Assembly (NCBI GenBank): GCA_041694835.1
Contig: JBGFRZ010000082.1
Coordinates: 52,266 to 116,265, forward strand
Reading direction: 5' to 3'
DNA: 64,000 bases
Source of the DNA: Ignavibacteria bacterium
Lineage (GTDB): Bacteria; Elusimicrobiota; Endomicrobiia; PHAN01
In this document: in pieces, positions 1 to 64,000 of the stretch
Layout of the letters: the number at the start of each line of letters is the position of its first letter
Position numbering within the stretch: the first letter of the stretch is position 1
The notes under the pieces: model-generated
What the model saw: only the letters and a program-made list of their open reading frames with translations
Told to the model about the DNA's origin: nothing
The model's database searches: none
Translations under genes and position numbers: made by a program

Positions 1-1511
1 ACAATGCCTTTTTCAATTTTTTCCTTGTTCGCTTCGTAAATTTTGTTCCATTTATCTTTTGTGCCGTAATACCTCTGCGAAATCGACTGCAACGTTTCTC
101 CGGGAAGCACCTTATGCGTTCTTGCGGCAGGTGGCGGCGGTGTTCTTTCAGGACGTCTGCGCATCTCCTCGGAAATAACAGACGGACTGGAGACCTCTAC
201 ATTTAAAATATCGGTAATGTTTTTTTCGGGAGTTTTTGTAAATTCCGCCGGTGAGGGCGGGGTTGATATTAAAACCGGAATAATCTCTTTTTTCTGGACA
301 GGCGCATAAGTGGATATTTCAGCGGTAAACTCCGTTAGAAGTAAGTCACCAGAGGCGGCCGGCCCCGATGAATATAGGGGAACTTCTAACGGGATAAATT
401 GTTTTTCTTGCACGAGAGCGGGTTCAGGCGGTGGTATCGGCAACTTTCTGTGTTCTTCGAATTTGACGGGATGGAATGTTTCCCGCGTTTTAACGACATC
501 TTTTTTTCTTTCACCGAAATAAACCGAAATACCGAACATATGACTCCCCGACATTTCAGACATACCCCCTAAAGGATACAACATCGCATAGTCGAAAGAA
601 ATATTTTTAATGTTCATTCCGAGACCCGCTGTAATCCTCCTGTAATTATTGCTGCCAAAATTGAACCCTGTCCTCAAAACAAGTACTTCGTTTAACAATT
701 TCTTTTCGACTCCCAAATTGACCGTCTGCCGTTCGGACGATATTACATAATCGGCGGCAAGCAGAAAATCTTTTTCCTCGTATGACGCTCCGAATACATT
801 TCCGGCCGGTCTCTTGTATTTTTTATTATCTTCGCTTTCAATCTCCGTGTGATAACCAAATTTTATATTGCCGAACCGCAAAATAACTCCCAATGGAAAA
901 GACATGAAATCTCTGTTATACGGTTCTCTAAATACGGGGTCGACTTTTTGATAATTATCTCGTATGGGAATTCTTATCAAATAATTTTTGACGCCAGCGC
1001 CGACGAAAACAAAATTATGCGGGTTCCACGAAAAGTTGAGCGCATAAATTTCTTCAGAATAATAATCACCGAGGGAAAGACCGCTGTAGCCTGCGCCAAA
1101 ACCGAAATTTCTAAAAGGTATTCCGAAAGAAAAAGAAGCGTTTGATATATTGCTCCTGTCATCTAGACCAATATGCAGTTTGCTGTAGCCAAACGAGAGA
1201 GTCGTATTTCTAAGAGACGAAACGCTCGATGGATTAAAAAACACAACTCCCGCATCCTCCGTCATAGAAGCCGCTGCCATACCGAGAGAACTTATGCGAG
1301 CGAAAGCAGGTTTTTCCTCGAAAGCCGCATAAAGGCAGACAATAGGCAATAGGCAGTGGGCAATAGTAAAATATAGGCAATAGGCAATAGGCAGTAGGCG
1401 GTAGTAGTTGGCGGTTGGCGATTTGTGATATGAATAACGAGCCACAAGCCACGAGCCACGAGCCACCAATAAACTTTTAAACTCTTGAACTATCCTCTGT
1501 CTTTTATTCAT
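1..1511 (-). CDS. FadL/OmpP1/PorV-like outer-membrane beta-barrel with C-terminal LysM domain (3' end runs off window start; start codon uncertain: ATG at 1511 or internal ATG ~1285/1264)
   Basis: Hand translation of the minus strand is open from 1511 to position 1. The N-terminal motif ARISSLGMAAAS..EDAGVVFFNPSSV matches the FadL-family signature SxGLGxA..ADDA...NPA. The same motif occurs in the ORF at 15423-17057. The C-terminus HKVLPGETLQSISQRYYGTKDKWNKIYEANKEKI is a typical LysM. It is not in the ORF track because there is no stop codon inside the window. Confidence 0.5.
   Translation of the reverse strand, partial: MNKRQRIVQEFKSLLVARGSWLVARYSYHKSPTANYYRLLPIAYCLYFTIAHCLLPIVCLYAAFEEKPAFARISSLGMAAASMTEDAGVVFFNPSSVSSLRNTTLSFGYSKLHIGLDDRSNISNASFSFGIPFRNFGFGAGYSGLSLGDYYSEEIYALNFSWNPHNFVFVGAGVKNYLIRIPIRDNYQKVDPVFREPYNRDFMSFPLGVILRFGNIKFGYHTEIESEDNKKYKRPAGNVFGASYEEKDFLLAADYVISSERQTVNLGVEKKLLNEVLVLRTGFNFGSNNYRRITAGLGMNIKNISFDYAMLYPLGGMSEMSGSHMFGISVYFGERKKDVVKTRETFHPVKFEEHRKLPIPPPEPALVQEKQFIPLEVPLYSSGPAASGDLLLTEFTAEISTYAPVQKKEIIPVLISTPPSPAEFTKTPEKNITDILNVEVSSPSVISEEMRRRPERTPPPPAARTHKVLPGETLQSISQRYYGTKDKWNKIYEANKEKIEKGI
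1290..1470. repeat. imperfect 7-8 bp periodic low-complexity repeat (ataggca / ggcaatag units, then agccacg units) overlapping the predicted signal-peptide coding region of the FadL/LysM gene
   Basis: The DNA shows aggcaataggcaataggcagtgggcaatag...ggcaataggcaataggcagtaggcggtag and gagccacaagccacgagccacgagccacc. On the minus strand this reads as a hydrophobic LLPIAYCLYFTIAHCLLPIVCLYAAF stretch. Confidence 0.6.
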
Positions 1512-1529
1512 TTCTATCGCCTGTCTTTT

Positions 1530-4500
1530 TTATCTCGCCACCACGACTGTGCCGTTTTTTATTTTATCTCCGACTTTCAACTGATAGATGTAAACTCCCG
1601 TCGGAAGCGCTCCGCCCGATTGTTCTTTGCCATTCCAAACCACCCATAAATCGCTCTTTTTCTCCATCTCTGCCACTTTATAGCCGCTCAAATCAAAAAT
1701 CTCACCCGTGACACTTTCGGAGAAAGGATTTTCGAAAGTTACATTAAACTCATCGTTTATCCCATCGCCGTTGGGTGTGAAAACTTTCGGCCATGCGTTT
1801 AAAATTTTAAACTCCACCGCTCTTTGAAGAGAGCGAACCCTGAACTCCCCCGAGTATCTCGCATCTGCAATTAAATATGCCCCCAAATATCTCCCGCCAA
1901 GATTGACCCACTCCACTCCGTTAAACCAGAAGACAGCATAACTGGCGACTTCTGAAGGTGTCTTTGAAACTGCGGGCGACGAAGCAGTGAGGTTTTCAAG
2001 TTGAAATTTAAGAGTCAGAGGTTTTTTGAATCCAGTTTTTATCAATGCCCCTTCCCTATCCATTATTTCAACCATATACGAGAGTTTCGTCTTCTGGTCG
2101 TCGGGTGGGTTTTCTTTCTTTGTAATTTTAACGGAATAATCCGGTCTTAAAATTTCGGGTTCAGCAACAATTTGGAATTTGCCGTTTTCCGAATGATGAA
2201 TGTTTTGATTTGGTTCGCCTGCCACCAATACTGCCGATGGCTCGCCAAGGACTCCAAGTGTATTTATTGCTCTAACCATATAATAGATATTAACGTCAGA
2301 GACCAAAGCGAGTGTCAATGTGCTAGAAGATGCGGGGACAAATGCCACATGGTTAGAAGTAAACAAGTCGTCAAATCTATGGGCCACGTAAACCCTGAAG
2401 CCTGCGAGGTTTCCTGGAGAGGAACCATCTGTATTTTTAATGGGCGCAGTCCACGAAAGGACTATATCTTTTGTATTTGGGATATCAAACTTAAAGTTCG
2501 TTGGAGGCAGGGGTCTTGCTGAAGGGTTTGTATAAAAACTCCAGTCAGTTGTTGGCGTAGAGCGACTCGTTTTATCTACTGCATAAACCCGCCAGTAATA
2601 GGTGCTGTCGACCAAGAGGGTCTTATCGAGGGGGACTTGATACGACAAAGAAGCAATATTTGAAACAACTTTTCTTGAAGAAAAATCGGGCGATGTCGAA
2701 TGCCATAACTCATAAACCACAAAGTCTTCAGGGTCTGGGTCAAAAGAAGATGACCACGAGAAATTAGGCATAAGCGTTTCTATAATGGCCCCGTTGGCTG
2801 GGGAAAGCAGAGAAAACGCCGAAGGATTTTCTTCAATTGAATTTACCTTGAAACTTAAAACACTTGACCATCTCTGATTGCCCCATATATCGCAAGCAAC
2901 TGCCCTCCACCAATAAGTTCCGTTCTCTTTAAGTTCCAGGGTTATATATGAAGTGGTTGTAATTCCGACTGAAGACACAAAGACATTGAAATTTTCATAA
3001 GACGAATAATGGACATCATACCAGAATGTATCCGATTCGGGGTCTGAACTTGGTGACCATATTAAAGTTGGCGTTCTAGTCGAAATTATCCCTGATGGAC
3101 TAACAGGAACAAAAGGGTTTGGTGGCAGATTGACTGCAATAAAACTTCGCGATAGTGTATCTGTTGAACCCGTAAGTGTTGAATGCGCCGTAACATACCA
3201 GTAATATGTCGTGTTGTTGGACAGGTCACTTTGAAATGTATATGAGGTAATATATATCGGAGAAATCTGAGTTTTAATGGCAAAAAGCGAATTCGTGGAA
3301 TAAGTCAGAGTGTAATAATACACATAATCATAAGGGTCAGGGTCTGTTGTTTCCTGCCACAAAAGAGTGGGCTTGAGATAACTATAAAAAGAGCCATCCA
3401 GTGGCGAAAGCAGAGAAAAAGCTTTTGGATTTTCTGAAGTTGCATCAACTATAAAAAACCAGGTTGAGGAATGCGTCATGGCATTAAAGGAATCAATAGC
3501 AATAACATACCACCAATATGTAGTGTTTTCATTTAGCGATGTAGTGACCGAAAAAGGTGGGGAACTAATTCCGACTGAAGAGACAAAAATAGAGAAATTT
3601 GAGACGGAAGAATAAAAGATGGAGTAGGTGACGGTGTCCCCATCCGGATCGATTGCACTTTGCCAACTTAAAGACAGCGTCTGGGTTCTAATTATTCCCG
3701 AAGATGCGAGCAAATTGAAACTGCCCGGCGGAAAATTTACCGCTTTTACCGTAAAACTTGAAATTTCCGATTGCGTCGTCAGGTTATCCGGAGACGACCT
3801 TGCGACAACTCTCCACCAATACACCGCATCTTCCTGTAAATCTATCAATTGATAGTAGGTGGTGAGTATATCGAAAATGACTGGCGGGGCTGGAGTGGCT
3901 GTGGTTGAAGAGTAAGAAATTCCGTAATATACAGTATTGCCGGGGTCTAAATCAATAGCGATGCTCCATCGAAGTGTCGGTGATGATGTAAAAATCATTG
4001 TGCCGCCCGTGGGCCAGAGAAGTGAAAATGGCTGAGGCGGTTCATTCACAGTATTTAATCTAAAACTGCCGGTTGACGACGAAACGGTTTCGCGGCCCGT
4101 CGTGTCTCTTGCATGAACCTTCCAGAAATACCTGGCGTTTTCAGTTAAATTCCACCACGGCGACCAGGATAACTGATTAATGCCCGACACTCTGGTAGAA
4201 ACATTTGATTCAAAACTGATAGATGTAGAAATATAAACATTATAAACAACAAAATCTGCAGGGTCAGGGTCGGAAGAAGCGTTCCACCAAAGCGTCGGCT
4301 GAAGGGTACCGGTTTCTATGGTGTCATTTATCGGCTGAATAAGCGAAAAAGCCGTCGGCGATTCGCTCGTCGCATTTACAACAAACTGAGGGGTGCCGGT
4401 TACTCCCAATGAAAGTAGTCCTTCTGAATCCCTCGCATAGACACGCCAGTAGTATGTCGTGTTTTCGTTTAGCGCGGGGGTTGTCCAATTTGTCTGGGTT

Positions 4501-5168
4501 ATATTCTCCACAACGCTTTTTGGCGAAAAATTGCTTGCGGTTGAATACCAAAGGATGTAACTCGTTATACTGTCGCCGTAGATATTGTCTGTGCCGACAG
4601 GAAATCCACCGGCATTTGTCACATCGCCCCATGCCAGAAAGACCAATGAAGAAAAAACAACTGTTGTCGGGGTTCCTGTGTAGTTGTAGCCACTTACATT
4701 CCCAGGTGAGTTGTTCTGAGTCGCCGACTGGGGCTCAGGACTTGAAGTGTCAAGCAGCGACCAGTTGATGTTGTCCGTCGAAGATTTTATCGCAAAAAAA
4801 TATGTTATATTATTTACAAGAGATGAAACGACTCTCATCTCCGAGTTGCTGGAAGAAGTTGAAGTCGAAAATTTTATCCTGTAGGGGTAAGAAATCGATG
4901 TGGAGTTGTTTGTCCAGTCGGCTTCTGCGACTATTACCCGGTAACTCGAAACTCTTACCTCGTACCATTGAGGCGCTCCTTCCGGCCCACCTGGAGCTGT
5001 CCATTGAAGGGTTATGTGTCTGAAGCCGCTTGATCTTATTGAGAGATCGGTGACCTGATTTGGAACAGCGTTCAGGGTCGTTAATCCAAATAAAAAAAGT
5101 ATCGTCGGCCAAAAAAAACGAACGGGGCGAAACTTATCGATATCCGACAGTTTTGTCCGATGTTTCAT
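1530..5168 (-). CDS. large secreted surface protein (1212 aa): signal peptide, >=8 Fn3/Ig-like ~100-aa repeats, C-terminal T9SS type-B sorting domain (gliding-motility-associated CTD)
   Basis: Recurring repeat motifs PTLxWxxxxDPDxDxxxYxxxxSTxxxF appear throughout. The last ~85 aa, FTPNGDGINDEFNVTF...WNGK...GVYIYQLKVGDKIKNGTVVVAR, match the TIGR04131-type FxPNGDGxND CTD. The N-terminus has a hydrophobic signal-like segment. Confidence 0.6.
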   Translation of the reverse strand: MKHRTKLSDIDKFRPVRFFWPTILFLFGLTTLNAVPNQVTDLSIRSSGFRHITLQWTAPGGPEGAPQWYEVRVSSYRVIVAEADWTNNSTSISYPYRIKFSTSTSSSNSEMRVVSSLVNNITYFFAIKSSTDNINWSLLDTSSPEPQSATQNNSPGNVSGYNYTGTPTTVVFSSLVFLAWGDVTNAGGFPVGTDNIYGDSITSYILWYSTASNFSPKSVVENITQTNWTTPALNENTTYYWRVYARDSEGLLSLGVTGTPQFVVNATSESPTAFSLIQPINDTIETGTLQPTLWWNASSDPDPADFVVYNVYISTSISFESNVSTRVSGINQLSWSPWWNLTENARYFWKVHARDTTGRETVSSSTGSFRLNTVNEPPQPFSLLWPTGGTMIFTSSPTLRWSIAIDLDPGNTVYYGISYSSTTATPAPPVIFDILTTYYQLIDLQEDAVYWWRVVARSSPDNLTTQSEISSFTVKAVNFPPGSFNLLASSGIIRTQTLSLSWQSAIDPDGDTVTYSIFYSSVSNFSIFVSSVGISSPPFSVTTSLNENTTYWWYVIAIDSFNAMTHSSTWFFIVDATSENPKAFSLLSPLDGSFYSYLKPTLLWQETTDPDPYDYVYYYTLTYSTNSLFAIKTQISPIYITSYTFQSDLSNNTTYYWYVTAHSTLTGSTDTLSRSFIAVNLPPNPFVPVSPSGIISTRTPTLIWSPSSDPESDTFWYDVHYSSYENFNVFVSSVGITTTSYITLELKENGTYWWRAVACDIWGNQRWSSVLSFKVNSIEENPSAFSLLSPANGAIIETLMPNFSWSSSFDPDPEDFVVYELWHSTSPDFSSRKVVSNIASLSYQVPLDKTLLVDSTYYWRVYAVDKTSRSTPTTDWSFYTNPSARPLPPTNFKFDIPNTKDIVLSWTAPIKNTDGSSPGNLAGFRVYVAHRFDDLFTSNHVAFVPASSSTLTLALVSDVNIYYMVRAINTLGVLGEPSAVLVAGEPNQNIHHSENGKFQIVAEPEILRPDYSVKITKKENPPDDQKTKLSYMVEIMDREGALIKTGFKKPLTLKFQLENLTASSPAVSKTPSEVASYAVFWFNGVEWVNLGGRYLGAYLIADARYSGEFRVRSLQRAVEFKILNAWPKVFTPNGDGINDEFNVTFENPFSESVTGEIFDLSGYKVAEMEKKSDLWVVWNGKEQSGGALPTGVYIYQLKVGDKIKNGTVVVAR

Positions 5169-5716
5169 ATCTTTATATGTGTGTAATTAAGCCATCTTAT
5201 GATTTTTGAGAATACGCTCTTTTTCTCATTCCTCACAATCTTGAGTGATGTGAGTTTAAGGTTTAATCTTCTTATCTCGTCCTCATACTGCTTGAGAGTA
5301 TTTTTATGGCCGCTTATTGCGACCGATTGAGTATCGATAATATCTTCTTTTTTGTGCAGCACAAGCAAGAAATCTTTTCGCCAGTTTGCGAATTCTTTCG
5401 CCTGAACGGAAATCTTCGCCAACTCGTTTTTCAGAGTTTCTATCTCGTCGCGAAGTTTTTCGTTTTCTTCCCTTATGCTGTTTTTCTCATCCTCAAGAAG
5501 TTGCATTTTTTGATTGCCATCCTCCGCCATCCGAGATAAAATCTCATTCTTTTTGTTTAAATCAGATCTCAGTCTTGTGATTTCGCTCATATACAGATTG
5601 TTTTTCTCTCTGAACAAAGATGATTCTGGCATTTCACCACGACAACCGAATTCATCCTCGAGGCGCTCTATCTTTTTAAGAAGCTCTGAAACTTTAGTTG
5701 CTCTTTGGCTTGCCAT
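5165..5716 (-). CDS. coiled-coil protein (183 aa), E/K/L-rich heptads
   Basis: Track ORF. It overlaps the downstream gene by 4 bp (ATGA) and the upstream gene by ~23 bp, suggesting translational coupling within the operon. Confidence 0.4.
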   Translation of the reverse strand: MASQRATKVSELLKKIERLEDEFGCRGEMPESSLFREKNNLYMSEITRLRSDLNKKNEILSRMAEDGNQKMQLLEDEKNSIREENEKLRDEIETLKNELAKISVQAKEFANWRKDFLLVLHKKEDIIDTQSVAISGHKNTLKQYEDEIRRLNLKLTSLKIVRNEKKSVFSKIIRWLNYTHIKI

Positions 5717-8700
5717 CGTTTCTCCTTATCTTGATTATGGGTTCGTTCAGGTTTTCCCAGAACTTCTTAAACGACGATGCCTTCTTTCCTTCTGAAAACT
5801 CTCCCTCGCCCTCTTTATCGACAAATTTCCTAATCGCCTTCTTGAGTTCATTTATTTCCTCGTCCTTAATTGAGATTTCAATCTCACGGGCTTTGTATTT
5901 TTTTGTTATTTCATCTATAATTTCTTTCAGCTCAAATACATCCGAGGTTGCGATTTTGGTCGCTGAATTTTTCAGATTTTCATAAGCGTCCGATATCTCT
6001 CTCTTCTGAGATTCCATCTCCTCAATTTTTCCGCGATACTCGCTATTTAAAAGCGATATATTTTTCTCGAGGTTCTCCGCTCTCGCTTTTAGTACCGCTC
6101 TTTCCTCTTCTTTCGCCTTTAACTCGGAATCTTTCAAAGACAGTTCTTCCTGTGCGGTCTTTATTGAGTGCTCCATTTCGGCTCTTATTTCACTTAACTC
6201 TGAATTCAGGGCGGATTTCATCTGCGATTTTTCTTTTAAAAGGGTTTCAATCTGATTTCTGTATTTCTCCTCCATCTCCCTTTGAATTTCCAATTCCTTC
6301 CGCCTGTAGTCGAGATGAAGCCTCTCGATTTCTCCCTCTTTCGAAATGATATCGGCTTTAAGTCTGTCTTTTTCATCGTACCACTTTGTGAGCATCTGCT
6401 CATAATTTTTTTTAGACTCTTCGACCTCTTTCCTAAGACGTTCGAACTCAAAGGCATTTTCCATCTCCACTTCCCTTCTCACTTCAAGCTCCATCTGCTT
6501 CCATTCGGCATTCATATTTCTTATCTGGTTTTCTTTTAGAACAATATCCTGTTTGATGTTGTTTGCTTCTTTTTGAGCCGATGAAATCTCCTCTCTGAGT
6601 TTAACGGTTTCTATCTGATAGTTCTTCTTCTCTAATTCAAGAGAAGTGATTTTTCTTTCAATCTCGCCTTTCTCAATCCTAGAATTATTCAGAATCTCCT
6701 GCTCTTTCATCAACTGCTCGGCGAGCTTTCTGTTTAACTCTTCCTTCTGTCTGGCGAATTCATTTTGGACTTCCCTGATTCTTGCGTCGGCATCTTTTTC
6801 TCTGAGTAAAATCGCGTGATTCAGATCGGACACCGCTTTTCTTGCATGTTCAAGCTCAAAACGAATGTGCTCCGCCTCTTTTGAGAGCGCATTACAGCGC
6901 GACTCTTCCTTTGAAAAACTCTCTATCAGACGATGAATTTCCCCGTTAAGCTCCGATATTTTGCTTTCATATCCGCCGATAGTTTTTGATTTTTCCCTCT
7001 CAAATTCTTTTGCAAGGTTTGCGACTTCTCTTTCCGCATCTCGCTGAATATTTACAACATCATTCCTGAGCGACGTGATTTTGGCCTCACTTTCGCTCGT
7101 CAACCTTGATATAGTCTCCTGATAATTCTTTTCAATTTCCTTTATCCTGACTTCGGCCTCCCTCTCTTTTAGCTCGATAGCGTGATTGCTCTCCGCTATC
7201 TTATGACTTGCGTTATCGAGCTCAAAAGTTATCGATGCGATTTTCTGCGAGTATGAATCGTTTTTAGATGATAACTCGACTATATGACTTCTAGAGTCGG
7301 TCAGATCTTTCTCCATGATTTTTTTGTCCTGTTCCAACCGCAAACTCCTCATTTCAAACTCTTTCATTCGCGCCGCGTACTGTTGCATCTGATTTTCATA
7401 TAAAGAGTCACTTCTCTGTGCGTCCTGTCTCAGGATAGAAATTTTCTGCTCATACTCCGCTTCTTTCTGTTCAAGCCTCTGCAACCATTGGGCTTCGGCG
7501 ATTCCGAGTTGAGCTTCCTTTGAGCTAAGTTTTGAGTCGTATTCGGCCGAAAGGGTTCTCAATTTTTCTTCGTAATGCCTTTTAATGTTTTCGAGTTCGG
7601 TTTCCTTCAAACGGACGGCGCTATTAAAATCTCTTTCGTGATCGGCGAAATATACCTTCAGAGATTTTATCTCCTCTTCCTTCTTTTGTATCTCAAAACC
7701 AGATTCCTGGATTTTTTTGTTAAGCTGTTCCTTGTAAAATAATATCTCCCTGAGAAGTTTGTCCTGTTCTGTTTTAGTCTTCCCCTGGAAAAGCGCAAAC
7801 TGCGTCTTCAGGAGAAAATACTCCTTCTCTTTCGCTTCGGCACATTTGACGAGTTCGTTTTTCTCGGTTCTCATCTTTTCAATAAGATGGACGAGCTTCT
7901 CGCCCTTTTCTTTCTGCTCCCTTAATTGAACCGAAGACATTGCAATCTGCGCCTTTATCGCAAGAAACTCTCTATCTCTTTCTTCAAGTTGTTTCAGGAG
8001 AATATTTTTTTCTTCCTGATTTTTTGCGACAGATTCCTTCAAGTCCCTCAAAGCGGCGTCTCTGTCGGATTCCATCCTTGAAATCCTGTTTTCAAAGTCG
8101 TCTTTTTGTTCAAGCAGATTTTTCTCGAATGCAAGCTTCAGTTTCGAGAGCTCTTCTTCTTTATTTCTCAGAGATGTGGACCATCCAAGTTTTTCTTCGT
8201 GCCATTTTCTCTCGAGATCTTTTATCTTCAGGGAAAACTGTTCTTCAATCTCTGTCTCCTGGAAGTCCCTCTGCTGCATCTGTGTCTTTAACGTCTGAAC
8301 CCATGTTTCTCTCTCTTGAGAGAGTCTTTCCTCAAGTTCTTTTATCTTCGATTCGGCTTTCGCTTTCGCTTCCTCTATTTCCTGCTCTCTTTTTTCCCGC
8401 CTGAGGCGTTCTTGAATGTCTTTTATAGATTCCTCGACTTTGGAGGCCATCGCTTCTTCTTCCTTAGACTTCATCATCTGTAAGAGAAGTTTTTCCCTTT
8501 CCTGCTGAAGTTGATTCTGAAGTTCTATTATCTGCTGTTGAAGTTTGGTGGCGGACGCGTCGGAGGCGGGGGTGTCCAAGATGGGCAGATGCTGTGCGGG
8601 CGGCTTCAGAGGCAGCCCGGTCCTTTTGGGGAGTACGGGCGAGCCCGAAGATGGTTTCGGGGGCAGCGGTAGATTTGGTTTTCCTCCTGCGTGTTGACCT

Positions 8701-8741
8701 TTCGATGGCAAAGGCGGAAGTTTGGGTTTTTTATCTTCCAT
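5694..8741 (-). CDS. giant coiled-coil protein (1015 aa) with proline-rich N-terminus (PKLPPLPSKG...PLPPKPSSG)
   Basis: Track ORF. The protein is an almost continuous E/K/L/Q heptad coiled coil. It overlaps the upstream 1616-aa gene by 11 bp. Confidence 0.5.
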   Translation of the reverse strand: MEDKKPKLPPLPSKGQHAGGKPNLPLPPKPSSGSPVLPKRTGLPLKPPAQHLPILDTPASDASATKLQQQIIELQNQLQQEREKLLLQMMKSKEEEAMASKVEESIKDIQERLRREKREQEIEEAKAKAESKIKELEERLSQERETWVQTLKTQMQQRDFQETEIEEQFSLKIKDLERKWHEEKLGWSTSLRNKEEELSKLKLAFEKNLLEQKDDFENRISRMESDRDAALRDLKESVAKNQEEKNILLKQLEERDREFLAIKAQIAMSSVQLREQKEKGEKLVHLIEKMRTEKNELVKCAEAKEKEYFLLKTQFALFQGKTKTEQDKLLREILFYKEQLNKKIQESGFEIQKKEEEIKSLKVYFADHERDFNSAVRLKETELENIKRHYEEKLRTLSAEYDSKLSSKEAQLGIAEAQWLQRLEQKEAEYEQKISILRQDAQRSDSLYENQMQQYAARMKEFEMRSLRLEQDKKIMEKDLTDSRSHIVELSSKNDSYSQKIASITFELDNASHKIAESNHAIELKEREAEVRIKEIEKNYQETISRLTSESEAKITSLRNDVVNIQRDAEREVANLAKEFEREKSKTIGGYESKISELNGEIHRLIESFSKEESRCNALSKEAEHIRFELEHARKAVSDLNHAILLREKDADARIREVQNEFARQKEELNRKLAEQLMKEQEILNNSRIEKGEIERKITSLELEKKNYQIETVKLREEISSAQKEANNIKQDIVLKENQIRNMNAEWKQMELEVRREVEMENAFEFERLRKEVEESKKNYEQMLTKWYDEKDRLKADIISKEGEIERLHLDYRRKELEIQREMEEKYRNQIETLLKEKSQMKSALNSELSEIRAEMEHSIKTAQEELSLKDSELKAKEEERAVLKARAENLEKNISLLNSEYRGKIEEMESQKREISDAYENLKNSATKIATSDVFELKEIIDEITKKYKAREIEISIKDEEINELKKAIRKFVDKEGEGEFSEGKKASSFKKFWENLNEPIIKIRRNDGKPKSN

Positions 8742-11700
8742 TTTTCCCTCCTGATTTGTTATTTATCTTGTTTGTTAATTCCTTCTCAAAGCTAATCAGA
8801 TTCTCGTTTTTAGGTTCTATGGATATCGCCTTTTTTATCGCCATAAGAGCGTCATCCAGTTTGTCTGTGTTATAAAAGCATAAGGACATATACTGCTGTG
8901 CTTCCGCGCTGGATGGATTATTCCGAGTGAACTCCCTCAGTATTTCCAAAGACTCGGAGTAACTGCCTTGTTCGCAAAGTTCTACGGCTCTTTTCAAAAG
9001 CATCGGTCTGACTTCTTTTGGTGTCTGTCCATAAGAAACCATCTTTCCCATAAAGTCGTCGGCGAATTTCTTAAGATTTTCCCTCATCTCCCGTCGACGA
9101 ATGCTTTCTGCCATTATTTCTTTTGTAGTCATTTGCATACCGGCCTCGAGCACATCGAGTTGATTCATCTTAAGTTCAAGCAGTTTTGTGAATCTATCTT
9201 TTTCCGACATTATAGAGTTTTCAAGTTCTGATATTTCCCGAACCATAGAGATAAGTTCGGTGTTTTTATCCTCATAAAGCTTTAACTGAGCGGATATCTC
9301 CGGAGAATCCTTCATATAAGAGGCTCCCGCATCCGCAAGCTCTTTTCTTAAATTCTCTATGGCTTGAGATGAGAGTTTATGCTGCGACTTATTCTTATCG
9401 ATTGTCTCTTCCAGAACTCCTTTTAGTTCATCAATATATTTTTGGAGCTCTTCTCCGCGCTTTTTTGTTTCATTTTGCAGACGCTCATTTCTCAACTCAA
9501 GTCGTTTTGAGAGGGTGGTTATCTTTTCTTCTTCCATATAGATTTTGTTTTTAGACTCTGACAAATAATCGTTGTATTTCCTGAGAAGTTCCGTCAAATC
9601 TTTTTCGAGCTTTTTCAAGAGGTTCTTGCTTTTTTTCTCATGCCTCAATCGCGCAGTCTCGAACTCGGACTTCGAAAGTGCCACTTTGAGTTTTCTGGAT
9701 TCTATTTCCTTTTCAATCTCTCCGATTATCTTTGCCGAAGAGTTCTCGCTTTCTTTCAACTTACTTTCCCAAAGATTCACTTCGGCGAGGAGCGTTTCTC
9801 TCTCTTTAAGAAGCTTCGCTTCCTGAAGGACCCATTCGGATTCGAGGCGATTTTTTTCATCGTCATATTTTGCCTCTAGTTCTCTTTGCGTTTTTATTTT
9901 CCCGGAAATCGTTTCCCCGGTTTCCTTCTTTAACTTTTCCATTTCAGACGACAACTTTTCCATCTCTCGCTCGATCTTTTCTTTCTCGGCGAGGTGTTCT
10001 TTCGTTATTCGTTGCTCTTCGTCGGTCACATAGGATTCCCATGTTGTTATTTTGTTTCCGAGCTCTTTCATCTCTTCTTCTTTTTGCGATTTTAAATTGC
10101 TCCAGTAATCGCCTTGCTCTCTGATAGTCTTTTGAAGAGTTGATATCTGCTCTTCAAGTCTTTTATTCGTATCAGTCCAGGTTGTCTCTTTATTCTTTAG
10201 TTCATTTTTTGTCTGTTCAAGAGATGCCTGTGATTTATTGATGAACGCATTCAGCTCGCTCGTCTTGGAGCAAAGCGCGGTTTTGCCCGCATTCTGAACT
10301 TCCAAAAAGTTGTTTTGGAGCATCGTCAGTTCTTCGGCCAGAACTTTTCTCTCGTTTTCATAATTTTCGTTTTGCTTTTTTTCCTCCTCGTGCCATGATT
10401 TTTCTCTTAAAGCCATCTGCGTCTTCAGGACATAAAGTTGCCTGTCCAGAATCCTTACTTCATCGCGATTCGTTCCGACTAGAGCTTTTAGCTTATGTTC
10501 TAACTCATCCCTCTTCCTATCAAGCGAATGTTTCTCGGCGGCATAATTCTGTGATGAGTTTTCAAACTTTGTTTTCATTTCATCTTCCAATACTTTTAGA
10601 TTCTGCTGTCCAACTTTCAGTTTTTCTTCAACTTCGGATAACTCTTGCTCCTGCTTGATTTTTATGGCTTTCATCTGGTTTTCAAGATTTTCTTTCCTTT
10701 TTTCAATTCTTTTGACGAACTGCTCATGCGATTGAAAATATGAATCTCTATTTTTTGTGTAATTATCCTCCTGTTCCTTCAATTTCGCATTTAGTTCCTG
10801 AATCTGCTGCTGCCTTGTGGCAACCATCCCCGGATGTTTTTCTTCCAACTGCGCAAGTTCCATTTCATTCGATGTAATTTTGGAAATCAGCAGTTCTTTG
10901 ACTTTATTAAACTCGCTTTCCATATGATTCAACCTGGCTTTATACTCCTGTTCAAACCTCAAGTGGTCCGACTTAAGCTTTTCAATTTCACGCTTTTTCT
11001 CCGCCAGCAACTCCGCATGGCGGGATTTCATCTCTTCCGATTCATTTTCAATCTTTTCTATTTCCTCATTTATGAGCTTTTTTTCATTTTCATTTTCTAA
11101 CTCAAGAATTTTTATTTCTTTTTCATATTTGTGAATGTTGGTTTCACGAGATGCGTTTAAAAAAGTTATCTTGTTATCGAACTCTATTAAGATATCAGCA
11201 TGTTTTTTTCTTGTTTCATCAAGTTTTTTTGAAGATTCTTCGAGTTTTTTTCTGACCAACTCAAGCTCCGCGCTTATTATGCTCTCCTTTTCTTCTATCT
11301 CATATTTATTTGCCGAAATTAAATCATTCACTTTTTTACTTATCGCTTGTATATGTCTTTCGGACTCCGAAATTTCACTTTCGCATTTTTCTTTAAAAAA
11401 ATTAAACCCGACTTTCGTCCTTTCAAGCGACTCTATCGCTATCTTCTTCTTGCCTTCAAGTTCAAAGCGGGTGGCGTCCAAATTTTTTTGTAACACCGCT
11501 GTCTTTTCCAAAAGAACTTTTTCTAACTGATTGTTCTCATCGTTTTTCGCGCTTACGGTCTCATCAAATCTCTTTTGTTCTGAAATCACCACACTATTCA
11601 ATTCCTCTATTTTAGCCTCAATACTTCCTTTTTCTTCTTTTAGTTTTACATTAAAACTTTCAAGCGCAAGAGAATGATTTTTCTTTTCATCTTCCATCTT

Positions 11701-13581
11701 TTGCATCAAAGACTGATGGACATTTTCAAGTTCCTTCATGTTTTTTGAATGTTCTTTTTCAAGCGATATTTTTTGAGAGTCAATCTCGTCTATGTCGGCC
11801 TTTATTGAATCGATTTCGGCCGAGAGTTTATCGACTGACTGATGGTATCTACTTTCAAGCATATTTTCCTGATGGGCAAAACGTTGCTTCAAACTTAAAT
11901 AATCTCTTTCCTTTTCTGCCATCTTCTGCTTAAAATCCATCTCAAGACGCGCTTTTTTACTTTCAGCGACCTTCAGCTTTTCTTTATAAGGTTCAACTTC
12001 CACAAAAAGTTTCTTTTTAGCGTTCTCAAAAGACCTGGTGCTTTCCAAAAGTTCCGCTTCCACTGAATTTTTTGCGGCTTCAACCTGGGATTTCTTTTGA
12101 GAAAGAAGTGAAGAGTACTCCGTCTTTATTTTCGAAAAATCTTCCTGGAACTTTTGATATTTATCCTCGATGAGTTTTTTCTCCTCGGAAAGAATTTCAA
12201 TTTGATGTTTATGTTGAAGATTCTTCTGTTCCTGGTTCGATTGCCAATCGTTTTTGAACTTTTCCATCTCTTCGTACTTTCCGGAGAGTTCACTTTGATA
12301 TTCTATTTTCTGGTTCAAAACTTCTTTTTCAAGATCAGTACATCTCAAAGAGATTCTCTTTTTTTCATTTTCAATATTTGTTTTGTATTTTTCTATTTCT
12401 GCGTTTTTCTCCCTTATCTTTATTTGAGCCTGGATTTTAATGTCTTCTATATCCTGATCCGCGACTCTTATCATATTCTCCCATTCGGATTTTTCCTGCT
12501 CATATTTCTGATGAAGCTCCTTGAGCTGTTTTTCAGCCAGAGATTTTGCCTCTTTGAACTCGTTGAAACGTTTTTCGCGAGCGGAACTTTCCTGCGTTTC
12601 CTGAAGCATCATGTCAATTTTTAGTTTATTGAAAGCATCTTCCCTCTCTTTCAATAGTTTCTCGTATTTCTCCTTTTCGGAAAGCGACTCCCTTTCCATC
12701 TCACTCATCTGAGCCACTAACTTTTCTTTTAAATCCTTAAGCAATATCTTTTTCGCATTCAGTTCCTGCTCATATATTATCTGACGCTGTTTCAAAGCCG
12801 AGCTGAATGCAAGCAATCCCTCTTTTTTATCGTTATAAATTTTCTGGAAGTTTGCTCTCATTTCGGAAAGATTTTTTTCAACACCATTCAACTGATTATT
12901 GTAATTGCCTTCTAATTCTTTTTTCTCCCGATGAAATTTTTCCTCTTCCTGCCGGGACTGGTTGACTCTGAGGGATATCTGTGCTTTTAATGCCACGATT
13001 TCCTCTTCCCTGCCTTTCAGTCTTGTTACAAATTCCCCTATTTCCTGCTGTGCTTTTTTCTCGAAGGCAAGAAGCTGACTTTCTATCTCTCTTAATTCCT
13101 GAGTGGATGAAATTATCTCTTTTTCATCTTCGGCTTTTTTTTCGTTTTCCCTGGTTTGCAAATTTACTTTTGTTTCGTCTATCTCGGTTATGATAGCTCT
13201 GATTTTTTGACCCCACTCTTTATCCTCTTCTTCTATCTTGCGCTCAACCCTTTGCAGTTCGTCATTCCATTTTTTTCTAAGCGAATTTATCGAGTCCTGA
13301 TGAAGTTGCATGTTGTTTGAAAGTTCGAGTTCAACAAGTTCAAGATGGATGGAAAGTTTTATTTTTTCATCTTCTTTCTCTTTTTCTTTCTTCCTGTAAT
13401 TTTCCCGCTCAACTTCGAGCATCTTTTCTATGTTTTCAAGTTGCTCACGCGCCGTTTTTTTTATGCTTTGTAAATCATGGCTGGCGGTAAGCTCTATCTT
13501 TTTCTCGTCGCACTCAATATCCGATGTCGCTTTTTTTTCGGCGACTGGTTCCTCTTTGTGTTTGATTAGCCACTTCCACAT
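8731..13581 (-). CDS. giant coiled-coil protein (1616 aa) with C-terminal TPR-like repeats
   Basis: Track ORF. It reads as ~1500 aa of SMC/myosin-tail-like coiled coil followed by LEILREFTRNNPSSAEAQQYMSLCFYNTDKLDDALMAIKKAISIEPKN (TPR). Confidence 0.5.
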   Translation of the reverse strand: MWKWLIKHKEEPVAEKKATSDIECDEKKIELTASHDLQSIKKTAREQLENIEKMLEVERENYRKKEKEKEDEKIKLSIHLELVELELSNNMQLHQDSINSLRKKWNDELQRVERKIEEEDKEWGQKIRAIITEIDETKVNLQTRENEKKAEDEKEIISSTQELREIESQLLAFEKKAQQEIGEFVTRLKGREEEIVALKAQISLRVNQSRQEEEKFHREKKELEGNYNNQLNGVEKNLSEMRANFQKIYNDKKEGLLAFSSALKQRQIIYEQELNAKKILLKDLKEKLVAQMSEMERESLSEKEKYEKLLKEREDAFNKLKIDMMLQETQESSAREKRFNEFKEAKSLAEKQLKELHQKYEQEKSEWENMIRVADQDIEDIKIQAQIKIREKNAEIEKYKTNIENEKKRISLRCTDLEKEVLNQKIEYQSELSGKYEEMEKFKNDWQSNQEQKNLQHKHQIEILSEEKKLIEDKYQKFQEDFSKIKTEYSSLLSQKKSQVEAAKNSVEAELLESTRSFENAKKKLFVEVEPYKEKLKVAESKKARLEMDFKQKMAEKERDYLSLKQRFAHQENMLESRYHQSVDKLSAEIDSIKADIDEIDSQKISLEKEHSKNMKELENVHQSLMQKMEDEKKNHSLALESFNVKLKEEKGSIEAKIEELNSVVISEQKRFDETVSAKNDENNQLEKVLLEKTAVLQKNLDATRFELEGKKKIAIESLERTKVGFNFFKEKCESEISESERHIQAISKKVNDLISANKYEIEEKESIISAELELVRKKLEESSKKLDETRKKHADILIEFDNKITFLNASRETNIHKYEKEIKILELENENEKKLINEEIEKIENESEEMKSRHAELLAEKKREIEKLKSDHLRFEQEYKARLNHMESEFNKVKELLISKITSNEMELAQLEEKHPGMVATRQQQIQELNAKLKEQEDNYTKNRDSYFQSHEQFVKRIEKRKENLENQMKAIKIKQEQELSEVEEKLKVGQQNLKVLEDEMKTKFENSSQNYAAEKHSLDRKRDELEHKLKALVGTNRDEVRILDRQLYVLKTQMALREKSWHEEEKKQNENYENERKVLAEELTMLQNNFLEVQNAGKTALCSKTSELNAFINKSQASLEQTKNELKNKETTWTDTNKRLEEQISTLQKTIREQGDYWSNLKSQKEEEMKELGNKITTWESYVTDEEQRITKEHLAEKEKIEREMEKLSSEMEKLKKETGETISGKIKTQRELEAKYDDEKNRLESEWVLQEAKLLKERETLLAEVNLWESKLKESENSSAKIIGEIEKEIESRKLKVALSKSEFETARLRHEKKSKNLLKKLEKDLTELLRKYNDYLSESKNKIYMEEEKITTLSKRLELRNERLQNETKKRGEELQKYIDELKGVLEETIDKNKSQHKLSSQAIENLRKELADAGASYMKDSPEISAQLKLYEDKNTELISMVREISELENSIMSEKDRFTKLLELKMNQLDVLEAGMQMTTKEIMAESIRRREMRENLKKFADDFMGKMVSYGQTPKEVRPMLLKRAVELCEQGSYSESLEILREFTRNNPSSAEAQQYMSLCFYNTDKLDDALMAIKKAISIEPKNENLISFEKELTNKINNKSGGKNGR

Positions 13582-13596
13582 ATTATTCCTCCGCTT

Positions 13597-15411
13597 TTAT
13601 TTTCTTGATGCCTCGAGTTTTATCTGTTCAATAAAGTTTGACAGCTCCGTGTCATTTGGGTTTATGTTTAACACCGCTTCATAATTTGCAATCGCTTCGT
13701 CATATCTTCCGAGAGCATAATATGAAGCGGCAATATAACTGTAGGCGTCGGTCAAAGTGTTGTCGATTGAAAGGACGTACTCAAGATAGCTTATGGCATC
13801 CTCATAGTTTCCCGCTTCATAACTGGAGAGTCCTGCCTGATAGTAATCCGCAGCGTCACCTTCCGAAGGAGCGGCTTCTTCGTCAACAACCTCTTCACCC
13901 TCAAGAGCGCTGCTTTTCGGCTTTTCTCTTATAAAGATTTTACCGTCATCTTCAAGTTTTCTTATGACATCCATTATTTTCTTTCTTCCTTCTTCTGTCT
14001 GTAACGGCGTTACGGATTGGGTGTACTGCATTTCTTCTTGAATAAGTTGGACCGCGTTAGACGACATGTTGGCAAAAAACTTATTTACCACATCCTGAGG
14101 CACTCCTTTGAGTGAGCGGGCAAGAAGTTCCGAATTTTTCAAATCTGGAAAGTTAAGTATTGTCTGCATCGTCTGATCCGTGAAGTTCTTAATGTCATCA
14201 AACTTCAATATAAACTTTCTGACCCTGTCGTAGAGTTCCGGTTTTTCGTTCTGTAGATAATCCAGTATGTTGTCCCTTGTTACGTTGTCAACCTGATCAA
14301 GCACTTTCAAAAGATGCTCTATGCCGCCTATTAGGAAGTCTATCTTTTCTTTTATGTCGTCGTCTATCTTCATTACCTTATCCCTCGTCATCTGTCTTAT
14401 GGTCGCCATCTCTATGGCCACCTGCGACTGAACCTGCGCCGAAAGGCTGAGAAGTATCTCTTTGACATGCTCGGGTTTAAGATAACTTATTACGAGAGCT
14501 ATTATTCTTGCGCTTTCTTTCCTTATTAAATATATAAGTCTTTTAAGATTTTCGTCATCTACATAGTGAAACGGTTTGTACTTTTTTTTCTCCTCTTCCA
14601 GCGCTTCAAGCTCAGCCGCAGAAAGAGCGCCGCCTCCGCCTCCTCCTTCACCGCCTTCTGGCTCCCCCTCGGGGTTTTCGAATTTTGAATCCACGGTAAC
14701 TTCTGTTCCGCCCTTTTCCCTCATCGTTTTTACATATGCACGGAAAAAGCCAGCAAGAGGACCGAAAAGAAAAAATAAAAGAAGAAATGCTATAACAAGA
14801 GGTATCAAAACAAGCGGCTTCAGCAGCTCTTCAAAAAATCCCGTCGTGAATTTTGTTTTCTTAAAATCTATCCGGTCACCGCGCTTTTGATCTATTCTGA
14901 GAGCGGAAGTAATAGCATCTTTTACGGCTTCAAGTTTCGACTCGGGAACTTTTTCATCGTGCAAAACAGTCACTATCTGTTTTTTCAGAGCAATTTTGAC
15001 CTCGACAGTTATTTTTTCCTGCTGGCCGGCCTCTTCTTTCGATTCGCCGACTTGATCCGCTTGAGAAACCGCTCTGGGCGCCGGAACACCCGGCAGCAGA
15101 TACTCCACCTCGCCTATCGGCTTCTTTTTTTCGGCCTTTCTTTCCCTGACGAAGGTTTTTCTGGTTATCGTATCAAGACCGAATTCGACATCGACTATGG
15201 CTATCGCTTTATCCGGTCCAAGTATCCTGTCAAGGATGTCTTTCTGAACGTACTCCGTCTTTTCTTTTTCGTACTTGAGTTCATGTTCTATCAGTGAGAT
15301 TTCCGCAGACTGCGGGGTCATCTGTCCATAAAGATAAACAAAAGAAGAAAGAGCCAGTAAAAGTGCCACCGCGCTTTGTTTCAAATTTTTAAGCTGTTTT
15401 AATTTTTTCAT
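13597..15411 (-). CDS. membrane protein fusing FliF/YscJ-like periplasmic ring-building motif, TM helix, FliG-like middle+C-terminal domains and C-terminal TPR repeats (604 aa)
   Basis: N-terminal signal/TM anchor MKKLKQLKNLKQSAVALLLALSSF. The periplasmic segments AIAIVDVEFGLDTITRKTFVRERK and ITVEVKIALKKQIVTVLHDEKVPESKLEAVKDAITSALRIDQKRGDRIDF resemble FliF ring-building regions (compare SARVHLAMPKPSLFVREQK and VTVTLEPG...VVHLVSSAVAGL). A second TM helix is PLVLIPLVIAFLLLFFLFGPLAGFF, followed by a Gly-rich linker. Then ESARIIALVISYLKPEHVKEILLSLSAQVQSQVAIEMATI ... DIKNFTDQTMQTILNFPDLKNSELLARSLKGVPQDVVNKFFANMSSNAVQLIQEEMQY..EEGRKKIMDVIRKLEDDGKIFI follows the FliG/MgtE-N fold pattern. TPR repeats lie at the C-terminus. 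Confidence 0.5.
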   Translation of the reverse strand: MKKLKQLKNLKQSAVALLLALSSFVYLYGQMTPQSAEISLIEHELKYEKEKTEYVQKDILDRILGPDKAIAIVDVEFGLDTITRKTFVRERKAEKKKPIGEVEYLLPGVPAPRAVSQADQVGESKEEAGQQEKITVEVKIALKKQIVTVLHDEKVPESKLEAVKDAITSALRIDQKRGDRIDFKKTKFTTGFFEELLKPLVLIPLVIAFLLLFFLFGPLAGFFRAYVKTMREKGGTEVTVDSKFENPEGEPEGGEGGGGGGALSAAELEALEEEKKKYKPFHYVDDENLKRLIYLIRKESARIIALVISYLKPEHVKEILLSLSAQVQSQVAIEMATIRQMTRDKVMKIDDDIKEKIDFLIGGIEHLLKVLDQVDNVTRDNILDYLQNEKPELYDRVRKFILKFDDIKNFTDQTMQTILNFPDLKNSELLARSLKGVPQDVVNKFFANMSSNAVQLIQEEMQYTQSVTPLQTEEGRKKIMDVIRKLEDDGKIFIREKPKSSALEGEEVVDEEAAPSEGDAADYYQAGLSSYEAGNYEDAISYLEYVLSIDNTLTDAYSYIAASYYALGRYDEAIANYEAVLNINPNDTELSNFIEQIKLEASRK

Positions 15412-15422
15412 ATATTTACCCT

Positions 15423-17057
15423 TTATCTAAGTTGGTTCAGGAACTGCGGAACCACTCTGTTTGTTGGATCTATTTCGAGCACCCGCATCCAGACCTCTTT
15501 TGCTTTTTCCGGCTGATCCATCATAAAGAAAGCGCTTCCCATAATTTCGTAAGCTGTCACATGGTTCGGTTCAAGATTCAGCACTTCCTGGGCTTTAATA
15601 AGGGCTTTGTCATATTTGCCGTCTATTATGGCTTGTCTTGCGTCGAAGATCTTCTGATCTATTATAGTAAATCCTGCGATTGTTTCCTTGAATGCTTCCG
15701 TAGGCGGGATGCCCATTTCTTTTTCAATCCTGTTCAACAAAGCAAGTAGCTTCATGTTCTCGGGTTTTTTGTAATAAGCATATCTGAAAGAGTTTATGGC
15801 GCCCGTGTCGTCGCCTTCTATATATGCTACAATCCCTTTTCTTGTCGCTACGGCATCTTCAGTATCTCCTACCACAGTGTCTATGTGACCTATTATTACC
15901 TGTAGTTTTTTGGACATATTCTGTGCATCTTTATTGGCCGGGTCTATATCAAGAAGTTTTTCAAGTCGATTGTGGGAAAGAAGCATGTCTCCTTTTCTGT
16001 AGGATTCTATAGCTTCTTTCATAAGACGCACCACTATAGCCGCTCTGTTAGCGCTTACCGATTCCCCTATTTTCCACGAACCGGATATTCTATGTGAAAG
16101 TCCGAGCTCATGCAAAGCAAACGCATAATCAAGCCCGTAATCTTTATATTTGAAACCAAAACCAGCGGTTGTCTCTCTTATTCTACCTTCGCCCTCGAAT
16201 CCGAGACGCATGGCAAGATAATTCATAAGCCAGTATTCTGTCCCTATGTGCCAGCCGAGATTTGCGTTAAGCGATTTTTCAATATCAAACGCCAGTAAAA
16301 ACTTTTTTTTCATAAACGGATGGGCCGCGCCGACTCTGAATATCATAGGAAGTTTGTCTTCCGTATCGCCAAAGCTCGTAGAAATTATGTTCCTGACACC
16401 GAAAGCAATTTTTATATCGGGCAACGTGTCATTTACTCCTTCAAGGAGCAGCGCAAGATCGAATGTTAGGGCTCCGCTTATAGAATCGGCCAGAGCATGG
16501 TTCATGTACTTCCCAGAAAGACCTATGGAGAGATTTTCTCTTATTCTTCTGCCGTATGCTGCCATTAAAGCCAGACGGGAATCTTCAAATGTGCCTAAAT
16601 TTTCAATCTTAACTATGTCCTGTGTAGTTGGGTCTATGTTTATCGCTATTTTTTCAAAACCGCCCGAGTGGAGACGGACGATGTTTGCTCCGAAAACTCC
16701 CAACTTTGCGGTTGGATGCACATACGACAGAAAGTTATAGTTGGTATCGGCAAAAAGCGTGGCATGGAGAGCCATAACTTCTTTCCTGTCAAGCTGGGTC
16801 AGAGCTGCCGGATTCCAGTAAGTAGCGGAGGCATCGTCGGAAACCGCGAAAAACGCTTTTCCCATACCAAGTGATTTAGCGCCAGCACCCCATGAAAGGA
16901 ACTGCCCAGGCTGGCCGCCGGTGGCAGCGGCAAAGACAGAGGATAGCGGCGAGAGACAAGAGACGAGAGAACAAATAAAAACAAAAGCCATCCCTGACAA
17001 AGTTTTTGCGACTTTGTTCGCTAGTTTTGTCGAGAGTTTTGTTTTTGAATTTTTCAT
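15423..17057 (-). CDS. FadL/OmpP1/PorV-like outer-membrane beta-barrel with C-terminal TPR domain (544 aa)
   Basis: A signal peptide is followed by GAKSLGMGKAFFAVSDDASATYWNPAAL, the FadL-family N-terminal signature. The body is beta-strand-rich. The C-terminal ~200 aa are TPR repeats. Confidence 0.55.
   Translation of the reverse strand: MKNSKTKLSTKLANKVAKTLSGMAFVFICSLVSCLSPLSSVFAAATGGQPGQFLSWGAGAKSLGMGKAFFAVSDDASATYWNPAALTQLDRKEVMALHATLFADTNYNFLSYVHPTAKLGVFGANIVRLHSGGFEKIAINIDPTTQDIVKIENLGTFEDSRLALMAAYGRRIRENLSIGLSGKYMNHALADSISGALTFDLALLLEGVNDTLPDIKIAFGVRNIISTSFGDTEDKLPMIFRVGAAHPFMKKKFLLAFDIEKSLNANLGWHIGTEYWLMNYLAMRLGFEGEGRIRETTAGFGFKYKDYGLDYAFALHELGLSHRISGSWKIGESVSANRAAIVVRLMKEAIESYRKGDMLLSHNRLEKLLDIDPANKDAQNMSKKLQVIIGHIDTVVGDTEDAVATRKGIVAYIEGDDTGAINSFRYAYYKKPENMKLLALLNRIEKEMGIPPTEAFKETIAGFTIIDQKIFDARQAIIDGKYDKALIKAQEVLNLEPNHVTAYEIMGSAFFMMDQPEKAKEVWMRVLEIDPTNRVVPQFLNQLR
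16911..16991. repeat. pyrimidine/purine-skewed low-complexity tract (ggcagcggcaaagacagaggatagcggcgagagacaagagacgagagaacaaa) encoding the signal-peptide h-region MAFVFICSLVSCLSPLSSVFAAATGG
   Basis: Direct reading of the DNA and its minus-strand translation. Confidence 0.55.
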
Positions 17058-17093
17058 TTCATCAAACCCTGTCCTCTACTCTCTCCTCCGCTT

Positions 17094-17462
17094 TTAATGT
17101 ATGACTCCAATTTTTCTTAAAGCCACTATCTTCCCGCCATCGACGGAAACCACACAGATATATCCGCCCTTGGCGACGTAATGACCGTTTTCGTCGCGAC
17201 CGTCCCACAGGATTGTATCTCCAAAAAATTCGAGATGCTTGACGGGGCGGCCAAAAAGATCGAAAATTTTTACCGCAATTCCAACGTCGGTCTGATTTGA
17301 TTTTTTTACAAGGATGCTTGTGGAAGTTTTTCTCGAATCGAACGGATTGGGATAGTTTGAAAGAAATATGTCAGAAGATGATGCGACGGATGCCGTCAAC
17401 AAAAGAATTGATGAGGCGAAAGGGATAAGTAAAAGATAATTTAAAAAGTTGATGTGCTTCAT
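17094..17462 (-). CDS. small secreted protein consisting of a signal peptide plus T9SS type-A C-terminal sorting domain (FlgD-Ig-like CTD) only (122 aa)
   Basis: LSNYPNPFDS...VKIFDLFGRPV..L....ILWDGRDENGHYVAKGGYICVV...KIVALRKIGVIH matches the TIGR04183/PF13860 CTD pattern. It is the first gene of the operon. Confidence 0.5.
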   Translation of the reverse strand: MKHINFLNYLLLIPFASSILLLTASVASSSDIFLSNYPNPFDSRKTSTSILVKKSNQTDVGIAVKIFDLFGRPVKHLEFFGDTILWDGRDENGHYVAKGGYICVVSVDGGKIVALRKIGVIH

Positions 17463-17971
17463 AAATTGCCTTCGGTAACCCGGCCGCCATAATCTCGCAT
17501 TTTGCTTGATGTTAGGCCCGTATCCTGACCTATAGTCAGAATGACCCGATTCAACATCGGGATCGGCTTTGCGTCCTCCGGTTTCCCGGAGTTTGCCATT
17601 TATCGGACAATCCTTACGTTTCCATCTCCGCCACGGCGGAAGGGGGCTATCAAAATAAAAATGCTACCGAACTTCCGCCCGGTAGCATAAAGATAGGGGG
17701 TCCTAAAACTTGTTGCAAACCACTACAACCGCAACCGCTAACAAATTAAACTTACTACACCTTCTCTCGGTAGCCCGGCCAGCTCCCCCGACATTATGTC
17801 GGGGGCATCGCTCCGATTTCCCGAAACGATTTTGATAGCCCCCTATCTTTAGCTCCGCGGCTTTGCGTCCTCCGGTTTCCCGAAGTTTGCCTTTATCGCA
17901 ATATATATATAATAAAATTTATGACATTTGTCAAGGTTTTTTTAACAGCCGAAATTCTGCCAAAAATTGCA
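17463..17971. other. structured 510-bp non-coding leader/element: two 41-bp direct repeats (17565-17605, 17859-17899) flanking ~250 bp with perfect hairpins and a 15-bp inverted repeat
   Basis: The direct repeat ggctttgcgtcctccggtttcccg(g/a)agtttgcc(a)tttatcg occurs twice. gggggctatcaaaat at 17641 pairs with attttgatagccccc at 17826. The hairpin cccccgacattatgtcggggg has a 9-bp stem and gctaccgaacttccgcccggtagc a 7-bp stem. No ORF >=60 aa lies in this region. Confidence 0.5.
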
Positions 17972-18817
17972 CTAAACATTGTCTATCAGCCTTGTCCTGC
18001 CAACCTTGGCGGCTATCAGGATTCTTAAATTATTTTTCAGCGATATTCTCCCCTCAATATTCGTTAACGTTTTCGGATCGACAATTTCTACATATTCAAG
18101 ATTTATCCCGGAGATTTTTGAAACCGCTTTAGTTATATATTTTTTTACCGATACAATGTCTTTAAGATACCCCTCTGAAATTTTGACTTTCGCGTCCGAT
18201 ATCGCTTTATAAATTAATGCCGAATCTAATTTTTGACCCGTCGAAAGATATTTATTTCTGCTTGAAAACGCCAGTCCGAATTTTTCTCTTATAGTCGGAC
18301 ACGAAATGATTTTCACGGGGATATTTAAATCATCTACCATTTTTTCTATGATTTTCAGTTGTTGAAAATCCTTCGTGCCGAAATACGCTCTTGTCGGTTG
18401 GATAATGTTAAACAGTTTTAAGACGACGGTTGTAACTCCGCGAAAATGTCCCGGGCGGAATTTTCCGCAAAGTATGTCTGAAAGATTTTTCACTTCAACA
18501 AAAGTCAGATGCTCTTGTTTATAGATATCGTTTGTGGAAGGATAGAAAATTATGTCGACGCCAGTTTGTCGACAAATTTTTTTGTCTTGGCGAAATGTGC
18601 GTGGATATTTTTCAAAATCCTCGTTTTTGCCGAACTGCGCGGGATTTATAAATATCGAAACGACAACGAGAGCATTTTCTTTGCGAGCCCTTTTTATCAA
18701 AGAGAGATGTCCTTCGTGGAGCGCCCCCATCGTAGGGACAAAGCCGATTGTTTTGCCACACTTTTTAAGCTTTACAAAATATCTTTGGGCAACAACGGGT
18801 GAAGTGATTATCTTCAT
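17972..18817 (-). CDS. panC: pantoate--beta-alanine ligase (pantothenate synthetase)
   Basis: MKIITSPVVAQRY...GFVPTMGALHEGHLSLI (HxGH motif) ... FGKNEDFEKYPRT. Length and motif order are typical of PanC. The track ORF starts 19 codons upstream, but MKIITSP is the likely start. Confidence 0.85.
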   Translation of the reverse strand: MKIITSPVVAQRYFVKLKKCGKTIGFVPTMGALHEGHLSLIKRARKENALVVVSIFINPAQFGKNEDFEKYPRTFRQDKKICRQTGVDIIFYPSTNDIYKQEHLTFVEVKNLSDILCGKFRPGHFRGVTTVVLKLFNIIQPTRAYFGTKDFQQLKIIEKMVDDLNIPVKIISCPTIREKFGLAFSSRNKYLSTGQKLDSALIYKAISDAKVKISEGYLKDIVSVKKYITKAVSKISGINLEYVEIVDPKTLTNIEGRISLKNNLRILIAAKVGRTRLIDNV

Positions 18818-19018
18818 TTTGAAACCGCTGAAAAACCTGTCAATAGTCCACAGTCCGCAGATTCTGTCGACCATCGACTATCGACTAAATTCTTTTGGGT
18901 GTCAGAAGGCCTTTTTCAATACCCTCATTTTACAAATGTTCGATGCTTCAGACGATAAAAATCGACAATATTTAACAATGCTCCGACGATAAATTCGAAC
19001 AAATGTTCGAATTTTCAG

Positions 19019-19891
19019 TCAGAGATTTTTGCTAAAAAATCTCGTTATTGTTTTCTTATACTCATCCGTATGCTCTATATAAGCTGTGCCATGGCCGTGC
19101 GAATCGAAAACGACCAGTTCCTTGGGTTCCTCCGCTTTTTCATAAACCCTTTTTACCGCTTCAACCGGAATGTTTTCATCGCCAGAAGTAGCCAACAAAA
19201 GAACCGCTGTCGGCGAAACTTTCGATATATTTCGCATCGGAGAGTATCTCTCGGGCGAATGACCCAGGCGGATTATCGCACCCAGAATCGTAAGAACAAC
19301 AAGTGGGTGCCGCGGGAGATTAAGAAAAAGTTTCGCATGGTGGGCTGTAATTTCGTTGAAAGAATCAAAAGGGCTTTCGGCCACAACTGCGTTTATTCTT
19401 TTGTCTTTGGAAGCAGCGTATATTGCAGCGACACCACCCATAGAAAATCCGAAAACGCCTATCTTCGCCGACAGAGAAGGTTTTTCCTCTTTGAGATATT
19501 TCACGGCTGAGAGCATGTCCTCAGATTCATATTTTCCCATGGAGGTTTTATTTCCGCCACTTTCTCCGTGATTCGTAAAATCGAAATATAGAAGATTGTA
19601 ATGCTGATGGAGAAAAAATGTCGAATATAAAACATCGCCTTTAGAAGCGCCCCATCCGTGACAAATTATTATAGTTTTGGAAGTATTTTTCTGCGAAGTT
19701 ATAAACCAACCTGATATTTTTCGTCTGCCGGATTTAAACTCTATTTTTTCAAAAGGAATTTTTAAGTTGTCCGGCGTTACATAATCTCTTATGCGAGGTG
19801 CATTTAAAATTAAACGAGACGAAAACCATGCCCAAATTAAACAAGTGGTTAGAAAAATAAGTGCCCAAAAAACCGCAGGGTTGAGTTTCAA
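19019..19891 (-). CDS. alpha/beta-hydrolase fold protein with N-terminal TM anchor
   Basis: HGWGASKGD...FDFTNHGESGG and nucleophile elbow GFSMGG. C-terminal His/Asp follow. Confidence 0.6.
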   Translation of the reverse strand: MKLNPAVFWALIFLTTCLIWAWFSSRLILNAPRIRDYVTPDNLKIPFEKIEFKSGRRKISGWFITSQKNTSKTIIICHGWGASKGDVLYSTFFLHQHYNLLYFDFTNHGESGGNKTSMGKYESEDMLSAVKYLKEEKPSLSAKIGVFGFSMGGVAAIYAASKDKRINAVVAESPFDSFNEITAHHAKLFLNLPRHPLVVLTILGAIIRLGHSPERYSPMRNISKVSPTAVLLLATSGDENIPVEAVKRVYEKAEEPKELVVFDSHGHGTAYIEHTDEYKKTITRFFSKNL

Positions 19892-19892
19892 T

Positions 19893-21317
19893 CTATATCT
19901 TCCCCCATGGTTTTCTTTTTACAAATCGCCCGTGTCCGACGGTGCCGGTAAATTTTCCGTCTTTCGCTACGATTTTTCCGCGAGAGATTGTAACGGCGGG
20001 GTAACCTTTTAATTTCATACCCTGGAAAGGCGACCAGTCGCATCTGGTCTGCATATTATTAAAATCAATAACAACCCGTTTATTTGGGTCAAAGACGCAG
20101 ATATCGGCGTCGGAGCCGACTTTGATTGTTCCTTTCTGAGGGTATAGTCCGAAAATTTTGGCGGGGTTCGTTGAGACGACTTCCACGAATCTGTTGAGCG
20201 AGAGTTTTTTCTTGTTAACACCCGCGGTAAATATCGTCGGAACCATCGTCTCAAGCCCCGGTATACCGAATGGAATTTTTGTAAAATCCCCCTGCCACAT
20301 CGCTTTTTGTTTTGTGTCAAATGTGCAGGTGTCGGTTCCTATGGTGTCAATGTATCCTTTTTTCAATCCTTCCCAAAGACCCAGCTGGTCGTGTTTCTTT
20401 TTTACCTGCGGACAAATGCCGTAAAGGTGTCCCGTTTCCCTGGATTTATAAACATCGTCGGTCAAAAGGAGATAAGTCGGACAGGTCTCCGCCCATATTT
20501 TTACGCCGTCTCTTTTCGCCTCGCGCACAATCTCGGCGCTTTCCGACGCCGACATATGGACGATAAAAAGCCGTCCGCCCGTTTCTTTTGCCCAAGTCGC
20601 CGCGCGGCGGACCGCCTCGTATTCTGTATAACAAGGACGAGCCATCGCGTGAAGATAGGCGCCGTATTTATTCATCATCTCCTGCGTGTGGTATCTCTCA
20701 ATAAGGAGGTCCAGGACAATCGCACTCTCGGCGTGGACAAGGATTAGTCCTCCGTGTTTTGCCGTTTCCTCAAGCCCTTGAAAAAGTATTCCGTCGTCAG
20801 CCATCCAGCCCTGAGAGCGATAAATCATAAACATCTTAAAAGAGGTCACACCGTCCTTTACGAGGTCGCTCATATCTCTTCTCACATTCTCGTTCCACTT
20901 GGTTATTCCGCCGTGAAGAGCGTAATCCACGCACACTTTTCCGTCGGCTTCTTTCTTCCTCGCCTCAACGGTTTCAATAAGAGAACCCCCTTTGTCCTGT
21001 ATGGCTATGGCGAAATCAATAACGGTGGTCACGCCGCCGCATGCCGCGGCTTTCGTGCCATTTTCAAAATCGTCGCATGAAACCGTTCCGCAAAAAGGCA
21101 GCTGCAAATGCACATGGGCATCAATCGCGCCGGGAAAAACAAGCAATCCCCTGGCATCGAGCATATGGGCGCCATCTGCTCTGATGTCTTTTTTGACCGA
21201 GACGACTTTCTCTCCTTTGATGGCGATGTCGGCAACAAATGTCTTTTCGGCAAGAACGATTTTTCCGCCTTTAACGACTAAATCAAATGACATAAAACCT
21301 CCTCTTAATATAGGCAA
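19893..21317 (-). CDS. dihydropyrimidinase / D-hydantoinase (cyclic amidohydrolase)
   Basis: GAIDAHVHLQLPFCGTVSCDDFENGTKAAACGGVTTVIDFA parallels the dihydropyrimidinase metal-binding N-terminus (GGIDPHTHLQMPFMGT..DDF..GTKAAL.GGTT). Confidence 0.8.
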   Translation of the reverse strand: MPILRGGFMSFDLVVKGGKIVLAEKTFVADIAIKGEKVVSVKKDIRADGAHMLDARGLLVFPGAIDAHVHLQLPFCGTVSCDDFENGTKAAACGGVTTVIDFAIAIQDKGGSLIETVEARKKEADGKVCVDYALHGGITKWNENVRRDMSDLVKDGVTSFKMFMIYRSQGWMADDGILFQGLEETAKHGGLILVHAESAIVLDLLIERYHTQEMMNKYGAYLHAMARPCYTEYEAVRRAATWAKETGGRLFIVHMSASESAEIVREAKRDGVKIWAETCPTYLLLTDDVYKSRETGHLYGICPQVKKKHDQLGLWEGLKKGYIDTIGTDTCTFDTKQKAMWQGDFTKIPFGIPGLETMVPTIFTAGVNKKKLSLNRFVEVVSTNPAKIFGLYPQKGTIKVGSDADICVFDPNKRVVIDFNNMQTRCDWSPFQGMKLKGYPAVTISRGKIVAKDGKFTGTVGHGRFVKRKPWGKI

Positions 21318-21321
21318 AGAA

Positions 21322-21600
21322 AAATAGGAAATAGGGAACGATGGAAAGAACGGTGCCAGATGTCAGATGCAGGTTAAAACGACAGATACACGTTGTAGCG
21401 GCACCGCCTTGCAGTGCAAATAATTGGCATCGTAAAGCTTGTCCTCGCAGGGGAACGATGCATCTACCTGTATTCTGTATTTGCTTTTCCTTTATCCTGC
21501 ATCCTGTATCTGTTTTTTGGTATCCGGGATCCGGTATCCGCTATCGCTTTTGTCTGTTCTACTGCTCCGACCTCTGACCTCTCATCTCTGACCTCTGTTT
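21322..21600. repeat. long imperfect hairpin-like intergenic element: purine-rich arm (aggcaaagaaaaataggaaatagggaacgatgg...cagatgtcagatgcagg) then pyrimidine-rich arm (ttcctttatcctgcatcctgtatctg...gacctctgacctctcatctctgacctctg)
   Basis: Word-level reverse complementarity between the two halves, e.g. gatgcagg versus cctgcatc and cagata versus tatctg. No ORF is present. Confidence 0.45.
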
Positions 21601-22072
21601 ATTCCAGCATATATTCTTCAAAAGGAATTCCTTTCTTAATCAATTCTTCGCGCCAGAGTTGTTTTGCCTTCGGCATTTTTTCGCGTGAGCGTCTCACCCA
21701 TTTTGATTCGGGCGGCGAAAAGAGTTCCGCCGCCGTCTGATACCATACATATGCATATTTTATTGACGATTCTTCTCGTTCTCTTTTATTGTTAAACTCA
21801 ATGATTTCTGTTTGTATTTCGTATTCTTTCTGTGAGATTTTTTTTGAATCCAACTTCTTTTGAAGTGATGTTTTTTCTTTGGAGAGTTTTTCGTCAAAAA
21901 ACTTCTCTTTTAATTGAGGGTTTTCGTGCCATGCCCAAAACTTTTCGCCTTCAAGATACGCCGAGCGAGCACGCATTACAACATCAACATAAATGAGCGC
22001 ATAAACTGCAATTATGGTAGCAACGACCGAGGCGGCAATTCTTTGCCATTTTTTAGGAAATAATTTATTCAT
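21599..22072 (-). CDS. hypothetical membrane-anchored protein (157 aa)
   Basis: Track ORF with an N-terminal TM segment (IAASVVATIIAVYALIYV). No recognisable motif. Confidence 0.3.
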   Translation of the reverse strand: MNKLFPKKWQRIAASVVATIIAVYALIYVDVVMRARSAYLEGEKFWAWHENPQLKEKFFDEKLSKEKTSLQKKLDSKKISQKEYEIQTEIIEFNNKREREESSIKYAYVWYQTAAELFSPPESKWVRRSREKMPKAKQLWREELIKKGIPFEEYMLE

Positions 22073-22469
22073 CTTTGTTTTTTATCTTTTTATGTCTTTA
22101 ATGTCGTGCGTCCGATAAAAATGTTCTTTTAATCTCTATAATCGTTTTCAACCTGCTCTTCTTTTTCCACAAACTCTTTTATCTACCTGCGATGATTCGG
22201 TTACTCCAAAAAATTTTCGTCTTGTTTTTCTCATTTGAGCGAGCACATTAAGAGAGGTTTAAAAATTTTTCTTCGTTGAGCGATTCTGCTTCTTCGTAAC
22301 TTCCCTGTCTCCAATAGATTTTTCTTCCATCTGATATTTTTTTCTAATTTTCATAATAGTGTTCCGGACAATGTTTTCATTGGTTTATTTCGCACAGAGG
22401 ATTTTTAATTGAGACCCGTCTCCAATTCCATCCAATTCCAAATTCTGACAATTTACCACTGCTTTTATT

Positions 22470-23474
22470 CTAAACAGATAGTAATTTTAATTGATGAATA
22501 TGTTGATACCGATAATGATTACGTTTAATCAAAGAATGCTTTTTTTCAATGTCAACTTCTTTCAATCTTCGAATAGCAATTTTTACATATTCACTATTAG
22601 AATCAATTCCAATGTATTTCTTTTCTAATATCTTGGCAGCGACTGTCGTGGTAGCGCTCCCAACAAAAGGGTCTAATATAATGGCATTTTTAGAAAAAGC
22701 CGATAACTGAATCAAATATTCACAGATCGCTAATGGTTTCACTGTTTTATGTAGATTATAATCTCCTTTTTCTTTCTTTGATGGTTTGGGCAACAGGAAC
22801 ACTTTATCAATCTCAGTGTTTATGTTTTCAGTGGTAATTACATTTGCTGGATACATATTTTTACCCAATCTAATATTCGTATTTACCAAACCAACTTTGT
22901 ATTTCAACATGTTGTTTAGATAAGTAGTGTCTGTCGGTTTTTGCGCCACAGCAATAGGTTCAAAACAAGATTTAATCTGCGGGGTCTTCCATCCGTGCAA
23001 TCTTTCTCTAATAATATTTTTTTGGTCATTGCCAGCTCCCATCTTATCAATAAAATGATTAAGCCCCATTGCCTTTGCCTGATTTTGAGTATAGAGCCAC
23101 ATGAAAACATCTCTGATCTCAAATCCCGCATCGTCCAATGCTGATGCCATTCTATGATATAGGCGAGGACTAGAAAATGAAAAGAAAAATCCACCGGGTT
23201 TCAATAATCTGATAATTTCCTTTGATATTTTTAAATACCAACTATAAAATCTGACGCCTTGTTCTCTCTCAAATTTCATTCCAGCTGGCAATGACTTTAT
23301 GATGTAGTGATTGCGTGTATTAGTTACTACTTCATGATTCCATTGGTTGTCCAGTTTATCTAAAAAATACGGGGGGTCAGTTATAACAAGATCTATTGAA
23401 TTGCTTTCAATTTGCGGAAGCACGTTTAATGCATTATCACATATAATTTTATTCAAAAATTTTTTGTTTTTCAT
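22470..23474 (-). CDS. DNA methyltransferase, N6-adenine/N4-cytosine (PF01555-type, DPPY motif)
   Basis: LVITDPPYF is motif IV. ILDPFVGSATTTVAAKILEKKYIGIDSNSEYVKIAIRRL is the C-terminal AdoMet motif I. The gene is visibly AT-richer than its flanks. Confidence 0.8.
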   Translation of the reverse strand: MKNKKFLNKIICDNALNVLPQIESNSIDLVITDPPYFLDKLDNQWNHEVVTNTRNHYIIKSLPAGMKFEREQGVRFYSWYLKISKEIIRLLKPGGFFFSFSSPRLYHRMASALDDAGFEIRDVFMWLYTQNQAKAMGLNHFIDKMGAGNDQKNIIRERLHGWKTPQIKSCFEPIAVAQKPTDTTYLNNMLKYKVGLVNTNIRLGKNMYPANVITTENINTEIDKVFLLPKPSKKEKGDYNLHKTVKPLAICEYLIQLSAFSKNAIILDPFVGSATTTVAAKILEKKYIGIDSNSEYVKIAIRRLKEVDIEKKHSLIKRNHYRYQHIHQLKLLSV

Positions 23475-23477
23475 ACT

Positions 23478-23972
23478 CTATTTTATTTCGGAAGGTTTTT
23501 TACCGTCAAACTTATCATATAGAATTTTGTAAATTTTTATTTTTATCTCTCTATCGCAAGTTCTTACCACATTTGAATCGGCAACTTTTATTACTCTGCC
23601 TTTTTCGTCATAAACCCATCTATTCCTATCTCCACGATTACACTTTTGACATTGAGGAATAATATTATCCGCAACTAATGGTTTACGAGGATTCATATGA
23701 GCTTTTTGTAATTTTGTTTTTGTGGCAGGCCAATGCAAATGAGGCAGTCCTTCTTCGGAACCACATGTGGCGCATCTAAAATGATATTTTTCTTTCATCT
23801 TACTCCAATCGTCCGTATCACTAATTCTATGTCCTTTTTTAAAAGATGGGTAGGGCTTTTCTAATGTGTATAATTGATACTCCCCCCTTTTAAGATTCAA
23901 GACGATATTATCTCTGCCCCCTGCCACAATCCACCAACCTTTTTGTGCTCCTAAATGCCTGGCCTGTTGCAC
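23478..23972 (-). CDS. HNH endonuclease (probable restriction-endonuclease partner; 5' part appears frameshifted, with a protein-like reading continuing to ~24190 in two frames)
   Basis: FRCATCGSEEG...NIIPQCQKCNRGDRNR is an HNH/Zn-finger motif. The track ORF begins at a GTG. Upstream, the same frame continues protein-like (..LVYLAQNYPYTNKVTKEELTRFIREFDPDVND) up to a TAA. A 45-codon ATG ORF (MDKNEIYRIYHTIIKECHAKHLEKYGVGLPRLHDASGNFKRMRLF) sits in another frame. Confidence 0.45.
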   Translation of the reverse strand: MQQARHLGAQKGWWIVAGGRDNIVLNLKRGEYQLYTLEKPYPSFKKGHRISDTDDWSKMKEKYHFRCATCGSEEGLPHLHWPATKTKLQKAHMNPRKPLVADNIIPQCQKCNRGDRNRWVYDEKGRVIKVADSNVVRTCDREIKIKIYKILYDKFDGKKPSEIK

Positions 23973-24205
23973 ATCATTGACATCAGGGTCAAACTCTCGA
24001 ATAAATCTCGTTAGTTCTTCTTTAGTAACTTTATTCGTATATGGATAGTTCTGAGCTAAATAAACTAAAACAAGCGCATCCTTTTAAAATTGCCAGAAGC
24101 ATCATGAAGTCTAGGTAAACCAACCCCATATTTTTCCAAATGTTTTGCATGACACTCTTTAATAATAGTGTGATAAATTCTATATATTTCGTTCTTATCC
24201 ATATT

Positions 24206-25414
24206 TTATGTTTTCATTTCGAGTGTCACGCAGGATTCTACGGGGCAAATCACGGCGCAGAGGCCGCATCCGACGCATTTTTCTTCGTCGACCGACGGCA
24301 AACGGTTGCTGTCAAGGGTAATCGCTTGATGTCCCCCGTCGGAACATCCAAGATAACAAAGGTCACATTTCTCGCAGGTTTCTTTGTCGATTTTGCTGAC
24401 CGGCTTTTTTTCTCTTGAAAGAGCGACGTGCGAAGAGATTTTTTGTGCAGAAACGCCGACCATGTCGGATATTTTTGCAAAGCCCTTGTCGTCCATGAAG
24501 TTTGAAAGTCCGTCTTTGAGGTCCTCGACGATTCTATAGCCGTAATGCATTGCCGCTGTACAGACCTGAAGTCCCGACGCTCCCATAAGTAAAAACTCGG
24601 CAGCGTCCCGCCAAGTGGTTATTCCGCCCATTCCCGATATCGGAAGACCCAGACGTTCGTCGAGATAAAGTTCGGTAATGAATCTGAGCGCAATCGGTTT
24701 TACGGCGGGACCTGACAATCCTCCGAGAGCGGATTTTCCGTTTACCGTTGGGAGCGGAATCAGTGTTTCAAGGTCAACACCAATTACCGCCTGAACGGTG
24801 TTTATCGCGGCTATGGCATCCGCTCCGCCGTTTTTTGCGGCAAGAGCGGGCTCTCTCATATCTGTGATATTAGGTGTGAGTTTTGCAAGAACAGGCATTT
24901 TGCCCGCGGCTTTTTTTACCCATCCGCAGACCTTCTCGACGTTTGAAGGCGATTTCCCCGTCGCAGAGCCCATTCCTTTTTCAGGCATTCCGTGGGGACA
25001 TCCGAAGTTTAATTCAAGTCCGTCGACGCCGCAGTCAAGCACTTTTTTCGTTATTTCCGTCCACGACTCTTCGTCGTTTGCAACCATTAGCGACGCTACT
25101 ACGACATTTTTTGGATATTTTTTTTTCGTCTCGCGGATTTCTTTTAAGTTTACTTCAAGGGTTCTGTCGGTTATCATCTCTATGTTTTCAAGCGCGATGA
25201 GTTTTTTGTCCTCGTAGTCAAGTCCGGCAAGGCGCGGGCTGACGTTGACAATCGGAGTTTTTTCTTCCAATCCGAGAGTTTTCCAGACGGCGCCGCCCCA
25301 GCCGGCGTCAAACGCCCTCTGAATCATCTCGCCGGTATTTGTCACCGGACTTGAAGCCAACCAGAACGGATTTTGGGATTTGATACCACAAAAATCAATC
25401 GAAATGTCCGCCAT
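24206..25414 (-). CDS. preA: NAD-dependent dihydropyrimidine dehydrogenase subunit PreA-like (DHOD-like TIM barrel + two 4Fe-4S ferredoxin motifs)
   Basis: The N-terminus MADISIDFCGIKSQNPFWLASSPVT and the NFGCPHGMPEKGMG motif are PreA/DPD-like. The C-terminus CEKCDLCYLGCSDGGHQAI...CVGCGLCAVICP carries 2x[4Fe-4S] motifs. Length is 402 aa. Confidence 0.75.
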   Translation of the reverse strand: MADISIDFCGIKSQNPFWLASSPVTNTGEMIQRAFDAGWGGAVWKTLGLEEKTPIVNVSPRLAGLDYEDKKLIALENIEMITDRTLEVNLKEIRETKKKYPKNVVVASLMVANDEESWTEITKKVLDCGVDGLELNFGCPHGMPEKGMGSATGKSPSNVEKVCGWVKKAAGKMPVLAKLTPNITDMREPALAAKNGGADAIAAINTVQAVIGVDLETLIPLPTVNGKSALGGLSGPAVKPIALRFITELYLDERLGLPISGMGGITTWRDAAEFLLMGASGLQVCTAAMHYGYRIVEDLKDGLSNFMDDKGFAKISDMVGVSAQKISSHVALSREKKPVSKIDKETCEKCDLCYLGCSDGGHQAITLDSNRLPSVDEEKCVGCGLCAVICPVESCVTLEMKT

Positions 25415-25430
25415 AAAACCTCCTGACTCC

Positions 25431-25545
25431 GCTATAGCGGGAAGTTAAAGGTCAAAGGATAAAGGGTAAAGGTCAAAATATTTAGATTTTATACCTTTAA
25501 TTTTAACCTTTCACCTTAAATTTTAACCTTTATATTCTTCTTATC
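25431..25545. repeat. purine-arm/pyrimidine-arm imperfect hairpin element (aaaggtcaaaggataaagggtaaaggtcaaaat ... tacctttaattttaacctttcaccttaaattttaaccttt)
   Basis: The two arms are reverse complements at word level. The element is intergenic between the M20 amidase and preA. Confidence 0.45.
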
Positions 25546-26757
25546 AATCTCCAAAACTGTGTTTAGTAAAACATTTATGCCTTTGCAACAGTCATCAAGT
25601 GATGTAAATTCTAACTCGCAATGACTGTGTCCGTCTTTAGACGGAACAAAAATCATCGTGGCGGGAATTATATCGGCGACATACTGAGCGTCGTGACCTG
25701 CTCCGCTGTACATCTTTTTGCTTGTGTATCCGAAGGCGTCCGCACTTTTTTGGACAAGAGCGACTAATTCTTCGTTGAATCTGACCGTTTTGCGCGACCA
25801 TGCCTCTTCGCATTTCACTTCGCACTTGTCAAATTCTTTTGGAATGTTTTTGATTATTTCCACAACTTGTTTTATGACTTCCGGTTCCTTGTGTCTTGCG
25901 TCCAATGAAAAATCCACATAGTCGGGTATGACGGTATGGATATTCGGATGGCAGATTATATTACCCGTCGTATAGACAAGAGCGCTGTCAAGTTTGTCAA
26001 GTTCCCGGTGAAGATATTTAATCGCGGAAGCCGCGGCCAATAGAGCGTCTCGTCTGAACTTCATCGGCGTTGTTCCCGCGTGGTCGGACTGCCCATAAGT
26101 TCTTATTCTGTAATTTACCATTCCCAAAACACCTTCTACAACACCGATTTCTTTTTTTTCGGCTTCAAGCACGGGGCCTTGTTCAATATGCAACTCCAAC
26201 ATCGCTATGTAATCTTTCGGATTGAGCCGGTTCGATTGAGCGCCGACGTATCCACTCTCTTTTAGCGCTTCGCCGAATGTTTTTCCGTCGGGGCTTTTTG
26301 ACGAGAGTATTTTTTCTTTTTCAAACTTGCCGCAGACGACGCCTGATGAGAGCATCGCCGGAGGATAGAGTGAGCCCTCTTCGTTGGTCCAGATCATAGC
26401 GGTAACAGGGTGATTGTGGGGAATTTTTTGCGTAGCGAGTGTTTCCACTACTTCAAGAGCCGCAATGACTCCCAAAATGCCGTCGTAGTTGCCACCGTTT
26501 CTTACGGAATCGCAGTGGGAAGCAATCACAATTTTCGGAAGGCCTTTTTCGGGACCGGGGTGCGTCGCATACATATTTGCCATGTCGTCGGTTACGGTTT
26601 TTGCGCCTACTGAATTCATTCTTTTGACAAACTCGGCTCTTGCCTGAAGGTCTTCTTTCGACAGCGAAAATCTCGTTATTCCGCCGCGGGCCGTAGCGCC
26701 GAATTTCGCGAAAGTTTCGATTTTATTTTTTACTCTTTCTTTGTTGCAAGTCAGCAT
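25516..26757 (-). CDS. M20-family hydantoinase/carbamoylase-type amidase (N-carbamoyl-beta-alanine / N-carbamoyl-amino-acid amidohydrolase, beta-ureidopropionase-like)
   Basis: ASHCDSVRNGGNYDGILGVIAALEV and the HIEQGPVLE motif are typical of the allantoate amidohydrolase/AmaB family. Confidence 0.7.
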   Translation of the reverse strand: MLTCNKERVKNKIETFAKFGATARGGITRFSLSKEDLQARAEFVKRMNSVGAKTVTDDMANMYATHPGPEKGLPKIVIASHCDSVRNGGNYDGILGVIAALEVVETLATQKIPHNHPVTAMIWTNEEGSLYPPAMLSSGVVCGKFEKEKILSSKSPDGKTFGEALKESGYVGAQSNRLNPKDYIAMLELHIEQGPVLEAEKKEIGVVEGVLGMVNYRIRTYGQSDHAGTTPMKFRRDALLAAASAIKYLHRELDKLDSALVYTTGNIICHPNIHTVIPDYVDFSLDARHKEPEVIKQVVEIIKNIPKEFDKCEVKCEEAWSRKTVRFNEELVALVQKSADAFGYTSKKMYSGAGHDAQYVADIIPATMIFVPSKDGHSHCELEFTSLDDCCKGINVLLNTVLEIDKKNIKVKI

Positions 26758-26769
26758 ATTCTATACCCC

Positions 26770-26900
26770 GGCGACATAGCGACGCATCGACTCAGCGACA
26801 TAATAGCAGAGCAACAGAGCAGTAGCGAGTAGCGGGTAGATAGTAGATAGGGGGAACAACCCTCGCTACTCGCTACCATCTACTATCTACTATTCGCTAT
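26770..26900. repeat. purine-arm/pyrimidine-arm imperfect hairpin element (cagagcagtagcgagtagcgggtagatagtagatag-ggggaacaacc-ctcgctactcgctaccatctactatctactattcgc)
   Basis: Sub-words are exact reverse complements: tagcgagtagcg pairs with cgctactcgcta, and gtagatagtagatag pairs with ctatctactatctac. The element is intergenic. Confidence 0.5.
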
Positions 26901-26903
26901 TTG

Positions 26904-28742
26904 CTATCTACCATCCAACTCCAGTTCTTTCAACTTTTCCTGCTTCGGTATTCCTTCTTCATCCCATCCGCGATGGACATAATACTCCATAACCATTTTT
27001 GCGACATTCGGGACCACGCCTTTCGCTTTTCCTTCTTTTTTCGGATATACGGTAATTCTCGACGGTTCCAGGTCATCTTTTCTTGAAATGCCGAGGCGCG
27101 TGTTGTAGAGCCGTTTTAAATCGAACAATCGCTCGCCTGTTTTCATATAGTCGTCGAGTGTCCAGTCCCATCCACAAACGGCGTTGACCCAGTTTGAAAT
27201 CTGCGACGGACCCACACGGGCGTGAAACAGAAATTTACAGAGTCCGAGCGGATTAAATAATGATATAAAATTTTGCATCTCAAAAACAATTTTCGGTTTG
27301 TCGGTTTCTTCAAACTGGTTCGGCGGGGCGGTGATTCCCAGATCTTTGCAAGGGACGCCCCTATCAAGAAAGTATGTGAGACCTTCAAGATGACACGCAC
27401 CTCTTGCGGCGGTCGCGTAGTTGATTGCCATAGAGACATGTCCTCTCGGGTCGTGGGCGGGAAAGTCAAGTCCTTTGTTGTGAGAAACATACTCGATAGT
27501 ATTTTTGCCGATGGCTTTTGCCGCATCTCTGACACCTTTTGCAAGGAGAACACCGATGTTTTTTTTGTAAGCGGTCATCTTAATTATTTCAACGAGAGTC
27601 TTCGCGTCGCCCCATTTGAACTCAACGTCTCCAGTGTCTGCTCTTGTGATTTTTCCTTTCTCGTAACACTCAATCGCAAACGCGGCGACAGAGCCCATGG
27701 AAATCGTATCCATACCGAGCTTATTTGTGAGTTCGTTTATATACGCCAATACATAGAGGTCGTTATTTAAAACATTTGAGCCGAGCATCGCGACGGTCTC
27801 ATACTCGGGATAGTGGCCACAGAAACTTCCGAAGTTCTTTAACTCGCCCTTGACGAGCTTGCCGCAGCCGATGGGACATGCCCAGCAAGCGTAGTGCTTG
27901 ACCCAGATTTTTTCTCTCATCGCCTGTCCCGAAATTTTTACAATATCGGGATACGTTCCAATGGCGTAATTTTTTATCGGAAGGTCGCCGAACGACTCAA
28001 CTGCAGGAGAGCCGCCGGCAGTACCAAATTCTCCGAGGGCTTTTGCATTTTCTTTTATCGCGGGTATTTCTTCTTTAAGCAGTGCTCTTAATTTTTCGGG
28101 GTCTGCGACGGCGACTCTTTTCCCCTGACCTTTTACGACGATAGCTTTAAGGTTTTTTGAGCCCATGTTGGCACCGATGCCCGAGCGCGCCGCAAAACGG
28201 GAATTGGGCGGGTCAAAACAAATTGCGGCTATACTGACAAGATTTTCTCCAGCAGGGCCTATCGCGGCGACGAGATGCTTCTCATGTCTCTTTGAGAGAA
28301 TTTCACCGGTTTCGTAGGTATCCTTTCCCCACAAATCACTGGCATCCTGTATCCTGCATCCTGCATCTATTATTAGATAAACCGGCTTATTGGATTTTCC
28401 CGTTATTAAAATTCCGTCATATCCGAGCATCCTGAATTCCGTCGGCCAATGGCCGCCCACGGTCGCTTCGTTCCAAATGCCCGTAAGCGGCGATTTTGCG
28501 CAGACGGACATTTTGCAGGCAGTCGGCACGACTGTCCCGGTTAAAAGCCCCGACAAAAACAAAATTGGATTTTCTTCTGAAAGTGGCGCGAGGTTAACAG
28601 GGGCTTCGTTGTAAAGAATCTTTGCGGCAAGACCCGAGCCGAGCGTATATTTTTTGACATCCGTCTCATTGATTGGTTTCTCGCCGATTTTTCCCGACGA
28701 CAAATCAACGGTTAAAATTTTCCCATGAAATCCGTTCGGCAT
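26904..28742 (-). CDS. aldehyde:ferredoxin oxidoreductase (tungsten-containing AOR family)
   Basis: The N-terminus MPNGFHGKILTVDLSSGKIGEKPINETDVKKYTLGSGLAAKILY matches the AOR N-terminus pattern (M.G..GKILRVDL..G.I). Length is 612 aa. Confidence 0.8.
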   Translation of the reverse strand: MPNGFHGKILTVDLSSGKIGEKPINETDVKKYTLGSGLAAKILYNEAPVNLAPLSEENPILFLSGLLTGTVVPTACKMSVCAKSPLTGIWNEATVGGHWPTEFRMLGYDGILITGKSNKPVYLIIDAGCRIQDASDLWGKDTYETGEILSKRHEKHLVAAIGPAGENLVSIAAICFDPPNSRFAARSGIGANMGSKNLKAIVVKGQGKRVAVADPEKLRALLKEEIPAIKENAKALGEFGTAGGSPAVESFGDLPIKNYAIGTYPDIVKISGQAMREKIWVKHYACWACPIGCGKLVKGELKNFGSFCGHYPEYETVAMLGSNVLNNDLYVLAYINELTNKLGMDTISMGSVAAFAIECYEKGKITRADTGDVEFKWGDAKTLVEIIKMTAYKKNIGVLLAKGVRDAAKAIGKNTIEYVSHNKGLDFPAHDPRGHVSMAINYATAARGACHLEGLTYFLDRGVPCKDLGITAPPNQFEETDKPKIVFEMQNFISLFNPLGLCKFLFHARVGPSQISNWVNAVCGWDWTLDDYMKTGERLFDLKRLYNTRLGISRKDDLEPSRITVYPKKEGKAKGVVPNVAKMVMEYYVHRGWDEEGIPKQEKLKELELDGR

Positions 28743-28763
28743 ACTTCCTCCGAAGTCATTAAC

Positions 28764-28955
28764 TTATGTACCAGTTTTAATAAAGTCAATAGCACAATCA
28801 TCACATAAAGGCGCCCATGCCTGTTCAGTATAAAAAGCATCGTATTGGTTATTGTCTTTTTTCTTTGCTTCATCTTCGTCAATATAACCGAATCTTACTT
28901 CAACCGCCATTGTCTCGTTATCAAATATTTCTTCACATTTTTCACATTTCCACAT
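28764..28955 (-). CDS. small C4 zinc-ribbon protein (63 aa), AT-rich, possibly part of the adjacent R-M island
   Basis: CEKCEEIF ... CDDCAIDF. No further support. Confidence 0.25.
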   Translation of the reverse strand: MWKCEKCEEIFDNETMAVEVRFGYIDEDEAKKKDNNQYDAFYTEQAWAPLCDDCAIDFIKTGT

Positions 28956-29027
28956 AAATTCTCTTAAATCGAAACAGAAACCTTCGTGCCGAAATTAAAT
29001 CGAAAGCATATTTGTAATAAGGAGCAA

Positions 29028-29816
29028 CTATTTCAAAAAATCACAGATAGACCCAACTAAACCAGAAAAATTGCCAATACCGTCAAGATGGTCGTAATTA
29101 TTCAAAACAAACAATCCCCCTCCAAGTTTAATATCATCAATAATCAGTTGCACTTCTGTCTGTTTTACTGTTTTTCTGGTTTTTCCACTTTCATTATATT
29201 TATCAAAATCCCTATATCTTGCCCAATCAAGAGTAATAAAACCATATTTGATTTGTAAATTTTCTTTTGTAAAAATGACCGTATATTTATCTTTACCATA
29301 TTTTGCATTTAATACATCTTGATCCATCAAAAATAAATGAGATAAAAATTGTCCGATTCTTTCTCTTGTTGTACCTTTTGCCGATAATATAAAAGCCTTT
29401 TTTATTTTTTCAAAATTATCTTTAACAACTACAATATCACTATCAAATTTCTTGATGTGACTTGTATTTTTTCTCACAAGACACAGAGAATTGGTAACAT
29501 AAGAAATAATATCGTTATAAGTTTTGTGGTTTGTTGCCAAATAATTTAATTTATTTTCCTTGAAGTAAGCATTGAGTAAATATACTATACTTTCTTCTAC
29601 CAATTTTCCAAGAACCGAATCTTTGCTTGATTTTTCTTGCCTTGCTTCGTCCTCTGTTTTCTTCTTATCAAATTGCGAAGCATATTTTTTAGCATATTTA
29701 TTTGCATCTGAAAAAATGAAGTATTTATTCAAGTTTACCCCAACATTTAAACTACCTTTGTCTTTTATCACTTTGCCTAATTTTCCTTCTAAATAACTTT
29801 TGTGAACTAAATCCAT
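29028..29816 (-). CDS. hypothetical protein, candidate type II restriction endonuclease (partner of adjacent methyltransferase)
   Basis: Immediately downstream (18-bp gap) of the MTase gene. It is AT-rich with no recognisable family motif. The call rests on gene context only. Confidence 0.35.
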   Translation of the reverse strand: MDLVHKSYLEGKLGKVIKDKGSLNVGVNLNKYFIFSDANKYAKKYASQFDKKKTEDEARQEKSSKDSVLGKLVEESIVYLLNAYFKENKLNYLATNHKTYNDIISYVTNSLCLVRKNTSHIKKFDSDIVVVKDNFEKIKKAFILSAKGTTRERIGQFLSHLFLMDQDVLNAKYGKDKYTVIFTKENLQIKYGFITLDWARYRDFDKYNESGKTRKTVKQTEVQLIIDDIKLGGGLFVLNNYDHLDGIGNFSGLVGSICDFLK

Positions 29817-29833
29817 AATAAACCCTCTTTCCT

Positions 29834-30706
29834 TTATAAAAGTTTAGGTTGTCTTGCAACAATCTTTATATTTTTTTCTGCTATTTCACAATATTCTCGG
29901 CAATTATCTATATAAATATATTTTCTTTCAGTTTTTACACTAACAACTGGAACTGTTCCAGTTCCCCCAAAAGGGTCTAAAACTATATTATCAATGTATG
30001 AATAAAATTTAACTAAACGATATATAAGTTTTTCTGGAAAGGGTGCCGGATGTCCTTTTGGTTGAGTTTGAGGTTTTATGTCCCAAAATGAATTTGAAAA
30101 TTCTATAAATTCCTCTTTTGTAATATCTATCTTTTTAGGTTCTCCCTCTAATTTTTTTTCTTCTTTACTAAACACTAATACGAATTCATACGGTTGAACA
30201 ACATAAGGATTTGATGGAGATTTCCAAGAACCCCAAGCAGTTCTTTTCGAAATTGCTTGTTTATACCACAATATATCACCTCTCATAATATAGCCAATTT
30301 TTCTCATTTGATTAACGACATCTACAAAAAGTGGTTGATATTGTCCGTCAGCCGTCACACTTGGTACATTTATGCAAATTCTACCTCCTTTAATTAAAAC
30401 ACGATAGCATTCAAACCAAACTTTTTCAAGCCAATCTAGATATTCCTTGTAAGGCATATTATCATAATGGTTCTTGTATGGTTTTCCTACATTATATGGT
30501 GGGGATGTAATTATAAGATGAATAAAATTTTCCGGCATTAATTTCATAACTTCTACACAATCACCACAAATAACTTGATTTATAAACCTATTTTCCGATT
30601 GAACAAGAATTTCTTTTTGAGTAATTGTGTGATATGGTATTACCGTTTCTTCCAACAAATTATTCTTTGTTACTTTCTTTTTTTTATATTCCATTGATTT
30701 ATCCAA
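29834..30706 (-). CDS. DNA methyltransferase, N6-adenine/N4-cytosine (PF01555-type, SPPY motif)
   Basis: ITSPPYNVGKPY is motif IV. VLDPFGGTGTVPVVSVKTERKYIYIDNCREYCEIAEKNI is motif I. The gene is AT-rich. Confidence 0.8.
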   Translation of the reverse strand: MDKSMEYKKKKVTKNNLLEETVIPYHTITQKEILVQSENRFINQVICGDCVEVMKLMPENFIHLIITSPPYNVGKPYKNHYDNMPYKEYLDWLEKVWFECYRVLIKGGRICINVPSVTADGQYQPLFVDVVNQMRKIGYIMRGDILWYKQAISKRTAWGSWKSPSNPYVVQPYEFVLVFSKEEKKLEGEPKKIDITKEEFIEFSNSFWDIKPQTQPKGHPAPFPEKLIYRLVKFYSYIDNIVLDPFGGTGTVPVVSVKTERKYIYIDNCREYCEIAEKNIKIVARQPKLL

Positions 30707-30822
30707 AATCGATAAGTACTGTTCATCGGTTACTACTTATACTTACCATATTCTTTTAGTATTTCTTTTGCGGGAAACAATTTATAAAAGTTTGCTGCGA
30801 CTTAAAGAATGTCGTTCACATC

Positions 30823-31959
30823 CTAAATGTTTGACATTATCTCATCGGTGTGTTCGCCAAGAAGAGGGGCGGGCTTAAAATGTTTGTCGTCGCATCCGTC
30901 TATTTTTATCGGGGTGCCGGCGACTTTGATTTTTCCTATTTTTTTCTGATTCAATTCTACTATCATGTTCCTGTGGATTATCTGCGGATGTTTACAAACG
31001 CGGGATATGTCGTTCACAGGCCCGCAGGGAACGCCATGTCTGTTGAGGTTGTTTAAAAGTTCCTTTATCGTGTGCGCTTTTGTATATCTCTCGATTATCG
31101 ATTTCAGTTTTTTCTCGTTTTTCAAACGCTTTTCATTGTTTTCGAAGTGTTTGTTGTGTATCAAATCTTCGCGGCTTATCGCCAGGCAAAACTCCATCCA
31201 GAGATCCTCGTTTCCGCAGGCTATCGCCAAAAATCCGTCTTTTGCCTTAAATATGTCGAACGGGCAGAGAGACGGATGAAGCGAGCCTATGCGCTCGGGA
31301 GTTTTATTAGTAGCGTTATATCTTACTATGGCATTTTCAAGAACCGCTACGATGGAATCGACCATTGATATGTCAATACGGCAGCCCAATCCTGTTTTTT
31401 CTCTTCCGTAAAGGGCTGTAGTTATGCCGTAAGCCGCAAACATGCCGGCAAGTACATCTGCCATTGAAGTTCCGACTCTCGTCGGAGGCGTGTCGGGATA
31501 ACCTGTGATGCTCATTATTCCGCCGACAGCTTGGGCGATAACGTCGTATCCGGCGTATTGCGAAAGCGGCCCCGTCTGGCCGTATCCGGTTATCGAAGCA
31601 TAAATGAGTTTTGGATATTTTTTTTTGAGCGAGTCATAATCAAGACCTAATTTTTTCATTGTTCCCGGACGAAAGTTTTCAAGAAGAATGTCAGTATTTT
31701 TAAGCAATCGCTTAATAATTTTTATTGACTCTTTATTTTTTAAATCCAAAACAACGCTTTTTTTTCCGCGGTTTACGCTTATAAAATATCCGCTCTGTCC
31801 GTCGATAAACGGTCCGAAGAGTCTTGAATCGTCGCCGGTCTTCGCTCTTTCAATCTTTATGACCTCGGCCCCCATGTCGGCAAGCATCATAGAGCAATAT
31901 GGGCCGGAAAGCACCCTTGTAAAATCAATGACTTTCACGCCTTTAAGCGGTTTTTTCAT
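30823..31959 (-). CDS. CoA-transferase family III (CaiB/BaiF-type)
   Basis: GVKVIDFTRVLSGPYCSMMLADMGAEVIKIE is the family III N-terminal signature. Confidence 0.8.
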   Translation of the reverse strand: MKKPLKGVKVIDFTRVLSGPYCSMMLADMGAEVIKIERAKTGDDSRLFGPFIDGQSGYFISVNRGKKSVVLDLKNKESIKIIKRLLKNTDILLENFRPGTMKKLGLDYDSLKKKYPKLIYASITGYGQTGPLSQYAGYDVIAQAVGGIMSITGYPDTPPTRVGTSMADVLAGMFAAYGITTALYGREKTGLGCRIDISMVDSIVAVLENAIVRYNATNKTPERIGSLHPSLCPFDIFKAKDGFLAIACGNEDLWMEFCLAISREDLIHNKHFENNEKRLKNEKKLKSIIERYTKAHTIKELLNNLNRHGVPCGPVNDISRVCKHPQIIHRNMIVELNQKKIGKIKVAGTPIKIDGCDDKHFKPAPLLGEHTDEIMSNI

Positions 31960-31998
31960 ATATCAACTCTTCGTCCAATGTAACCTGGGGCACTGCAC

Positions 31999-32049
31999 TA
32001 TTTTTCTATCCCCTATTTTCTATCCCCTATTTTCTATCCTCTATTCTTT
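31999..32049. repeat. 3 tandem copies of a ~14-bp unit (tattttctatcccc)
   Basis: The DNA reads ctatttttctatcccctattttctatcccctattttctatcctctattc, intergenic between the biotin-carrier and CoA-transferase genes. Confidence 0.6.
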
Positions 32050-32337
32050 GACCTTAACAAGTATATCATTTTTTCCAACTTTATTGCCAACTTTCACGAA
32101 AATCTTCTCTATTTTCCCTTTAACTTCTGAAATTATCTCGTTTTCCATTTTCATCGCTTCCAGAATTATAATCGTTTCTCCCGACGATACGGCATCCGTT
32201 TCTTTTTTTTTGACTTCAATTATAACGCCGGGGATAGGCGAAGCGATAAGATAAGGATTATTGGCCTTTTCTGCACGGATTTTTTTGTCCGGAAATTCGG
32301 TAATATACTCTCCGTCTTCAAGAATCAGTTTGTCCAT
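32041..32337 (-). CDS. biotin carboxyl carrier / biotin-lipoyl attachment domain protein
   Basis: EAMKMENEI carries the AMKM biotinyl-lysine motif. The start was chosen at MDKLILEDGEY, because the track ORF's extra 21 N-terminal codons are read through a low-complexity hairpin element (32338-32449). Confidence 0.7.
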   Translation of the reverse strand: MDKLILEDGEYITEFPDKKIRAEKANNPYLIASPIPGVIIEVKKKETDAVSSGETIIILEAMKMENEIISEVKGKIEKIFVKVGNKVGKNDILVKVKE

Positions 32338-32449
32338 AATCAGAGACAAGAGAACAGAGGTGAGAGGACAGAGGTCAGGGAAAAACCTCTCACCTCTCAT
32401 CTCTCTCCTCTATTCGCTATTCGCTGTCCACTATTCTCTATTCCCCAAT
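32338..32449. repeat. purine-arm/pyrimidine-arm imperfect hairpin element (cagagacaagagaacagaggtgagaggacagaggtcaggg-aaaaac-ctctcacctctcatctctctcctctattcgc...)
   Basis: Direct reading of the DNA. It has the same architecture as the elements at 21322, 25431 and 26770. Confidence 0.45.
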
Positions 32450-33985
32450 TTACAGCGGAATGTTGCCGTGTTTTCTGTCGGGTTTTTTTGAACGTTTGTT
32501 TTTCATAACGGAAAGCGCTGAAACAATTTTAAGACGCGTTTCTTCGGGCAGAATAACATCGTCGATATAGCCGAACGACGCCGCAATGTAAGGCGAAGCG
32601 AATTTTTCGGTGTATTCTTTCATCTTGTCCTGTCTTGTTTTTTCGGGTTGGGACGAGGACTCTATCTCTTTCTTGAAAATTATGTTTGCCGCGCCAAGCG
32701 GACCCATAACAGCTATCTCGGCCGAAGGCCATGCGAACACAAAGTCGGCCCCGAGATGGCGGCTGCACATCGCTATGTATCCACCACCGTAGGCCTTCCT
32801 CAATATCACGGTAAGTTTCGGAACGGTCGCCTCAGAATATGCATAAAGCATCTTCGCTCCGTGCCTGATGACGCCCGAATGCTCCTGCTCAATGCCGGGG
32901 AGATATCCCGGGATATCGGCGAAAGTTACGATAGGTATGTTAAATGAATCGCAAAATCTTATGAATCTTGCAGCCTTGTTGGAAGAATCTACGTCAAGAA
33001 CGCCGGCGAGAAACTTGGGCTGATTGGCGATTATACCGACGGATTCCCCGTCGAGATGTGCAAAACCTACGACTATATTTTTCGCGTGCATCGCCTGGAC
33101 TTCAAAAAAATCTCCGTCATCGAAAACGGCTTTTATGACGTCCCTGACATCATACGGTTTTTTGGGGTCGGAGGGAACAATCGAATTTAAGTCGGCAGAA
33201 GGTGGGGGGCGCCGCTCGGCGAGGGGTGGTTTTTGTGCGTTATTATCTGGCAAGTAAGAAAGCAAAGTTTTAATCTGTTCAATACACTCCTTTTCACTTT
33301 CGGCATAAAAATGCGCATTGCCGGTTATTTCGTTATGAACCCTTGCGCCGCCGAGATCTTCCATACTTATTTCCTCTCCAAGAACGGTCTTTATAACCTC
33401 CGGGCCGGTGATAAACATCTTCGATATTTTGTCAACCGTAAAAACAAAGTCAGTCAGAGCGGGGGAGTAAACCGCTCCTCCGGCACAAGGCCCGAGTATG
33501 ACCGAAATCTGCGGGATTACCCCGGAAGAAAGGGTGTTTCTGTAAAATATTTCTCCGTAACCGGCGAGAGCGTTGATGCCTTCCTGTATCCTCGCTCCAC
33601 CTGAGTCGTTTATGCCTACTAGCGGGATACCTGAACTTAACGCGAAATCCATTATTTTAGTAATCTTCCTGGCGTGCATCTCTCCCAGAGAACCTCCGGC
33701 GGACGTGAAGTCTTGAGAAAATACAGCGAGACACCTCTCGTTAACTTTTCCATGACCAACAATTACGCCATCGGCCGGAATTTCTTTTTTGTCAAGTCCG
33801 AAATTGGATGAGCGGTGTTTAACGAAAGGGTCTATCTCGACGAAGCTTCCCTTGTCAAACAGCAAATCAAGCCTTTCCCTTGCTGTAAGCTTGCCGGAGT
33901 CGTGCTGTTTTTTAACAGCGACGCTGCCGCCGAGAGAAATTAGATTCCCGCGACTTTTGCCGAGTTCTTCGTTTTTATCCGTCAT
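32450..33985 (-). CDS. acyl-CoA carboxyltransferase (methylmalonyl-CoA decarboxylase alpha / propionyl-CoA carboxylase beta family)
   Basis: GINDSGGARIQEG and the two-domain carboxyltransferase layout. Length is 511 aa. Confidence 0.85.
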   Translation of the reverse strand: MTDKNEELGKSRGNLISLGGSVAVKKQHDSGKLTARERLDLLFDKGSFVEIDPFVKHRSSNFGLDKKEIPADGVIVGHGKVNERCLAVFSQDFTSAGGSLGEMHARKITKIMDFALSSGIPLVGINDSGGARIQEGINALAGYGEIFYRNTLSSGVIPQISVILGPCAGGAVYSPALTDFVFTVDKISKMFITGPEVIKTVLGEEISMEDLGGARVHNEITGNAHFYAESEKECIEQIKTLLSYLPDNNAQKPPLAERRPPPSADLNSIVPSDPKKPYDVRDVIKAVFDDGDFFEVQAMHAKNIVVGFAHLDGESVGIIANQPKFLAGVLDVDSSNKAARFIRFCDSFNIPIVTFADIPGYLPGIEQEHSGVIRHGAKMLYAYSEATVPKLTVILRKAYGGGYIAMCSRHLGADFVFAWPSAEIAVMGPLGAANIIFKKEIESSSQPEKTRQDKMKEYTEKFASPYIAASFGYIDDVILPEETRLKIVSALSVMKNKRSKKPDRKHGNIPL

Positions 33986-33988
33986 AAT

Positions 33989-35197
33989 TCACTTCCTCTC
34001 AGAGATATTTTTTATAGACCTCAAAGCGGACGGCGGATGCCTGTAGATTTTGCCATTCTCAGAAGCGCTCCAAAAATGCTTTCCATCGCTCCCGAAGGCG
34101 ATGAGCCTGTAATCCTTTTTTTCGTATTCGGGAAAAACATAGATTTTTTCGAGAATTAAATCTTCGGGAGACATCTTGAAAATCCTGTTGGTCTTTGAAT
34201 CCGCCAAATAAAAATGCTTCTTGTATTTTGTGAAACCACATGGATTTTCAACAGGTATATCGTATGAAGTTATCACAACAAGAAGATTATCTATCTTTTG
34301 TTTGTATATTTTTTTCGTATGAATGTCGTATGACCATATGATATCGCCGTCCAGATAAACACCCGTGGGCGAAGGGCCGGGGGATTTATGCTCCTTTTTA
34401 AATGTTACTTGCGGCAAGGTCTTTTTCTCTCGGGACTTGAGAAAATGAAAGAAGAATCCCTGAAGAGAATCCGCTATCCAAAAATTTTCCGCATCGACGG
34501 CTACGGCCGTCGGCTGGGCTTTATCCTGATTGAGCGCGTCTATCAGCTTAAAATTATTTTTATCATAAACATATATGCCATAATCCATCCAGTCGGAGAC
34601 ATAAACGGCATCGGAATTTATACAGATGTAAGATATATTTTTCGACCGGAAATCGAACGATGCGCCGCTATCGCGAAAGAGTCTCGACTTTATGAGGAAA
34701 ACCAACGATGAGAGAACGGCAAGAGTAAAAAAAATGAGAATGTAAGAGTAGCGGGAAGTTTTCCCAATTGACGGGGCTTTTGCTTTTTTGGCTTCCTTTT
34801 TAACCTGTTGCATGTTTTCCGTCGTGGGTATGGTTTTTTCAACGGCTTTTCTCAATTCTTCCATTCTGAAAGGTTTTGAAATTTTGGATGAGGCGCCCGA
34901 TTTCATCGCGCTCTCAAGCAAAGTTTCGTCGCTGCCTATGCCTTCCATCACGACCACATTCGAGTTCGGACTCGCTTTTTTAAGATCCGCGACAGCTCCC
35001 CGAACCGCATTGACTTCGGATATTTCAGGGAGTTGTATGTCGATGAAAATAATCTCCGGTTTCTCCTTTTGAGCGAGTTCCACGGAAGATTTCATCTCTT
35101 CTGATTCAATAAACTCCGTCTCGCATAAAGAAGAAAGGGAGTTCATCAGAACTTGTCTCATTGTTTTATCGTCGTCGATAATCAAAATTTTTGTCAT
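33989..35197 (-). CDS. response-regulator receiver domain protein with TM helix and C-terminal beta-propeller-like (NHL/YVTN-like) domain
   Basis: MTKILIIDDDKTMRQ....IIFIDIQLP (REC) ... KPFRMEEL; TM YSYILIFFTLAVLSSLVFLI; then repeated Y/W-rich beta-strand blocks. The start was moved to MTKIL, giving a 4-bp overlap with the fumarase-alpha gene. Confidence 0.5.
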   Translation of the reverse strand: MTKILIIDDDKTMRQVLMNSLSSLCETEFIESEEMKSSVELAQKEKPEIIFIDIQLPEISEVNAVRGAVADLKKASPNSNVVVMEGIGSDETLLESAMKSGASSKISKPFRMEELRKAVEKTIPTTENMQQVKKEAKKAKAPSIGKTSRYSYILIFFTLAVLSSLVFLIKSRLFRDSGASFDFRSKNISYICINSDAVYVSDWMDYGIYVYDKNNFKLIDALNQDKAQPTAVAVDAENFWIADSLQGFFFHFLKSREKKTLPQVTFKKEHKSPGPSPTGVYLDGDIIWSYDIHTKKIYKQKIDNLLVVITSYDIPVENPCGFTKYKKHFYLADSKTNRIFKMSPEDLILEKIYVFPEYEKKDYRLIAFGSDGKHFWSASENGKIYRHPPSALRSIKNISERK

Positions 35198-36036
35198 ATA
35201 GTGACTTCTCCGCGCCGCAAGCTGTGGCACTGTATGCTTATCGCACACGGGAGCGAAGCGATGTGTACCGGGAGCGCGGTTATATAAACCGCCAAAGCCG
35301 TCGTTTTGCCGCCGGTGCCCATCGGCCCGATGCCGGTCAGATTTATCAGATGCAGGAGTCTTTTTTCTTTTAAATCGTAAAATTTATCTGGATTTTTCGC
35401 TCCTATATTTCTAAAAAGCGCCTTTTTTGCAGCGGCCGGGGCTGATGAAAAATTTCCACCCACCGCCACGCTGACAACCACCGGTGGACACGAATAGAGA
35501 GCTTTTTGATATACGTTTTCGAGTATATATCCCTCCAAAGAATCCCAAGAGACGTTGGGGGTAAAGAAATTGATTGAACTTGAATTTTCTGAGCCGGCGC
35601 CTTTTAGAAGAACTTTCAATTTTATATTATCGCCTTCGCTCGTTTCGACATAAACCGAGGCAGGGGTGTTGTCTTTTGTATTTTCTCTTTTGAATGGATC
35701 CCTTACGATTGATTTTCTGAATTTTTCATTCAGGTAGGCCGCAGAAACGCCTTCGTTAACAGCATCTTCCAGTCGTCCGCCAATTATCTTTACAGAGCGT
35801 CCGAGTCTGGCAAAAACCTCGACGGCGCCTGTGTCCTGACAAAGCGGGCTCTCGTTTTTTTCGGCGATCCGGAGATTCTCCATTATCTGAAACAGGGTAT
35901 TTCTTGCCAGAAGGTTTTTCTCCCTCTTTCTCGCTTTTTTAAGGGCGGCGGAAACGTCTCCAGGAAGGACATAATTTATTTTTATACAAAGTTTTTTTAC
36001 GGCATCTGCGATTTTTTTATATTCTATTTTGCTCAT
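35194..36036 (-). CDS. class I fumarate hydratase / L(+)-tartrate dehydratase alpha subunit (Fe-S hydro-lyase)
   Basis: KIEYKKIADAVKKLCIKINYVLPGDV...CQDTGAVEVFARLG is typical of the FumA/TtdA N-terminal catalytic domain. No beta subunit is adjacent. Confidence 0.65.
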   Translation of the reverse strand: MSKIEYKKIADAVKKLCIKINYVLPGDVSAALKKARKREKNLLARNTLFQIMENLRIAEKNESPLCQDTGAVEVFARLGRSVKIIGGRLEDAVNEGVSAAYLNEKFRKSIVRDPFKRENTKDNTPASVYVETSEGDNIKLKVLLKGAGSENSSSINFFTPNVSWDSLEGYILENVYQKALYSCPPVVVSVAVGGNFSSAPAAAKKALFRNIGAKNPDKFYDLKEKRLLHLINLTGIGPMGTGGKTTALAVYITALPVHIASLPCAISIQCHSLRRGEVTI

Positions 36037-36060
36037 CGGAGGAGGGTTTGACGCTTTGTA

Positions 36061-37125
36061 CTATTGTCCGGCGATTTCAGATATGTAGACATCCACTATT
36101 TTAGGATCGAATCTGATTTCTTTTCCCATGGCAAGCATTTTGTTAACCGTAGCATCATCCATTCCGTTTGCCTTCATCTCGTCTATAGTTTCCGCCACAT
36201 ATAAAATTCTTGATGCAAGCGGTATCTGTTCACCCGAAAGTCCGTCCGGGAATCCCGTCCCGTCGTAATTTTCGTGATGATGCTTTATTATGACAGCGGC
36301 CCCCTTCAAAAGATTTATGGGTTCAAGCATGCTGGCCCCGATAGACGGATGCTTCGTGTCGATGTCGATATCGGAGCCGGATGTGATAAATATTCCTTCG
36401 GTTATCACTTTGTTTCCTTTTACAAAAAGTCTCCCTATGTCGTGAAGCATTGCACCGTAATAAAGGTCTTTGTATTCTTTGCCTGTAAGCCCCATGTGTC
36501 TGCCTATCATGGTAGTCAGCTGCGTGACTCTGGTGTGATGACCAAGGAGTTTGTTGTCCTGCGCCTCTATGGCAGCCACAAGAACTTCGAGCATGTTTAC
36601 AAAAAAGTTTCTCTGGTCTTCAGATAACTTTGCGTTGTGGATGCTTACAGCCGCAAGATCGGCCAAGGTCGCCAGAATCTCCTGGTCATCCAGGGTGTAT
36701 TGTCCTTCTTTCTTATTAAGAACCTCGACGATGCCGATGAGTTCGTTTTCTATGAGCATCGGGACGCAGAGAATCATCCTCGTCATAAATCCGCTAGATT
36801 TATCAAGCACGCCCGTAAACCTCGGGTCCATCGATACATCGTTTACAATCGTTGGTTTTTTGTTTTCTGCAACCCACCCCGCTATTCCATGACCAACCGG
36901 AACTTTCATTCTCTGGATGATGCCGCCTTTCGTTCCACTGGCCACCTTAAACGAAAGATTTTTTTTATCTTCGTCAAGAAGCATTATGGAAGACGCCTCC
37001 GAACTGAGATGCTCTTCGGCAAGTGCGCTTATCTTTTTGAGCAGTATATCAACATCAAGCGTCGTGGCTATGTTTTTGGCTATCAAAAAAATACTCTTAA
37101 AAATCTCTCTGGTTTTTGGATCCAT
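36061..37125 (-). CDS. GAF-domain HD-GYP phosphodiesterase (c-di-GMP)
   Basis: GHHTRVTQLTTMIGRHMGL is the HD motif. HHENYDGTGFPDGLSGEQIPLASRI is the HD-GYP motif. The N-terminal half is GAF-like. Confidence 0.75.
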   Translation of the reverse strand: MDPKTREIFKSIFLIAKNIATTLDVDILLKKISALAEEHLSSEASSIMLLDEDKKNLSFKVASGTKGGIIQRMKVPVGHGIAGWVAENKKPTIVNDVSMDPRFTGVLDKSSGFMTRMILCVPMLIENELIGIVEVLNKKEGQYTLDDQEILATLADLAAVSIHNAKLSEDQRNFFVNMLEVLVAAIEAQDNKLLGHHTRVTQLTTMIGRHMGLTGKEYKDLYYGAMLHDIGRLFVKGNKVITEGIFITSGSDIDIDTKHPSIGASMLEPINLLKGAAVIIKHHHENYDGTGFPDGLSGEQIPLASRILYVAETIDEMKANGMDDATVNKMLAMGKEIRFDPKIVDVYISEIAGQ

Positions 37126-37133
37126 GCATTCCT

Positions 37134-38849
37134 CTATTGTGCCGAAGACAGAAGCTCTTCGACTGTGCTTAAACCCTGGGCTACCTTAATGAGACCGTCA
37201 GCAAAAAGCAACCTCATTCCTCTTTTTACAGCCAAATCCCTTATCGGCCCTGCTGCTATTTCCGTAAGTAAAAGCCTCCTTATCTCCTCATCCATAATGA
37301 GCAATTCGTGTATGCCCAACCGCCCCTTATAGCCGGAGCCCCTGCAGGTTTTGCATCCGACCGCTTGATAAAACTTTGTGCCTTTCATGTCTATCCCATA
37401 TTTTTTATATAACTCTATATACTTATCCTCCAAAGGAGCCGGCTGCTTGCATTCGCCGCAAAGTCGTCTTATCAAACGTTGAGCCAAAACCCCTTCTATG
37501 GACGAAGCTATCAAAAAAGATGGAATGCCCATCTCATGAAGCCTCGCTACGGCGGAAGGGGCATCGTTCGTGTGAATAGTCGAAAAAACAAGATGGCCCG
37601 TCATGGCGGCCTCCATGCCGATCTGCGCCGTCTCCTTGTCTCTTATTTCTCCGACCATTATTATGTCCGGGTCCTGTCTCAAAAATGCCCTCAGGGCAGC
37701 GGCGAAATCAAATCCTATTTCCTGAATCACGTTCACCTGCATTATTCCGGCAAGATTGTACTCAACTGGATTTTCCGCCGTGAGTATTTTTACATCAGGG
37801 GTGTTAATGGAGTTCAAAGCGGCATAAAGCGTCGTAGATTTTCCGGAGCCCGTTGGACCACAAACGAGTATAAGTCCGTACGGTTTTTCAAGCAAGGTCT
37901 GAAATTTACCAAATGTATCGGGAAGAAAACCGAGTTTTTGAAGATCGACCTGCACGGAAGCCCTATCCAAAACCCTCATTACGCAAGATTCGCCGAAAGC
38001 CGTAGGGATTATATTTACCCTAAACTCTATTGGATTCCCCTTGGCGATGACCTGTATCCTTCCGTCCTGTGGTCTCCTGCGCTCGGTTATATCCATCTGG
38101 TTAGTCATGATTTTCAACTTGGCTATGAGGGCGTTTTTGAACGCCGGCGGCACGGGATGTCGCCATTCGTTGAGGACGCCGTCAACCCTGAATCTTACGA
38201 TGAATTTTTTCTCGAGCGGCTCCATGTGTATATCAGATGCCTTCATTGAAATAGCGTCGAGTATGATGGCGTTTACAAGTTTCTCAACCTCGGGGGCGCT
38301 TGCGTCAAGCTCCGTGATATCGGTCGGTTCTTGTGGCGCAGCCGCGGCGAGTTCGATGCCTTCCGTGTCTCTCTTTTCAATATCGCTTAGAAGTTTATCT
38401 ACCACTTCCGTTCCACCTATCCCGTAAGCCTTGTCGAGACATTTTGTTATATCGTCGGACATAGCCAAAAAAGGCTGAACGTTTATATTCGTTCTAAGAT
38501 GTATGTCCTCGACGGCAAAAATGTCTTTTGGGTCGGCCATAGCGACGTAGAGGTAGTCCTCTTCTTTCGCGAAAGGAACCGTTCTGTGACGGCGGGCAAG
38601 CGCTTCCGGGATGATTTTTACTATCTCCGGATCTATCTCGATGGCATCCAGATCCATCGACTTTACACCCCACTCCACCGAAAGAAGTTTCAGCAAAGCG
38701 AGTCTGTCAATTAATCCGAGTTTTATTATTGTTTGTTCAAGCGGCTGGTTCGTCCTTCTTGTCTCCGAAAGGGCGTGGTTAAACTGCTCATCAGATATGA
38801 GTTTTTTTTCGGTCAGAATTTCTTTTACCGTTTTTCTTCTGCCGGCCAT
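37134..38849 (-). CDS. type II secretion / type IV pilus assembly ATPase (GspE/PilB family) with N-terminal T2SSE_N-like domain
   Basis: Walker A GPTGSGKSTTLYAAL. Asp/His boxes and a tetracysteine CGEC..C.TCRGSGYKGR are present. Length is 571 aa. Confidence 0.85.
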   Translation of the reverse strand: MAGRRKTVKEILTEKKLISDEQFNHALSETRRTNQPLEQTIIKLGLIDRLALLKLLSVEWGVKSMDLDAIEIDPEIVKIIPEALARRHRTVPFAKEEDYLYVAMADPKDIFAVEDIHLRTNINVQPFLAMSDDITKCLDKAYGIGGTEVVDKLLSDIEKRDTEGIELAAAAPQEPTDITELDASAPEVEKLVNAIILDAISMKASDIHMEPLEKKFIVRFRVDGVLNEWRHPVPPAFKNALIAKLKIMTNQMDITERRRPQDGRIQVIAKGNPIEFRVNIIPTAFGESCVMRVLDRASVQVDLQKLGFLPDTFGKFQTLLEKPYGLILVCGPTGSGKSTTLYAALNSINTPDVKILTAENPVEYNLAGIMQVNVIQEIGFDFAAALRAFLRQDPDIIMVGEIRDKETAQIGMEAAMTGHLVFSTIHTNDAPSAVARLHEMGIPSFLIASSIEGVLAQRLIRRLCGECKQPAPLEDKYIELYKKYGIDMKGTKFYQAVGCKTCRGSGYKGRLGIHELLIMDEEIRRLLLTEIAAGPIRDLAVKRGMRLLFADGLIKVAQGLSTVEELLSSAQ

Positions 38850-38882
38850 AGTTGTTTATTAAACAAAATAATTAAAATAAAG

Positions 38883-39893
38883 TCAAACATCGGAGACGGT
38901 AGTTCTGTTTCTCCCGAGCTGTTTTGATTTGTACAGCGCCTCGTCGGCGTTTTTTATCAGTTTCAGAGCGTCCATTTTGATTGAAGAGCCCGCGACGCCA
39001 GCCGATATCGTCACTTTAAGAACCCTGCCCTCATGGTTGAACATCGTCTCCGCTATACTTTCCCTAAGACGTTCGGCCCCTTGATGGGCGTCCGATATAT
39101 GTGTCTGGGGCATTATGACCGCGAACTCCTCGCCGCCGTAGCGCGATTTTACATCTGAAAAACGGAAAGCGTCTTTCAGGAGCCTTGCTATTTCTTTTAT
39201 TACAAAGTCGCCCGCGAGATGGCCGTAGCTGTCGTTGAACCTCTTGAAAAAATCTATGTCAAAAATCATAAGCGACAAATCCAATCCGTATTTTTGGGAA
39301 AGATTCAGCTCGTCGGCGAGTCTCTTTTTGAAATAATTCTGATTGTAAAGTCCCGTCATCGGCTCGCTCACGGTGACTTTTTCAAGCACAGCGTTTTTGA
39401 GTGACTTAGAGGCAAGAGCAGCCATTATCCTAAGCGTCTCTTTTTCAAAATTCGCAACATCATGGAGACTTAAAACCCCGAGATGTTCCTGGCGATGTGT
39501 CAGAGGTATTACAAGCAAAGAACCACCCTTAAGAGGCTTCGTCTGCTCCTGAAAGAATCTTTTGTATCTGCTATCGCTCGATACTTCGTGGATAAATACT
39601 ATATCGTTTACCTTAAGCGCCTCTCCCACAACTCCCTGCGACGGAGAAAGTCTGACCGTTTTCCATGCCGCGGGGGAAAGCCCGGATGCCGCCCTTACGC
39701 TTAAAAGTCCGTCTTCGTCCGGAACCATCAGAGATGCCTTTTTCGTTTTCGTAAACTCCATGAAACTCTCCACGATGGCTCCGACAAGACGCTCGTAGCA
39801 TTTTGCGTTCCCTATCTTTTTTACAGCGTCAGAAAGCTCCTTATTGCCTTGAGAATCTTTCCGAAATAATCCTATTGATTTCAACATTATCAA
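38883..39893 (-). CDS. GAF-domain diguanylate cyclase (GGDEF)
   Basis: RYGGEEFAVIM is the GGDEF motif. There is an N-terminal GAF-like region. The track start overlaps the phoA 3' end by ~50 bp, so the true start may be a downstream ATG. Confidence 0.7.
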   Translation of the reverse strand: MIMLKSIGLFRKDSQGNKELSDAVKKIGNAKCYERLVGAIVESFMEFTKTKKASLMVPDEDGLLSVRAASGLSPAAWKTVRLSPSQGVVGEALKVNDIVFIHEVSSDSRYKRFFQEQTKPLKGGSLLVIPLTHRQEHLGVLSLHDVANFEKETLRIMAALASKSLKNAVLEKVTVSEPMTGLYNQNYFKKRLADELNLSQKYGLDLSLMIFDIDFFKRFNDSYGHLAGDFVIKEIARLLKDAFRFSDVKSRYGGEEFAVIMPQTHISDAHQGAERLRESIAETMFNHEGRVLKVTISAGVAGSSIKMDALKLIKNADEALYKSKQLGRNRTTVSDV

Positions 39894-40953
39894 TAAATCC
39901 TTTTATGTCGTCGGTCTTTGTGTCCGACACCGCCATTATCACGGGAATAGACGTATGCTGTCTGCTGACCCAATAAATGCCTTTTAAATTTTTCAACTCT
40001 TCAATCGTTGGATACCCGTAATCCTTCGATTTCTGAGTTATAGCAACTCCTCCTGTGTCGTGATCGGCGGTGACTATTACAACCGTTTCGGGATTTTTCT
40101 TTTTGTATTCAAGAACAACCCCTATAGCGTCGTCGAACTCCAGAAAATCCTCTATAATGTCTTCCGCCGAGTTTGCATGACCGGCGTGGTCTATCCTGCC
40201 GCCTTCGACCATTAGGAAAAAACCGTCCTTTGACTTTGAAAGAAAATCGAGCGCCGATTTCGTCATCTCCGGAAGCGAAGGCTCGGTGGGTCTTCTGTCC
40301 TTGTAGTAACTCATCTCGTTCTGGTTGAAAAAACCGAGGACGTAATTGGATTTCATAGACGGAAGTTTCTTGAGTTCTTTCTTTGCGTAAATTGTGGCGT
40401 ACCCTTTTGATTTTGAAGTTGCTTCGTCGAAGTATTTAGCGCCTCCGCCGAAAATAAGATTTACTTTTTTTTCAAGTTGCTGGATGGCTATCTCTTCCTT
40501 GTTCGCCCTCGCCGTAACGTTCGCGGAAAAAGCGGCGGGGGTGGCGTCTACGACCTCGCAGGTCGTCACAAGCCCCGTCATCATTTTTCTTTCATGGGCC
40601 AAATCCAATAGCGAGCGAAGCGGGTTTCCTTTTTCGTCGACTCCCACCGCTGTGTTATATGTTTTTTTGCCGCAGGCGATGGATGTGGCCGCAGCGGCGG
40701 AATCAGTAATAAGATGTGAGGCGGAATAAGTTGTAACGAGAGAAATTTTAGTGTCGGCTCTATTCATAAAATTTACTATGTTCATTTCAGATTTTCCAAG
40801 AACAAAGTCGTTGTAGTATTTGGCAAGACCTATAACTCCAGGCCCCATCCCGTCGCCTATCATCAGTATTATCTTCGGAGATTGAGCGAATAAAAGTGAA
40901 GCAAATAGCAAGCAATAAGTGCTAAGTAACAAGAAACGATGCGATTTTTTCAT
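39841..40953 (-). CDS. alkaline phosphatase (PhoA family), secreted
   Basis: IGDGMG is the N-terminal motif. TDSAAAATS carries the active-site Ser. A signal peptide is present. Confidence 0.8.
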   Translation of the reverse strand: MKKSHRFLLLSTYCLLFASLLFAQSPKIILMIGDGMGPGVIGLAKYYNDFVLGKSEMNIVNFMNRADTKISLVTTYSASHLITDSAAAATSIACGKKTYNTAVGVDEKGNPLRSLLDLAHERKMMTGLVTTCEVVDATPAAFSANVTARANKEEIAIQQLEKKVNLIFGGGAKYFDEATSKSKGYATIYAKKELKKLPSMKSNYVLGFFNQNEMSYYKDRRPTEPSLPEMTKSALDFLSKSKDGFFLMVEGGRIDHAGHANSAEDIIEDFLEFDDAIGVVLEYKKKNPETVVIVTADHDTGGVAITQKSKDYGYPTIEELKNLKGIYWVSRQHTSIPVIMAVSDTKTDDIKGFIDNVEINRIISERFSRQ

Positions 40954-40977
40954 AAATCCTCCAAATAGATAATAAAT

Positions 40978-42888
40978 TTATTTTCTGAAAACTTCCGGAA
41001 GTTTGCCGGGCAGTTTTTCGCCAATCTTTTTTTTCAGCTCTTCTTCGGCTTTCTTTTTTTCTATCTCAACATATTCTTTAATGCGGTTTTCAATCTCTTC
41101 AACTTTCGCTTTTGATTCGTCTATCCTGGAGCGAACTTCCTTCTGCTTGTCGATGTATTGTTTTTGTACAGATTCTTTTTTGGAGTTGAATTCTTTCATC
41201 ACCTCGTTTTTCTTCTCGTTAGTTAGACGAACTATTTCGGCTCTGATTTTCTTGTGAAATTCGGCGATTTTTTCTCCGAAAAGCGCTTTCAATCTTTTGG
41301 AAAATATCTTTTCGATATTTGAATTGACCGAAACTTTCAGGTTGTCCGACGGGCCGAGAACTCTTGCGTCGATATTTATGGCATCCATTCCCGACCAGAG
41401 GTTTTTCACAATTTCTTTGACCTCGTCGTCTTCTGGCGCTCGCGCTGAAACTTCGTCCATTGTGAGATTTAATCCACAGTCAATGATGTCGCCGTCCTTC
41501 ACGAACTTGGCGGAGATTCTCGAATTGCTTTTCTCAAAAGATGGCAGATAATCCGAAGACGGCAATCCAAGAGATTTTGATTCCAATCCAATGTAACTTA
41601 TATTCAGGGAGTCGTAAGGCGTTGATTGTGTGTGATCCAACTTGGCTGAAATTTCAATCTTTTTTTTGCCTTTATATCCTTTTATGTCCACAAGCATCGG
41701 ACGGCCTAAAAGAACGGGTTCTGAAGTTATGTCGGTCACCTCCCCTATAAATCCAAGAGGTTCTTCCTGACCAAATGCACCCGAGAGCGAGATTTTTTTT
41801 ATCAGGAAATCTGGCGATGTACCCTTTTTAGGGAAGATGACATCCGTACCCCTTAGACGTTTCCTGACGACTTTTTCCTCCTTTTTCCTGGCGGGCATGT
41901 ATTTTCGGGCAAGATGAATGTAGTACATTACATTATTGACCCTTTCAATCCATACCCTTCCGAAAATCGCCTCGGAGATGTTGCCAAAAGAAACCGGGGG
42001 AAGTTTCAACTTGTCGGCGAAAGCCCTGTAATCTTTCTCTTTAAGTTCGTTTAACCTGCCAAGTAAATTTTTTTCCGATCCGAAGTCGACGGAGATACTA
42101 TCCGATATTTGCATAATTTCCAAATACGATTTTTCGAGCTCCTGTTTCGAGCGGTTCAGTTCGTTTATGACCTGCTTTGCATTTTCGATGTCTTTTGCAT
42201 CCTGTATTTTTATTTGTCTTGCCATCTGCAGGGCGCTCTCGGCCGCTGCAAGTTGAGGGCTGAGCTTTAAATCCGAGAGTTTTGTTTCATAGTGAGAGTA
42301 TTTCTGCGAGTAGCTTTCTTTAAGTGCGTCCATCTCCTTGACCGAGCCAAGCTCGTCGAACTTTACAACTTTGTCAATCGATATTTCCTTGATTTCTTTC
42401 TCATATGATTTTATCTTAGAAAGAGCGGGGAGGGATGCTATCTCGCTCTCCGCTTTCTTTTTCAGTTTTCCGTAAAGCTCAGATGTCAGCCCCTGTTTTT
42501 TCTTCTTTTTCTCTATCTGCACCACCTTTTTCGGCGCAAGAGCGCCTGAAGTTTTACGAGGTGTTCCGGTTTTTATGCCTTCGACGGACATCTCCTCAAT
42601 TATGAATTTTTTCGAAAGAAGCGGGACGGGCTTCACGGCGAATCTGATATCGGATATCTCAAATAAATTCTTCCATGGGTCGTTTTTATCGGCAACTTGC
42701 AGATTTGATATCCCGACAGAGAGGTTTCTGAATTTTGTTTTAAGTGAACCAACATCGACTTTAGCACCGAATATCATCTCTCCCGAAGCCACCAGCGATT
42801 TCTTGAGCAGAATATCCAGCAAAAGGATATTAAAAAGCGTGATAAGAAAAATTATTGCCAACGCTGGAAGTAAAAATTTCCATCTCAT
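40978..42888 (-). CDS. membrane-anchored hypothetical protein (636 aa), possibly AsmA-like
   Basis: It has an N-terminal TM helix and a long coiled-coil middle. There is only weak resemblance to an AsmA N-terminus. Confidence 0.3.
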   Translation of the reverse strand: MRWKFLLPALAIIFLITLFNILLLDILLKKSLVASGEMIFGAKVDVGSLKTKFRNLSVGISNLQVADKNDPWKNLFEISDIRFAVKPVPLLSKKFIIEEMSVEGIKTGTPRKTSGALAPKKVVQIEKKKKKQGLTSELYGKLKKKAESEIASLPALSKIKSYEKEIKEISIDKVVKFDELGSVKEMDALKESYSQKYSHYETKLSDLKLSPQLAAAESALQMARQIKIQDAKDIENAKQVINELNRSKQELEKSYLEIMQISDSISVDFGSEKNLLGRLNELKEKDYRAFADKLKLPPVSFGNISEAIFGRVWIERVNNVMYYIHLARKYMPARKKEEKVVRKRLRGTDVIFPKKGTSPDFLIKKISLSGAFGQEEPLGFIGEVTDITSEPVLLGRPMLVDIKGYKGKKKIEISAKLDHTQSTPYDSLNISYIGLESKSLGLPSSDYLPSFEKSNSRISAKFVKDGDIIDCGLNLTMDEVSARAPEDDEVKEIVKNLWSGMDAINIDARVLGPSDNLKVSVNSNIEKIFSKRLKALFGEKIAEFHKKIRAEIVRLTNEKKNEVMKEFNSKKESVQKQYIDKQKEVRSRIDESKAKVEEIENRIKEYVEIEKKKAEEELKKKIGEKLPGKLPEVFRK

Positions 42889-42918
42889 AATTTTTCTCCT
42901 GTGAAATCCTTCGGATTT

Positions 42919-43431
42919 CTATTTCAGTTTGTCGTATATCCCGTAAATTTTCGTAAGTTTAAGCACCTTCACTATTTTCAACTTTTCCACTTTCGTTTTC
43001 AGATTGGTGCGGTAGTAAATTATGAATTTTTTGGCGAGCAGATATACAGGAACAAAAAGTATAATCGAAATCAAAATGCTACCGAGAACAACGGTGTTGT
43101 TGAATCTAGTGAAAGGAACAATGGGCAGGTTGTAAAGATAACTCCAAAAAGGAGCAAGTAAGCGGGCATCCACAAGCAGAGCGTAGCCGAAGATATCGGC
43201 CAGCGGATCCGCAAAATAGGCCACGAGCTTGAACAAAAGCGCCGAAAATAAAGCTGCTCCTATGTTCACCTTAAGCAAGAATATCAACAGAAATACGAAG
43301 ATGCCGAGAACTAAGCTTAAAGGCACAAGACCAAGTATTACACCGAAAGCCACTCCGGCGGCGATCTCGGACGGAGAAATTTCACTGTGTAACAACCTTA
43401 TGATTTTCTGAATTATCTTTAGCCAAAACAT
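42919..43431 (-). CDS. DUF2062-family membrane protein
   Basis: SPSEIAAGVAFGVILGLVPL..L..FVFLLIFLLKVNIGAALFSALLF is the typical DUF2062 pattern. The gene is flanked by two copies of the palindrome gaaatccttcggatttc (42903 and 43448). Confidence 0.45.
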   Translation of the reverse strand: MFWLKIIQKIIRLLHSEISPSEIAAGVAFGVILGLVPLSLVLGIFVFLLIFLLKVNIGAALFSALLFKLVAYFADPLADIFGYALLVDARLLAPFWSYLYNLPIVPFTRFNNTVVLGSILISIILFVPVYLLAKKFIIYYRTNLKTKVEKLKIVKVLKLTKIYGIYDKLK

Positions 43432-43701
43432 CGATTCCCTCCCATGAAATCCTTCGGATTTCTACATGAGTGTGTATCAGTGCCGACTTAGGCATTCGCT
43501 TCCTGCAAACATTATAGTAATTATTTTTGGTTTTTCAAAAGGTGCTACACTCAAATGTACTGCGGGGGTTGACCCCGTTAGAAATTATAGCGCTCTTAAG
43601 AGGAAATTAAAAGTTTCCCTGAACTCCTCAAATCATCAGAGATTTCTAACGGGGTTGACTAAAAAATTCGTATTTGATAGAATAACTCGCATATAATTTG
43701 A

Positions 43702-43787
43702 CGCCGGGGTGGCGGAACTGGCAGACGCAAGGGACTTAAAATCCCTCGGGGGGCAACCTCCATGTGGGTTCGATTCCCACCCTCGGC
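43702..43787 (+). tRNA. tRNA-Leu (anticodon UAA), long variable arm
   Basis: GCCGGGGTGGCGGAACTGGCAGACGC-AAGGGACTTAAAATCCCTC-GGGGGGCAACCTCCATGT-GGGTTCGATTCCCACCCTCGGCA gives a cloverleaf with a 7-bp acceptor stem, an anticodon loop CTTAAAA and a T-arm GGGTTCGATTCCC. A TATAAT lies 6 bp upstream. Confidence 0.8.
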
Positions 43788-43799
43788 AAAAGGAGAATT

Positions 43800-43940
43800 T
43801 ATGGTAAAAAGGACATTCCAGCCGAAGGTTAGGAGGAGGAACAAAAGAATCGGTTTTCGTTCAAGGATGAAAACAAGCGGCGGGCGAAAAACCATATCCC
43901 GACGAAGAAAAACCGGAAGAAAGAGACTTTCCGTCGCCTG
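43800..43940 (+). CDS. rpmH: 50S ribosomal protein L34
   Basis: Hand translation gives [46 protein letters not shown] (46 aa). This is below the track cutoff. An RBS aaaggag lies upstream. Confidence 0.85.
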
Positions 43941-44294
43941 ATGCCCCATAAATTCTACTACTCCGAAAGACTTCACGGCAAGAAGGAGTTTGGCGTTGTA
44001 CTCAACGGCGGGTCTTACATAAACTCTGATTTTCTAACTATCATCTTTTACAAAAATCCTTTGCATAAAATCGTCCGTCTCGGATTGATCACAAAAAAGT
44101 CTGTGGGTCAAGCCGTTGAAAGAAACAGGGCCAAAAGAAGGCTGAGAGAAATCTTCAGGCTAAACAAAGACCGCCTTCTTAAGGGGCTTGACATCGTATT
44201 TATGCTCAAGCCGCCAATAATAAAGATGAGTTACGGTGAAATAGAAACAAAAGCGATGGAGATGCTCGCCAAAAAAAACCTCATATTAAAGTGA
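43941..44294 (+). CDS. rnpA: ribonuclease P protein component
   Basis: SERL....EF......G....N..F...F...........R.G..V.KK.G.AV.RNR.KRR.RE is the RnpA pattern. The start overlaps the rpmH stop (ATGA-type coupling). My hand count puts it 1 nt lower than the track. Confidence 0.85.
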   Translation: MPHKFYYSERLHGKKEFGVVLNGGSYINSDFLTIIFYKNPLHKIVRLGLITKKSVGQAVERNRAKRRLREIFRLNKDRLLKGLDIVFMLKPPIIKMSYGEIETKAMEMLAKKNLILK

Positions 44295-44434
44295 GCCCCG
44301 TCAGAAATTACCGGGATTCTATGAAAAATAAAAAAGTTCGGCTCTTCTCCAAATGTTTTTATACGCACAACAAAAAATGGCGAAGACCCGAAAGTTTTAA
44401 CAAACCTTACAAATATCGGAAAGTTTCTTGTAGT

Positions 44435-44641
44435 ATGAAAAAGATAGTTTTTTTTATCATCGATTTCGTAAAAATGTTTCGCTTAATACCGGGTGCGGCT
44501 TGCCGTTTTCATCCATCCTGCTCCGTTTACACCAAGGAGGCCGTGGAGAAATACGGAATAACGCGAGGAATTTTGATGGGAGCGATGAGGGTTCTTAGAT
44601 GCCACCCTTTTTCAAAAGGTGGCTATGCTCCTTTAAAGTGA
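44435..44641 (+). CDS. yidD: membrane protein insertion efficiency factor YidD
   Basis: CRFHPSCSVYTKEAVEKYGITRGILMGAMRVLRCHPFSKGGYAPL. The start was chosen at MKKIVFF, because the track's GTG-initiated 48-codon extension looks non-genuine. Confidence 0.7.
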   Translation: MKKIVFFIIDFVKMFRLIPGAACRFHPSCSVYTKEAVEKYGITRGILMGAMRVLRCHPFSKGGYAPLK

Positions 44642-44842
44642 ATTCGCGAACCCGCTTTGCGATTTTCATATAACTCTATCACTTTACTACCCTGTTATTT
44701 TTTACCGCTCTGCGACAGAAACCGATAAACCCTGCAAACGGGGTAAATCGGCGACTACATATATCAATTATCCGTGGCGCAGAACATCACTCGTTGTCTC
44801 TGCGGGCTTTGTAGTCGGAGTTTATTACATAGGAGGAAAAAA

Positions 44843-46351
44843 ATGAAAAAAAACACAATAATTGCTGTGATTTTATCGATTGCTTTTCTGATACTTTGGA
44901 CGCGTTTTTATCAAGTCCCGAAGCAAAAAGAGAAAGTCGCTTTTCAGGAGACGACGCCGCCTCAAAATCAGAGGCAGGAAATCGTTGAACCACCCAAAGA
45001 AGCCGCCAAAATGCGGGCGCCCGAAGAAAAAACGAGCACGATGGATAGGGTTAAATCAAAAATCACTTTCACAAGCAATGGCGGCGCCGTAAAAAAATAC
45101 GAGGTGAAAGAAAAAGACAAGATTACGGATATAGTTTTTAAGGGAAGTGAATTTTTCTCGACTTATCCCGATACGTCGGCAAAAATAACGACAACGAAAA
45201 ACGCTGTCATATCAAGGCAGGAAATAGACGGACTCGTAATTCAAAAGACATACCTCTTGAACGACGACAGCATAGAGAAGTTGAAGATAGAGCTCGCAAA
45301 CCAGCGAAGGGTGAAGGTTTCCTCGGAGTTTAAGATGAAAGTCTCCGGCGGGCTCGCTTCAGATTCTCCCGATGAAAAAGAAAACATAGACTTGAATAAA
45401 GTGCACATCTACTCTCAAAAAAAACCGCAGGTTGTCAAATCCGGAAAAAGAAGCCTTGAAAACGTGAAGTGGTTTACAAACGACAACAGATACTTCCTGC
45501 TTGCACTGATGCCCGTAAAATACCAAAAAGAAGAAATAGAGGTAGTGCCGAAGACAAAAACCTCGCCACCTGTGGTCTATTTGACCACAAACATTTCTCT
45601 GGAGGCGGGAGAAAAAAAATCGCTTGAATACGGTGTATACATAGGCGGCAAATCATATTTTGAACTGACTAAAACAAACACGGGCCTTGAAAAAACCATT
45701 GCTCTCGGTCTCCTCGACGGGATGGCTAAATTCTTCCTTAAAGCGCTCTCTGCCATAAACAAAATTTTGGGAAACTACGGTTGGGCGATAATAATCCTCT
45801 CCCTTGGAATACAACTTATAACATCTCCACTTTCCATAAAATCCATAAAAGCGGCAGCCGATATGAAGCGGCTTCAGCCTCATCTTAAAGAAATACAGCA
45901 GAAGTTCAAGAACGACCCAAAAAGACTCAACGTCGAGGTAATGAATCTTTACAAAACTCACCGCGTGAACCCTTTGAGCGGTTGCTTGCCGATGCTTCTT
46001 CAAATGCCAATATTTTGGGCACTTTTTTCGACACTGCAAAACGCTTACGAACTAAGACATGCCCCGTGGATTTTATGGATAAAAGACCTCTCCTCTCACG
46101 ACCCTTATTATGTTCTTCCCCTTCTAATGGGTGCGGGAATGTTCGCTCAGCAGATAATGTCCGGAACAACGCACGATCCACAGAATAAGATGATGAGTTA
46201 TATCTTCCCGGCGGTTTTTACGTTTATGTTTTTGAAATTCCCGTCGGGGGTAGTTCTCTACTGGCTGATGAACTCGGTCCTCACGATAATTTTGCAGTTG
46301 CTCTTTTTGGAGAAAGAAGTGATAAAAGAACACCATATTGTTAAACGTTAA
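44843..46351 (+). CDS. yidC: membrane protein insertase YidC
   Basis: The C-terminal core LPLLMGAGMFAQQIMSGT...FPSGVVLYWLMNSVLTIILQLLF is present. The start was chosen at MKKNTIIAVIL, which has an aggagg RBS. Confidence 0.85.
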   Translation: MKKNTIIAVILSIAFLILWTRFYQVPKQKEKVAFQETTPPQNQRQEIVEPPKEAAKMRAPEEKTSTMDRVKSKITFTSNGGAVKKYEVKEKDKITDIVFKGSEFFSTYPDTSAKITTTKNAVISRQEIDGLVIQKTYLLNDDSIEKLKIELANQRRVKVSSEFKMKVSGGLASDSPDEKENIDLNKVHIYSQKKPQVVKSGKRSLENVKWFTNDNRYFLLALMPVKYQKEEIEVVPKTKTSPPVVYLTTNISLEAGEKKSLEYGVYIGGKSYFELTKTNTGLEKTIALGLLDGMAKFFLKALSAINKILGNYGWAIIILSLGIQLITSPLSIKSIKAAADMKRLQPHLKEIQQKFKNDPKRLNVEVMNLYKTHRVNPLSGCLPMLLQMPIFWALFSTLQNAYELRHAPWILWIKDLSSHDPYYVLPLLMGAGMFAQQIMSGTTHDPQNKMMSYIFPAVFTFMFLKFPSGVVLYWLMNSVLTIILQLLFLEKEVIKEHHIVKR

Positions 46352-46412
46352 TAGTTCAAGAGTTTATTGGTGGTTCGTGATTCGTTTCCTCCAGCCACCA
46401 GCCACTTTTTTT

Positions 46413-47051
46413 ATGAACTACGAATTCAGGGGAAAAAGCGTCAAAGAGGCCCTTCAGAAATCCCTCAAAAAACTTTCGCTTGCCGAAGACGAGGTGGAAG
46501 TAACAATCCTTGACGAGGGAAAAAGGGGCCTTTTTTCGCTTGAAGGAAAGCAACAGGCGGTTATTCTCGTAAAACCCAGAAAAACGCAACTAACCGCAGC
46601 AGACTTTATAGAAATCCAAAAAAAAATCAAAAAGCATCTTTCCGAAATCCTGAGGTGCGCGGGGATTCCGTTTAAAAAGATAAATACGACTATGATGACT
46701 GGAAGGATATTCATCAATATCATCTGCGGCAAAAACCCGATGGACGAAGATTTCTTGTTCGCCCTTGAATCAATCATTTACGAAATCATAAATAAAGACA
46801 AAACTTCCTCCCTGAAAATACACCTCGATTCAAACTTCATAATTAAAAAAATGGAAGAAAATCTCAGAGAGAAAACCATAAAGATAGCTCATATCGTTAA
46901 AAAAACCGGAAAACCGCATAAATTTAGCGAGCCTTTGAGATTTTTTTTCAGAAAAATAGTCCATGACGCCGTAAGGGAAGTGCCGGGAACAACATCCGTC
47001 TCACACGGAAGCGGGGAAGAGAAAACGGTCGAGATATACCCGAAGCCGTAG
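46413..47051 (+). CDS. jag: Jag/KhpB-like RNA-binding protein (Jag_N + KH/R3H-like)
   Basis: Position between yidC and mnmE. The Jag-N-like start MNYEFRGKSVKEALQKSLKKLSL is present. Confidence 0.55.
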   Translation: MNYEFRGKSVKEALQKSLKKLSLAEDEVEVTILDEGKRGLFSLEGKQQAVILVKPRKTQLTAADFIEIQKKIKKHLSEILRCAGIPFKKINTTMMTGRIFINIICGKNPMDEDFLFALESIIYEIINKDKTSSLKIHLDSNFIIKKMEENLREKTIKIAHIVKKTGKPHKFSEPLRFFFRKIVHDAVREVPGTTSVSHGSGEEKTVEIYPKP

Positions 47052-48433
47052 TGAATAAAATGTATAGCGCAACCGAAACCATAACTGCAATCTCCACGCC
47101 CCCTCAGCTTTCTGCCATAGCGATAATACGTATAAGCGGGAAAAAATCTCATGAGATACTCTCACGGATATTCAGACCAGCCGCCGGCAAAATCATTCCA
47201 AGAATGGCGTTGACGGGAAGCATCTTTGACGGTCAAAAACAGATAGACGAGGTCATAGCGATTCAATTCAACGGCCCCAACTCATACACAGGCGAGGACA
47301 TGGCCGAAATCCACTGTCACGGAAGCCCCTTCGTCGTCCAGAAGATACTGAAACTCATATATAGTTTCGAAGGAACAAGACTCGCCGAAAGGGGGGAGTT
47401 TACATACAGGGCTTTCCTCAACGGTAAAATGGACCTTACTCAGGCAGAAGCGGTGGTTAAGATCATAGAGTCAAAATCGGAGCTTTCGCTAAAAAGTGGG
47501 TTGGGGCAGCTCAAAGGCAGACTCTCCGGGAAAGCAAAAGAATGGAAATCAGAGCTTGTGGGCATTTTGTCCACAATAGAGGCGTCTATAGAAGATTATG
47601 AGGACACGGAGACCCCAAATACCGGAAATATCACAGAAAAAATAAATAATTTGGTTGACGACATGGAAAAAGTTCTCGAAAAAACCGGCGAGTTCCTTTC
47701 AACGGACATACCGGTTGTTATAGTGGGTAAGCCCAACGCAGGAAAATCTTCGGTTTTTAACGCCCTGGCCGGCGAAGAAAGGGTGATAGTTACCCCCATA
47801 GCCGGGACCACGACCGACATCGTCTCGGAGACGCTCCAGTGGGACGGGCTTTCATGGAAGCTCCACGACACAGCCGGAATAGGAAGCAATCCTACCGACA
47901 TAATCGAAGAGATTGGTCAGAGCAAAACCCACCGCAAACTAAAAGAATCCGAGGTTATACTCTTTGTCCTGGATTCGTCGGTCCCCATGGACGCGATAGA
48001 CACTGAGATTATGAAAAAGATAGAACTGGTCGAAAACAAACTGCTCGTTTTTGTGCTTAACAAATCGGACAAATCCAGCGTGGTAAAAAAAGCCGACATT
48101 GAAGCTTTTTTCAAAAAAGAGGGAATAATCGCCGTCGAGCTGTCGGCAAAAACAGGCTTCGGAATAAGAACGTTAAAGGAAACTATGACAAAACTTTGTG
48201 GCGGCGACGTTGAAAACTCCGAGGAGATAGTGGTGGGTTCGATGAGACAGAAAAATGCCATAAAAAACTCTGCCAACATCCTTAAAAAAGCAGTTTCGGA
48301 ACCAGGAGACGACGAAGAGGTTTTGGCTCACCACATAAAACTCGCAATCGACCAGATAAGGGAGCTTTTGGGCGAGATAACCGCTGACGATGTCCTTGAT
48401 GAAATATTTTCAAGATTCTGTGTCGGGAAATAA
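47051..48433 (+). CDS. mnmE: tRNA modification GTPase MnmE
   Basis: AISTPPQLSAIAIIRISG is the N-terminal motif. The G domain is VVIVGKPNAGKSSVFNAL ... DTAG. The C-terminus is CVGK. The start overlaps the jag stop. Confidence 0.9.
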   Translation: MNKMYSATETITAISTPPQLSAIAIIRISGKKSHEILSRIFRPAAGKIIPRMALTGSIFDGQKQIDEVIAIQFNGPNSYTGEDMAEIHCHGSPFVVQKILKLIYSFEGTRLAERGEFTYRAFLNGKMDLTQAEAVVKIIESKSELSLKSGLGQLKGRLSGKAKEWKSELVGILSTIEASIEDYEDTETPNTGNITEKINNLVDDMEKVLEKTGEFLSTDIPVVIVGKPNAGKSSVFNALAGEERVIVTPIAGTTTDIVSETLQWDGLSWKLHDTAGIGSNPTDIIEEIGQSKTHRKLKESEVILFVLDSSVPMDAIDTEIMKKIELVENKLLVFVLNKSDKSSVVKKADIEAFFKKEGIIAVELSAKTGFGIRTLKETMTKLCGGDVENSEEIVVGSMRQKNAIKNSANILKKAVSEPGDDEEVLAHHIKLAIDQIRELLGEITADDVLDEIFSRFCVGK

Positions 48434-48674
48434 TGTAGGGGCTTTCTAATGCTCTGTGCCATAAATAATTGACATTTTATCACAGAGACGCGGAGAAAAG
48501 TGAAAGTATCACAAAGAAATTACCAACGGAGATTTGAACTCTGTGTTTTTTCTCTGTGTTCTTTGTGCCTCTGTGGTAAGGCTTTTCAGTTCTGTGTTAT
48601 TAAAACCCTTAACCACGAAGACACGAAAACGCGAAAAATATCGTTCTCTTTTTGTAAATCCCCCTGCTTCGCTT

Positions 48675-48710
48675 CCCCCTTTACAAAAGGGGGTTAGAGG
48701 GGGATTTTCC
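48675..48710 (+). terminator. candidate intrinsic terminator hairpin ccccctttacaaaaggggg followed by ttagagggggatttt
   Basis: A perfect 8-bp G/C-rich stem with a U-tract nearby. It lies 240 bp downstream of mnmE, in a repeat-rich spacer. Confidence 0.3.
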
Positions 48711-48893
48711 ATGATTTCTAACTTTCGCGCTTTCGTGGTAAAGTTTTTTCTCTGTGTTCTCCTTGCCCCGTTAGATGCTTGCTATCTAACGGAGTGAATG
48801 TCTCTGTGGTGAATTTTAGCGAAGCGCCAGTGAACCCTAAATATCATCTGTGGGCGGCGCCTTATATGACTTTCGGCAGGAGCTATTGACTTT

Positions 48894-49691
48894 ATGTCTA
48901 CAAAATACGGACAAAACTTTCTCATCGACAAAAACATAGCGCTCAAAATAGCCGAAGCCGCGGAAATTTCCGCTTCCGACACAGTCATAGAAATAGGCCC
49001 TGGCAAAGGGATAATAACCGAACATCTACATGAGAGGGCGAAAAAAGTCATTGCAGTTGAAATAGATAAAAATCTCGCCGGACTTCTGAGCGAAAAATTT
49101 AAACACGGAAGAATTGATGTAATAAACGAAGATGTACTGAAAGTTGACCTTGCAAAACTCGCCGGAGCTGACAAAATAACGTTCGTAGGCAACCTCCCTT
49201 ACTACATATCAACTCCGATATTGCATAAGATAATGACGGGAGAATACTGGAAGACCGCCATATTCACCTTCCAGAAAGAGGTCGCCGAAAGAATTGTGGC
49301 TAAACCATCTAAAAAGAATCCTAAAAATTATGGCTATCTTTCAGTAATCTGCACTCTCTACTCCGAGTCAAACATAATAATGAAAATACCACCCGAGGCT
49401 TTTTTTCCGAGACCAAAAGTAATGTCGGCTGTCGTTAAGTTCAAGCCCATTTTTCCGAAAATAATAAAAGACGCCGATACGGAAAGACTCTTTTTTAAGA
49501 CAGTCGGGACGGCTTTCGCTCAAAGAAGAAAAAAAATTTCGAACTCCATAGCGGCTGCGAGCGAAATTGAAAAAGAAAAAATAATAGAGATTCTGAAGCA
49601 ATCCGGAATACCTTCCGACTCCAGGGCCGAAGAGCTCGGTTTGAGCGACTTCCTAAATTTGACTTACCACTTTAAAAATAGTATAATCTGA
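48894..49691 (+). CDS. rsmA: 16S rRNA (adenine1518/1519-N6)-dimethyltransferase
   Basis: GQNFLIDKNIALKIAE...VIEIGPGKGIITEHL is the KsgA signature. Confidence 0.85.
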   Translation: MSTKYGQNFLIDKNIALKIAEAAEISASDTVIEIGPGKGIITEHLHERAKKVIAVEIDKNLAGLLSEKFKHGRIDVINEDVLKVDLAKLAGADKITFVGNLPYYISTPILHKIMTGEYWKTAIFTFQKEVAERIVAKPSKKNPKNYGYLSVICTLYSESNIIMKIPPEAFFPRPKVMSAVVKFKPIFPKIIKDADTERLFFKTVGTAFAQRRKKISNSIAAASEIEKEKIIEILKQSGIPSDSRAEELGLSDFLNLTYHFKNSII

Positions 49692-49776
49692 TATCTAAAA
49701 ATCCGCTTCTATTTAAGGTTATATCAACTATTACATCTGTCTAAATAACAAAATATGACATTAAAAGGCAAAAAAA

Positions 49777-49826
49777 GATATCAACAAAAAGATATCAACA
49801 AGTGTTGATAATTTTGTGGATAACAT
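49777..49826 (+). promoter_or_regulatory. DnaA-box cluster upstream of dnaA: perfect box tgtggataa (49815-49823), 1-mismatch box tgttgataa (49803-49811), two copies of agatatcaaca
   Basis: The consensus TTATCCACA is read on the complementary strand. The perfect box is 13-21 bp before the dnaA ATG. Confidence 0.6.
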
Positions 49827-49835
49827 AAGTTTGAA

Positions 49836-51236
49836 ATGGAAAACATTCAAGACATCTGGAAAAAGATAATAGAGGGGCTTAAAGGAAGGTTAACATCAGA
49901 AGTTGTGGAGCTCTGGCTGGGCCCGGTTAAACTCCTAAAAAAAGAGGGTGCCGGCGAGTTATCTTTTGTTATAAAGGTGCCGAACAAATTCTTCAAAAAT
50001 TGGATTGAAGAAAATCGCATAGTTGATGAGATAAAAAGGGCAATATCCGAAAAATACTCGCTCCACGACGATTCGTCCATATCCATAGAATACCTGGAAC
50101 TTCAGGATTTGTCGGCCTCAAAATCGGAAGGATTTTCCGCCGGCTTCAAACTTCAGAAAAGCGAGACGCAAGTAACAACCCGCCAGGAACAGGCCGTGGT
50201 TTCTTCGACGATTTTTAATCCCAAACTCACATTTTCAAGGTTCATAGTGGGAAAACAAAATCAATTCGCATATTCCGGGGCATGGGCGGTGGCTAATGAT
50301 CCCGGAAAACAGTACAATCCTCTTTTCATATGGGGAGGAGTAGGGCTTGGTAAAACCCATCTTTTGCATGCCATAGGCAATCGGATAAAAGAAAAATCCC
50401 CGTCTTTAAAAACGCTCTATATCCAAACCGAAACCTTCATAAATGACTTTATAGATTCTCTCAGGTTCGATAAACCCGCTTCCTTCAGAAACAAATATCG
50501 CTCGGTTGAATGCCTGCTTATCGACGACATACAATTTCTTGCTGGAAAAACAAGCTGTCAGGAAGAGTTCTTCTACACATTCAACGCCATATACGACTTC
50601 AAAAAACAGATAGTCCTCACTTCAGACAAACCCCCCAAAGACATTGAAGGTCTTGAGGAAAGACTAATATCCCGTTTTGTTTGGGGGCTCGTTGTTCCCA
50701 TGGACCCGCCGGATCTTGAAACAAGGATAGCTATCTTGCGCTCAAAAGCCGAAGAAGAAAGGGTGTATGTTTCTGAGGACATAATACTCTATCTCGCCAA
50801 CGAGATAAAAACGAACATAAGGGTCCTCGAGGGGGCTCTAACAAAAGTTGTCGCCACCGCCGCCCTGCTTGATACCCCGTTAACTCTTGATGTCGCCAAA
50901 AAGATGCTCAGCGACATAATAACAAAAGAAAATGTTGGCGTTCCAATAAACATAGAAAGAATACAGAAAATCGTGGCGGAACATTACAACATAAAGGTTT
51001 CGGATTTAAAGTCGAAGAAAAGAACGGAGATGCTCGCCATGCCCCGACAGATAGCGATGTATCTGTCGAGAGAGATGACGAGCGAATCTCACACCTCTAT
51101 AGGTGACGCCTTCGGAGGGAAAGATCACAGTACGGTCATCCACGCAATAAACAAAATAAAATCGAAGGTTGTGGCAGATCCTTTTTTCAGCGCTGAAATA
51201 AACAAAATAGCTAAAAAAATAACTTTCAGCGAGTGA
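49836..51236 (+). CDS. dnaA: chromosomal replication initiator DnaA
   Basis: NPLFIWGGVGLGKTHLLHAIGN is the Walker A. LLIDDIQFL, the sensor motifs and a C-terminal DNA-binding domain are present. Confidence 0.95.
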   Translation: MENIQDIWKKIIEGLKGRLTSEVVELWLGPVKLLKKEGAGELSFVIKVPNKFFKNWIEENRIVDEIKRAISEKYSLHDDSSISIEYLELQDLSASKSEGFSAGFKLQKSETQVTTRQEQAVVSSTIFNPKLTFSRFIVGKQNQFAYSGAWAVANDPGKQYNPLFIWGGVGLGKTHLLHAIGNRIKEKSPSLKTLYIQTETFINDFIDSLRFDKPASFRNKYRSVECLLIDDIQFLAGKTSCQEEFFYTFNAIYDFKKQIVLTSDKPPKDIEGLEERLISRFVWGLVVPMDPPDLETRIAILRSKAEEERVYVSEDIILYLANEIKTNIRVLEGALTKVVATAALLDTPLTLDVAKKMLSDIITKENVGVPINIERIQKIVAEHYNIKVSDLKSKKRTEMLAMPRQIAMYLSREMTSESHTSIGDAFGGKDHSTVIHAINKIKSKVVADPFFSAEINKIAKKITFSE

Positions 51237-51484
51237 ATCTGTGTTGAATGAGTGTTGGGATTTTGTTAATAACTCTTTAAAACCGTAGATAATTTCAAAA
51301 ACCGTTGAAAAAAAGAAGTTATCAGAAAAATTTCAACTTAAAGATAAACTTTAAACATCCGCTAAAAGGTGATATTTTTACTGATAAAAAAACGGCTTTC
51401 GAAAATTTTCAACAGAATTAACATCGCTAATACTACTAACACTAAATTAAAGATATAGTATTAAATCAACATTAAGGAGGATTT
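51237..51484. promoter_or_regulatory. AT-rich dnaA-dnaN spacer (candidate oriC/DUE region)
   Basis: About 248 bp that are strongly AT-rich with A-tracts. Only weak DnaA-box-like words (ttatcagaa) are present. Confidence 0.3.
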
Positions 51485-52636
51485 ATGTTTATCAAAGCGC
51501 CGAAGGAAAAATTTGTATCTATGCTAAATGTAATACAAAATGCCGTATCCCAAAAGACGACGATGCAGATACTGAACAACTTCTACATAGGCATAAAAGG
51601 AAAGAAGGTCCATCTTTCCGCCACGGACCTCGAGATATATGTTGAAGGAGAATTCGACATTGACGATGGGACGAAATCCGAAAAAGAGAAAATAGAGCTT
51701 AAGGATGGCGAGTGCGCTATTCCAGCCAAGAGGTTCATAGATATGCTCAAAGAACAAGAGTCCGGAAAGATGCTTTCGGTTGAGATTGGAGAGTCAAACA
51801 GGGTGGATGTGAAATGCGGAAGGTCGCACTTTAATCTGCCCGGGTTTTCGGCGAAAGACTATCCCGAACCCCTTGAGTTTCCGAAACAGAAAGTCATCGC
51901 GGTTTCGTCAGTTCTTATGAAAGACATAATAGAAAAAACACTCTTCGCTGTATCGGCCGAGGACATAAGATATGCCCTCAACGGCGTTTATTTTATAGTT
52001 GAAAAAGATACTCTGAAGCTGGTTTCAACCGACTCTCGCCGCCTTGCTTTTGTAAGCGGGGATATAGACGGCTCCAAATTCACCCACAGCGCTATAGTTC
52101 CGCAGAAAGCCCTAAACGAACTTCTTCGTCTTATAGACTTACTGCAGCCGACGTCGATTAAAATAGGATTTTCGGACAATCAGGTTTCTTTCGAGTTGAA
52201 CGAGGTTACTTTGAGCTCCAGAATTATCGACGGCGAGTTTCCGAACTACGAAAGGGTGATTCCAAAAACATCCGCCATATCTGCCAAGATAAAGGCTAAA
52301 GATCTTCTTTCAGGTCTCAGGCAGTTGCAGTTTCTGTCACAGGACAAATCCAGTGCGGTGAAGTTTTCGTTCAAAAAAGGAGTCCTCACGCTTGTGGCGT
52401 CTGCACAGGGCATAGGGCAGGGGGAGGTGGAGCTCGACATAGATTACAGCGACAAGCCGCTCGATATAATCTTCAATATGAATTATCTTTTCGATTTTTT
52501 AAAAGTTGTAAAAGAAAGCGAACTCAAGATTGAGCTGAATTCCGGGGTAAACCCGGCCATATTTTCACTGGCTTCGGAAATGATGCCGAACGTGAAGAAA
52601 TATCTTTACATCGTCATGCCGATAAGAACGGAATAA
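51485..52636 (+). CDS. dnaN: DNA polymerase III beta sliding clamp
   Basis: LKLVSTDSRRLAF and the three-domain length (383 aa). An RBS aaggagg lies upstream. Confidence 0.9.
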   Translation: MFIKAPKEKFVSMLNVIQNAVSQKTTMQILNNFYIGIKGKKVHLSATDLEIYVEGEFDIDDGTKSEKEKIELKDGECAIPAKRFIDMLKEQESGKMLSVEIGESNRVDVKCGRSHFNLPGFSAKDYPEPLEFPKQKVIAVSSVLMKDIIEKTLFAVSAEDIRYALNGVYFIVEKDTLKLVSTDSRRLAFVSGDIDGSKFTHSAIVPQKALNELLRLIDLLQPTSIKIGFSDNQVSFELNEVTLSSRIIDGEFPNYERVIPKTSAISAKIKAKDLLSGLRQLQFLSQDKSSAVKFSFKKGVLTLVASAQGIGQGEVELDIDYSDKPLDIIFNMNYLFDFLKVVKESELKIELNSGVNPAIFSLASEMMPNVKKYLYIVMPIRTE

Positions 52637-52641
52637 TAAGC

Positions 52642-52920
52642 GTGGTAACGAAGGCGAAGGATATAGTCGAGCTTGTATTCAAGAAATTTGGTTTTTCTTC
52701 GAGAACTCAGGATATTTTTGAAGCGTGGGCTAGCCTCGATAGAGCCATAACGCTTGATTCGGAGCTTTGTGAGGTTTGCCGCGGAGTTCTTTATGTTAAA
52801 GTGAGGTCTCCGATGGCATTTAATAGCTTGTACTACAACAAACGTAAGATAATACACTCGCTTAATGCGAGGCTCAAAGAAAAGGTTGTAAAAGATATAA
52901 AATTTGAAATGGCTCTTTAG
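52642..52920 (+). CDS. DUF721-family (DciA-like) small protein between dnaN and gyrB
   Basis: IFEAWASL....L..VCRGVLYVKVRSPMAFNSLYYNKRKIIHSLN fits the DUF721 pattern (W...G.L.V.V.S..W..EL......I...LN). No recF is present. Confidence 0.5.
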   Translation: MVTKAKDIVELVFKKFGFSSRTQDIFEAWASLDRAITLDSELCEVCRGVLYVKVRSPMAFNSLYYNKRKIIHSLNARLKEKVVKDIKFEMAL

Positions 52921-52969
52921 AGCATTCGTATAGAATATACAACGGCGAAAAGAGAGTTTCTTCCGTTAG

Positions 52970-55450
<2,481 letters not shown>

Positions 55451-55467
55451 AATCGTAAAAAAGTAGA

Positions 55468-56484
55468 ATGAAAACAAAGGTAAAATGTAAACAAAGAGAG
55501 AACAAACAATCGTTTGTAAGAGAGAACGTAACCTCATCACTTTCTTATCGGATAACTATACCAAATTTTGAATATGGTGCTATTTGGGAAGACCCGATTA
55601 GCGGACATAAAATTGGCTGCCTTGATGTATCAAAAAAGGAAGATGTTGAAAGGCTGATGCAGGGCAAAAAAGCAATCTTAGCGGTTCAAGACCCGCCGTA
55701 TAATGTTGATATAAATGACGAGTTTGGAAACTTGCCTTTGGAAAAATACATTAACTGGAGCGAAAAGTGGGTTGATAATACAATAGATATTCTTGATAAA
55801 AATTCCTCTCTTTATATTTGGCTTGGTGCAGATATTAGAAATGCCTTGCAACCACTACCAGATTTTATGATTATGATGAGAAACAAACCCGTTCAAATTA
55901 GAAACTTTATTACAATGAGAAATCAACGGGGGTACGGAACTCAGAAAAACTGGATGGCAATACGGCAAGAATTGCTTTACTACATAAAAGGCGAGCCGAT
56001 TTTTAATGTTCAAGCCGAATATACAGACATACTAAAAAAAACAAAGGGATACTATAAAGAAGTAAACGGAAAAGTTACGGAAAATTTTGAGAGAAGCAAA
56101 TCCTTAACTATCAGAGCAGGAAATGTTTGGCACGATATACAACAGGTTTTCTATTTAATGCATGAGAATGTAGAGGGTTGTTTTGCTCAAAAACCACTTA
56201 AATCAGTAAAAAGAATTATTGAAGCAAGTAGTAATAAGGGCGACATTGTCATAGATTTTTTCGGCCATTCCGGTTCTACTTTGTTGCAAACGGAATTAAG
56301 TAAAAGAAAATGTTATACGATGGATATAAATCCCGCATATTGCAAAATAATGGCCGCCCGCCTGCTCCATTATCGCCGAACAGGCGAAACTGGCTGGGGC
56401 AGGACAAAAATTTTAAAGGATGGGAAAATTTTAGTGCAGGACGAACAATTATTAGGCACACCAACCTTATTAGATTTAATTTAA
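55468..56484 (+). CDS. DNA methyltransferase, N6-adenine/N4-cytosine (PF01555-type, DPPY motif), inserted between gyrB and gyrA
   Basis: AVQDPPYNVDI is motif IV. IDFFGHSGSTLLQTELSKRKCYTMDINPAYCKIMAARL is motif I. The gene is AT-rich. Confidence 0.8.
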   Translation: MKTKVKCKQRENKQSFVRENVTSSLSYRITIPNFEYGAIWEDPISGHKIGCLDVSKKEDVERLMQGKKAILAVQDPPYNVDINDEFGNLPLEKYINWSEKWVDNTIDILDKNSSLYIWLGADIRNALQPLPDFMIMMRNKPVQIRNFITMRNQRGYGTQKNWMAIRQELLYYIKGEPIFNVQAEYTDILKKTKGYYKEVNGKVTENFERSKSLTIRAGNVWHDIQQVFYLMHENVEGCFAQKPLKSVKRIIEASSNKGDIVIDFFGHSGSTLLQTELSKRKCYTMDINPAYCKIMAARLLHYRRTGETGWGRTKILKDGKILVQDEQLLGTPTLLDLI

Positions 56485-56489
56485 ACAAT

Positions 56490-57221
56490 ATGGACAAAAG
56501 GAATTTAGACAAAAAACTGGAAGAATGGATTAAAGAATTACCACAGGAAAGTAAGAAATCTTTACTGGCTCGTTTAAGCGGTTTGAAATCTATTTATCCG
56601 TTCAATGAATACGAATATCGTTTGATGTATCTTTTGGATAAGAAAATTATTACTTTCCGAGAGTATGAGGATTTGAGAAATTCCTATGTTAATGCCAATC
56701 CTTATCTGAATCTCTATAGTATTTCGCCGCGAGTGTTTGGTGAAATTTGGGCCCAACAGCATTTAGTTGATATTGATGCAAGATTTAAGAAACCGTCAAA
56801 AAAAATTGATAAAAAGTATTCCGGCGATTATGACCTTTATCTTGAAAACGAAAAGAAAATAATAAAAGTTGAAGTTAAGGCATGTCGGGCAATCAATACA
56901 AAACTTCGTGGCGGACTGGAAACCAAAGCGTTAAGCTTTGAATCAGACGAGCCGTATTGGATGAATTTTCAGCAGATTAAATTGGACATAGCGGATGTTT
57001 TCGTTTTTGTCGGCGTTTGGGTAGATAAAATTCTTTATTGGGTTTTAACGAATAAAGAGGTTAAGAAACACCCAACCAGAAGTCATCAACACAGAGGCGG
57101 TATTGAATACCAAATTGGCATTACAGAAAAGAATATAAAGGAATTTAAGAAATTTTTAGTTAAACCAAATCGATTAGTTGATAATATAAAATCAAACTTG
57201 CTAAAGGATGGAATTACTTAA
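56490..57221 (+). CDS. candidate type II restriction endonuclease with PD-(D/E)xK-like motif
   Basis: [19 protein letters not shown] has the D...E-V-K spacing. It lies immediately downstream of the MTase and is AT-rich. The start was chosen at MDKRNLDKK, because the track ORF overlaps the MTase by 175 bp. Confidence 0.4.
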
Positions 57222-57223
57222 TT

Positions 57224-59746
57224 ATGACGGAACAGAATGAAAAAAATTTAGAAAAAAATCAAAAACAAGAAATCTTACCGACGGGCATAACCCCCAGAAA
57301 CATTGAAGACGAGATGAAGTCGTCATTCATTGATTATTCGATGAGCGTTATAATGAGCCGCGCTCTTCCCGATATTCGCGACGGTTTGAAACCCGTTCAT
57401 CGAAGAATTTTATTCACAATGAAAGAAATGGGTCTTCGACATAACGTTGCATATAAAAAGTCAGCCCGCGTCGTCGGTGATTGCCTTGGAAAGTATCATC
57501 CGCACGGCGACACCGCCGTCTATGATTCAATGGTCAGAATGGCTCAGGATTTTTCGCTCAGATACCCGCTTGTCGACGGACAAGGCAATTTCGGCTCAGT
57601 CGACGGCGATAGCCCTGCCGCTATGAGATACACGGAAGTAAGAATGAAGACCATAGCCGACGAACTCTTGTCAGACCTTGACAAAGAAACGGTGGATTTT
57701 GTCCCGAACTACGACGGTTCACTTGAAGAGCCGTCCATACTTCCAGCAAAACTTCCCAATCTTTTAATCAACGGCTCGTCGGGCATTGCCGTCGGTATGG
57801 CAACGAACATACCGCCGCATAACCTGTCTGAGGTTATAGACGGAACGCTCGCCGTCATCGATGACCCTGAAATAACGGTTCAGGGGATTTCAAAAATCGT
57901 CAAAGGCCCAGATTTTCCGACGGCAGGAATAATTCAAGGAAAATCCGGAATAAAGAGTTATCTTGAAACCGGTCGCGGCTCCGTCAAGATGCGCGCCAAA
58001 GCCGAGCTCGAGGAGATGAAGGGCAACCGCGAGGCGATAATAATAAACGAGCTCCCCTACCAAGTGAACAAAGCGTCCCTGCTTGAAGCCATAGCCGACC
58101 TTGTAAAGGACAAAAAACTCGACGGTATATCAGATCTCAGAGATGAGTCCGACAGAAAAGGGATGAGGGTGGTCATAGAGCTCAAGCGCGACGCAAACGC
58201 TCAGATAGTTTTGAACCAACTGTTCAAGCACACCCAGATGGAGAGTTCGTTCGGCGTAATAATGCTTGCAATCGTCGACGGCAAACCGCGAATATTGAAC
58301 ATAAAACAACTCCTTGAAAACTATATCGAGCACAGAAAAGTAATCGTCATAAGGCGGACAAAATATGAATTAAAAAAAGCCGAGGCTCGCGCCCATATCC
58401 TTGAAGGATTGAAAATCGCTCTCGACCATCTCGACGCCGTCATAAAGACGATAAGAGAATCAAAGGATGTTGAGTCGGCTCGCGAACGTCTGATAGAAAA
58501 ATTCAAACTCACAAAAATTCAGGCGCAGGCGATACTGGAAATGAAACTCCAGCAATTGACAAATCTCGAAAGAAAGAAAATCGACGACGAATATCTTGAG
58601 TTGATAAAGTTGATTGATAAATTGAAATCAATTCTGGCAGATACCCGAAAGGTATTGAACGTCATCAGGACGGAACTGGAAGAACTGAAAGAAAAACACG
58701 GCGACGCCCGCCGCACAAGGATTGTTGCCCAGATGGTCGAACTCGACGAGGAAGATTTGATTCAGCATGAAGAAGTCGCGGTAACGCTTTCGCATACCGG
58801 CTACATTAAAAGGATACCACTCTCTACTTACAGAGCTCAGGGTCGCGGTGGTAGGGGCGTTACGGGAATGACAACGAAAGACGAGGACTTCGTCGAACAT
58901 CTCTTTACGACCGACACTCATGCGTATCTCTTGCTTTTCACGAATAAAGGACGATGTCACTGGCTCAGGGTCTATGAAATTCCCGAAGGAACTCGCGCGG
59001 CGAAAGGCAAGGCGGCGGTTAATTTTATTCAGATCAGCTCCAATGAAAAAATAACGGCGGCCATACCCATCAAGTCATTTGAGGAAGAAAAAGAATCGTA
59101 TCTTCTGATGGCGACAAAAACGGGAACGATAAAGAAGACACCCCTTTCCGAATATTCAAACCCTAGAAAAGGCGGAATAATAGCGCTCAATCTTGAAACC
59201 GGAGATGAACTCATAGATGTCAAGCATACCGACGGCGAATCCGAAGTGCTCATGGCCACCAGAGACGGCATAGCCATAAGATTCAAGGAGACGGATGTCA
59301 GACCGATCGGCCGCGCAGGAAAAGGCGTAAGAGGTATAAAACTTGAAAAAAACGACTCTGTCGTAGGCATGGAAGCCGTCAGAAAAGACGACATATTTCT
59401 TACCGCCACCGAGAACGGCTACGGAAAAAGAACAGAGGTCGGCAAATATCGTCTTCAATCGCGTAGCGGAAAAGGCGTCAAAAATATGAAAACGACCGAT
59501 AGAAACGGAAGAGTCGTAGGGATAAAGAAAGCGATCGATACAGACGACCTTATGCTTATGACTCAAAAAGGCGTGACTATACGGCTTGCGTGTCAGTCAG
59601 TTGGTATAATAGGAAGAAATGTGCAAGGCGTTCGACTTGTGCGTCTTGATGAAGGCGATAAACTTTCTGCCATAGCGACCGTCGTTAAAGAAGAAAACGG
59701 CGACTCGGCCGCTAACCCCGAGAAATCGGAGAAATCTCAGCAGTGA
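57224..59746 (+). CDS. gyrA: DNA gyrase subunit A
   Basis: AMRYTE carries the active-site Tyr region. The QRDR-like region and the C-terminal beta-pinwheel repeats are present. Confidence 0.95.
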
Positions 59747-59812
59747 TAAATTTCTCAGACGAGAAATTCGAACAAATGTTCGAAAGTTCCGACGAGAGAA
59801 TTCGGGGGTTTA

Positions 59813-60232
59813 ATGGAAGGCTTCAAGCTAATAAACCACACCGCCGATACAGGGATAGAAGTCGCAGGTCATACCCTTGAAGAGCTTTTTGTAAATTCGG
59901 CTCGCGGCTTATATTGCATACTTCTTGGCGAAAAAGTTGAATCCCGCCTCAAAAAAAAACTTCCCCAAAAAAGCAATATCTCCCTCGATGCCCCGGATAT
60001 AGAAACCCTAATAGTTGAATGGCTTAATGAGATTCTTTTTTTTGCCGTAAATAAAAACAAGTATTTTGATAAAATAGAGTTAAAGATATCTGGCAACGCG
60101 CTGAAAGCGTCGCTTGCCGGCGGCATATTTGAAGGCGGTTTCCGTCACGAGGTAAAATCGACGACATATCACGACTTAAAAATCGAAAAAACAAAAAAAG
60201 GTTACAGAACAAAAATAATATTCGACATCTGA
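59813..60232 (+). CDS. archease
   Basis: MEGFKLINHTADTGIEV and length (139 aa). It lies upstream of rtcB, as is typical. Confidence 0.8.
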   Translation: MEGFKLINHTADTGIEVAGHTLEELFVNSARGLYCILLGEKVESRLKKKLPQKSNISLDAPDIETLIVEWLNEILFFAVNKNKYFDKIELKISGNALKASLAGGIFEGGFRHEVKSTTYHDLKIEKTKKGYRTKIIFDI

Positions 60233-60254
60233 AGCAGCGAAGCGAATAAAAATC

Positions 60255-61706
60255 ATGGAACTTTCACTTACTAAAGTTGATAGCTACAGGTGGAAAATCG
60301 AAAAAAGTGTTCCAATGAGAGTCGAAGGCTTGATTTTCGCCTCAGAGAAGATGATTCCTCATATACGTTCACAGAAAGCGGTCCAGCAGGTCTCAAATGT
60401 GGCTACGCTTCCTGGAATTGTTGGTATGTCCCTGGCTATGCCGGACATCCACTGGGGATACGGCTTTCCGATAGGTGGCGTGGCTGCTTTCGACGTAAAT
60501 ACAGGAATAATTTCTCCCGGAGGAGTCGGCTACGATATTAATTGTGGAGTGAGGCTTCTGAGAACAAATCTGAAAAAGCAAGACATAAAAATTCCCCCCC
60601 TTGTTGAAGAGCTTTTCAGAAATATCCCCTCGGGCGTGGGCTCGACCGGAAAACTGACACTGACGCAAACAGAAGTAAAAAATGTTTTGGTGGAAGGCGC
60701 CAAGTGGGCGGTAAAAAAAGGATTTGGTTTTCTTGAGGATATTAAACGCACGGAGGAAGGGGGAGCCATGGCCGGCGCCGACTATGATGATGTTTCGGCT
60801 AGGGCGATAGAGAGAGGAAAACCTCAACTCGGAACGCTTGGGGCCGGAAATCACTTTCTCGAGATTCAGGAGCTCGTCGAGATTTACGACGAAAAAGCGG
60901 CGGCGGTTCTCGGAGTATTCAAGGGACAGATAATGATAATGATTCATACCGGTTCCCGCGGGCTCGGGTATCAGGTCTGCGATGACTACCTTAAAATGCT
61001 ACAGCATGCGATTCAAAAATACAACATTTTCCTTCCCGACAGGCAGCTAGCCTGCGCCCCGGTTGATTCGCCCGAAGGCAAGAAATACTTCTCGGCTATG
61101 GCCGCCGCTGCAAACTACGCATGGGCCAACAGGCAACTCATAACCCACTGGACGAGGGAATCATTCATAAGAGCGCTTTCAAAATCAATTTCGGATATCG
61201 GGCTTGAGGTCGTCTATGATGTCGCCCACAACATAGCGAAGTTTGAAGAGCATATCGTTTCCGATGACAATGCCCAAGAAGGCCGTCGGCGACGGCTTCT
61301 TATTCACAGAAAGGGCGCCACGCGTTCTTTTCCCGCGAAGCATCCCGACATTCCGAAAGATTACATAACCGTAGGACAACCCGTGATAGTACCGGGAACG
61401 ATGGGAACCGAGAGCTATCTCCTTATAGGGACAGAATACGCGATGAAAGAAACATGGGGCTCCACTTGCCATGGGGCGGGCCGAATGATGAGCCGCTCCC
61501 AGATTTTAAGACAGGTGAGGGGGGAAGAGTTGAAGAATCGCTTACGCGATCAGGGCATCAGTGTCTTGTCCGAATCATGGAAGACGCTTGCCGAGGAAGC
61601 GCCCGAGGCGTATAAGGATGTCACAGAAGTTGTCGATGTCTGCCACAATGCCGGGATTTCGAAAAAAGTTGCCAAGATGAAACCCCTTGGCGTTATAAAA
61701 GGGTGA
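60255..61706 (+). CDS. rtcB: RNA-splicing ligase RtcB
   Basis: PDIHWGYGFPIGGV, GAGNHFLEIQ and CHGAGR are the conserved RtcB metal- and GTP-binding motifs. Confidence 0.9.
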   Translation: MELSLTKVDSYRWKIEKSVPMRVEGLIFASEKMIPHIRSQKAVQQVSNVATLPGIVGMSLAMPDIHWGYGFPIGGVAAFDVNTGIISPGGVGYDINCGVRLLRTNLKKQDIKIPPLVEELFRNIPSGVGSTGKLTLTQTEVKNVLVEGAKWAVKKGFGFLEDIKRTEEGGAMAGADYDDVSARAIERGKPQLGTLGAGNHFLEIQELVEIYDEKAAAVLGVFKGQIMIMIHTGSRGLGYQVCDDYLKMLQHAIQKYNIFLPDRQLACAPVDSPEGKKYFSAMAAAANYAWANRQLITHWTRESFIRALSKSISDIGLEVVYDVAHNIAKFEEHIVSDDNAQEGRRRRLLIHRKGATRSFPAKHPDIPKDYITVGQPVIVPGTMGTESYLLIGTEYAMKETWGSTCHGAGRMMSRSQILRQVRGEELKNRLRDQGISVLSESWKTLAEEAPEAYKDVTEVVDVCHNAGISKKVAKMKPLGVIKG

Positions 61707-61780
61707 CGCAACTTTATTAAAAATATATTATTTTTTTGTATAATGAGCTCGTTGAAAAACCTTAATCTTTTGAACGATTT

Positions 61781-61885
61781 GGCAGTTTTAGGTTAAAAGT
61801 TGAAATCGTTTAGACCGCAATGTCCGACGAGCAAAGCGAGGAGTTTTGCGGTCTGATTGAAACTTTTAACCGTTAAGAAACTGCC
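61781..61885 (+). ncRNA. candidate cis-regulatory RNA: ~105-nt extended imperfect stem-loop in the leader of the COG1900 homocysteine-synthesis operon
   Basis: ggcagtttt/aaactgcc, ggttaaaagtt/aacttttaacc and agaccgcaa/ttgcggtct are nested complementary pairs around the loop tgtccgacgagcaaagcgaggagt. Confidence 0.35.
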
Positions 61886-61933
61886 CTTTAAGTGAAAAAG
61901 ATGGGTTTTTCAATAATCTCATAATATCTTGCT

Positions 61934-63097
61934 ATGAAGCAAATACGTTCTTATGCAGAAATTAACGAGAAGATAAAAAATGGGAGAGCGGTGGTTCTCA
62001 CCGCCGAAGAATTCATAAAACTCTCAAAAAAAGAAGGGCTCAAATCCGCTGCTAAAAAAGTGGACATAGTCACAACCGCCACTTTCGGTCCGATGTGCTC
62101 TTCGGGCATTATCCTCAACTTCGGACACTCTGATCCGCCAATAAAAATGCAGAGCGTCTGGCTCAACGACGTTCCCACCCACGCGGGTCTTGCCGCCGTG
62201 GACATATATCTCGGCGCGACAGAAATTTCGACGACGAAAGGGATGGAATATGGTGGTGCTCATGTAATAGAAGATCTTATCAGGCGCAATAAAGTAACGC
62301 TCAAGGCCGTTGCCTACGGAACCGACTGCTATCCGAGGAAAGACATAAAAACAAAGTTCACGCTTGATTCAATAAATCAGGCGATAATGCTCAATCCTCG
62401 CAATGCGTACCAGAATTACTCCGTCGCAGTTAACTCGTCAAACAGGACGCTTTACACATACATGGGTGTGCTTCTTCCCAATCTTGGGAACGCTACTTAC
62501 TGTAACGCAAGCCAACTTTCGCCGATGATAAAAGATCCCCTTTACAGAACTATCGGCGTTGGAACGAGGATTTTCTTCGGCGGCGCCGTCGGATATGTAG
62601 CGTGGGAAGGAACTCAACACAATCCAACAAATGAGCGCGATCCGAATACGAAGATACCTTACACTCCATCTGGAACACTCTGTCTCATCGGCGATCTAAA
62701 AAATATGTCGACCGATTTTATCAGGGCCGCTTTGTTTCATAAATATGGAACGACTCTTTATGTCGGCGTTGGTATTCCTATACCTGTTCTGGATGAGGAT
62801 ATGGCAAGACATCTCGCTGTGACCGACGACAAAATTTTCGCTACGATAATCGACTACAGCGTCCCGAAGAGGGCGAAGCCGAAACTAGGAAGGGTTTCGT
62901 ATGCCGAGCTCCGTTCGGGTTACATAGAGATAGAAGGAAAAAAAGTTCCGACGGCTCCACTTTCAAGTTACGCCAAGGCGAGAGAGATTTCCTCAATACT
63001 TAAAAAGTGGATTGAAAGCGGCAAGTTCCCGATCACACAGCCCCTGGAAAGACTTTCCCTTGAAAGCACCTTCAAGCCGCTCGATGTGATGGAGTAA
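61934..63097 (+). CDS. COG1900/DUF39 homocysteine biosynthesis protein (sulfide-dependent, methanogen-type)
   Basis: MKQIRSYAEINEKIKNGRAVVLTAEEF and the overall DUF39 pattern. It is paired with a NIL-ferredoxin gene directly downstream. Confidence 0.7.
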   Translation: MKQIRSYAEINEKIKNGRAVVLTAEEFIKLSKKEGLKSAAKKVDIVTTATFGPMCSSGIILNFGHSDPPIKMQSVWLNDVPTHAGLAAVDIYLGATEISTTKGMEYGGAHVIEDLIRRNKVTLKAVAYGTDCYPRKDIKTKFTLDSINQAIMLNPRNAYQNYSVAVNSSNRTLYTYMGVLLPNLGNATYCNASQLSPMIKDPLYRTIGVGTRIFFGGAVGYVAWEGTQHNPTNERDPNTKIPYTPSGTLCLIGDLKNMSTDFIRAALFHKYGTTLYVGVGIPIPVLDEDMARHLAVTDDKIFATIIDYSVPKRAKPKLGRVSYAELRSGYIEIEGKKVPTAPLSSYAKAREISSILKKWIESGKFPITQPLERLSLESTFKPLDVME

Positions 63098-63099
63098 CT

Positions 63100-63507
63100 A
63101 TGGCGGTTAAACGAATTGTTTTATATTTTCCTCAGAAACTGATAGACAAGCCGATAATCTACCATCTTGTGAAGGATTACGCCCTCGTCACGAATATATT
63201 GAGGGCGAACGTTGAACCTGACGAAGCGGGGAGGATGGTTATCGAGATTTCCGGGACACCTTCGGGTATAAGCAAGGGGATAAAATTTTTAAAGAAGCAA
63301 AAAATAGAGATAGAGTATCTTGCGAGAGAGATTTCTGTAGATGTCAAATCCTGTGTTGACTGCGGTGCCTGCACTGCCGTCTGCCCTCAGGACGCTTTGG
63401 ATATAGGGGAGCCCGACTGGAGGCTTAAATTCGACAAAAACAAATGCATACTCTGTGGTTTATGCGTCCCCGCCTGCCCGGTCGGAGCCATAAAAATAAA
63501 AGTGTAA
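63100..63507 (+). CDS. NIL-domain + 2x[4Fe-4S] ferredoxin partner of COG1900 protein
   Basis: CVDCGACTAVCPQDAL and CILCGLCVPACPVGAI. The N-terminal ~75 aa is NIL-like. Confidence 0.7.
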   Translation: MAVKRIVLYFPQKLIDKPIIYHLVKDYALVTNILRANVEPDEAGRMVIEISGTPSGISKGIKFLKKQKIEIEYLAREISVDVKSCVDCGACTAVCPQDALDIGEPDWRLKFDKNKCILCGLCVPACPVGAIKIKV

Positions 63508-63641
63508 TTTAGAACAAAGGACCGCTCAACAAAAACCAACAAGTATTTTCGCTCTTTTTCTCTCTCCACCAAGTCGTGTCGCCCTGAAGTTTTCCACCTC
63601 CAAAATAGCGGGGATGAATCTTTGTTCTCAAGAGTTTTTCA

Positions 63642-64000
63642 GTGAAACATAAATTCTGGGATGTAAGGTCCTACAGAAACTTTTCCGAAAAAGACAAAAA
63701 CGAAAATAGACTTAAATACTTCAACGCGACCGTAGAAGAATCTGACATTTTTTTCCTCGCCGAGAGGGATCTTTCAGAAAATGCAATTAAACTCATAAGG
63801 CGTTTCAGGAAAGATATTGAAAGTTATATCGTAATTCATCCCAATTTTTTGAGAGCATTTACTTCCATCAAAGCGATTGGAAATCCGCCCGATATCGTAA
63901 AAGATATGATTCATTTTTCGAAAATCGCTAATGTCGGCCCGATGGCGGGCGTCGCCGGAGCGATAGCGGAATATGTCGGCAGGGAGCTTTTGAAGTTGAG
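63642..64000 (+). CDS. hypothetical protein, 5' partial at window end (GTG start)
   Basis: The reading frame is open from 63642 to the window end, ending ANVGPMAGVAGAIAEYVGRELLKL. It is not in the track because there is no stop codon. Confidence 0.3.
   Translation, partial: MKHKFWDVRSYRNFSEKDKNENRLKYFNATVEESDIFFLAERDLSENAIKLIRRFRKDIESYIVIHPNFLRAFTSIKAIGNPPDIVKDMIHFSKIANVGPMAGVAGAIAEYVGRELLKL

Follow-up and report, generated by a model that had tools for sequence, protein, structure and literature searches.

The window, by which we mean the whole stretch of 64,000 nucleotides that was analysed, contains a pyrimidine-breakdown operon in which two AT-rich genes are lodged: a nuclease gene, R, and then a methyltransferase gene, M, both on the strand of the host operon (Table 1). 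A preliminary description of this DNA had announced a PF01555-type methyltransferase and a nuclease richer in AT than their neighbours, and both are present where it placed them: the GC content is 0.338 in the island, 0.425 in the whole window and 0.45-0.50 in the pyrimidine genes on either side. A segment of the same size is as rich in AT in only 1.6% of cases, all of which fall in other restriction-modification (R-M) islands. Of 63 other hosts of the cassette, 62 also show it to have a higher AT content than the DNA around it. The low GC content of the cassette, here and in other hosts, is a mark of foreign origin.

On the left, the cassette adjoins preA, whose product is 86% identical in amino acids to its copy in the Endomicrobiia locus L001. 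The stop codon of preA and the ATG of R are separated by 3 nucleotides, the cassette itself comes without an upstream region, and homology of the preA side to relatives breaks off at about 24222-24225. M, in turn, starts 3 nucleotides past the stop codon of R. On the right, the 157-aa gene is a core gene and lies outside the island.

Table 1. Features of the island and its flanking genes, in window positions.
Feature	Positions	Strand	Remarks
Conserved Elusimicrobiota membrane-anchored protein, 157 aa, right flank	21599-22072	-	371 homologs
AT-rich R-M island	22073-24205	-	nuclease and methyltransferase genes inside the pyrimidine-breakdown operon
Intergenic stretch before the 157-aa gene, 72 nt	22073-22144	.	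absent in L167 (alignment)
Gene X remnant, 3' end; lesions: 2-nt deletion, in-frame stop	22145-22341	-	80% nucleotide identity to L167 1-199
Non-coding stretch downstream of the methyltransferase	22342-22469	.	no ORF
Beta-class N6/N4 DNA methyltransferase, 334 aa, full length	22470-23474	-	PF01555
Restriction endonuclease gene (predicted winged helix and HNH), split by a 1-nt deletion	23478-24202	-	241-aa joined product compared with homologs
GTG ORF, 164 aa	23478-23972	-	frame open upstream to the TAA at 24086-24084
Nuclease 3' part, residues 41-241, in its own frame	23478-24083	-	first in-frame start is the GTG at 23972
Promoter-like site TTGACG-18-TAAAAT	23480-23509	-	consensus scan 10/12; inside the nuclease 3' end, upstream of the methyltransferase start
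Nuclease 5' fragment, 45-codon ATG ORF	24065-24202	-	codons 1-39 authentic, then KRMRLF and stop
Frameshift site, codon 40 (Thr40)	24084-24085	-	one base absent, inside TTTTAAAAGG
preA, PreA-like dihydropyrimidine dehydrogenase subunit, core gene, left flank	24206-25414	-	PF01180 and Fer4_21

The preliminary description also proposed that R had suffered a 5' frameshift, and the comparison with homologs bears this out. It had noted a separate 45-codon ATG frame, and a nuclease frame that stays protein-like upstream of its GTG start up to a TAA: both exist, and joining them yields a protein of 241 amino acids that aligns over its full length (100% coverage, 65-78% identity) with homologs of about 245 amino acids; the search gives 994 of them, at up to 78% identity and with E-values down to 1e-129. 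The gene is 725 nucleotides long where 726 are expected, and the DNA of 82 homologous loci carries one extra base exactly at the window's frame junction: the window reads GGC AAT TTT A-A AAG GAT, and the homologs read GGN AAN TTT ACN AAR GAY. Of these loci, 79 have ACN as codon 40, two have ATA and one has TCT; the window has AA. Given this distribution and the end-to-end match, the gene does not look frameshifted by mere chance.

Both fragments hold conserved positions of the family. Residues 1-39 match the N-terminus of the homologs, including the invariant I6, Y10, H18, K20, L22, G26, V27, L29, P30, L32 and F39, and the 3' part holds the invariant C144, C147, H169, C185, C188 and N189. In homologs the protein begins at the ATG that opens the 45-codon ORF, and not at the GTG; the segment 23972-24205, which had been taken for non-coding or remnant sequence, is the 5' third of R, 77 codons. 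The window copy lacks the intact frame expected of a Type II R-M nuclease, its ATG frame ending after 45 codons, and the two ORFs should be merged in annotation as one frameshifted restriction-endonuclease pseudogene.

What kind of nuclease this was is best read from a structure model of the joined protein. Built on an alignment of 62 sequences, representatives at 50% identity, the model has a pLDDT of 94.4 (an earlier one, built on 12 close homologs, had a pLDDT of 52 and was discarded) and consists of an N-terminal winged helix and a C-terminal HNH domain, residues 133-231. This domain has a beta-beta-alpha-metal topology: a strand 165-169 that ends in H169, a strand 181-185, and a helix 186-192 that contains N189. 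H169 and N189 do not vary among the 62 diverse relatives, at least 90% of which also keep N180; two CxxC pairs, C144, C147, C185 and C188, are invariant as well, and form the predicted zinc site of the domain. Foldseek matches the model to HNH domains of solved structures, PacI among them. The modelled fold places the nuclease in the HNH, or His-Me finger, superfamily, with a domain predicted to be stapled by zinc.

The window nuclease reaches no HNH model in Pfam or NCBIfam, a sequence search of the PDB returned nothing useful, and PF01844 is matched weakly by four of the 62 relatives, the best E-value being 0.0023. Profile matches are to a PHROG HNH family (E 8.5e-5), endonuclease VII (1.5e-3) and PtuB (1.5e-3); the family profile has only a weak match in the PDB, to the HNH domain of Cas9 (E 0.013). 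The family itself counts 465 clusters at 50% identity, is represented by no Pfam or NCBIfam model, and has no characterised member that we could find. It is very common in groundwater candidate-phyla bacteria; members from Patescibacteria, Elusimicrobiota and Altiarchaeales share 65-78% identity, and the partner methyltransferase occurs in Omnitrophota and Verrucomicrobiia as well.

The methyltransferase matches PF01555 with 114.4 bits, versus a cut-off of 26.7 (E 1e-32). Its motif IV, TDPPYF, is at about residues 31-36, N-terminal to motif I, DPFVGSATT, at 268-276. Sequence matches in the PDB, namely DpnA (an N4-cytosine methyltransferase), MboIIA, CcrM and PvuII, lie over the AdoMet region: they comprise both m6A and m4C enzymes, and only the C-terminal 80 or so residues match solved enzymes. 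The DPPY motif favours adenine as the methylation target. Beta-class methyltransferases of about 334 aa presumably occur also in NlaIII-like (CATG) systems, an identity that we do not claim here. The exact sequence is found on a single NCBI contig, and the protein shares 65-80% identity with its counterparts downstream of the nuclease in 79 related loci. It is nevertheless an odd copy: six deviations fall at columns at least 97% conserved, a count above that of 99% of the homologs, and one of them, G274A, replaces the third glycine of motif I, the AdoMet motif, a glycine in 117 of 120 homologs; the alanine of the window copy is unique among these 120. Such substitutions, read from the alignment, would fit a weakened or relaxed modification.

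The pairing of the two genes is conserved. In all 84 related loci with enough room, R is followed by a methyltransferase gene within about 3-70 nucleotides; the partner is a PF01555 enzyme in 79 loci and a PF00145 enzyme in five near-identical contigs, and the order R then M recurs in a distant copy carried by a Thermus plasmid. Conversely, the methyltransferase homologs of the 79 sampled loci all lie directly after the nuclease gene: this is not a nuclease-free family like Dam or CcrM. By this conserved linkage, nuclease and methyltransferase are predicted to be a Type II R-M system. The preliminary description had called the methyltransferase orphan-like, which is plausible for this copy and wrong for its family, whose other members are always linked to a nuclease: the window methyltransferase would be solitary only through the decay of its partner, and the locus is best described as a decaying R-M pair.

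As to the recognition site, a nuclease 73% identical to this one has a C5-cytosine methyltransferase as its partner, and the site should therefore contain a C. Over 66 R-M gene pairs and their flanks, which are not independent sequences, palindrome avoidance points to no clear target: the palindromic 4-mers with the lowest values are TCGA, GTAC and CATG, TCGA being low in the flanks too; in the same non-independent set, GGCGCC is seen 0 times versus 10.4 expected.

The island was said to split the pyrimidine cluster, and two relatives confirm it by their empty sites: in L166 and L168, preA is followed by 149 or 99 bp and a 158-aa gene, with the same downstream synteny. In L001, the slot at preA holds a hicB/hicA toxin-antitoxin pair. 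With empty sites or hicBA in relatives, the island is best seen as an insertion into a hotspot. No transposase or integrase was found at the cassette, no hicA or hicB remnants in the window, and, at the island, no flanking direct or inverted repeats, terminators or Rfam families above chance.

The 400 bp or so downstream of M, 22073-22469, had been described as non-coding or remnant sequence. This part of the description stands, no ORF there being longer than 34 aa; the remnant, at 22145-22341, is of an unrelated gene, and not of an R-M gene. The spacer has no match in the first 164 loci, and matches only the closest relative, L167, in which the counterpart of this gene X is an open ORF that ends 4 nucleotides before the homolog of the 157-aa gene. 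In a tblastn search of the window, the match to gene X is divided over two frames; its only Pfam match is to a TPR-like model, with an E-value of 0.017. For the part of the spacer next to the methyltransferase gene, 22342-22469, neither blastn nor tblastx against the fetched loci gave a match, nor did Rfam. The remnant of about 200 bp downstream of the methyltransferase should be flagged in annotation.

The comparisons above establish which genes the island contains, that R is frameshifted when set against its homologs, what fold it is modelled to have, that R and M are linked, and that the island was inserted. We propose, with a probability of about 0.7, that the locus is an acquired Type II R-M cassette whose R is frameshifted, leaving a solitary methyltransferase that is itself headed for decay. 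The AT-rich cassette would have been acquired horizontally by a pyrimidine-degradation/beta-alanine cluster of Endomicrobiia/Elusimicrobiota, entering the short intergenic slot between preA and the 157-aa gene and removing most of the resident gene X. In the ancestral system, the N-terminal winged helix of R would presumably read the target sequence and the zinc-stapled HNH domain would cut the DNA by its beta-beta-alpha-metal motif, with His169 as the likely general base, Asn180 in a structural role, Asn189 as a metal ligand and Cys144, Cys147, Cys185 and Cys188 as the zinc site; M would protect the same sites. The loss of a base in codon 40, presumably of biological origin, would then stop translation from the ATG after 45 codons and leave the rest of R without a good start, so that no functional nuclease would be made. 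Transcription of M may come from preA by read-through, with a possible contribution from the promoter-like site within R; shuffled sequence would be expected to contain at least as many sites of this kind as the region does. Probably only the methyltransferase gene still works, and the locus would now behave as that of a solitary methyltransferase, perhaps still active, on its way to decay.

This account requires that the missing base be a real mutation, which we favour as clearly the likelier origin. Were it an assembly or sequencing indel, the nuclease would be intact and the island a fully active Type II R-M system, a reading that we consider unlikely, if far from negligible: apart from the lost base, R has no lesion and 0 deviations at conserved columns, the gene is uninterrupted in 79 of the 84 related loci, and the deletion falls within a TTTTAAAA run, in the T4A4 context of TTTTAAAAGG, which is prone to indel errors on some platforms. 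However, none of the approximately 45 other genes of the 64-kb window has a broken frame, which suggests that indel errors are rare in this assembly, and the codon of the homologs, ACA or ACG, is outside any long homopolymer. Inactivation of R by point mutation recurs in the family, with three independent nonsense mutations among the 84 related loci; together with the unbroken frames and the unusual substitutions of the methyltransferase, this recurrence makes a real mutation plausible.

Two other readings, both very improbable, keep the mutation and give it a function. Phase variation of R-M genes occurs in other bacteria, and low-level -1 ribosomal frameshifting, or indel phase variation, at TTTTAAAAGG might supply a little full-length nuclease, regulated or switchable: the frame would be regained if ribosomes shifted by -1 past the AAA codon, and the next zero-frame codon, AGG, can be slow. 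But the zero-frame codons AAT TTT AAA AGG do not form a canonical X XXY YYZ heptamer, tRNA-Lys slipping by -1 would meet UAA, runs of 4 nucleotides are too short for efficient slipped-strand variation, and the arrangement exists in 0 of 82 homologous loci, whose frame is uninterrupted. It is just as hard to believe that the cell makes the 164-aa GTG product and uses it in some other role, as a truncated HNH nuclease. Its ORF is open and keeps the HNH domain and the part with the recognition helix and wing; it lacks residues 1-77, that is, helices 1-3 of the winged helix and many invariant positions, its GTG is preceded by no Shine-Dalgarno-like sequence, and no full-length homolog among the matches listed starts there, the shorter entries appearing to be fragments, mostly on short contigs.

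Under the favoured reading of an acquired and decaying cassette, the locus captures R-M decay neatly at its first step: the nuclease lost by a single base, the methyltransferase kept, yet already with an odd AdoMet motif. Decay of this kind is well known and ordinary, and would not surprise a specialist; the nuclease family is uncharacterised, and defining the recognition site of these winged-helix/HNH enzymes would add a restriction-enzyme family. A broader conjecture, which we regard as doubtful, is that two slots of this Elusimicrobiota operon, between preA and the 157-aa gene and between the CoA-transferase and AFOR genes, are dedicated landing sites where promoterless addiction cassettes (R-M here, HicBA or BrnTA in relatives) repeatedly replace one another and are expressed by operon read-through, and that the nuclease family belongs to an R-M system of new specificity that has begun to spread only recently.

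HNH is the second commonest fold of restriction endonucleases (PMC2441816). Like the HNH Type IIP enzymes KpnI, Hpy99I and PacI, the window nuclease is a small enzyme encoded next to a methyltransferase, with a predicted catalytic His-Asn-Asn/His motif stapled by a Cys4 zinc site. EcoKMcrA and TagI also combine an N-terminal DNA-reading domain with a C-terminal HNH domain, but they are modification-dependent, have no cognate methyltransferase, and their N-terminal domains are not homologous to those of the window's family; being almost always coupled to a methyltransferase, this family should cut unmodified DNA. The methyltransferase has its motif IV (DPPY) before its motif I (FxGxG), like the beta-class enzymes M.RsrI, M.MboIIA, CcrM, DpnA and M.PvuII (PF01555), and, unlike them, an alanine for the third glycine of motif I. 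Mobile R-M cassettes that insert with target deletion, and degenerate R-M systems that leave solitary methyltransferases, are both established. With the former, the island shares its foreign composition, its intergenic insertion, the loss of resident DNA, and a slot that holds toxin-antitoxin modules in relatives; it differs from them in having no transposase, integrase or flanking repeats that we could find, and no upstream region of its own. With the latter, it shares the order of events: a point lesion takes out R first, and M is kept.

Every gene between 19 and 32 kb of the window lies on the minus strand. The preliminary description presented an AT-rich island with methyltransferase and nuclease ORFs, and accurately so: taken as 22073-24205, its GC content is 33.8%, versus 42.5% for the whole window and 45-50% for the adjoining catabolic genes, and equal AT-richness occurs in just 1.6% of windows of the same size. 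The 45-codon ATG ORF begins 3 nt past the preA stop, and the frame of the GTG ORF is open upstream as far as a TAA at 24086-24084.

Genes and reading frames of the island, its neighbours and two further AT-rich pairs
Feature	Coordinates	Strand	Remark
M20 amidohydrolase	25516-26757	-	first in transcription order
PreA-like dihydropyrimidine dehydrogenase subunit	24206-25414	-	directly before island
ATG ORF, 45 codons	24065-24202	-	other frame than GTG ORF
GTG ORF, 164 codons	23478-23972	-	ends 3 nt upstream of methyltransferase ATG
PF01555 DNA methyltransferase, 334 aa	22470-23474	-	Pfam E 1e-32
157-aa ORF	21599-22072	-	directly after island
dihydropyrimidinase-type amidohydrolase	19893-21317	-	after 157-aa ORF
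alpha/beta hydrolase	19019-19891	-	after dihydropyrimidinase
pantoate-beta-alanine ligase (PanC)	17972-18874	-	last in listed transcription order
PF01555 methyltransferase, second island	29834-30706	-	E 1e-43
BsaWI-like restriction endonuclease, second island	29028-29816	-	PF18643, E 1.6e-6
PF01555 methyltransferase, third pair	55468-56484	+	E 1e-28

Joining codons 1-39 of the ATG ORF to the downstream frame yields a protein of 241 amino acids, with 994 protein matches of about 240-250 amino acids at 65-78% identity over 100% of the length (best E 1e-129). The alignment crosses the junction without a break: the homologs read G-N-F-T-K-D-A-L-V-L, and the window G-N-F-K followed by K-D-A-L-V-L. 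Eleven N-terminal positions inside the 45-codon ORF are invariant among homologs. Where homologous loci have GGN AAN TTT ACN AAR GAY, the window has GGC AAT TTT AA AAG GAT: one base is missing in codon 40, at about 24084/24085 within TTTTAAAAGG, and the gene has 725 nt where 726 are needed. This codon is ACN in 79 of 82 homologous loci, ATA in two and TCT in one. The 5' frameshift that had been proposed is thus borne out. The start of homologs coincides with the window ATG, not with the GTG, and the stretch of about 230 bp at 23972-24205, described as non-coding or remnant, is not a spacer but the 5' part of the nuclease gene. Programmed frameshifting is unlikely, since the zero frame at the junction (TTT AAA AGG) holds no canonical slippery heptamer, and tRNA-Lys, slipping by -1, would end up on UAA.

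We put at about 0.7 the probability that the missing base is a real inactivation of the nuclease. That it is an artefact is rather improbable, and is favoured by the T4A4 context and by the gene being flawless apart from this one lesion: the missing base aside, the nuclease has no deviation at columns at least 97% conserved in 118 homologs. For a real event count the other genes of the window, roughly 45, none of which looks broken; the ancestral codon 40, probably ACA or ACG with no long homopolymer; the repeated loss of the nuclease by nonsense mutation in related loci, described below; and the unusual state of the neighbouring methyltransferase. The latter has six deviations at columns at least 97% conserved (L31I, I113L, I203L, L221E, G274A, F316I), against a mean of 0.66 in its homologs, of which just 0.8% reach that number. 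G274 is the third glycine in FxGxG, the AdoMet-binding motif; 117 of 120 homologs keep it, as does each of the 65 locus copies matching the motif pattern. M.PvuII tolerates a non-glycine at the equivalent position, so G274A is no proof of inactivity. If the inactivation is real, this change could stem from selection having relaxed once the nuclease was lost; alternatively, a weakened methyltransferase may have made that loss advantageous. The exact methyltransferase sequence occurs on one NCBI contig only.

Among 84 related loci, drawn from metagenomes and genomes, the nuclease carries three independent nonsense mutations, TGA at W133, TAG at W196 and TAA at E115, so its loss, and decay, is recurrent in this R-M family. 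The loci concerned are L158, L141/L143 and L162/L163; in L120, L145 and L162 the methyltransferase matches are divided over frames. In all 84 loci a methyltransferase is directly 3' of the nuclease on the same strand, with a gap of roughly 3-70 nt. Inactivation of the nuclease, as first described, stands in that its frame is broken relative to homologs. The methyltransferase is plausibly orphan-like, but it does not come from a true orphan family, given the constant linkage of its homologs to the nuclease.

The partner belongs to the same PF01555 family in 79 loci, 65-80% identical to the window enzyme, whose motif order is beta-class (TDPPY near the N-terminus, DPFVGSATT near the C-terminus), in keeping with its initial assignment. 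In five near-identical Elusimicrobia contigs, where the nuclease is 73% identical, the partner is a C5-cytosine methyltransferase (PF00145); these are L081-L083, L086 and L087, that is, RIFCSPLOWO2_01_FULL_54_10 and identical contigs. The methyltransferase has been swapped within one nuclease family, which implies that the target sequence contains a cytosine; the PF01555 enzyme would make either m6A or m4C. Nuclease and methyltransferase would form an R-M pair. In 62 of 63 hosts the GC content of the cassette lies below that of its flanks (mean 35.5% vs 41.6%), and named hosts of the nuclease or its partner are Patescibacteria, Elusimicrobia, Omnitrophota, Verrucomicrobiia and one Altiarchaeales archaeon; composition and host range fit a mobile element. 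A Thermus thermophilus plasmid (L165; pTthSNM1-7d, 22.9 kb) carries a 43%-identical nuclease copy, annotated 'hypothetical protein', followed by a site-specific methyltransferase (record positions 13755-14603 and 12815-13744), with a VapC/CopG pair and a transposase alongside; characterisation of the family could start from this potentially culturable source.

Neither the window nuclease nor its family reaches any Pfam or NCBIfam model, and the nuclease has no sequence match to any solved structure. Its weak profile matches all point to HNH: PHROG HNH endonuclease (E 8.5e-5), endonuclease VII and PADLOC PtuB (both E 1.5e-3) and, for the family profile, the Cas9 HNH domain (E 0.013). A search of 1.84 billion cluster representatives gave 465 family clusters at 50% identity. 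When 62 diverse members, 27-73% identical to the window protein, are aligned, invariance is confined to C144, C147, H169, C185, C188 and N189, while conservation reaches at least 90% at P172, N180, P183 and Q184. The AlphaFold2 model built with this alignment (pLDDT 94.4) has a helical/winged-helix domain at residues 1-120, a short linker of lower confidence, and a domain at 133-231 with a strand 165-169 ending at H169, a strand 181-185 and a helix 186-192 carrying N189: a predicted beta-beta-alpha-metal finger stapled by four cysteines. Profiles, conserved residues and model together support the label 'HNH nuclease' already proposed, for a member of an uncharacterised winged-helix and HNH family without a close solved relative.

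The stretch 22073-22469, about 400 bp, holds no ORF longer than 34 amino acids. Within it, 22341-22145 matches nucleotides 1-199 of L167 at 80% identity. L167 is the closest relative, with a 157-aa protein that is 83% identical; there, the matching sequence belongs to a gene whose 3' end is open and which stops 4 nt ahead of the 157-aa gene. The window copy has a 2-nt deletion and a stop, its protein match being divided between two frames, which points to a remnant of this gene X, most of it gone. The description of this stretch as non-coding or remnant thus holds, but the remnant comes from gene X, which would plausibly have been mostly lost on arrival of the cassette. No relatives were detected for the other 128 bp and 72 bp.

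As had been noted, the island splits the pyrimidine cluster. The related locus L166 has the window order without it (PreA, 149 bp, a 158-aa gene, dihydropyrimidinase, hydrolase, PanC), Elusimicrobia HGW-1 (L168/L169) has PreA, 99 bp and a 158-aa gene, and in another locus (L001) the slot is occupied by a hicB/hicA-like pair. Nucleotide homology to relatives ends at about 24222-24225 and restarts at about 22066-22076; the island is an insertion between preA and the 157-aa gene. A search around it for flanking repeats, a recombinase gene or an RNA family found none. The genome is Endomicrobiia-like, with 86% identity between the window PreA and its counterpart in Endomicrobiia MAG Yes70-21. The cassette of a further locus (L084) shows 77% nucleotide identity over 24203-22525, beginning at the nuclease ATG; the cassette thus came without an upstream region of its own and must depend on transcription reading through from preA. 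The methyltransferase may also be served by a promoter-like site, a weak consensus match, at 23509-23480.

The PreA-like, dihydropyrimidinase and M20 carbamoyl-amino-acid hydrolase genes are syntenic with PanC (17972-26757, minus strand), likewise in L166, which suggests that the pyrimidine-degradation cluster has more than a catabolic role and provides beta-alanine for pantothenate. HGW-1 has a CN-hydrolase instead of the M20 enzyme. The 157-aa protein has a hydrophobic N-terminal segment and 371 homologs, the source-named ones from Elusimicrobiota/Endomicrobiales, and no match in Pfam, NCBIfam or PADLOC; its gene adjoins preA in every locus examined. A 280-bp intergenic region (21317-21599) separates it from the dihydropyrimidinase. 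In this region lie tandem GACCTCTGACCTC-like repeats and two 22-nt imperfect inverted repeats that overlap (21357-21398 / 21491-21518).

A second R-M island (29028-30706), where AT content is the highest in the window (GC 0.28-0.30), lies between a CoA-transferase (30823-31959) and AFOR (26904-28742); in L168 that slot holds a BrnT toxin/antitoxin pair instead. A third AT-rich pair (55468-57221, plus strand, GC 0.35-0.36) is probably an R-M system: the ORF after its methyltransferase has no Pfam match and shows a D...EVK motif like PD-(D/E)XK nucleases. The 64 kb would thus hold three PF01555 methyltransferases.

The finding is correct and the phenomenon ordinary; its modest interest lies in an unnamed, very widespread winged-helix/HNH nuclease family and in observations that mark the slot as a hotspot of addiction modules. 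As a Type II pair with an HNH nuclease, the second most frequent restriction endonuclease fold (PMC2441816), it is predicted from sequence to be functionally orthodox. McrA and TagI have a similar architecture, a DNA-reading N-terminal domain and a zinc HNH domain; unlike them, the window nuclease family is coupled to a methyltransferase, and by this comparison the nuclease should cut unmodified DNA. It is established that R-M cassettes insert into intergenic slots at the cost of resident DNA, and that they decay by losing the nuclease and keeping the methyltransferase; the island would fit both patterns.

Follow-up and report, generated by a model that had tools for sequence, protein, structure and literature searches.

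In Bacillus subtilis, Pseudomonas, Actinobacteria and others, the origin region has a canonical synteny in which rnpA-rpmH faces away from dnaA-dnaN-(recF)-gyrB. In Escherichia coli, oriC lies 42 kb from dnaA, and the rpmH-rnpA-yidD-yidC-mnmE operon runs head-on to the fork that leaves oriC. In Helicobacter pylori, the downstream part of the origin does not adjoin dnaN. The basal unwinding system of B. subtilis comprises DnaA boxes, DnaA-trios and an A+T-rich stretch in the dnaA-dnaN spacer (PMC8287927, PMC6669920), and the unwinding region incC is located in this spacer (PMC6669920). Published criteria for such a module are loose, as 85% of predicted origins satisfied them; a module with a TTATCAACA box was predicted for Elusimicrobium minutum in the supplement of the same study (PMC8287927).

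The DNA analysed here (the window; 64,000 nucleotides, 42.5% G+C) is likely to come from an Elusimicrobiota bacterium of the class Endomicrobia and to span its chromosomal origin region; the closest DnaA sequences (70-71% identity) are those of Endomicrobiia/Elusimicrobia MAGs. Taken jointly with this assignment, the best explanation as a whole, and a probable one, is a bipartite origin linked to dnaA, beside which the rpmH-mnmE block would have been inverted, the nearby switch of coding strand not being the origin. The genes and sequence elements concerned are listed in Table 1. The encoded DnaA matches B. subtilis DnaA (8btg) with E = 4e-122 and keeps equivalents of the trio-contacting residues Asn187 and Ile190. 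The order dnaN-DciA-gyrB is common to relatives, with the exception of locus L117, where ileS stands in place of dnaN.

Table 1. Genes and predicted elements around dnaA (positions counted from the first nucleotide of the window).
Feature	Position	Strand	Remarks
DUF2062 gene	42919-43431	-	Pfam
Coding-strand switch spacer	43432-43702		271 bp, 38% G+C
Promoter-like site, leftward DUF2062 gene string	43511-43538	-	TTGAAA-16-TATAAT, 11/12 consensus matches
Promoter-like site, tRNA-Leu and rpmH operon	43655-43683	+	TTGACT-17-TAGAAT, with TG
tRNA-Leu(UAA)	43703-43788	+	ARAGORN; Rfam tRNA 55.8 bits
Putatively inverted block, rpmH-rnpA-yidD-yidC-jag-mnmE	43801-48433	+	co-oriented with dnaA
rpmH	43801-43941	+	Pfam
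rnpA	43941-44294	+	Pfam
yidD	about 44435-44641	+	Pfam
yidC	44774-46351	+	Pfam
jag	46338-47051	+	Pfam
mnmE	47051-48433	+	Pfam
mnmE-rsmA spacer	48434-48893		repeat-rich, highly structured
rsmA/ksgA (16S rRNA adenine dimethyltransferase)	48894-49691	+	Pfam RrnaAD, 1.2e-59
dnaA promoter	49659-49687	+	TTGACT-17-TATAAT; overlaps rsmA 3' end
Four-box DnaA cluster	49778-49823		two right-facing, two left-facing
Predicted DnaA box	49778		ATATCAACA
Predicted DnaA box	49792		ATATCAACA
Predicted DnaA box	49803-49811		TGTTGATAA
Predicted DnaA box	49815-49823		TGTGGATAA
dnaA	49836-51236	+	Pfam DnaA_N, Bac_DnaA, Bac_DnaA_C
Distal part of dnaA-dnaN spacer	51237-51405		leftward-facing weak/medium boxes, TGTTAATAA at 51264 and CGTTGAAAA at 51303
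Proximal DnaA box	51406-51414	+	TTTTCAACA
Degenerate second box	51415-51423	+	GAATTAACA, then 3-nt spacer TCG, to 51426
DnaA-trio array	51427-51444	+	CTA ATA CTA CTA ACA CTA
A+T-rich stretch	51445-51474		87% A+T; between trios and dnaN ribosome-binding site
dnaN	51485-52636	+	Pfam
DciA-family helicase-loader gene	52642-52920	+	Pfam
gyrB	52979-55450	+	Pfam

The rsmA-dnaA spacer (24% G+C) carries four predicted DnaA boxes where 0.10 would be expected, and the last of them ends 12 nt ahead of the dnaA ATG. An earlier note on this DNA had located the strongest boxes at the dnaA start (49803-49823), and TGTGGATAA there is indeed the only perfect TTATCCACA in the window; the other three boxes are near-perfect. 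A clade PWM, built from sites of relatives only and with the window excluded, ranked the 300-bp segment containing this cluster first (49776; four matches of at least 10 bits), the other of the best two being at 51251 (two matches) and the background 0.33 matches per kb. Box counts in the rsmA-dnaA spacers of five genomes were 4, 4, 3, 2 and 3 (expected 0.09-0.23), and the cluster is kept in every relative examined for it (L001, L116-L118, L120-L123 and L125) and can be aligned across eight genomes. Upstream of it, the dnaA promoter is the best promoter match in 43.3-51.6 kb (11/12), and TTGACA(C)-17-(G)TATAAT recurs at the corresponding position in L001, L116 and L118. Duplex stability in this region reaches its minimum at 49673, which ranks at about the 0.1% level within the window. 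The cluster is read as the putative upstream half of oriC and/or an operator for dnaA autoregulation; because it lies between the promoter and the ATG, it is probably also autoregulatory.

The dnaA-dnaN spacer, rightly described before as AT-rich, has 26% G+C, and its duplex stability as a whole is at the 0.09% level. The two boxes in its distal part score 11.3 bits (TGTTAATAA) and 8.7 bits (CGTTGAAAA); the equivalent stretch holds 1-4 boxes in relatives, and the whole dnaA 3' spacer has 2, 4, 1, 3 and 4 boxes in five genomes (expected 0.17-0.90). Next to the trios, the proximal box departs from TTATCCACA at two positions and its degenerate neighbour at four. The trio array reads 3'-GAT TAT GAT GAT TGT GAT-5' on the bottom strand, one of the six trios (ACA) lacking the conserved central base, and it has the top trio score in the window when both strands are scanned. 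The distance of 12 nt from box to first trio lies inside the published 10-13 nt peak, and the layout conforms to the definition of the basal unwinding system (PMC8287927). The A+T-rich stretch that follows is the predicted site of first unwinding, and the 60-bp segment from 51427 is among the seven least stable in 64 kb, with a minimum at about the 0.1% level.

A strict form of the box-spacer-trio pattern (a box with at most two mismatches, a spacer of at most 16 nt and four NTN triplets, at least three of them CTA) has a single occurrence in the 128 kb of the two strands, at 51406, where the spacer is 12 nt long; of 20000 shuffled versions of the dnaA-dnaN spacer, 2 contain it. Of the 14 loci scored, 7 (the window, L001, L003, L116, L118, L121 and L125) have their best trio array on the plus strand of the dnaA 3' spacer. 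Equivalent arrays are found in the same place in L001, L116, L118, L121, L123 and L125; the array is weak or not the locus maximum in L002, L004, L117, L120, L122, L123 and L124. Alignment A1 has a tandem box (consensus TTnTCAACA nTATCAAnA nGC), GC and (CTA/TTA)n directly ahead of the dnaN ribosome-binding site. In L117, the element is still found downstream of dnaA although ileS replaces dnaN.

Among outgroups (Acidobacteriota, Bacillota, Desulfuromonadales and others), about 65 loci carry rpmH/rnpA/yidC/mnmE immediately upstream of dnaA and divergent from it, whereas seven relatives (L116, L119, L120, L121, L123, L124 and L125) have the whole block co-oriented with dnaA and in the same order as the window. 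The loci L117, L118 and L122, which are shorter or partial, fit co-orientation as well, L001 being too short to tell. The gene rsmA is directly upstream of dnaA in 11 of 11 Endomicrobia-type loci with upstream sequence and was not found near dnaA in the about 65 outgroup loci. In L116, too, a tRNA-Leu stands ahead of rpmH. Beyond the block, parA-parB keep the canonical leftward orientation in L125, as does a parA-type gene in L120. Since the content and order of the block are exactly as expected from an in-place flip, the comparison supports the view that a canonical divergent rpmH-mnmE segment was flipped beside dnaA. It also supports an ancient, class-wide inversion rather than a recent one, because the co-oriented block is also present in relatives with a DnaA of only about 50% identity. 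The earlier note's account of a block that is normally divergent, here co-oriented with dnaA and separated from it by rsmA, agrees with these loci and with the Pfam gene map, and the past inversion that it suggested is supported by the synteny.

From these features we infer a bipartite origin, formed by the upstream four-box cluster and an unwinding half in the dnaA-dnaN spacer. DnaA bound to TTTTCAACA and its degenerate neighbour would extend as an oligomer onto the adjacent trios and open the A+T-rich stretch just ahead of dnaN; the gene for the predicted DciA-type loader follows two genes downstream. At the coding-strand switch would lie the end, on the side away from dnaA, of a block of about 4.7 kb that comprises tRNA-Leu and rpmH through mnmE and was inverted in an ancestor of the class, with rsmA now between the block and dnaA. 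The switch would thus lie about 6-8 kb from the origin signals because the old inversion flipped the rpmH-mnmE block. It would follow from the inversion that about 7.7 kb of genes (tRNA-Leu through dnaA) are transcribed towards the origin and meet the leftward replication fork head-on. That a block with a tRNA gene and rpmH should keep this orientation throughout the class is somewhat surprising given the otherwise complete gene-strand bias, and this leaves room for an origin at the switch.

A location of the origin, or of the unwinding site at least, in the switch spacer, with boxes at dnaA that serve dnaA regulation only, is nevertheless quite unlikely, whether origin function moved there after the inversion or the block was never head-on. 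Such an origin would avoid a head-on tRNA and rpmH, and the position of the switch relative to the block is constant in all relatives. Gene-strand bias is complete on either side: a greedy ORF map (70 aa or more) gave 29 consecutive minus-strand ORFs from 1530 to 43431, an additional 72-aa minus ORF at 1234-1452, and plus-strand genes only from 43703 to 63507. The plus ORFs left of the switch (310-522, 849-1145 and 21341-21577) are short and have no Pfam match. The earlier note's strand flip at 43.4-43.7 kb therefore stands as a pattern, but its exact counts of 33 and 22 CDS were not reproduced. The cumulative AT and purine skews change direction near 43.0 kb, at the coding-strand switch, but they track the coding strand and so carry no independent information. 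Cumulative GC skew stays level between 43.0 and 51.5 kb (-1533 to -1503; formal minimum at 47339). At four-fold sites, the skew of the block is not consistently distinct from that of the leading-strand genes beside it: the two do not differ in the window, L116 shows the opposite sign, and lagging-like values are confined to L120 and L122. At this scale, neither the GC-skew minimum, by which the earlier note proposed to test its reading, nor the four-fold-site skews favour one placement of the origin over the other, and composition lends the dnaA-linked origin no independent support. One DnaA box stands near the rpmH promoter in L120 and in L121, but the switch spacers of four relatives, with 0, 1, 1 and 0 boxes, are at background level, and that of the window has no box at one mismatch or fewer, no PWM match of at least 6.5 bits and no array in the trio scan. 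Its duplex stability is ordinary (top 5.6% only), and its sequence shows no conservation among relatives beyond promoters and tRNA. It contains an inverted repeat (CCGTTAGA/TCTAACGG at 43575/43652) as well as two of the region's top three promoter matches, and L116 likewise has TTGACT-17-TAGAAT ahead of tRNA-Leu. The two strong divergent promoters, with the tRNA, explain this spacer, which on its sequence is a divergent promoter region and not an origin. The earlier note's alternative of an origin at the tRNA-Leu/DUF2062 boundary is thus not supported, the boxes and the trio module being at the dnaA flanks, and the E. coli rpmH operon also persists head-on. It is very improbable that the switch and the dnaA-linked motifs are both local and the true origin is outside the window, as in E. 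coli; there is no sharp GC-skew minimum in the window and the view is limited to 64 kb, but the strand-bias flip inside it is complete, the dnaA-dnaN-linked module is conserved and the ancestral rpmH block-dnaA-dnaN-gyrB synteny is intact.

An origin confined to the rsmA-dnaA spacer, whose boxes would open the 24% G+C stretch at 49692-49775, is unlikely; the trio-like array in the dnaA-dnaN spacer would then be coincidental or merely regulatory. This spacer has the four strongest boxes, the lowest G+C, the stability minimum and a conserved cluster, but no CTA-type trio array lies beside the boxes, the A+T-rich stretch houses the conserved dnaA promoter and 5' leader, and several relatives have no more than 81-152 bp here, whereas the box-spacer-trio module is kept in the other spacer even with dnaN lost. 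The mnmE-rsmA spacer could be imagined as an origin part or a DnaA-titrating locus with CTCTGTG/TATCACA repeats as degenerate DnaA sites, which is extremely improbable. Although it is the longest spacer of the region, holds 7 of the 12 CTCTGTG heptamers in the window and some TATCACA or CCACA fragments, and has similar TTCTGTG motifs at the same junction in L117, it contains no site of at least 6.5 bits by the clade PWM, its G+C is average (42%), its duplex is stable, and the junction has no DnaA box in any of five genomes. It has nested inverted repeats and a fold z-score of -5.4, and an Rfam search of it gave no match at gathering score (best E = 0.012). In relatives, the junction measures 16-232 bp (16-88 bp in L116, L120 and L121) or has inserted genes, which are unrelated in L124 and L125. 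It is, by this comparison, a variable junction and not part of the predicted origin.

The proposed dnaA-linked bipartite origin is thus of the expected type, combined with a lineage-specific rearrangement, and overall the locus is ordinary. As in the bipartite oriC of B. subtilis, box clusters flank dnaA on both sides, and the rightward box with its degenerate tandem neighbour and 3-nt spacer resembles incC (DnaA-boxes 6/7). The period-3 CTA/TTA repeats (3'-GAT-5' opposite), the A+T-rich stretch that follows before the dnaN ribosome-binding site and the trio-reading residues of DnaA are likewise shared. Unlike in B. subtilis, the preferred box is TTATCAACA and not TTATCCACA, the upstream cluster has just four predicted boxes between promoter and ATG in place of incA/B, the loader is of the DciA type and not DnaD/DnaB/DnaI, and the rpmH operon is transcribed towards dnaA. 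Gene set and neighbourhood match the canonical synteny, but rpmH-mnmE is inverted in the class, rsmA lies between, and a DciA-family gene replaces recF. H. pylori oriC1/oriC2 similarly has two box clusters split by dnaA and an unwinding element downstream (PMC6669920, PMC8287927), with flanking genes that differ from those of the window. E. coli offers a precedent for a head-on operon that persists near the origin after rearrangement; there, however, the origin moved by about 42 kb and the block is still divergent from dnaA, whereas in the window the predicted origin signals remain at dnaA and the block itself appears to have flipped.

The greedy ORF map of the window (42.5% G+C) shows 29 long minus-strand ORFs in a row between 1530 and 43431 and, from 43703 to 63507, genes on the plus strand only. 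Three short plus-strand ORFs to the left of this switch have no family match in Pfam. Together with the gene identities assigned near the switch by Pfam, ARAGORN and Rfam, the map confirms both the strand switch and the rpmH–mnmE block co-oriented with dnaA, so the gene layout described in the earlier note is correct. The nearest DnaA proteins (70–71% identity) come from Endomicrobiia/Elusimicrobia MAGs, and the organism is a member of the Elusimicrobiota, class Endomicrobia.

Genes, spacers, promoter-like matches and elements of the candidate unwinding module around the strand switch and dnaA
Feature	Position	Strand	Remark
DUF748-like	40978-42888	-	
DUF2062	42919-43431	-	
Promoter-like TTGAAA-16-TATAAT	43538-43511	-	sigma-70-type match
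Promoter-like TTGACT-17-TAGAAT	43655-43683	+	sigma-70-type match, just before tRNA-Leu
tRNA-Leu(UAA)	43703-43788	+	
rpmH	43801-43941	+	
rnpA	43941-44294	+	
yidD	about 44435-44641	+	
yidC	44774-46351	+	
jag	46338-47051	+	
mnmE	47051-48433	+	
mnmE-rsmA spacer	48434-48893		460 bp
rsmA	48894-49691	+	
Putative dnaA promoter TTGACT-17-TATAAT	49659-49687	+	one of the three top sigma-70-type matches
rsmA-dnaA spacer	49692-49835		144 bp
dnaA	49836-51236	+	
dnaA-dnaN spacer	51237-51484		248 bp
Proximal box TTTTCAACA	51406-51414	+	points to trios; 2 mismatches to TTATCCACA, 1 to clade variant TTATCAACA
Degenerate second box GAATTAACA	51415-51423		4 mismatches
Spacer TCG	51424-51426		
Trios CTA ATA CTA CTA ACA CTA	51427-51444		
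A+T-rich stretch AATTAAAGATATAGTATTAAATCAACATTA	51445-51474		87% A+T
dnaN ribosome-binding site and start AGGAGGATTTATG	51475-51487		
dnaN	51485-52636	+	
DciA-family gene	52642-52920	+	
gyrB	52979-55450	+	
DNA methyltransferase	55468-56484	+	
gyrA	57224-59746	+	
archease	59813-60232	+	
rtcB	60255-61706	+	

The gap between gyrB and gyrA (55468–57221) holds a gene for an N6/N4 DNA methyltransferase and, after it, an ORF of 243 aa (56490–57221) without Pfam match, and the same position in the relative L118 carries a methyltransferase and an HNH nuclease; the insert is probably a restriction-modification cassette. Upstream of a 122-aa ORF without Pfam match (17094–17462), the minus strand carries a tandem pair of c-di-GMP-I-type riboswitch aptamers (17471–17607 and 17765–17900; Rfam RF01051 and RF03167). 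A low-G+C minus-strand stretch at 5694–13581 is occupied by two huge neighbouring ORFs of 1015 and 1616 aa, whose coding-strand GC3 and AT3 skews are far stronger than those of their neighbours. The ORF at 1530–5168 has a CHU_C (type IX secretion) sorting domain.

DnaA boxes are concentrated on both sides of dnaA. The sole perfect TTATCCACA in the window (49815–49823) lies in a cluster of four boxes at 49778–49823, which reads ATATCAACA, 5 nt, ATATCAACA, 2 nt, TGTTGATAA, 3 nt, TGTGGATAA and ends 12 nt ahead of the dnaA ATG. Two right-facing and two left-facing boxes also stand directly before dnaA in the relatives L001, L116, L117 and L118; in L120–L123 and L125 the arrangement comprises two to four boxes. 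A PWM trained solely on the relatives' sites gave 21 matches of at least 10 bits across the 64 kb, and its top two 300-bp windows are at 49776 (four matches) and 51251 (two matches). Counts of boxes with at most one mismatch to TTATC(A/C)ACA were made for the window and four relatives. In the window, four boxes upstream of dnaA (0.10 expected) and at least two downstream (0.17 expected) form the pattern of a bipartite oriC of the B. subtilis/H. pylori type, and four relatives have it likewise.

DnaA boxes with at most one mismatch in the spacers of five genomes
Spacer	Window	L116	L120	L121	L122	Expected
Switch (DUF2062-tRNA-Leu)	0	0	1	1	0	0.24-0.50
mnmE-rsmA	0	0	0	0	0	0.02-0.41
rsmA-dnaA	4	4	3	2	3	0.09-0.23
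dnaA 3′	2	4	1	3	4	0.17-0.90

By the Richardson/Pelliciari/Murray definition, a basal unwinding system has a DnaA box carrying no more than two mismatches, at least three DnaA-trios (3′-NAN-5′, consensus 3′-GAT-5′) and, between them, a spacer that spans up to 16 bp (peak 10–13) and often includes a weaker tandem box plus a short GC element (PMC8287927). In B. subtilis, an A+T-rich stretch comes after the trios (PMC8287927), and the module is part of incC, the region that separates dnaA from dnaN (PMC6669920). The dnaA–dnaN spacer of the window contains a candidate module with each of these parts. Its box TTTTCAACA is oriented towards the trios and separated from the first of them by 12 nt, formed by GAATTAACA and TCG; by eye, the same distance is found in L004, L122 and L124. 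CTA ATA CTA CTA are four consecutive trios, three of them consensus, followed by ACA (a mismatch) and CTA. The strict box–spacer–trio pattern occurs once on both strands of the window, at 51406, and shuffling the spacer 20000 times produced it in two cases. Nearest-neighbour duplex stability drops to minima at both 51427 and 49673, positions that rank near the 0.1% level of the window; in keeping with an easily melted stretch beyond the trios, the 60-bp window from 51427 is one of the seven least stable in 64 kb.

The strict pattern proved too strict for the relatives because their boxes are more degenerate, and a trio-array score was used in its place. The top trio array of the whole locus, on either strand, lay on the plus strand of the dnaA 3′ spacer in the window, L001, L003, L116, L118, L121 and L125 (for example, CTA CTA CTA CCA CTA CTA in L121 and TTA CTA TTA CTA CTA in L116). 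Multiple alignment gave the consensus TTnTCAACA nTATCAAnA nGC CTA TTA CTA CTA nTA CTA, after which come an A+T stretch and the ribosome-binding site. In L117 (3952–4243), where ileS takes the place of dnaN after dnaA, a DnaA box and CTA-type repeats are still there. A literature search found no dedicated paper on an Elusimicrobia origin; the sole trace was a prediction in a supplementary table, which lists for Elusimicrobium minutum Pei191 an unwinding module whose box is TTATCAACA (PMC8287927).

The window's DnaA matches B. subtilis DnaA (8btg) at E = 4e-122 (phmmer), and the alignment keeps the equivalents of the trio-reading residues Asn187 and Ile190 (...TFIND FIDS... in the query, ...KFTNE FINS... 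in 8btg). Lys222 is conserved as well; Glu223 is replaced by Thr and Asn196 by Asp.

The earlier note had proposed the tRNA-Leu/DUF2062 switch as a possible origin. The cumulative AT and purine skews do turn near it, at ~43.0 kb, and these skews track the coding strand, which is purine-rich. The cumulative GC skew is flat from 43.0 to 51.5 kb (-1533 to -1503; formal minimum at 47339) and so does not choose between the candidate sites. At four-fold sites, the coding-strand GC skew of the rpmH–dnaA block (-0.138±0.045) is not different from that of the left (-0.106±0.027) and right (-0.147±0.034) genes in the window; across five genomes the picture is mixed, being lagging-like in L120 and L122, of opposite sign in L116 and without difference in the window. 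The flat valley and the mixed four-fold skews make the proposed GC-skew test uninformative at this scale.

The switch itself (43432–43702) contains no DnaA boxes, the PWM gave no match of at least 6.5 bits from 43300 to 46024, and boxes and trios lie 6.1–7.7 kb to the right. Contrary to the usual expectation for an origin, the gene-strand switch thus does not coincide with the DnaA-box cluster or the unwinding element. Its duplex stability reaches only the 5.6% level, and two of the three top sigma-70-type matches between 43.3 and 51.6 kb fall within it. The switch spacer is, as judged from these motifs, a divergent promoter region, and an origin there is not supported. tRNA-Leu(UAA) likewise stands ahead of rpmH in L116, and the third promoter match, that of dnaA, is also present in L001, L116 and L118. 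The upstream cluster, sitting between this putative promoter and the ATG, could be an autoregulatory operator alone. An origin linked to dnaA is considered probable, the uninformative skews being among the reasons that limit confidence in it; from its sequence features, the predicted origin is of the Bacillus type, flanking dnaA, with a recognisable unwinding module.

The 8-mer CCGTTAGA has seven copies in the window (332/392, 43575/43652, 48768/48792 and 52963), all intergenic, six of which form three inverted-repeat pairs (CCGTTAGA...TCTAACGG). One pair lies directly upstream of the tRNA-Leu promoter and overlaps its -35 element; the 8-mer may be a site for a regulator or belong to a small family of palindromic repeats. 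Direct-repeat arrays phased at 7–9 bp are present in L001 (TTTCAC, 250–400) and L116 (CACTAWYCACT, including cTATCCACt; 9157–9256 and 3220–3275). They stand directly upstream of the dnaA promoter, and L116 has one ahead of the tRNA-Leu/rpmH promoter as well; they may act as promoter-upstream elements or as weak DnaA sites. The rsmA–dnaA spacer of the window is without such arrays. L120 (TTGTCAACA, 4519) and L121 (TTATCAACA, 4489) each have one good DnaA box after the rpmH promoter and ahead of the start codon of rpmH; it may be a relic of an ancestral rpmH–dnaA intergenic origin half or a DnaA control site for the rpmH operon.

Synteny supports the other suggestion of the earlier note, a past inversion of the block. 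About 65 loci of other phyla, from Acidobacteriota, Bacillota and Desulfuromonadales among others, have rpmH, rnpA, yidC and mnmE, as well as jag where detected, on the opposite strand directly upstream of dnaA, with 450–970 bp between rpmH and dnaA. In the window and seven Endomicrobia-type relatives (L116, L119, L120, L121, L123, L124 and L125), the internal block order is identical, the block is co-oriented with dnaA, and rsmA follows; the short contigs L117 and L118, and L122 (mnmE–rsmA–dnaA only), agree. The strand switch lies at the 5′ end of the block in every such locus that reaches far enough. Past the block, parA–parB still point leftward in L125, as does a parA-type gene in L120. 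A single in-place inversion of the rpmH–mnmE segment would predict this arrangement and is supported by it. The relatives sharing the layout have only ~50% DnaA identity, so the inversion appears old and class-wide, and a recent event is rejected. The Elusimicrobium-type genomes (L002–L004) have different genes upstream of dnaA, and a metagenome scan with MnmE for close relatives spanning the whole region returned matches of at most 39% identity.

Of the 12 CTCTGTG/CACAGAG heptamers in the window, 7 fall in the spacer between mnmE and rsmA. This repeat-rich spacer also has nested palindromic inverted repeats and folds far better than shuffled controls (z-score -5.4). It contains no DnaA boxes and no Rfam family at gathering score, and its 87-aa ORF (48534–48797) has no Pfam match. 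The CTCTGTG repeats were rejected as DnaA sites, as they gave no PWM matches. In relatives the junction measures 16–232 bp or carries inserted genes (in L124 one of the RhuM family, in L125 a ParE toxin–antitoxin pair of the RHH/ParE kind), and the spacer is interpreted as a scar or a variable hot spot of insertion.

If unwinding takes place at ~51.43–51.47 kb, the leftward fork would have to travel ~7.7 kb before co-directional genes begin, running head-on against dnaA, rsmA, mnmE, jag, yidC, yidD, rnpA, rpmH and tRNA-Leu on the way. In E. coli, the rpmH operon can persist head-on. It is conceivable, if very improbable, that this string aimed at the origin was kept class-wide through selection rather than mere tolerance, by coupling initiation to ribosomes or by delaying the leftward fork. 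Growth-rate-controlled transcription from the tRNA/rpmH promoter towards oriC could then tie initiation timing to ribosome synthesis, and a programmed head-on conflict zone could also hold back the leftward fork. Were this true, the class would be a natural system for studies of transcription–origin coupling.

The analysis places the most likely replication start for the Endomicrobia, a poorly studied and mostly uncultured class of Elusimicrobiota, and extends the Bacillus-type box–trio–A+T module to it, where the preferred box is TTATCAACA. A further result is a clean case in which, owing to an old local inversion, an orientation switch and the purine/AT skew mislead origin prediction by 6–8 kb, which can help origin-finding software and the setting of coordinates in MAG assemblies.

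The rearranged neighbourhood of the origin is lineage-specific; otherwise, the origin is of the expected kind. In B. subtilis, the module reads TTATCCACA AATCCACAG GCC CTACTATTACTTCTACTA, alike in layout and in its 12-nt distance. The window's candidate module shares with it the box, the degenerate tandem box, the 3-nt spacer, the trios and that distance.

Follow-up and report, generated by a model that had tools for sequence, protein, structure and literature searches.

The region analysed here (the window) is a stretch of 64,000 nucleotides whose gyrA gene was found closest to that of an Elusimicrobia MAG (75% identity), followed by those of Endomicrobiales and Endomicrobiaceae MAGs, in a one-genome-per-species collection. 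Since the best gyrA matches all belong to Elusimicrobia, Endomicrobiales or Endomicrobiaceae MAGs, the window was assigned to an Elusimicrobiota genome. According to the ORF map and the Pfam matches, its genes from dnaA to gyrA form an array on one strand, with archease and then rtcB located downstream of gyrA. The features of this array are listed below, together with the evidence on which each was placed.

49836-51236, plus strand: dnaA (ORF calls)
51485-52636, plus strand: dnaN (ORF calls)
52642-52920, plus strand: small DciA-like gene (DciA family, PF05258), between dnaN and gyrB
52979-55450, plus strand: gyrB, the upstream flank (Pfam DNA_gyraseB, Toprim, GyrB_C)
55451-55467, plus strand: left junction, 17 nt from the gyrB stop to the methylase ATG (sequence read)
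55468-56484, plus strand: beta-class DNA methyltransferase, 338 aa (PF01555)
55468-55557, plus strand: variant 5' leader of 90 nt, methylase residues 1-30 (blastn; alignment to the copy L127)
55558-57196, plus strand: conserved cassette core (blastn boundaries)
55690-55701, plus strand: motif IV, DPPY, methylase residues 75-78 (motif positions)
56257-56277, plus strand: motif I, FxGxG (DFFGHSGS), methylase residues 264-270 (motif positions)
56490-57221, plus strand: predicted Type II restriction endonuclease, 243 aa (REase_II profile)
57222-57223, plus strand: right junction, 2 nt from the nuclease stop to the gyrA ATG (sequence read)
57224-59746, plus strand: gyrA, the downstream flank (Pfam DNA_topoisoIV, 2.6e-169)

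A sequence-only reading of this DNA had proposed that a methyltransferase and a nuclease-like ORF are wedged between gyrB and gyrA next to the origin, and both ORF order and Pfam assignments agree with this layout. The site is indeed origin-proximal, with the replication origin about 6-12 kb away: dnaA-dnaN lies directly upstream, gene strand and AT skew switch near 43-44 kb, and the cumulative GC skew is lowest near 47 kb. The slot between dnaN and gyrB often holds recF or DUF721 genes; in the window it holds the DciA-like gene. Neither gyrase gene was damaged at the junctions, as the C-terminus of gyrB is conserved and ends in VKNLDI before its stop codon at 55448-55450, and relatives align to gyrA from residue 1. 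The methylase and the nuclease are separate genes, both on the plus strand and 5 nt apart, with the nuclease start (ATG at 56490) chosen from homologues of 238-239 aa, compared to a mechanical ORF call of 56310-57221.

The first of the two genes scored E 1.2e-28 against PF01555 (101 bits, compared to a gathering cut-off of 26.7 bits) and 8e-29 against the PADLOC profile MTase_II (PDLC03299), and its DPPY motif lies where a PF01555 DPPY methyltransferase had been claimed. Motif IV precedes motif I (DPPY, then FxGxG), which is the order of the beta class. A DPPY motif is typical of N6-adenine methyltransferases, the motif alone being no proof of the base. The best sequence relatives in the PDB, M.MboIIA (2.4e-14) and M.RsrI (1e-10), are adenine methylases, and judging from this similarity the target base is probably N6-adenine. 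The CcrM and YhdJ families of NCBIfam were matched weakly, with 78.6 and 28.2 bits compared to equivalog cut-offs of 292 and 830, respectively.

The second gene was identified as a restriction endonuclease based on its REase_II profile match, its D-x12-ExK motif, its fold and its synteny with the methylase. It matched PDLC03414 (REase_II) of PADLOC-DB over profile positions 38-239 of 244 with an E value of 6.4e-41, a profile that PADLOC labels as 'Type II restriction enzyme' only. The peptide from which a PD-(D/E)xK-like ORF had been proposed was found in the translation, and its D...ExK corresponds to D115, E128 and K130, encoded at 56832-56879. This motif (D115-x12-E128-x-K130, with V between E128 and K130) was invariant in an alignment of 99 sequences (A2) down to 42% identity; D115, E128, K130 and R133 were invariant or nearly so both there and in a second alignment that extends to sequences of 29% identity (A1), and MNFQQ (158-162) and QHRG (200-203) are further invariant motifs. 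An AlphaFold2 model built on A2 (mean pLDDT 82.9) has two domains. The one at the N-terminus is helical and about 95 residues long; the one at the C-terminus is predicted to adopt a PD-(D/E)xK fold, with an alpha/beta core and the D...(D/E)xK residues on adjacent beta strands, as in other members of that superfamily. The earlier expectation that the downstream ORF encodes a nuclease was thus upheld by profile, motif and fold, as well as by a methylase-first arrangement at about 75 loci (see below). No match to the nuclease was obtained in Pfam or NCBIfam, in the PDB with either the single sequence or a profile, or among plasmids and phages by tblastn, and two large protein searches returned solely entries named 'hypothetical protein'. 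An exhaustive search placed it in a family of 311 representative clusters at 50% identity.

Both genes differ sharply from their surroundings in composition. The GC content is 0.360 for the methylase and 0.335 for the nuclease, compared to 0.463 for gyrB and 0.467 for gyrA, with sharp edges, and GC3 is 0.33 and 0.32 compared to 0.55 and 0.51, which bears out the AT-richness reported earlier. A metagenome scan with the nuclease identified 80 loci with 69-94% identity, and wherever upstream DNA was present (about 75 of the 80) a homologue of the methylase, 73-94% identical, was found directly upstream and co-linear. At the nucleotide level, blastn recovered 71 full-length copies with 77-87% identity, extending from window position 55558 to about 57196. 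Named public homologues come from Liptonbacteria, Giovannonibacteria, Portnoybacteria, Nealsonbacteria and Paceibacterota, all of them Patescibacteria, and from Omnitrophota. None of the 80 metagenome loci carries the cassette between gyrB and gyrA, and one (L145) lies near dnaA/dnaN; in an Omnitrophota MAG (L001) the pair is flanked by dnaK on one side and a PCMT methyltransferase gene on the other, while other copies adjoin RNase J, ribosomal protein S15/PNPase or a second RM pair. The cassette is therefore foreign and mobile. Such a distribution fits the gene exchange that has been reported in groundwater for Patescibacteria, Omnitrophota and other groups (PMC12455944).

The leader of the window methylase differs from the common 'MPVVQNKK...' leader and has no nucleotide-level counterpart in most copies, but its homology to the L127 leader can be recognised, so that the inserted DNA covers essentially everything between the stop codon of gyrB and the start codon of gyrA. 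The idea that the 107 nt to the left of the core are a remnant of the ancestral gyrB-gyrA spacer was dropped because of this homologous leader. A search for terminal or direct repeats and for a target-site duplication gave short matches at chance level only, the best being the 10-nt ATATAAAATC at 55445 and 57184. No integrase or transposase gene flanks the cassette, its neighbours being gyrB and gyrA.

Many copies elsewhere carry a regulatory gene. A 72-aa XRE/HTH_3 controller-like gene was found directly upstream of the methylase in 22 of the 62 copies with enough upstream DNA, and slightly further off in about ten more; carriers include L163 (at 160-378), L089, L095, L100-L102, L104, L111, L113, L116, L117 and L160. 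An HTH gene directly upstream is the usual controller-protein layout of RM systems. No such gene was detected in the window by tblastn, and the 17-nt gap leaves no room for one; the Omnitrophota copy likewise lacks it. A terminator scan gave no terminator-like site on the plus strand between gyrB and gyrA, and a promoter scan of the locus returned as many matches as expected from shuffled sequence. Given the gaps of 17, 5 and 2 nt and the lack of consensus terminators, the cassette is most likely transcribed within the gyrB-gyrA operon, as far as can be judged from the arrangement of the genes.

Neither reading frame is interrupted, and all catalytic motifs are kept. Compared to the closest copies, dN/dS was 0.03-0.07 for both genes and dS about 0.7-1.3, and both genes look functional and appear to be under strong purifying selection. 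This selection, and not a very recent transfer, accounts for the high protein identity across phyla, and a dS of about 0.7-1.2 to the closest sampled copy implies that the actual donor is unsampled. Among the other copies, frameshifts affect the nuclease in L155, L157, L159, L160 and L161 and the methylase in L116, and L127 contains stop codons; such copies either are decaying or reflect errors of assembly.

The spacing between gyrB and gyrA was then compared across 71 species in which the two genes are co-linear, including 13 measurable Elusimicrobiota-like relatives. The gap was at most 207 bp in 54 of the 71 species (median about 40 bp) and at least 630 bp in the other 17. In the Elusimicrobiota-like relatives it measured 13-126 bp in nine and held other inserts in four, and the cassette was absent from all 13. 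The insert is thus no conserved core feature, a finding that would have refuted the sequence-only reading. The four other inserts comprised a low-GC insert with an HNH endonuclease and a YhcG/DUF1016 PDDEXK nuclease (L005, gap 4766-7801), three B12-radical-SAM paralogues (L007), PIN-TRAM plus IspD (L013) and small ORFs without assigned identity (L014). Within Ignavibacteria, one subclade carries an MgtE-like gene in the gap, and MNT-HepT toxin-antitoxin pairs lie directly upstream of gyrA in L023, L026, L027, L041 and L044 (just before position 8001 in L023, L026, L027 and L044). In L041 the gap (2395-7955) also contains another PF01555 methylase, distinct from that of the window, with a 220-aa ORF after it. 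The earlier description of the site as an unusual target therefore stands in that the gap is mostly empty, but not in the sense of a one-off, as other selfish or defence modules recur at the site where it is occupied. The gap may be a recurrent landing place, with a variable content of selfish modules in two phyla, with the reservation that several of these occupancies were probably inherited and are not independent, and that the counts cover the gyrB-gyrA junction only. As a separate observation from this survey, the gyrA match in the Elusimicrobiota MAG L022 (8001-11591) spans about 3.6 kb compared to about 2.5 kb, which suggests an intein or another in-frame insertion.

The window holds two further methylases of the same family, each with a partner gene, and the earlier count of three PF01555 methyltransferases within 64 kb was confirmed.

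22470-23474, minus strand: PF01555 methylase, DPPY (Pfam)
23478-23972, minus strand: partner ORF, 164 aa, weak PtuB/HNH-like match only (profile match)
29028-29816, minus strand: partner BsaWI-like nuclease, PF18643 (Pfam)
29834-30706, minus strand: PF01555 methylase, SPPY (Pfam)

Both additional pairs (22470-23972 and 29028-30706) are patches of low GC (0.28-0.37). The three methylases share 23-27% pairwise identity, which answers the question of duplication or independent acquisition raised earlier in favour of independent acquisition. Elsewhere on the minus strand, tandem c-di-GMP-I-type riboswitch aptamers (RF01051, RF03167) were found at 17471-17607 and 17765-17900, upstream of minus-strand genes starting near 17057.

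Site avoidance was evaluated as Markov observed/expected ratios of 4- and 6-bp palindromes and of 5-mers with a central N in the window, in 310 kb of flanks from cassette-bearing contigs, in 1.27 Mb of control loci and in the 71 cassette copies. GATC was strongly depleted in the window (68 observed compared to 257 expected, O/E 0.26) and absent from the window cassette; CTAG was also low in the window (O/E 0.31). GATC was set aside as a candidate recognition site of the cassette, as several cassette contigs, among them L110 (52/48) and L117 (34/42), are not depleted of it. No 6-mer was clearly avoided, and no consistent site-avoidance signal emerged across the four sequence sets. The depletion suggests GATC-directed restriction or repair pressure in the window genome; it was traced to none of the three RM pairs, and the signal may belong to another system.

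Overall, we consider it very likely that the pair is an intact orthodox Type II RM cassette in methylase-then-nuclease order that was acquired horizontally. As in systems of this class, the restriction and modification genes are adjacent and separate, the methylase has motifs I and IV, and the nuclease has its catalytic core. The alternative that survives best is domestication of the pair, or at least of its methylase, for an epigenetic or replication-linked role like that of Dam or CcrM, with the nuclease incidental or being lost; this would explain the place of the pair in the dnaA-dnaN-gyrBA origin operon. The embedded, origin-proximal position, the loss of the controller gene and the weak CcrM and YhdJ matches would suit such a role, as would the GATC depletion across the window, a sign that some GATC-directed activity shaped this genome. 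However, the nuclease is unbroken, retains every catalytic residue and is under purifying selection as strong as that on the methylase, the NCBIfam scores fall far under the equivalog cut-offs, many copies of the pair lie in unrelated settings that are not near an origin, and relatives manage without it, so that we regard domestication as improbable.

A mis-assembly, in which a cassette from co-occurring Patescibacteria or Omnitrophota was joined into an Elusimicrobiota contig, would be consistent with the sharp difference in composition from the flanks and with the closest cassette relatives, which come from groundwater-type samples and sit on contigs that belong to other phyla. We nevertheless hold it to be very improbable: the junctions are precise and preserve the native gyrB C-terminus and the native gyrA N-terminus with spacers of 17 and 2 nt, no repeat longer than the single 10-nt match is present at the junctions to mislead an assembler, and a double chimera that restores gyrB and gyrA in order is very unlikely. 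Just as improbable is an old pair inherited vertically as a core feature of the gyrBA operon in this lineage, since, even though a dS of about 1 to the nearest sampled copy means that the transfer need not be recent and the nearest genome compared has only 75% gyrA identity, the cassette is not ameliorated (GC3 of 0.32-0.33 compared to 0.51-0.55 in the flanks), is missing from every measurable relative, with an empty gap in nine of the 13, and is scattered across phyla in different contexts.

As a horizontally acquired Type II cassette, the pair resembles RsrI, MboII-M and PvuII-type systems in having two adjacent genes on the same strand, a beta-class methylase and a small PD-(D/E)xK nuclease (243 aa), and it is similar to C-regulated systems in that many of its copies are preceded by an HTH controller-like gene. 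It differs from the RsrI, MboII-M and PvuII-type pairs in that its nuclease family is covered by neither a Pfam nor an NCBIfam model and lacks both a solved structure and a public homologue with a name, and in that the window copy has no controller gene and lies inside an essential operon. Compared to small PD-(D/E)xK enzymes with solved structures (R.NhoI, the N-terminal domain of Eco15I and I-Ssp6803I), the nuclease is only 10-17% identical, which is no relationship at the sequence level, and it has an additional N-terminal helical domain of ~95 residues. In Endomicrobia, RM genes of foreign composition have been described between syntenic genes without repeats, transposases or integrases (Zheng et al. 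2016, PMC4760077). The present case is similar to these in phylum, in being Type II, in its foreign composition and in its bare insertion between otherwise syntenic genes. Unlike in that termite-gut endosymbiont, where most RM genes are pseudogenes, neither window gene is disrupted, and the insertion lies at the gyrB-gyrA junction ('gyr' occurs 0 times in that paper). A literature search on gyrB-gyrA insertions returned nothing specific.

Most likely, the cassette entered an Elusimicrobiota (Endomicrobiia-like) chromosome as bare DNA, at the short spacer between gyrB and gyrA. The methylase would mark one short recognition sequence on the host DNA and the nuclease would cut the same sequence if unmethylated, so that incoming phage or foreign DNA would be restricted. 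Loss of the pair would be penalised by post-segregational killing, and the expression of gyrA would now read through the cassette.

More tentatively, and with doubts that outweigh our confidence, addiction-type modules could be landing repeatedly, across phyla, at the junction immediately upstream of gyrA in dnaA-dnaN-gyrB-gyrA operons. If so, RM pairs, MNT-HepT pairs and HNH/YhcG nucleases would hitch-hike on an essential constitutive operon without a promoter or controller of their own, and they would be unusually hard to lose because imprecise deletions would be lethal. The window cassette, with its controller gene lost and its gaps of 17, 5 and 2 nt, would then be the most tightly integrated example.

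The cassette is an ordinary mobile defence module and leaves the current view of RM biology unchanged. It provides a well-bounded case of a Type II RM cassette that moves across very distant phyla (Patescibacteria, Omnitrophota and Elusimicrobiota) and into an essential operon, where hardly any intergenic DNA is left. That the 64 kb of the window hold at least three RM pairs, each acquired independently, bears on attempts at transforming such uncultured lineages or modelling gene flow in them, and a nuclease family of 311 clusters that is publicly annotated as 'hypothetical' gains a putative function, catalytic residues and a fold.

Follow-up and report, generated by a model that had tools for sequence, protein, structure and literature searches.

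A probable small mobile palindrome in the leader of a homocysteine-synthesis gene pair from an Elusimicrobiota-like bacterium

An imperfect palindrome of 176 bp separates a promoter-like site from the start codon of an HcyBio/COG1900 gene in the window studied here (the window being the whole 64-kb stretch of DNA that was analysed), and this palindrome is probably a small mobile element, its mobility being putative. As the best explanation, to which we assign a probability of roughly 0.6, we propose that a MITE-like palindrome was inserted into an ancestral rtcB-HcyBio spacer of ~46 nt in the window lineage only, where it would have been mobilised by a transposase acting in trans. Taken by itself, the statement that the hairpin is a lineage-specific insertion and not a conserved regulatory RNA is very likely to be right, and on the question whether the 176-bp element is a bona fide MITE we lean towards a positive answer. 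The main value of the analysis is a correction, as so conspicuous a hairpin 5' of a methionine-pathway operon is easily catalogued as a candidate riboswitch, while comparison with the nearest relatives points to a recent palindromic insertion instead.

The gene pair and its genomic setting

The region closes an origin-proximal gene block with the order rnpA, yidC, jag, mnmE, rsmA, dnaA, dnaN, gyrB, a DNA methylase gene, gyrA, archease and rtcB. The GyrA protein encoded in the window is 72–75 % identical to proteins from Elusimicrobia/Endomicrobiales MAGs, and the host appears to be Elusimicrobiota-like. The genes around the palindrome are as follows:

57224–59746, gyrA, 5' of archease
59813–60232, archease, 5' of rtcB (Pfam Archease, E 9e-29)
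60255–61706, + strand, rtcB (RNA ligase), upstream neighbour of the HcyBio gene (Pfam RtcB, E 2e-173)
61934–63097, + strand, HcyBio/COG1900 protein of 387 aa (Pfam PF01837, E 6.4e-150, residues 19–366 of 387)
63100–63507, + strand, NIL-domain ferredoxin of 135 aa with two [4Fe-4S] motifs (NIL, PF09383, E 4e-16)

The earlier note had recognised a COG1900 protein with an adjacent NIL-ferredoxin, which was borne out by the PF01837 and NIL matches, by two Fer4 stretches located C-terminal to the NIL domain (Pfam, E 1.5e-16) and by Cys55 and Cys132 of the HcyBio protein, both of which are invariant in 120 of its 120 closest homologues. The ferredoxin ORF begins 2 nt past the HcyBio stop, with an SD-like GGAG 6 nt 5' of its ATG (63100). 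Judged from sequence, the first protein is of the type of the catalytic subunit of L-aspartate-semialdehyde sulfurtransferase and the second of the type of its partner subunit, a gene pair that is already known biology and widely annotated. Two cysteines are described as nearly universal in this enzyme, namely the essential Cys54 and Cys131 in MA1821 (PMC12068725), and by their position and in the light of that description Cys55 and Cys132 would be the equivalent residues in the window. The CoM-synthase branch of COG1900 is covered by the methanogenesis-marker-16 model of NCBIfam, in which the window protein reaches 119.7 bits, far short of the 364 set as cutoff, and it is therefore placed in the homocysteine branch of COG1900 and not in the CoM-synthase subfamily.

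In Methanosarcina acetivorans, MA1821 and MA1822 are likewise adjacent genes that encode a COG1900/HcyBio protein and a small ferredoxin with a NIL domain and two [4Fe-4S] motifs, and MA1821, too, has two conserved cysteines. The systems differ in that MA1821 bears a C-terminal CBS pair for SAM-dependent allosteric control (PMC12068725), whereas the window subunit does not, the HcyBio domain filling so much of the 387 residues that no room is left for CBS domains. They also differ in their hosts, that of the window being bacterial. The NIL domain of the ferredoxin subunit is described as methionine-binding (PMC12068725), and control of the homocysteine genes in the window sub-lineage may lie with this domain. 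A search for metX, metY and metB found none of these genes within the 64-kb window.

Extent of the palindrome and its junctions

The leader between rtcB and the HcyBio gene measures 227 nt (61707–61933) and contains the following features, where L161 and L163 denote contigs of close relatives that lack the palindrome:

61717–61744, + strand, promoter-like site TTAAAA, 16 nt, TATAAT, including an extended -10 (10 of 12 matches in the promoter scan)
61740–61744, unstranded, direct repeat ATAAT, left copy, putative target-site duplication (sequence and the empty sites of L161 and L163)
61745–61920, unstranded, imperfect palindrome of 176 bp, the inserted element, which begins with GAG and ends with CTC
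61745–61771, unstranded, left terminal inverted repeat GAGCTCGTTGAAAAACCTTAATCTTTT (arm-to-arm alignment, inverted-repeat search)
61781–61885, + strand, inner 105-nt stem-loop of three nested stems (inverted repeats and fold)
61895–61920, unstranded, right terminal inverted repeat AAAAAGATGGGTTTTTCAATAATCTC (arm-to-arm alignment, inverted-repeat search)
61921–61925, unstranded, direct repeat ATAAT, right copy, followed by an 8-nt spacer (61926–61933) and the ATG

A long imperfect hairpin of ~105 nt with three nested complementary segments had been described in the earlier note. Inverted repeats and fold both recover these segments at 61781–88/61878–85, 61791–807/61855–71 and 61812–20/61846–54, so that the hairpin and its inner 105 nt stand, but the full structure extends over 176 nt. 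Two further outer stems lie beyond the inner part, formed by TTGAAAAACC…ATCTTTT with AAAAAGAT…GGTTTTTCAA and by the terminal GAG/CTC, and 61745–61771 pairs with 61895–61920 to give terminal inverted repeats of ~26 nt, whose ends read GAGnnnnTTGAAAAACC.

Folded on the + strand, the 176-nt palindrome forms 63 base pairs with an MFE of -68.6 kcal/mol, compared with -36.3 ± 4.0 kcal/mol for shuffles (z -8.1), and the leader as a whole, folded as 61707–61940 (234 nt), reaches -75.2 kcal/mol against -43.8 ± 4.0 for dinucleotide shuffles, none of the 200 being as good (z -7.9). The - strand of the palindrome yields an MFE of -57.8 and a z of -8.35. As both strands are equally exceptional and also 80 % identical to each other column by column, the signal is that of a DNA palindrome and not of a strand-specific RNA; a covariance model made from both strands scores 194.6 bits on the + strand and 192.4 bits on the - strand. 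The + strand holds five G-U pairs versus one on the - strand, a non-significant asymmetry that at most suggests some advantage of RNA pairing on the transcribed strand. Overall, the fold does not branch (0 branch points) and makes up one rod, whose largest internal loop measures about 5 x 6 nt, and neither strand of the element contains an ORF of at least 20 aa.

GTDB genomes and JGI metagenomes held no HcyBio protein closer than 71 % to that of the window. Closer ones were obtained from a collection of 5.8 billion proteins, namely L161 (88 %), L163 (80 %) and L162 (78 %), and their contigs were compared with the window. L161 has rtcB upstream with 47 nt between rtcB and HcyBio, L162 shows the gyrA-archease-rtcB-HcyBio-NIL-ferredoxin order of the window with an rtcB-HcyBio gap of 32 nt, and the L163 contig begins 45 nt 5' of HcyBio with the same promoter-to-ATG distance as L161. 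According to the leader alignment, the hairpin is absent from the corresponding position in all three, the relatives having one clean gap of about 180 nt versus the window; subtracting 181 nt from the 227-nt leader leaves 46 nt, compared with 47 nt in L161. A search with the RtcB protein for further rtcB-hcy junctions returned no relative closer than 74 %.

The junctions mark the boundaries of the inserted segment. Conserved 8 nt before the ATG in L161 and L163 is TTTTTTTGTATAAT, and the empty sites read TTTTTTTGTATAAT-AATTCACT-ATG in L161 and TTTTTTTGTATAAT-ATTTGCAT-ATG in L163. Across the element, the window reads TTTTTTTGTATAAT / GAGCTCGTTGAAAAACC … GGTTTTTCAATAATCTC / ATAAT / ATCTTGCT ATG, with a left junction of TTTTTTTGTATAAT/GAGCTCG and a right junction of AATCTC/ATAAT/ATCTTGCT-ATG. 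The empty sites of L161 and L163 each contain a single ATAAT and the window has a copy on either side of the element; the distance from ATAAT to the ATG is 8 nt in the window, L161 and L163 alike. Setting the empty sites against the window junctions thus shows that ATAAT is duplicated and that the palindrome ends coincide with the insertion boundaries set by L161 and L163. The estimated chance of such a match is about 0.001–0.005, the repeat being only 5 bp in length and AT-rich.

The insertion point is located exactly between the conserved TATAAT/TGTATAAT and the last 8 nt before the start codon, in an intergenic, AT-rich target. Its left flank carries the extended -10 TGTATAAT at 61737–61744 with a T-run just upstream, and the promoter-like site to which this belongs would be a remnant of the ancestral short spacer, with a putative promoter function.

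The polarity of the event was derived from HcyBio protein distances. Pairwise identities amount to 88.1 % for window-L161, 85.9 % for L163-L162 and 78–85 % for the cross pairs, and the four-point condition is satisfied for ((window, L161), (L163, L162)), also with an outgroup. Since these distances make the window and L161 sisters, the insertion is assigned to the window lineage, and one gain is more parsimonious than two base-precise losses. The reverse history starts from an ancestral palindrome that the relatives lost when the DNA between the two ATAAT repeats was deleted. Such a deletion would leave exactly the empty sequence that is observed, and replication slippage is known to remove hairpins flanked by short direct repeats in this way. 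Under the grouping found, however, two such deletions would have had to occur independently and with base precision, L162 has a different spacer of 32 nt without any trace of the element, and the element was found in no more distant relative searched. We therefore regard ancestral presence followed by loss as improbable and retain an insertion in the window lineage.

This assignment is in line with a wider search. The two-strand covariance model was run over 172 sources, about 1.2 Mb, and the hairpin was absent from all 163 other HcyBio loci among them, the best non-self match over these sources having an E of 0.13.

Regulatory RNA and other alternative identities

A riboswitch or attenuator, SAM/SAH- or methionine-related and without an obvious match to the S-box, was the function originally suggested for the hairpin. 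The missing S-box match was confirmed, as the Rfam SAM/SAH/T-box scan gave no match at E ≤ 10, whereas the regulatory function itself is not supported. A scan of 61500–62200 against 4227 Rfam families at E ≤ 10 (cmscan) returned microRNA-like hairpin noise alone, at ≤23 bits and far under the gathering scores, and Rfam at gathering threshold gave nothing relevant in the whole window. No intrinsic terminator-like site is present in or after the hairpin, and no Shine-Dalgarno precedes the HcyBio ATG, so that there is nothing to sequester. A leader peptide was not found either: the small ORFs of the leader comprise 17, 18 and 7 codons without enrichment in Met or Cys (a single Cys and no internal Met), the first of them starting inside the -10 box. 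Conservation of the leader upstream of COG1900 genes had been set beforehand as a test of the regulatory proposal, and the outcome was negative in the three closest relatives as well as in the 163 HcyBio loci; by that standard, the riboswitch or attenuator reading is refuted.

Riboswitch control of HcyBio genes does hold for more distant relatives. SAM-I was detected upstream of HcyBio in 11 of the 38 loci scanned outside the window lineage, which divide into 9 of 20 genome loci (77–97 bits, immediately or about 0.8 kb upstream of HcyBio) and 2 of 18 other metagenome loci. In addition, the Endomicrobiales MAG L004, with a 70 % identical protein, carries an S-box with a 57-nt insertion that scores 42.2 bits vs a gathering score of 44.4. 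These SAM-I leaders are likewise found 5' of the HcyBio-ferredoxin pair, as is the palindrome, but the window leader differs from them in lacking the four-way junction, the conserved S-box nucleotides, the Rfam score and the terminator. No SAM-I was found in L161 and L162, the two close relatives scanned, and no leader of the window sub-lineage is long enough to hold an aptamer.

A lineage-specific cis-regulatory RNA, be it a new riboswitch, an attenuator or a thermosensor, that controls the homocysteine genes would be in keeping with the position 5' of a methionine-pathway operon, with the SAM-I control of homologous genes and the near-threshold S-box of the Endomicrobiales, with the very stable fold and with the excess of G-U pairs on the + strand. 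Nevertheless, we consider it very unlikely in view of the empty Rfam scan, the unbranched rod without a multi-helix junction or a conserved unpaired core, the equally strong statistics of the antisense strand, and the missing terminator, SD and Met/Cys-codon leader peptide. The absence of the hairpin from the 88 %, 80 % and 78 % relatives and from every other searched locus likewise argues against such an RNA, as do boundaries with a direct repeat that are typical of insertion. As the hairpin has no homologues, no covariation can exist.

With its length of about 176 nt and its long, irregular stem, the hairpin also resembles 6S-type rods, and together with the promoter-like site just upstream it could be taken for a separate gene for a small, rod-shaped RNA, for instance a divergent 6S-like RNA, that merely happens to lie upstream of the operon. 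This reading is extremely unlikely: Rfam gave no match, to 6S or otherwise, and there is no large central bubble beyond the internal loop given above and no terminator after the hairpin. The hairpin is absent from the relatives at this position and at every other position searched, and a housekeeping RNA is not expected between target-site-like repeats that split a promoter from its gene.

An artefact of assembly or amplification such as an inverted chimera has to be weighed as well, because the window belongs to a metagenome-assembled genome with one NCBI record, and MDA chimeras can produce palindromes. Chimeric inversions, however, copy adjacent genomic sequence perfectly, whereas the symmetry between the arms of the palindrome is only about 80 % and is broken by indels, the arms are unlike any other part of the window, and the flanks join the sequence of the relatives precisely and in frame. 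We thus see hardly any room for this explanation.

An integron attC site was tried as a further identity and rejected. The end consensus of attC sites is RYYYAAC / GTTRRRY, to which the ends of the element do not fit, no integrase was found, and the genes, being syntenic, are not cassettes.

Likeness to MITEs and possible effect on expression

MITEs are defined by their anatomy, being short elements without coding capacity that have inverted repeats at their termini, a short duplication of an AT-rich target, and empty sites in sister lineages (PMC10969869). At 176 bp and without an ORF of at least 20 aa, the inserted palindrome is within the range of about 50–500 bp of non-coding sequence, its terminal inverted repeats fall exactly on the two ends of the insertion, and ATAAT is present on both flanks, this repeat being short and AT-rich. 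Empty sites are provided by L161, L162 and L163, with polarity taken from the four-point distances.

A comparable build is known from the Correia elements of Neisseria (CREE), the enterobacterial ERIC/IRU and the pneumococcal RUP, which have 100–200 bp, terminal inverted repeats and no ORF, are found in intergenic positions just upstream of a gene with a short target duplication, and give a transcript that is one long hairpin. The window element differs from these by showing no sequence similarity to any searched element, by its single copy so far, and by the lack of an identified IHF site, internal promoter or parent IS. Its duplication also has 5 bp (ATAAT), whereas Correia, ERIC and RUP duplicate TA.

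Multiple copies are a hallmark of a MITE family. No second copy was detected in the 64 kb of this genome, where blastn-short, nhmmer and the covariance model returned the element itself alone, nor in 134 kb from 11 related Elusimicrobiota contigs, nor in the 163 HcyBio loci, which together with the relatives amount to about 1.2 Mb. Exact patterns of the inner stem, the pair of terminal inverted repeats and the second stem gave either no match or chance-level matches without extended similarity in viral contigs, a blastn search of plasmid and phage records gave no match to the element, and no transposase domain was present in any ORF of the 64-kb window. If confirmed as a MITE, the palindrome would be the first small mobile element described for this poorly sampled Elusimicrobiota lineage.

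Insertions of MITEs between a promoter and a gene are documented, and these act through promoters or through RNase III cleavage; Correia elements located downstream of a promoter, for example, undergo RNase III cleavage and can also supply promoters (PMC10969869). Both L161 and L163 lack an SD and have 8 nt from the extended -10 to the ATG, which implies a near-leaderless mRNA in the two relatives, and the ancestral HcyBio-ferredoxin mRNA was probably near-leaderless as judged from these spacers. In the window, the promoter scan found the old promoter at 61717–61744 and nothing inside the element, and the duplicated CATAAT before the HcyBio ATG is without a TG extension and without any -35. 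Taken together, this makes a transcript start near 61751 most likely, which would be driven by the old promoter and fall about 7 nt into the element.

The resulting 5' UTR would measure ~180 nt (about 182), consist almost wholly of one double-stranded stem and end 14 nt before an SD-less AUG. Should the stem have an effect, it would be expected to alter mRNA stability or translation constitutively and not to sense a metabolite, for instance as an RNase III substrate or as a 5' stabiliser by analogy with Correia and ERIC elements (PMC10969869). Going further, one might imagine that the mobile palindrome was co-opted as a new 5'-UTR regulator of sulfide-dependent homocysteine synthesis, either an RNase III/stability switch or a ligand-responsive rod, that replaces the SAM-I of other lineages and turned a near-leaderless mRNA into one with a structured leader; we hold this to be quite improbable. 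If it is confirmed as a MITE, the element would also offer a natural experiment, in which ~180 nt of double-stranded RNA have been placed between a promoter and its probably near-leaderless start codon. Downstream of the element, the HcyBio and ferredoxin genes are both intact.

Start region and upstream spacer of the HcyBio gene

Among the closest relatives of the window, the extended −10 element next to the HcyBio (COG1900) gene could be followed in contigs L161 and L163.

L161 978-1007; L163 24-48; window 61731-61744 and 61920-61936: extended −10 TTTTTTTGTATAAT and HcyBio start region

In both relatives TTTTTTTGTATAAT is kept exactly 8 nt upstream of the HcyBio ATG. As this distance is combined with the lack of a Shine-Dalgarno sequence before the ATG at the TTTTTTTGTATAAT-bearing starts of the window, L161 and L163, the arrangement suggests that the HcyBio mRNA of this lineage is near-leaderless. 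The third close relative, L162, carries a 32-nt spacer of different sequence without the motif.

We furthermore compared the last 300 nt before HcyBio in four members of the clade with about 70 % HcyBio identity (L001, L002, L003 and L005), where the spacer from the preceding gene was found to be variable. It is short and AT-rich in L001 and hardly present in L005. In L003 it contains a hairpin-like, GC-rich insert, and in L002 a GC-rich unit of about 90-100 nt is repeated so that two copies lie in tandem. Judging from these sequences, the junction upstream of HcyBio seems prone to small insertions in lineages besides that of the window. An S-box leader was detected upstream of the HcyBio gene in the Endomicrobiales MAG L004.

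L004 2773-2913: S-box (SAM-I) leader

Its score of 42.2 bits (E 2e-8) lies just under the Rfam gathering score of 44.4 because of a 57-nt insertion located in the P2 region, and the leader would be overlooked by standard annotation.

Gene order around the homocysteine pair

In seven relatives with 81-83 % identical GyrA (L179 and L181-L186), rtcB directly follows gyrA with no archease gene in between, and large proteins without Pfam match are encoded downstream of rtcB in place of the HcyBio/NIL-ferredoxin pair. It follows that only a narrow sub-lineage, comprising the window, L161 and L162, has the homocysteine pair placed after rtcB.

A partial ORF follows the ferredoxin gene.

63642-64000, running off the end: partial ORF (KHKFWDVRSY…MAGVAGAIAEYVG)

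It has no match in Pfam, and its position is occupied by arginyl-tRNA synthetase in L162. Its motif may resemble ApbE-like/UPF0280 proteins, which are linked to the sulfide assimilation of methanogens.

Further features of the window

The coding strand switches near 43.9 kb, adjoining the block rnpA-yidC-jag-mnmE-rsmA-dnaA-dnaN-gyrB-gyrA (region about 43.6-57 kb), which together probably mark the chromosomal replication origin region.

43703-43788: tRNA
22470-23474, 29834-30706 and 55468-56484: three N6/N4 DNA-methylase genes (PF01555)

One of these three methylase genes within 64 kb is wedged between gyrB and gyrA, a position at which the relatives L179 and L180 encode a methylase and an HNH endonuclease.

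17471-17607 and 17765-17900, minus strand: tandem pair of c-di-GMP-I riboswitch matches (RF01051, 45.2 bits; GGC variant RF03167, 60 bits)

The tandem matches sit upstream of a minus-strand operon encoding TPR/UPF0164 and FliG-like+TPR proteins and a 1212-aa fn3/CHU_C protein, as well as a 122-aa protein and two giant proteins (1616 and 1015 aa), these last three without Pfam match. At 17641-17851 there are inverted repeats that extend into the second aptamer.
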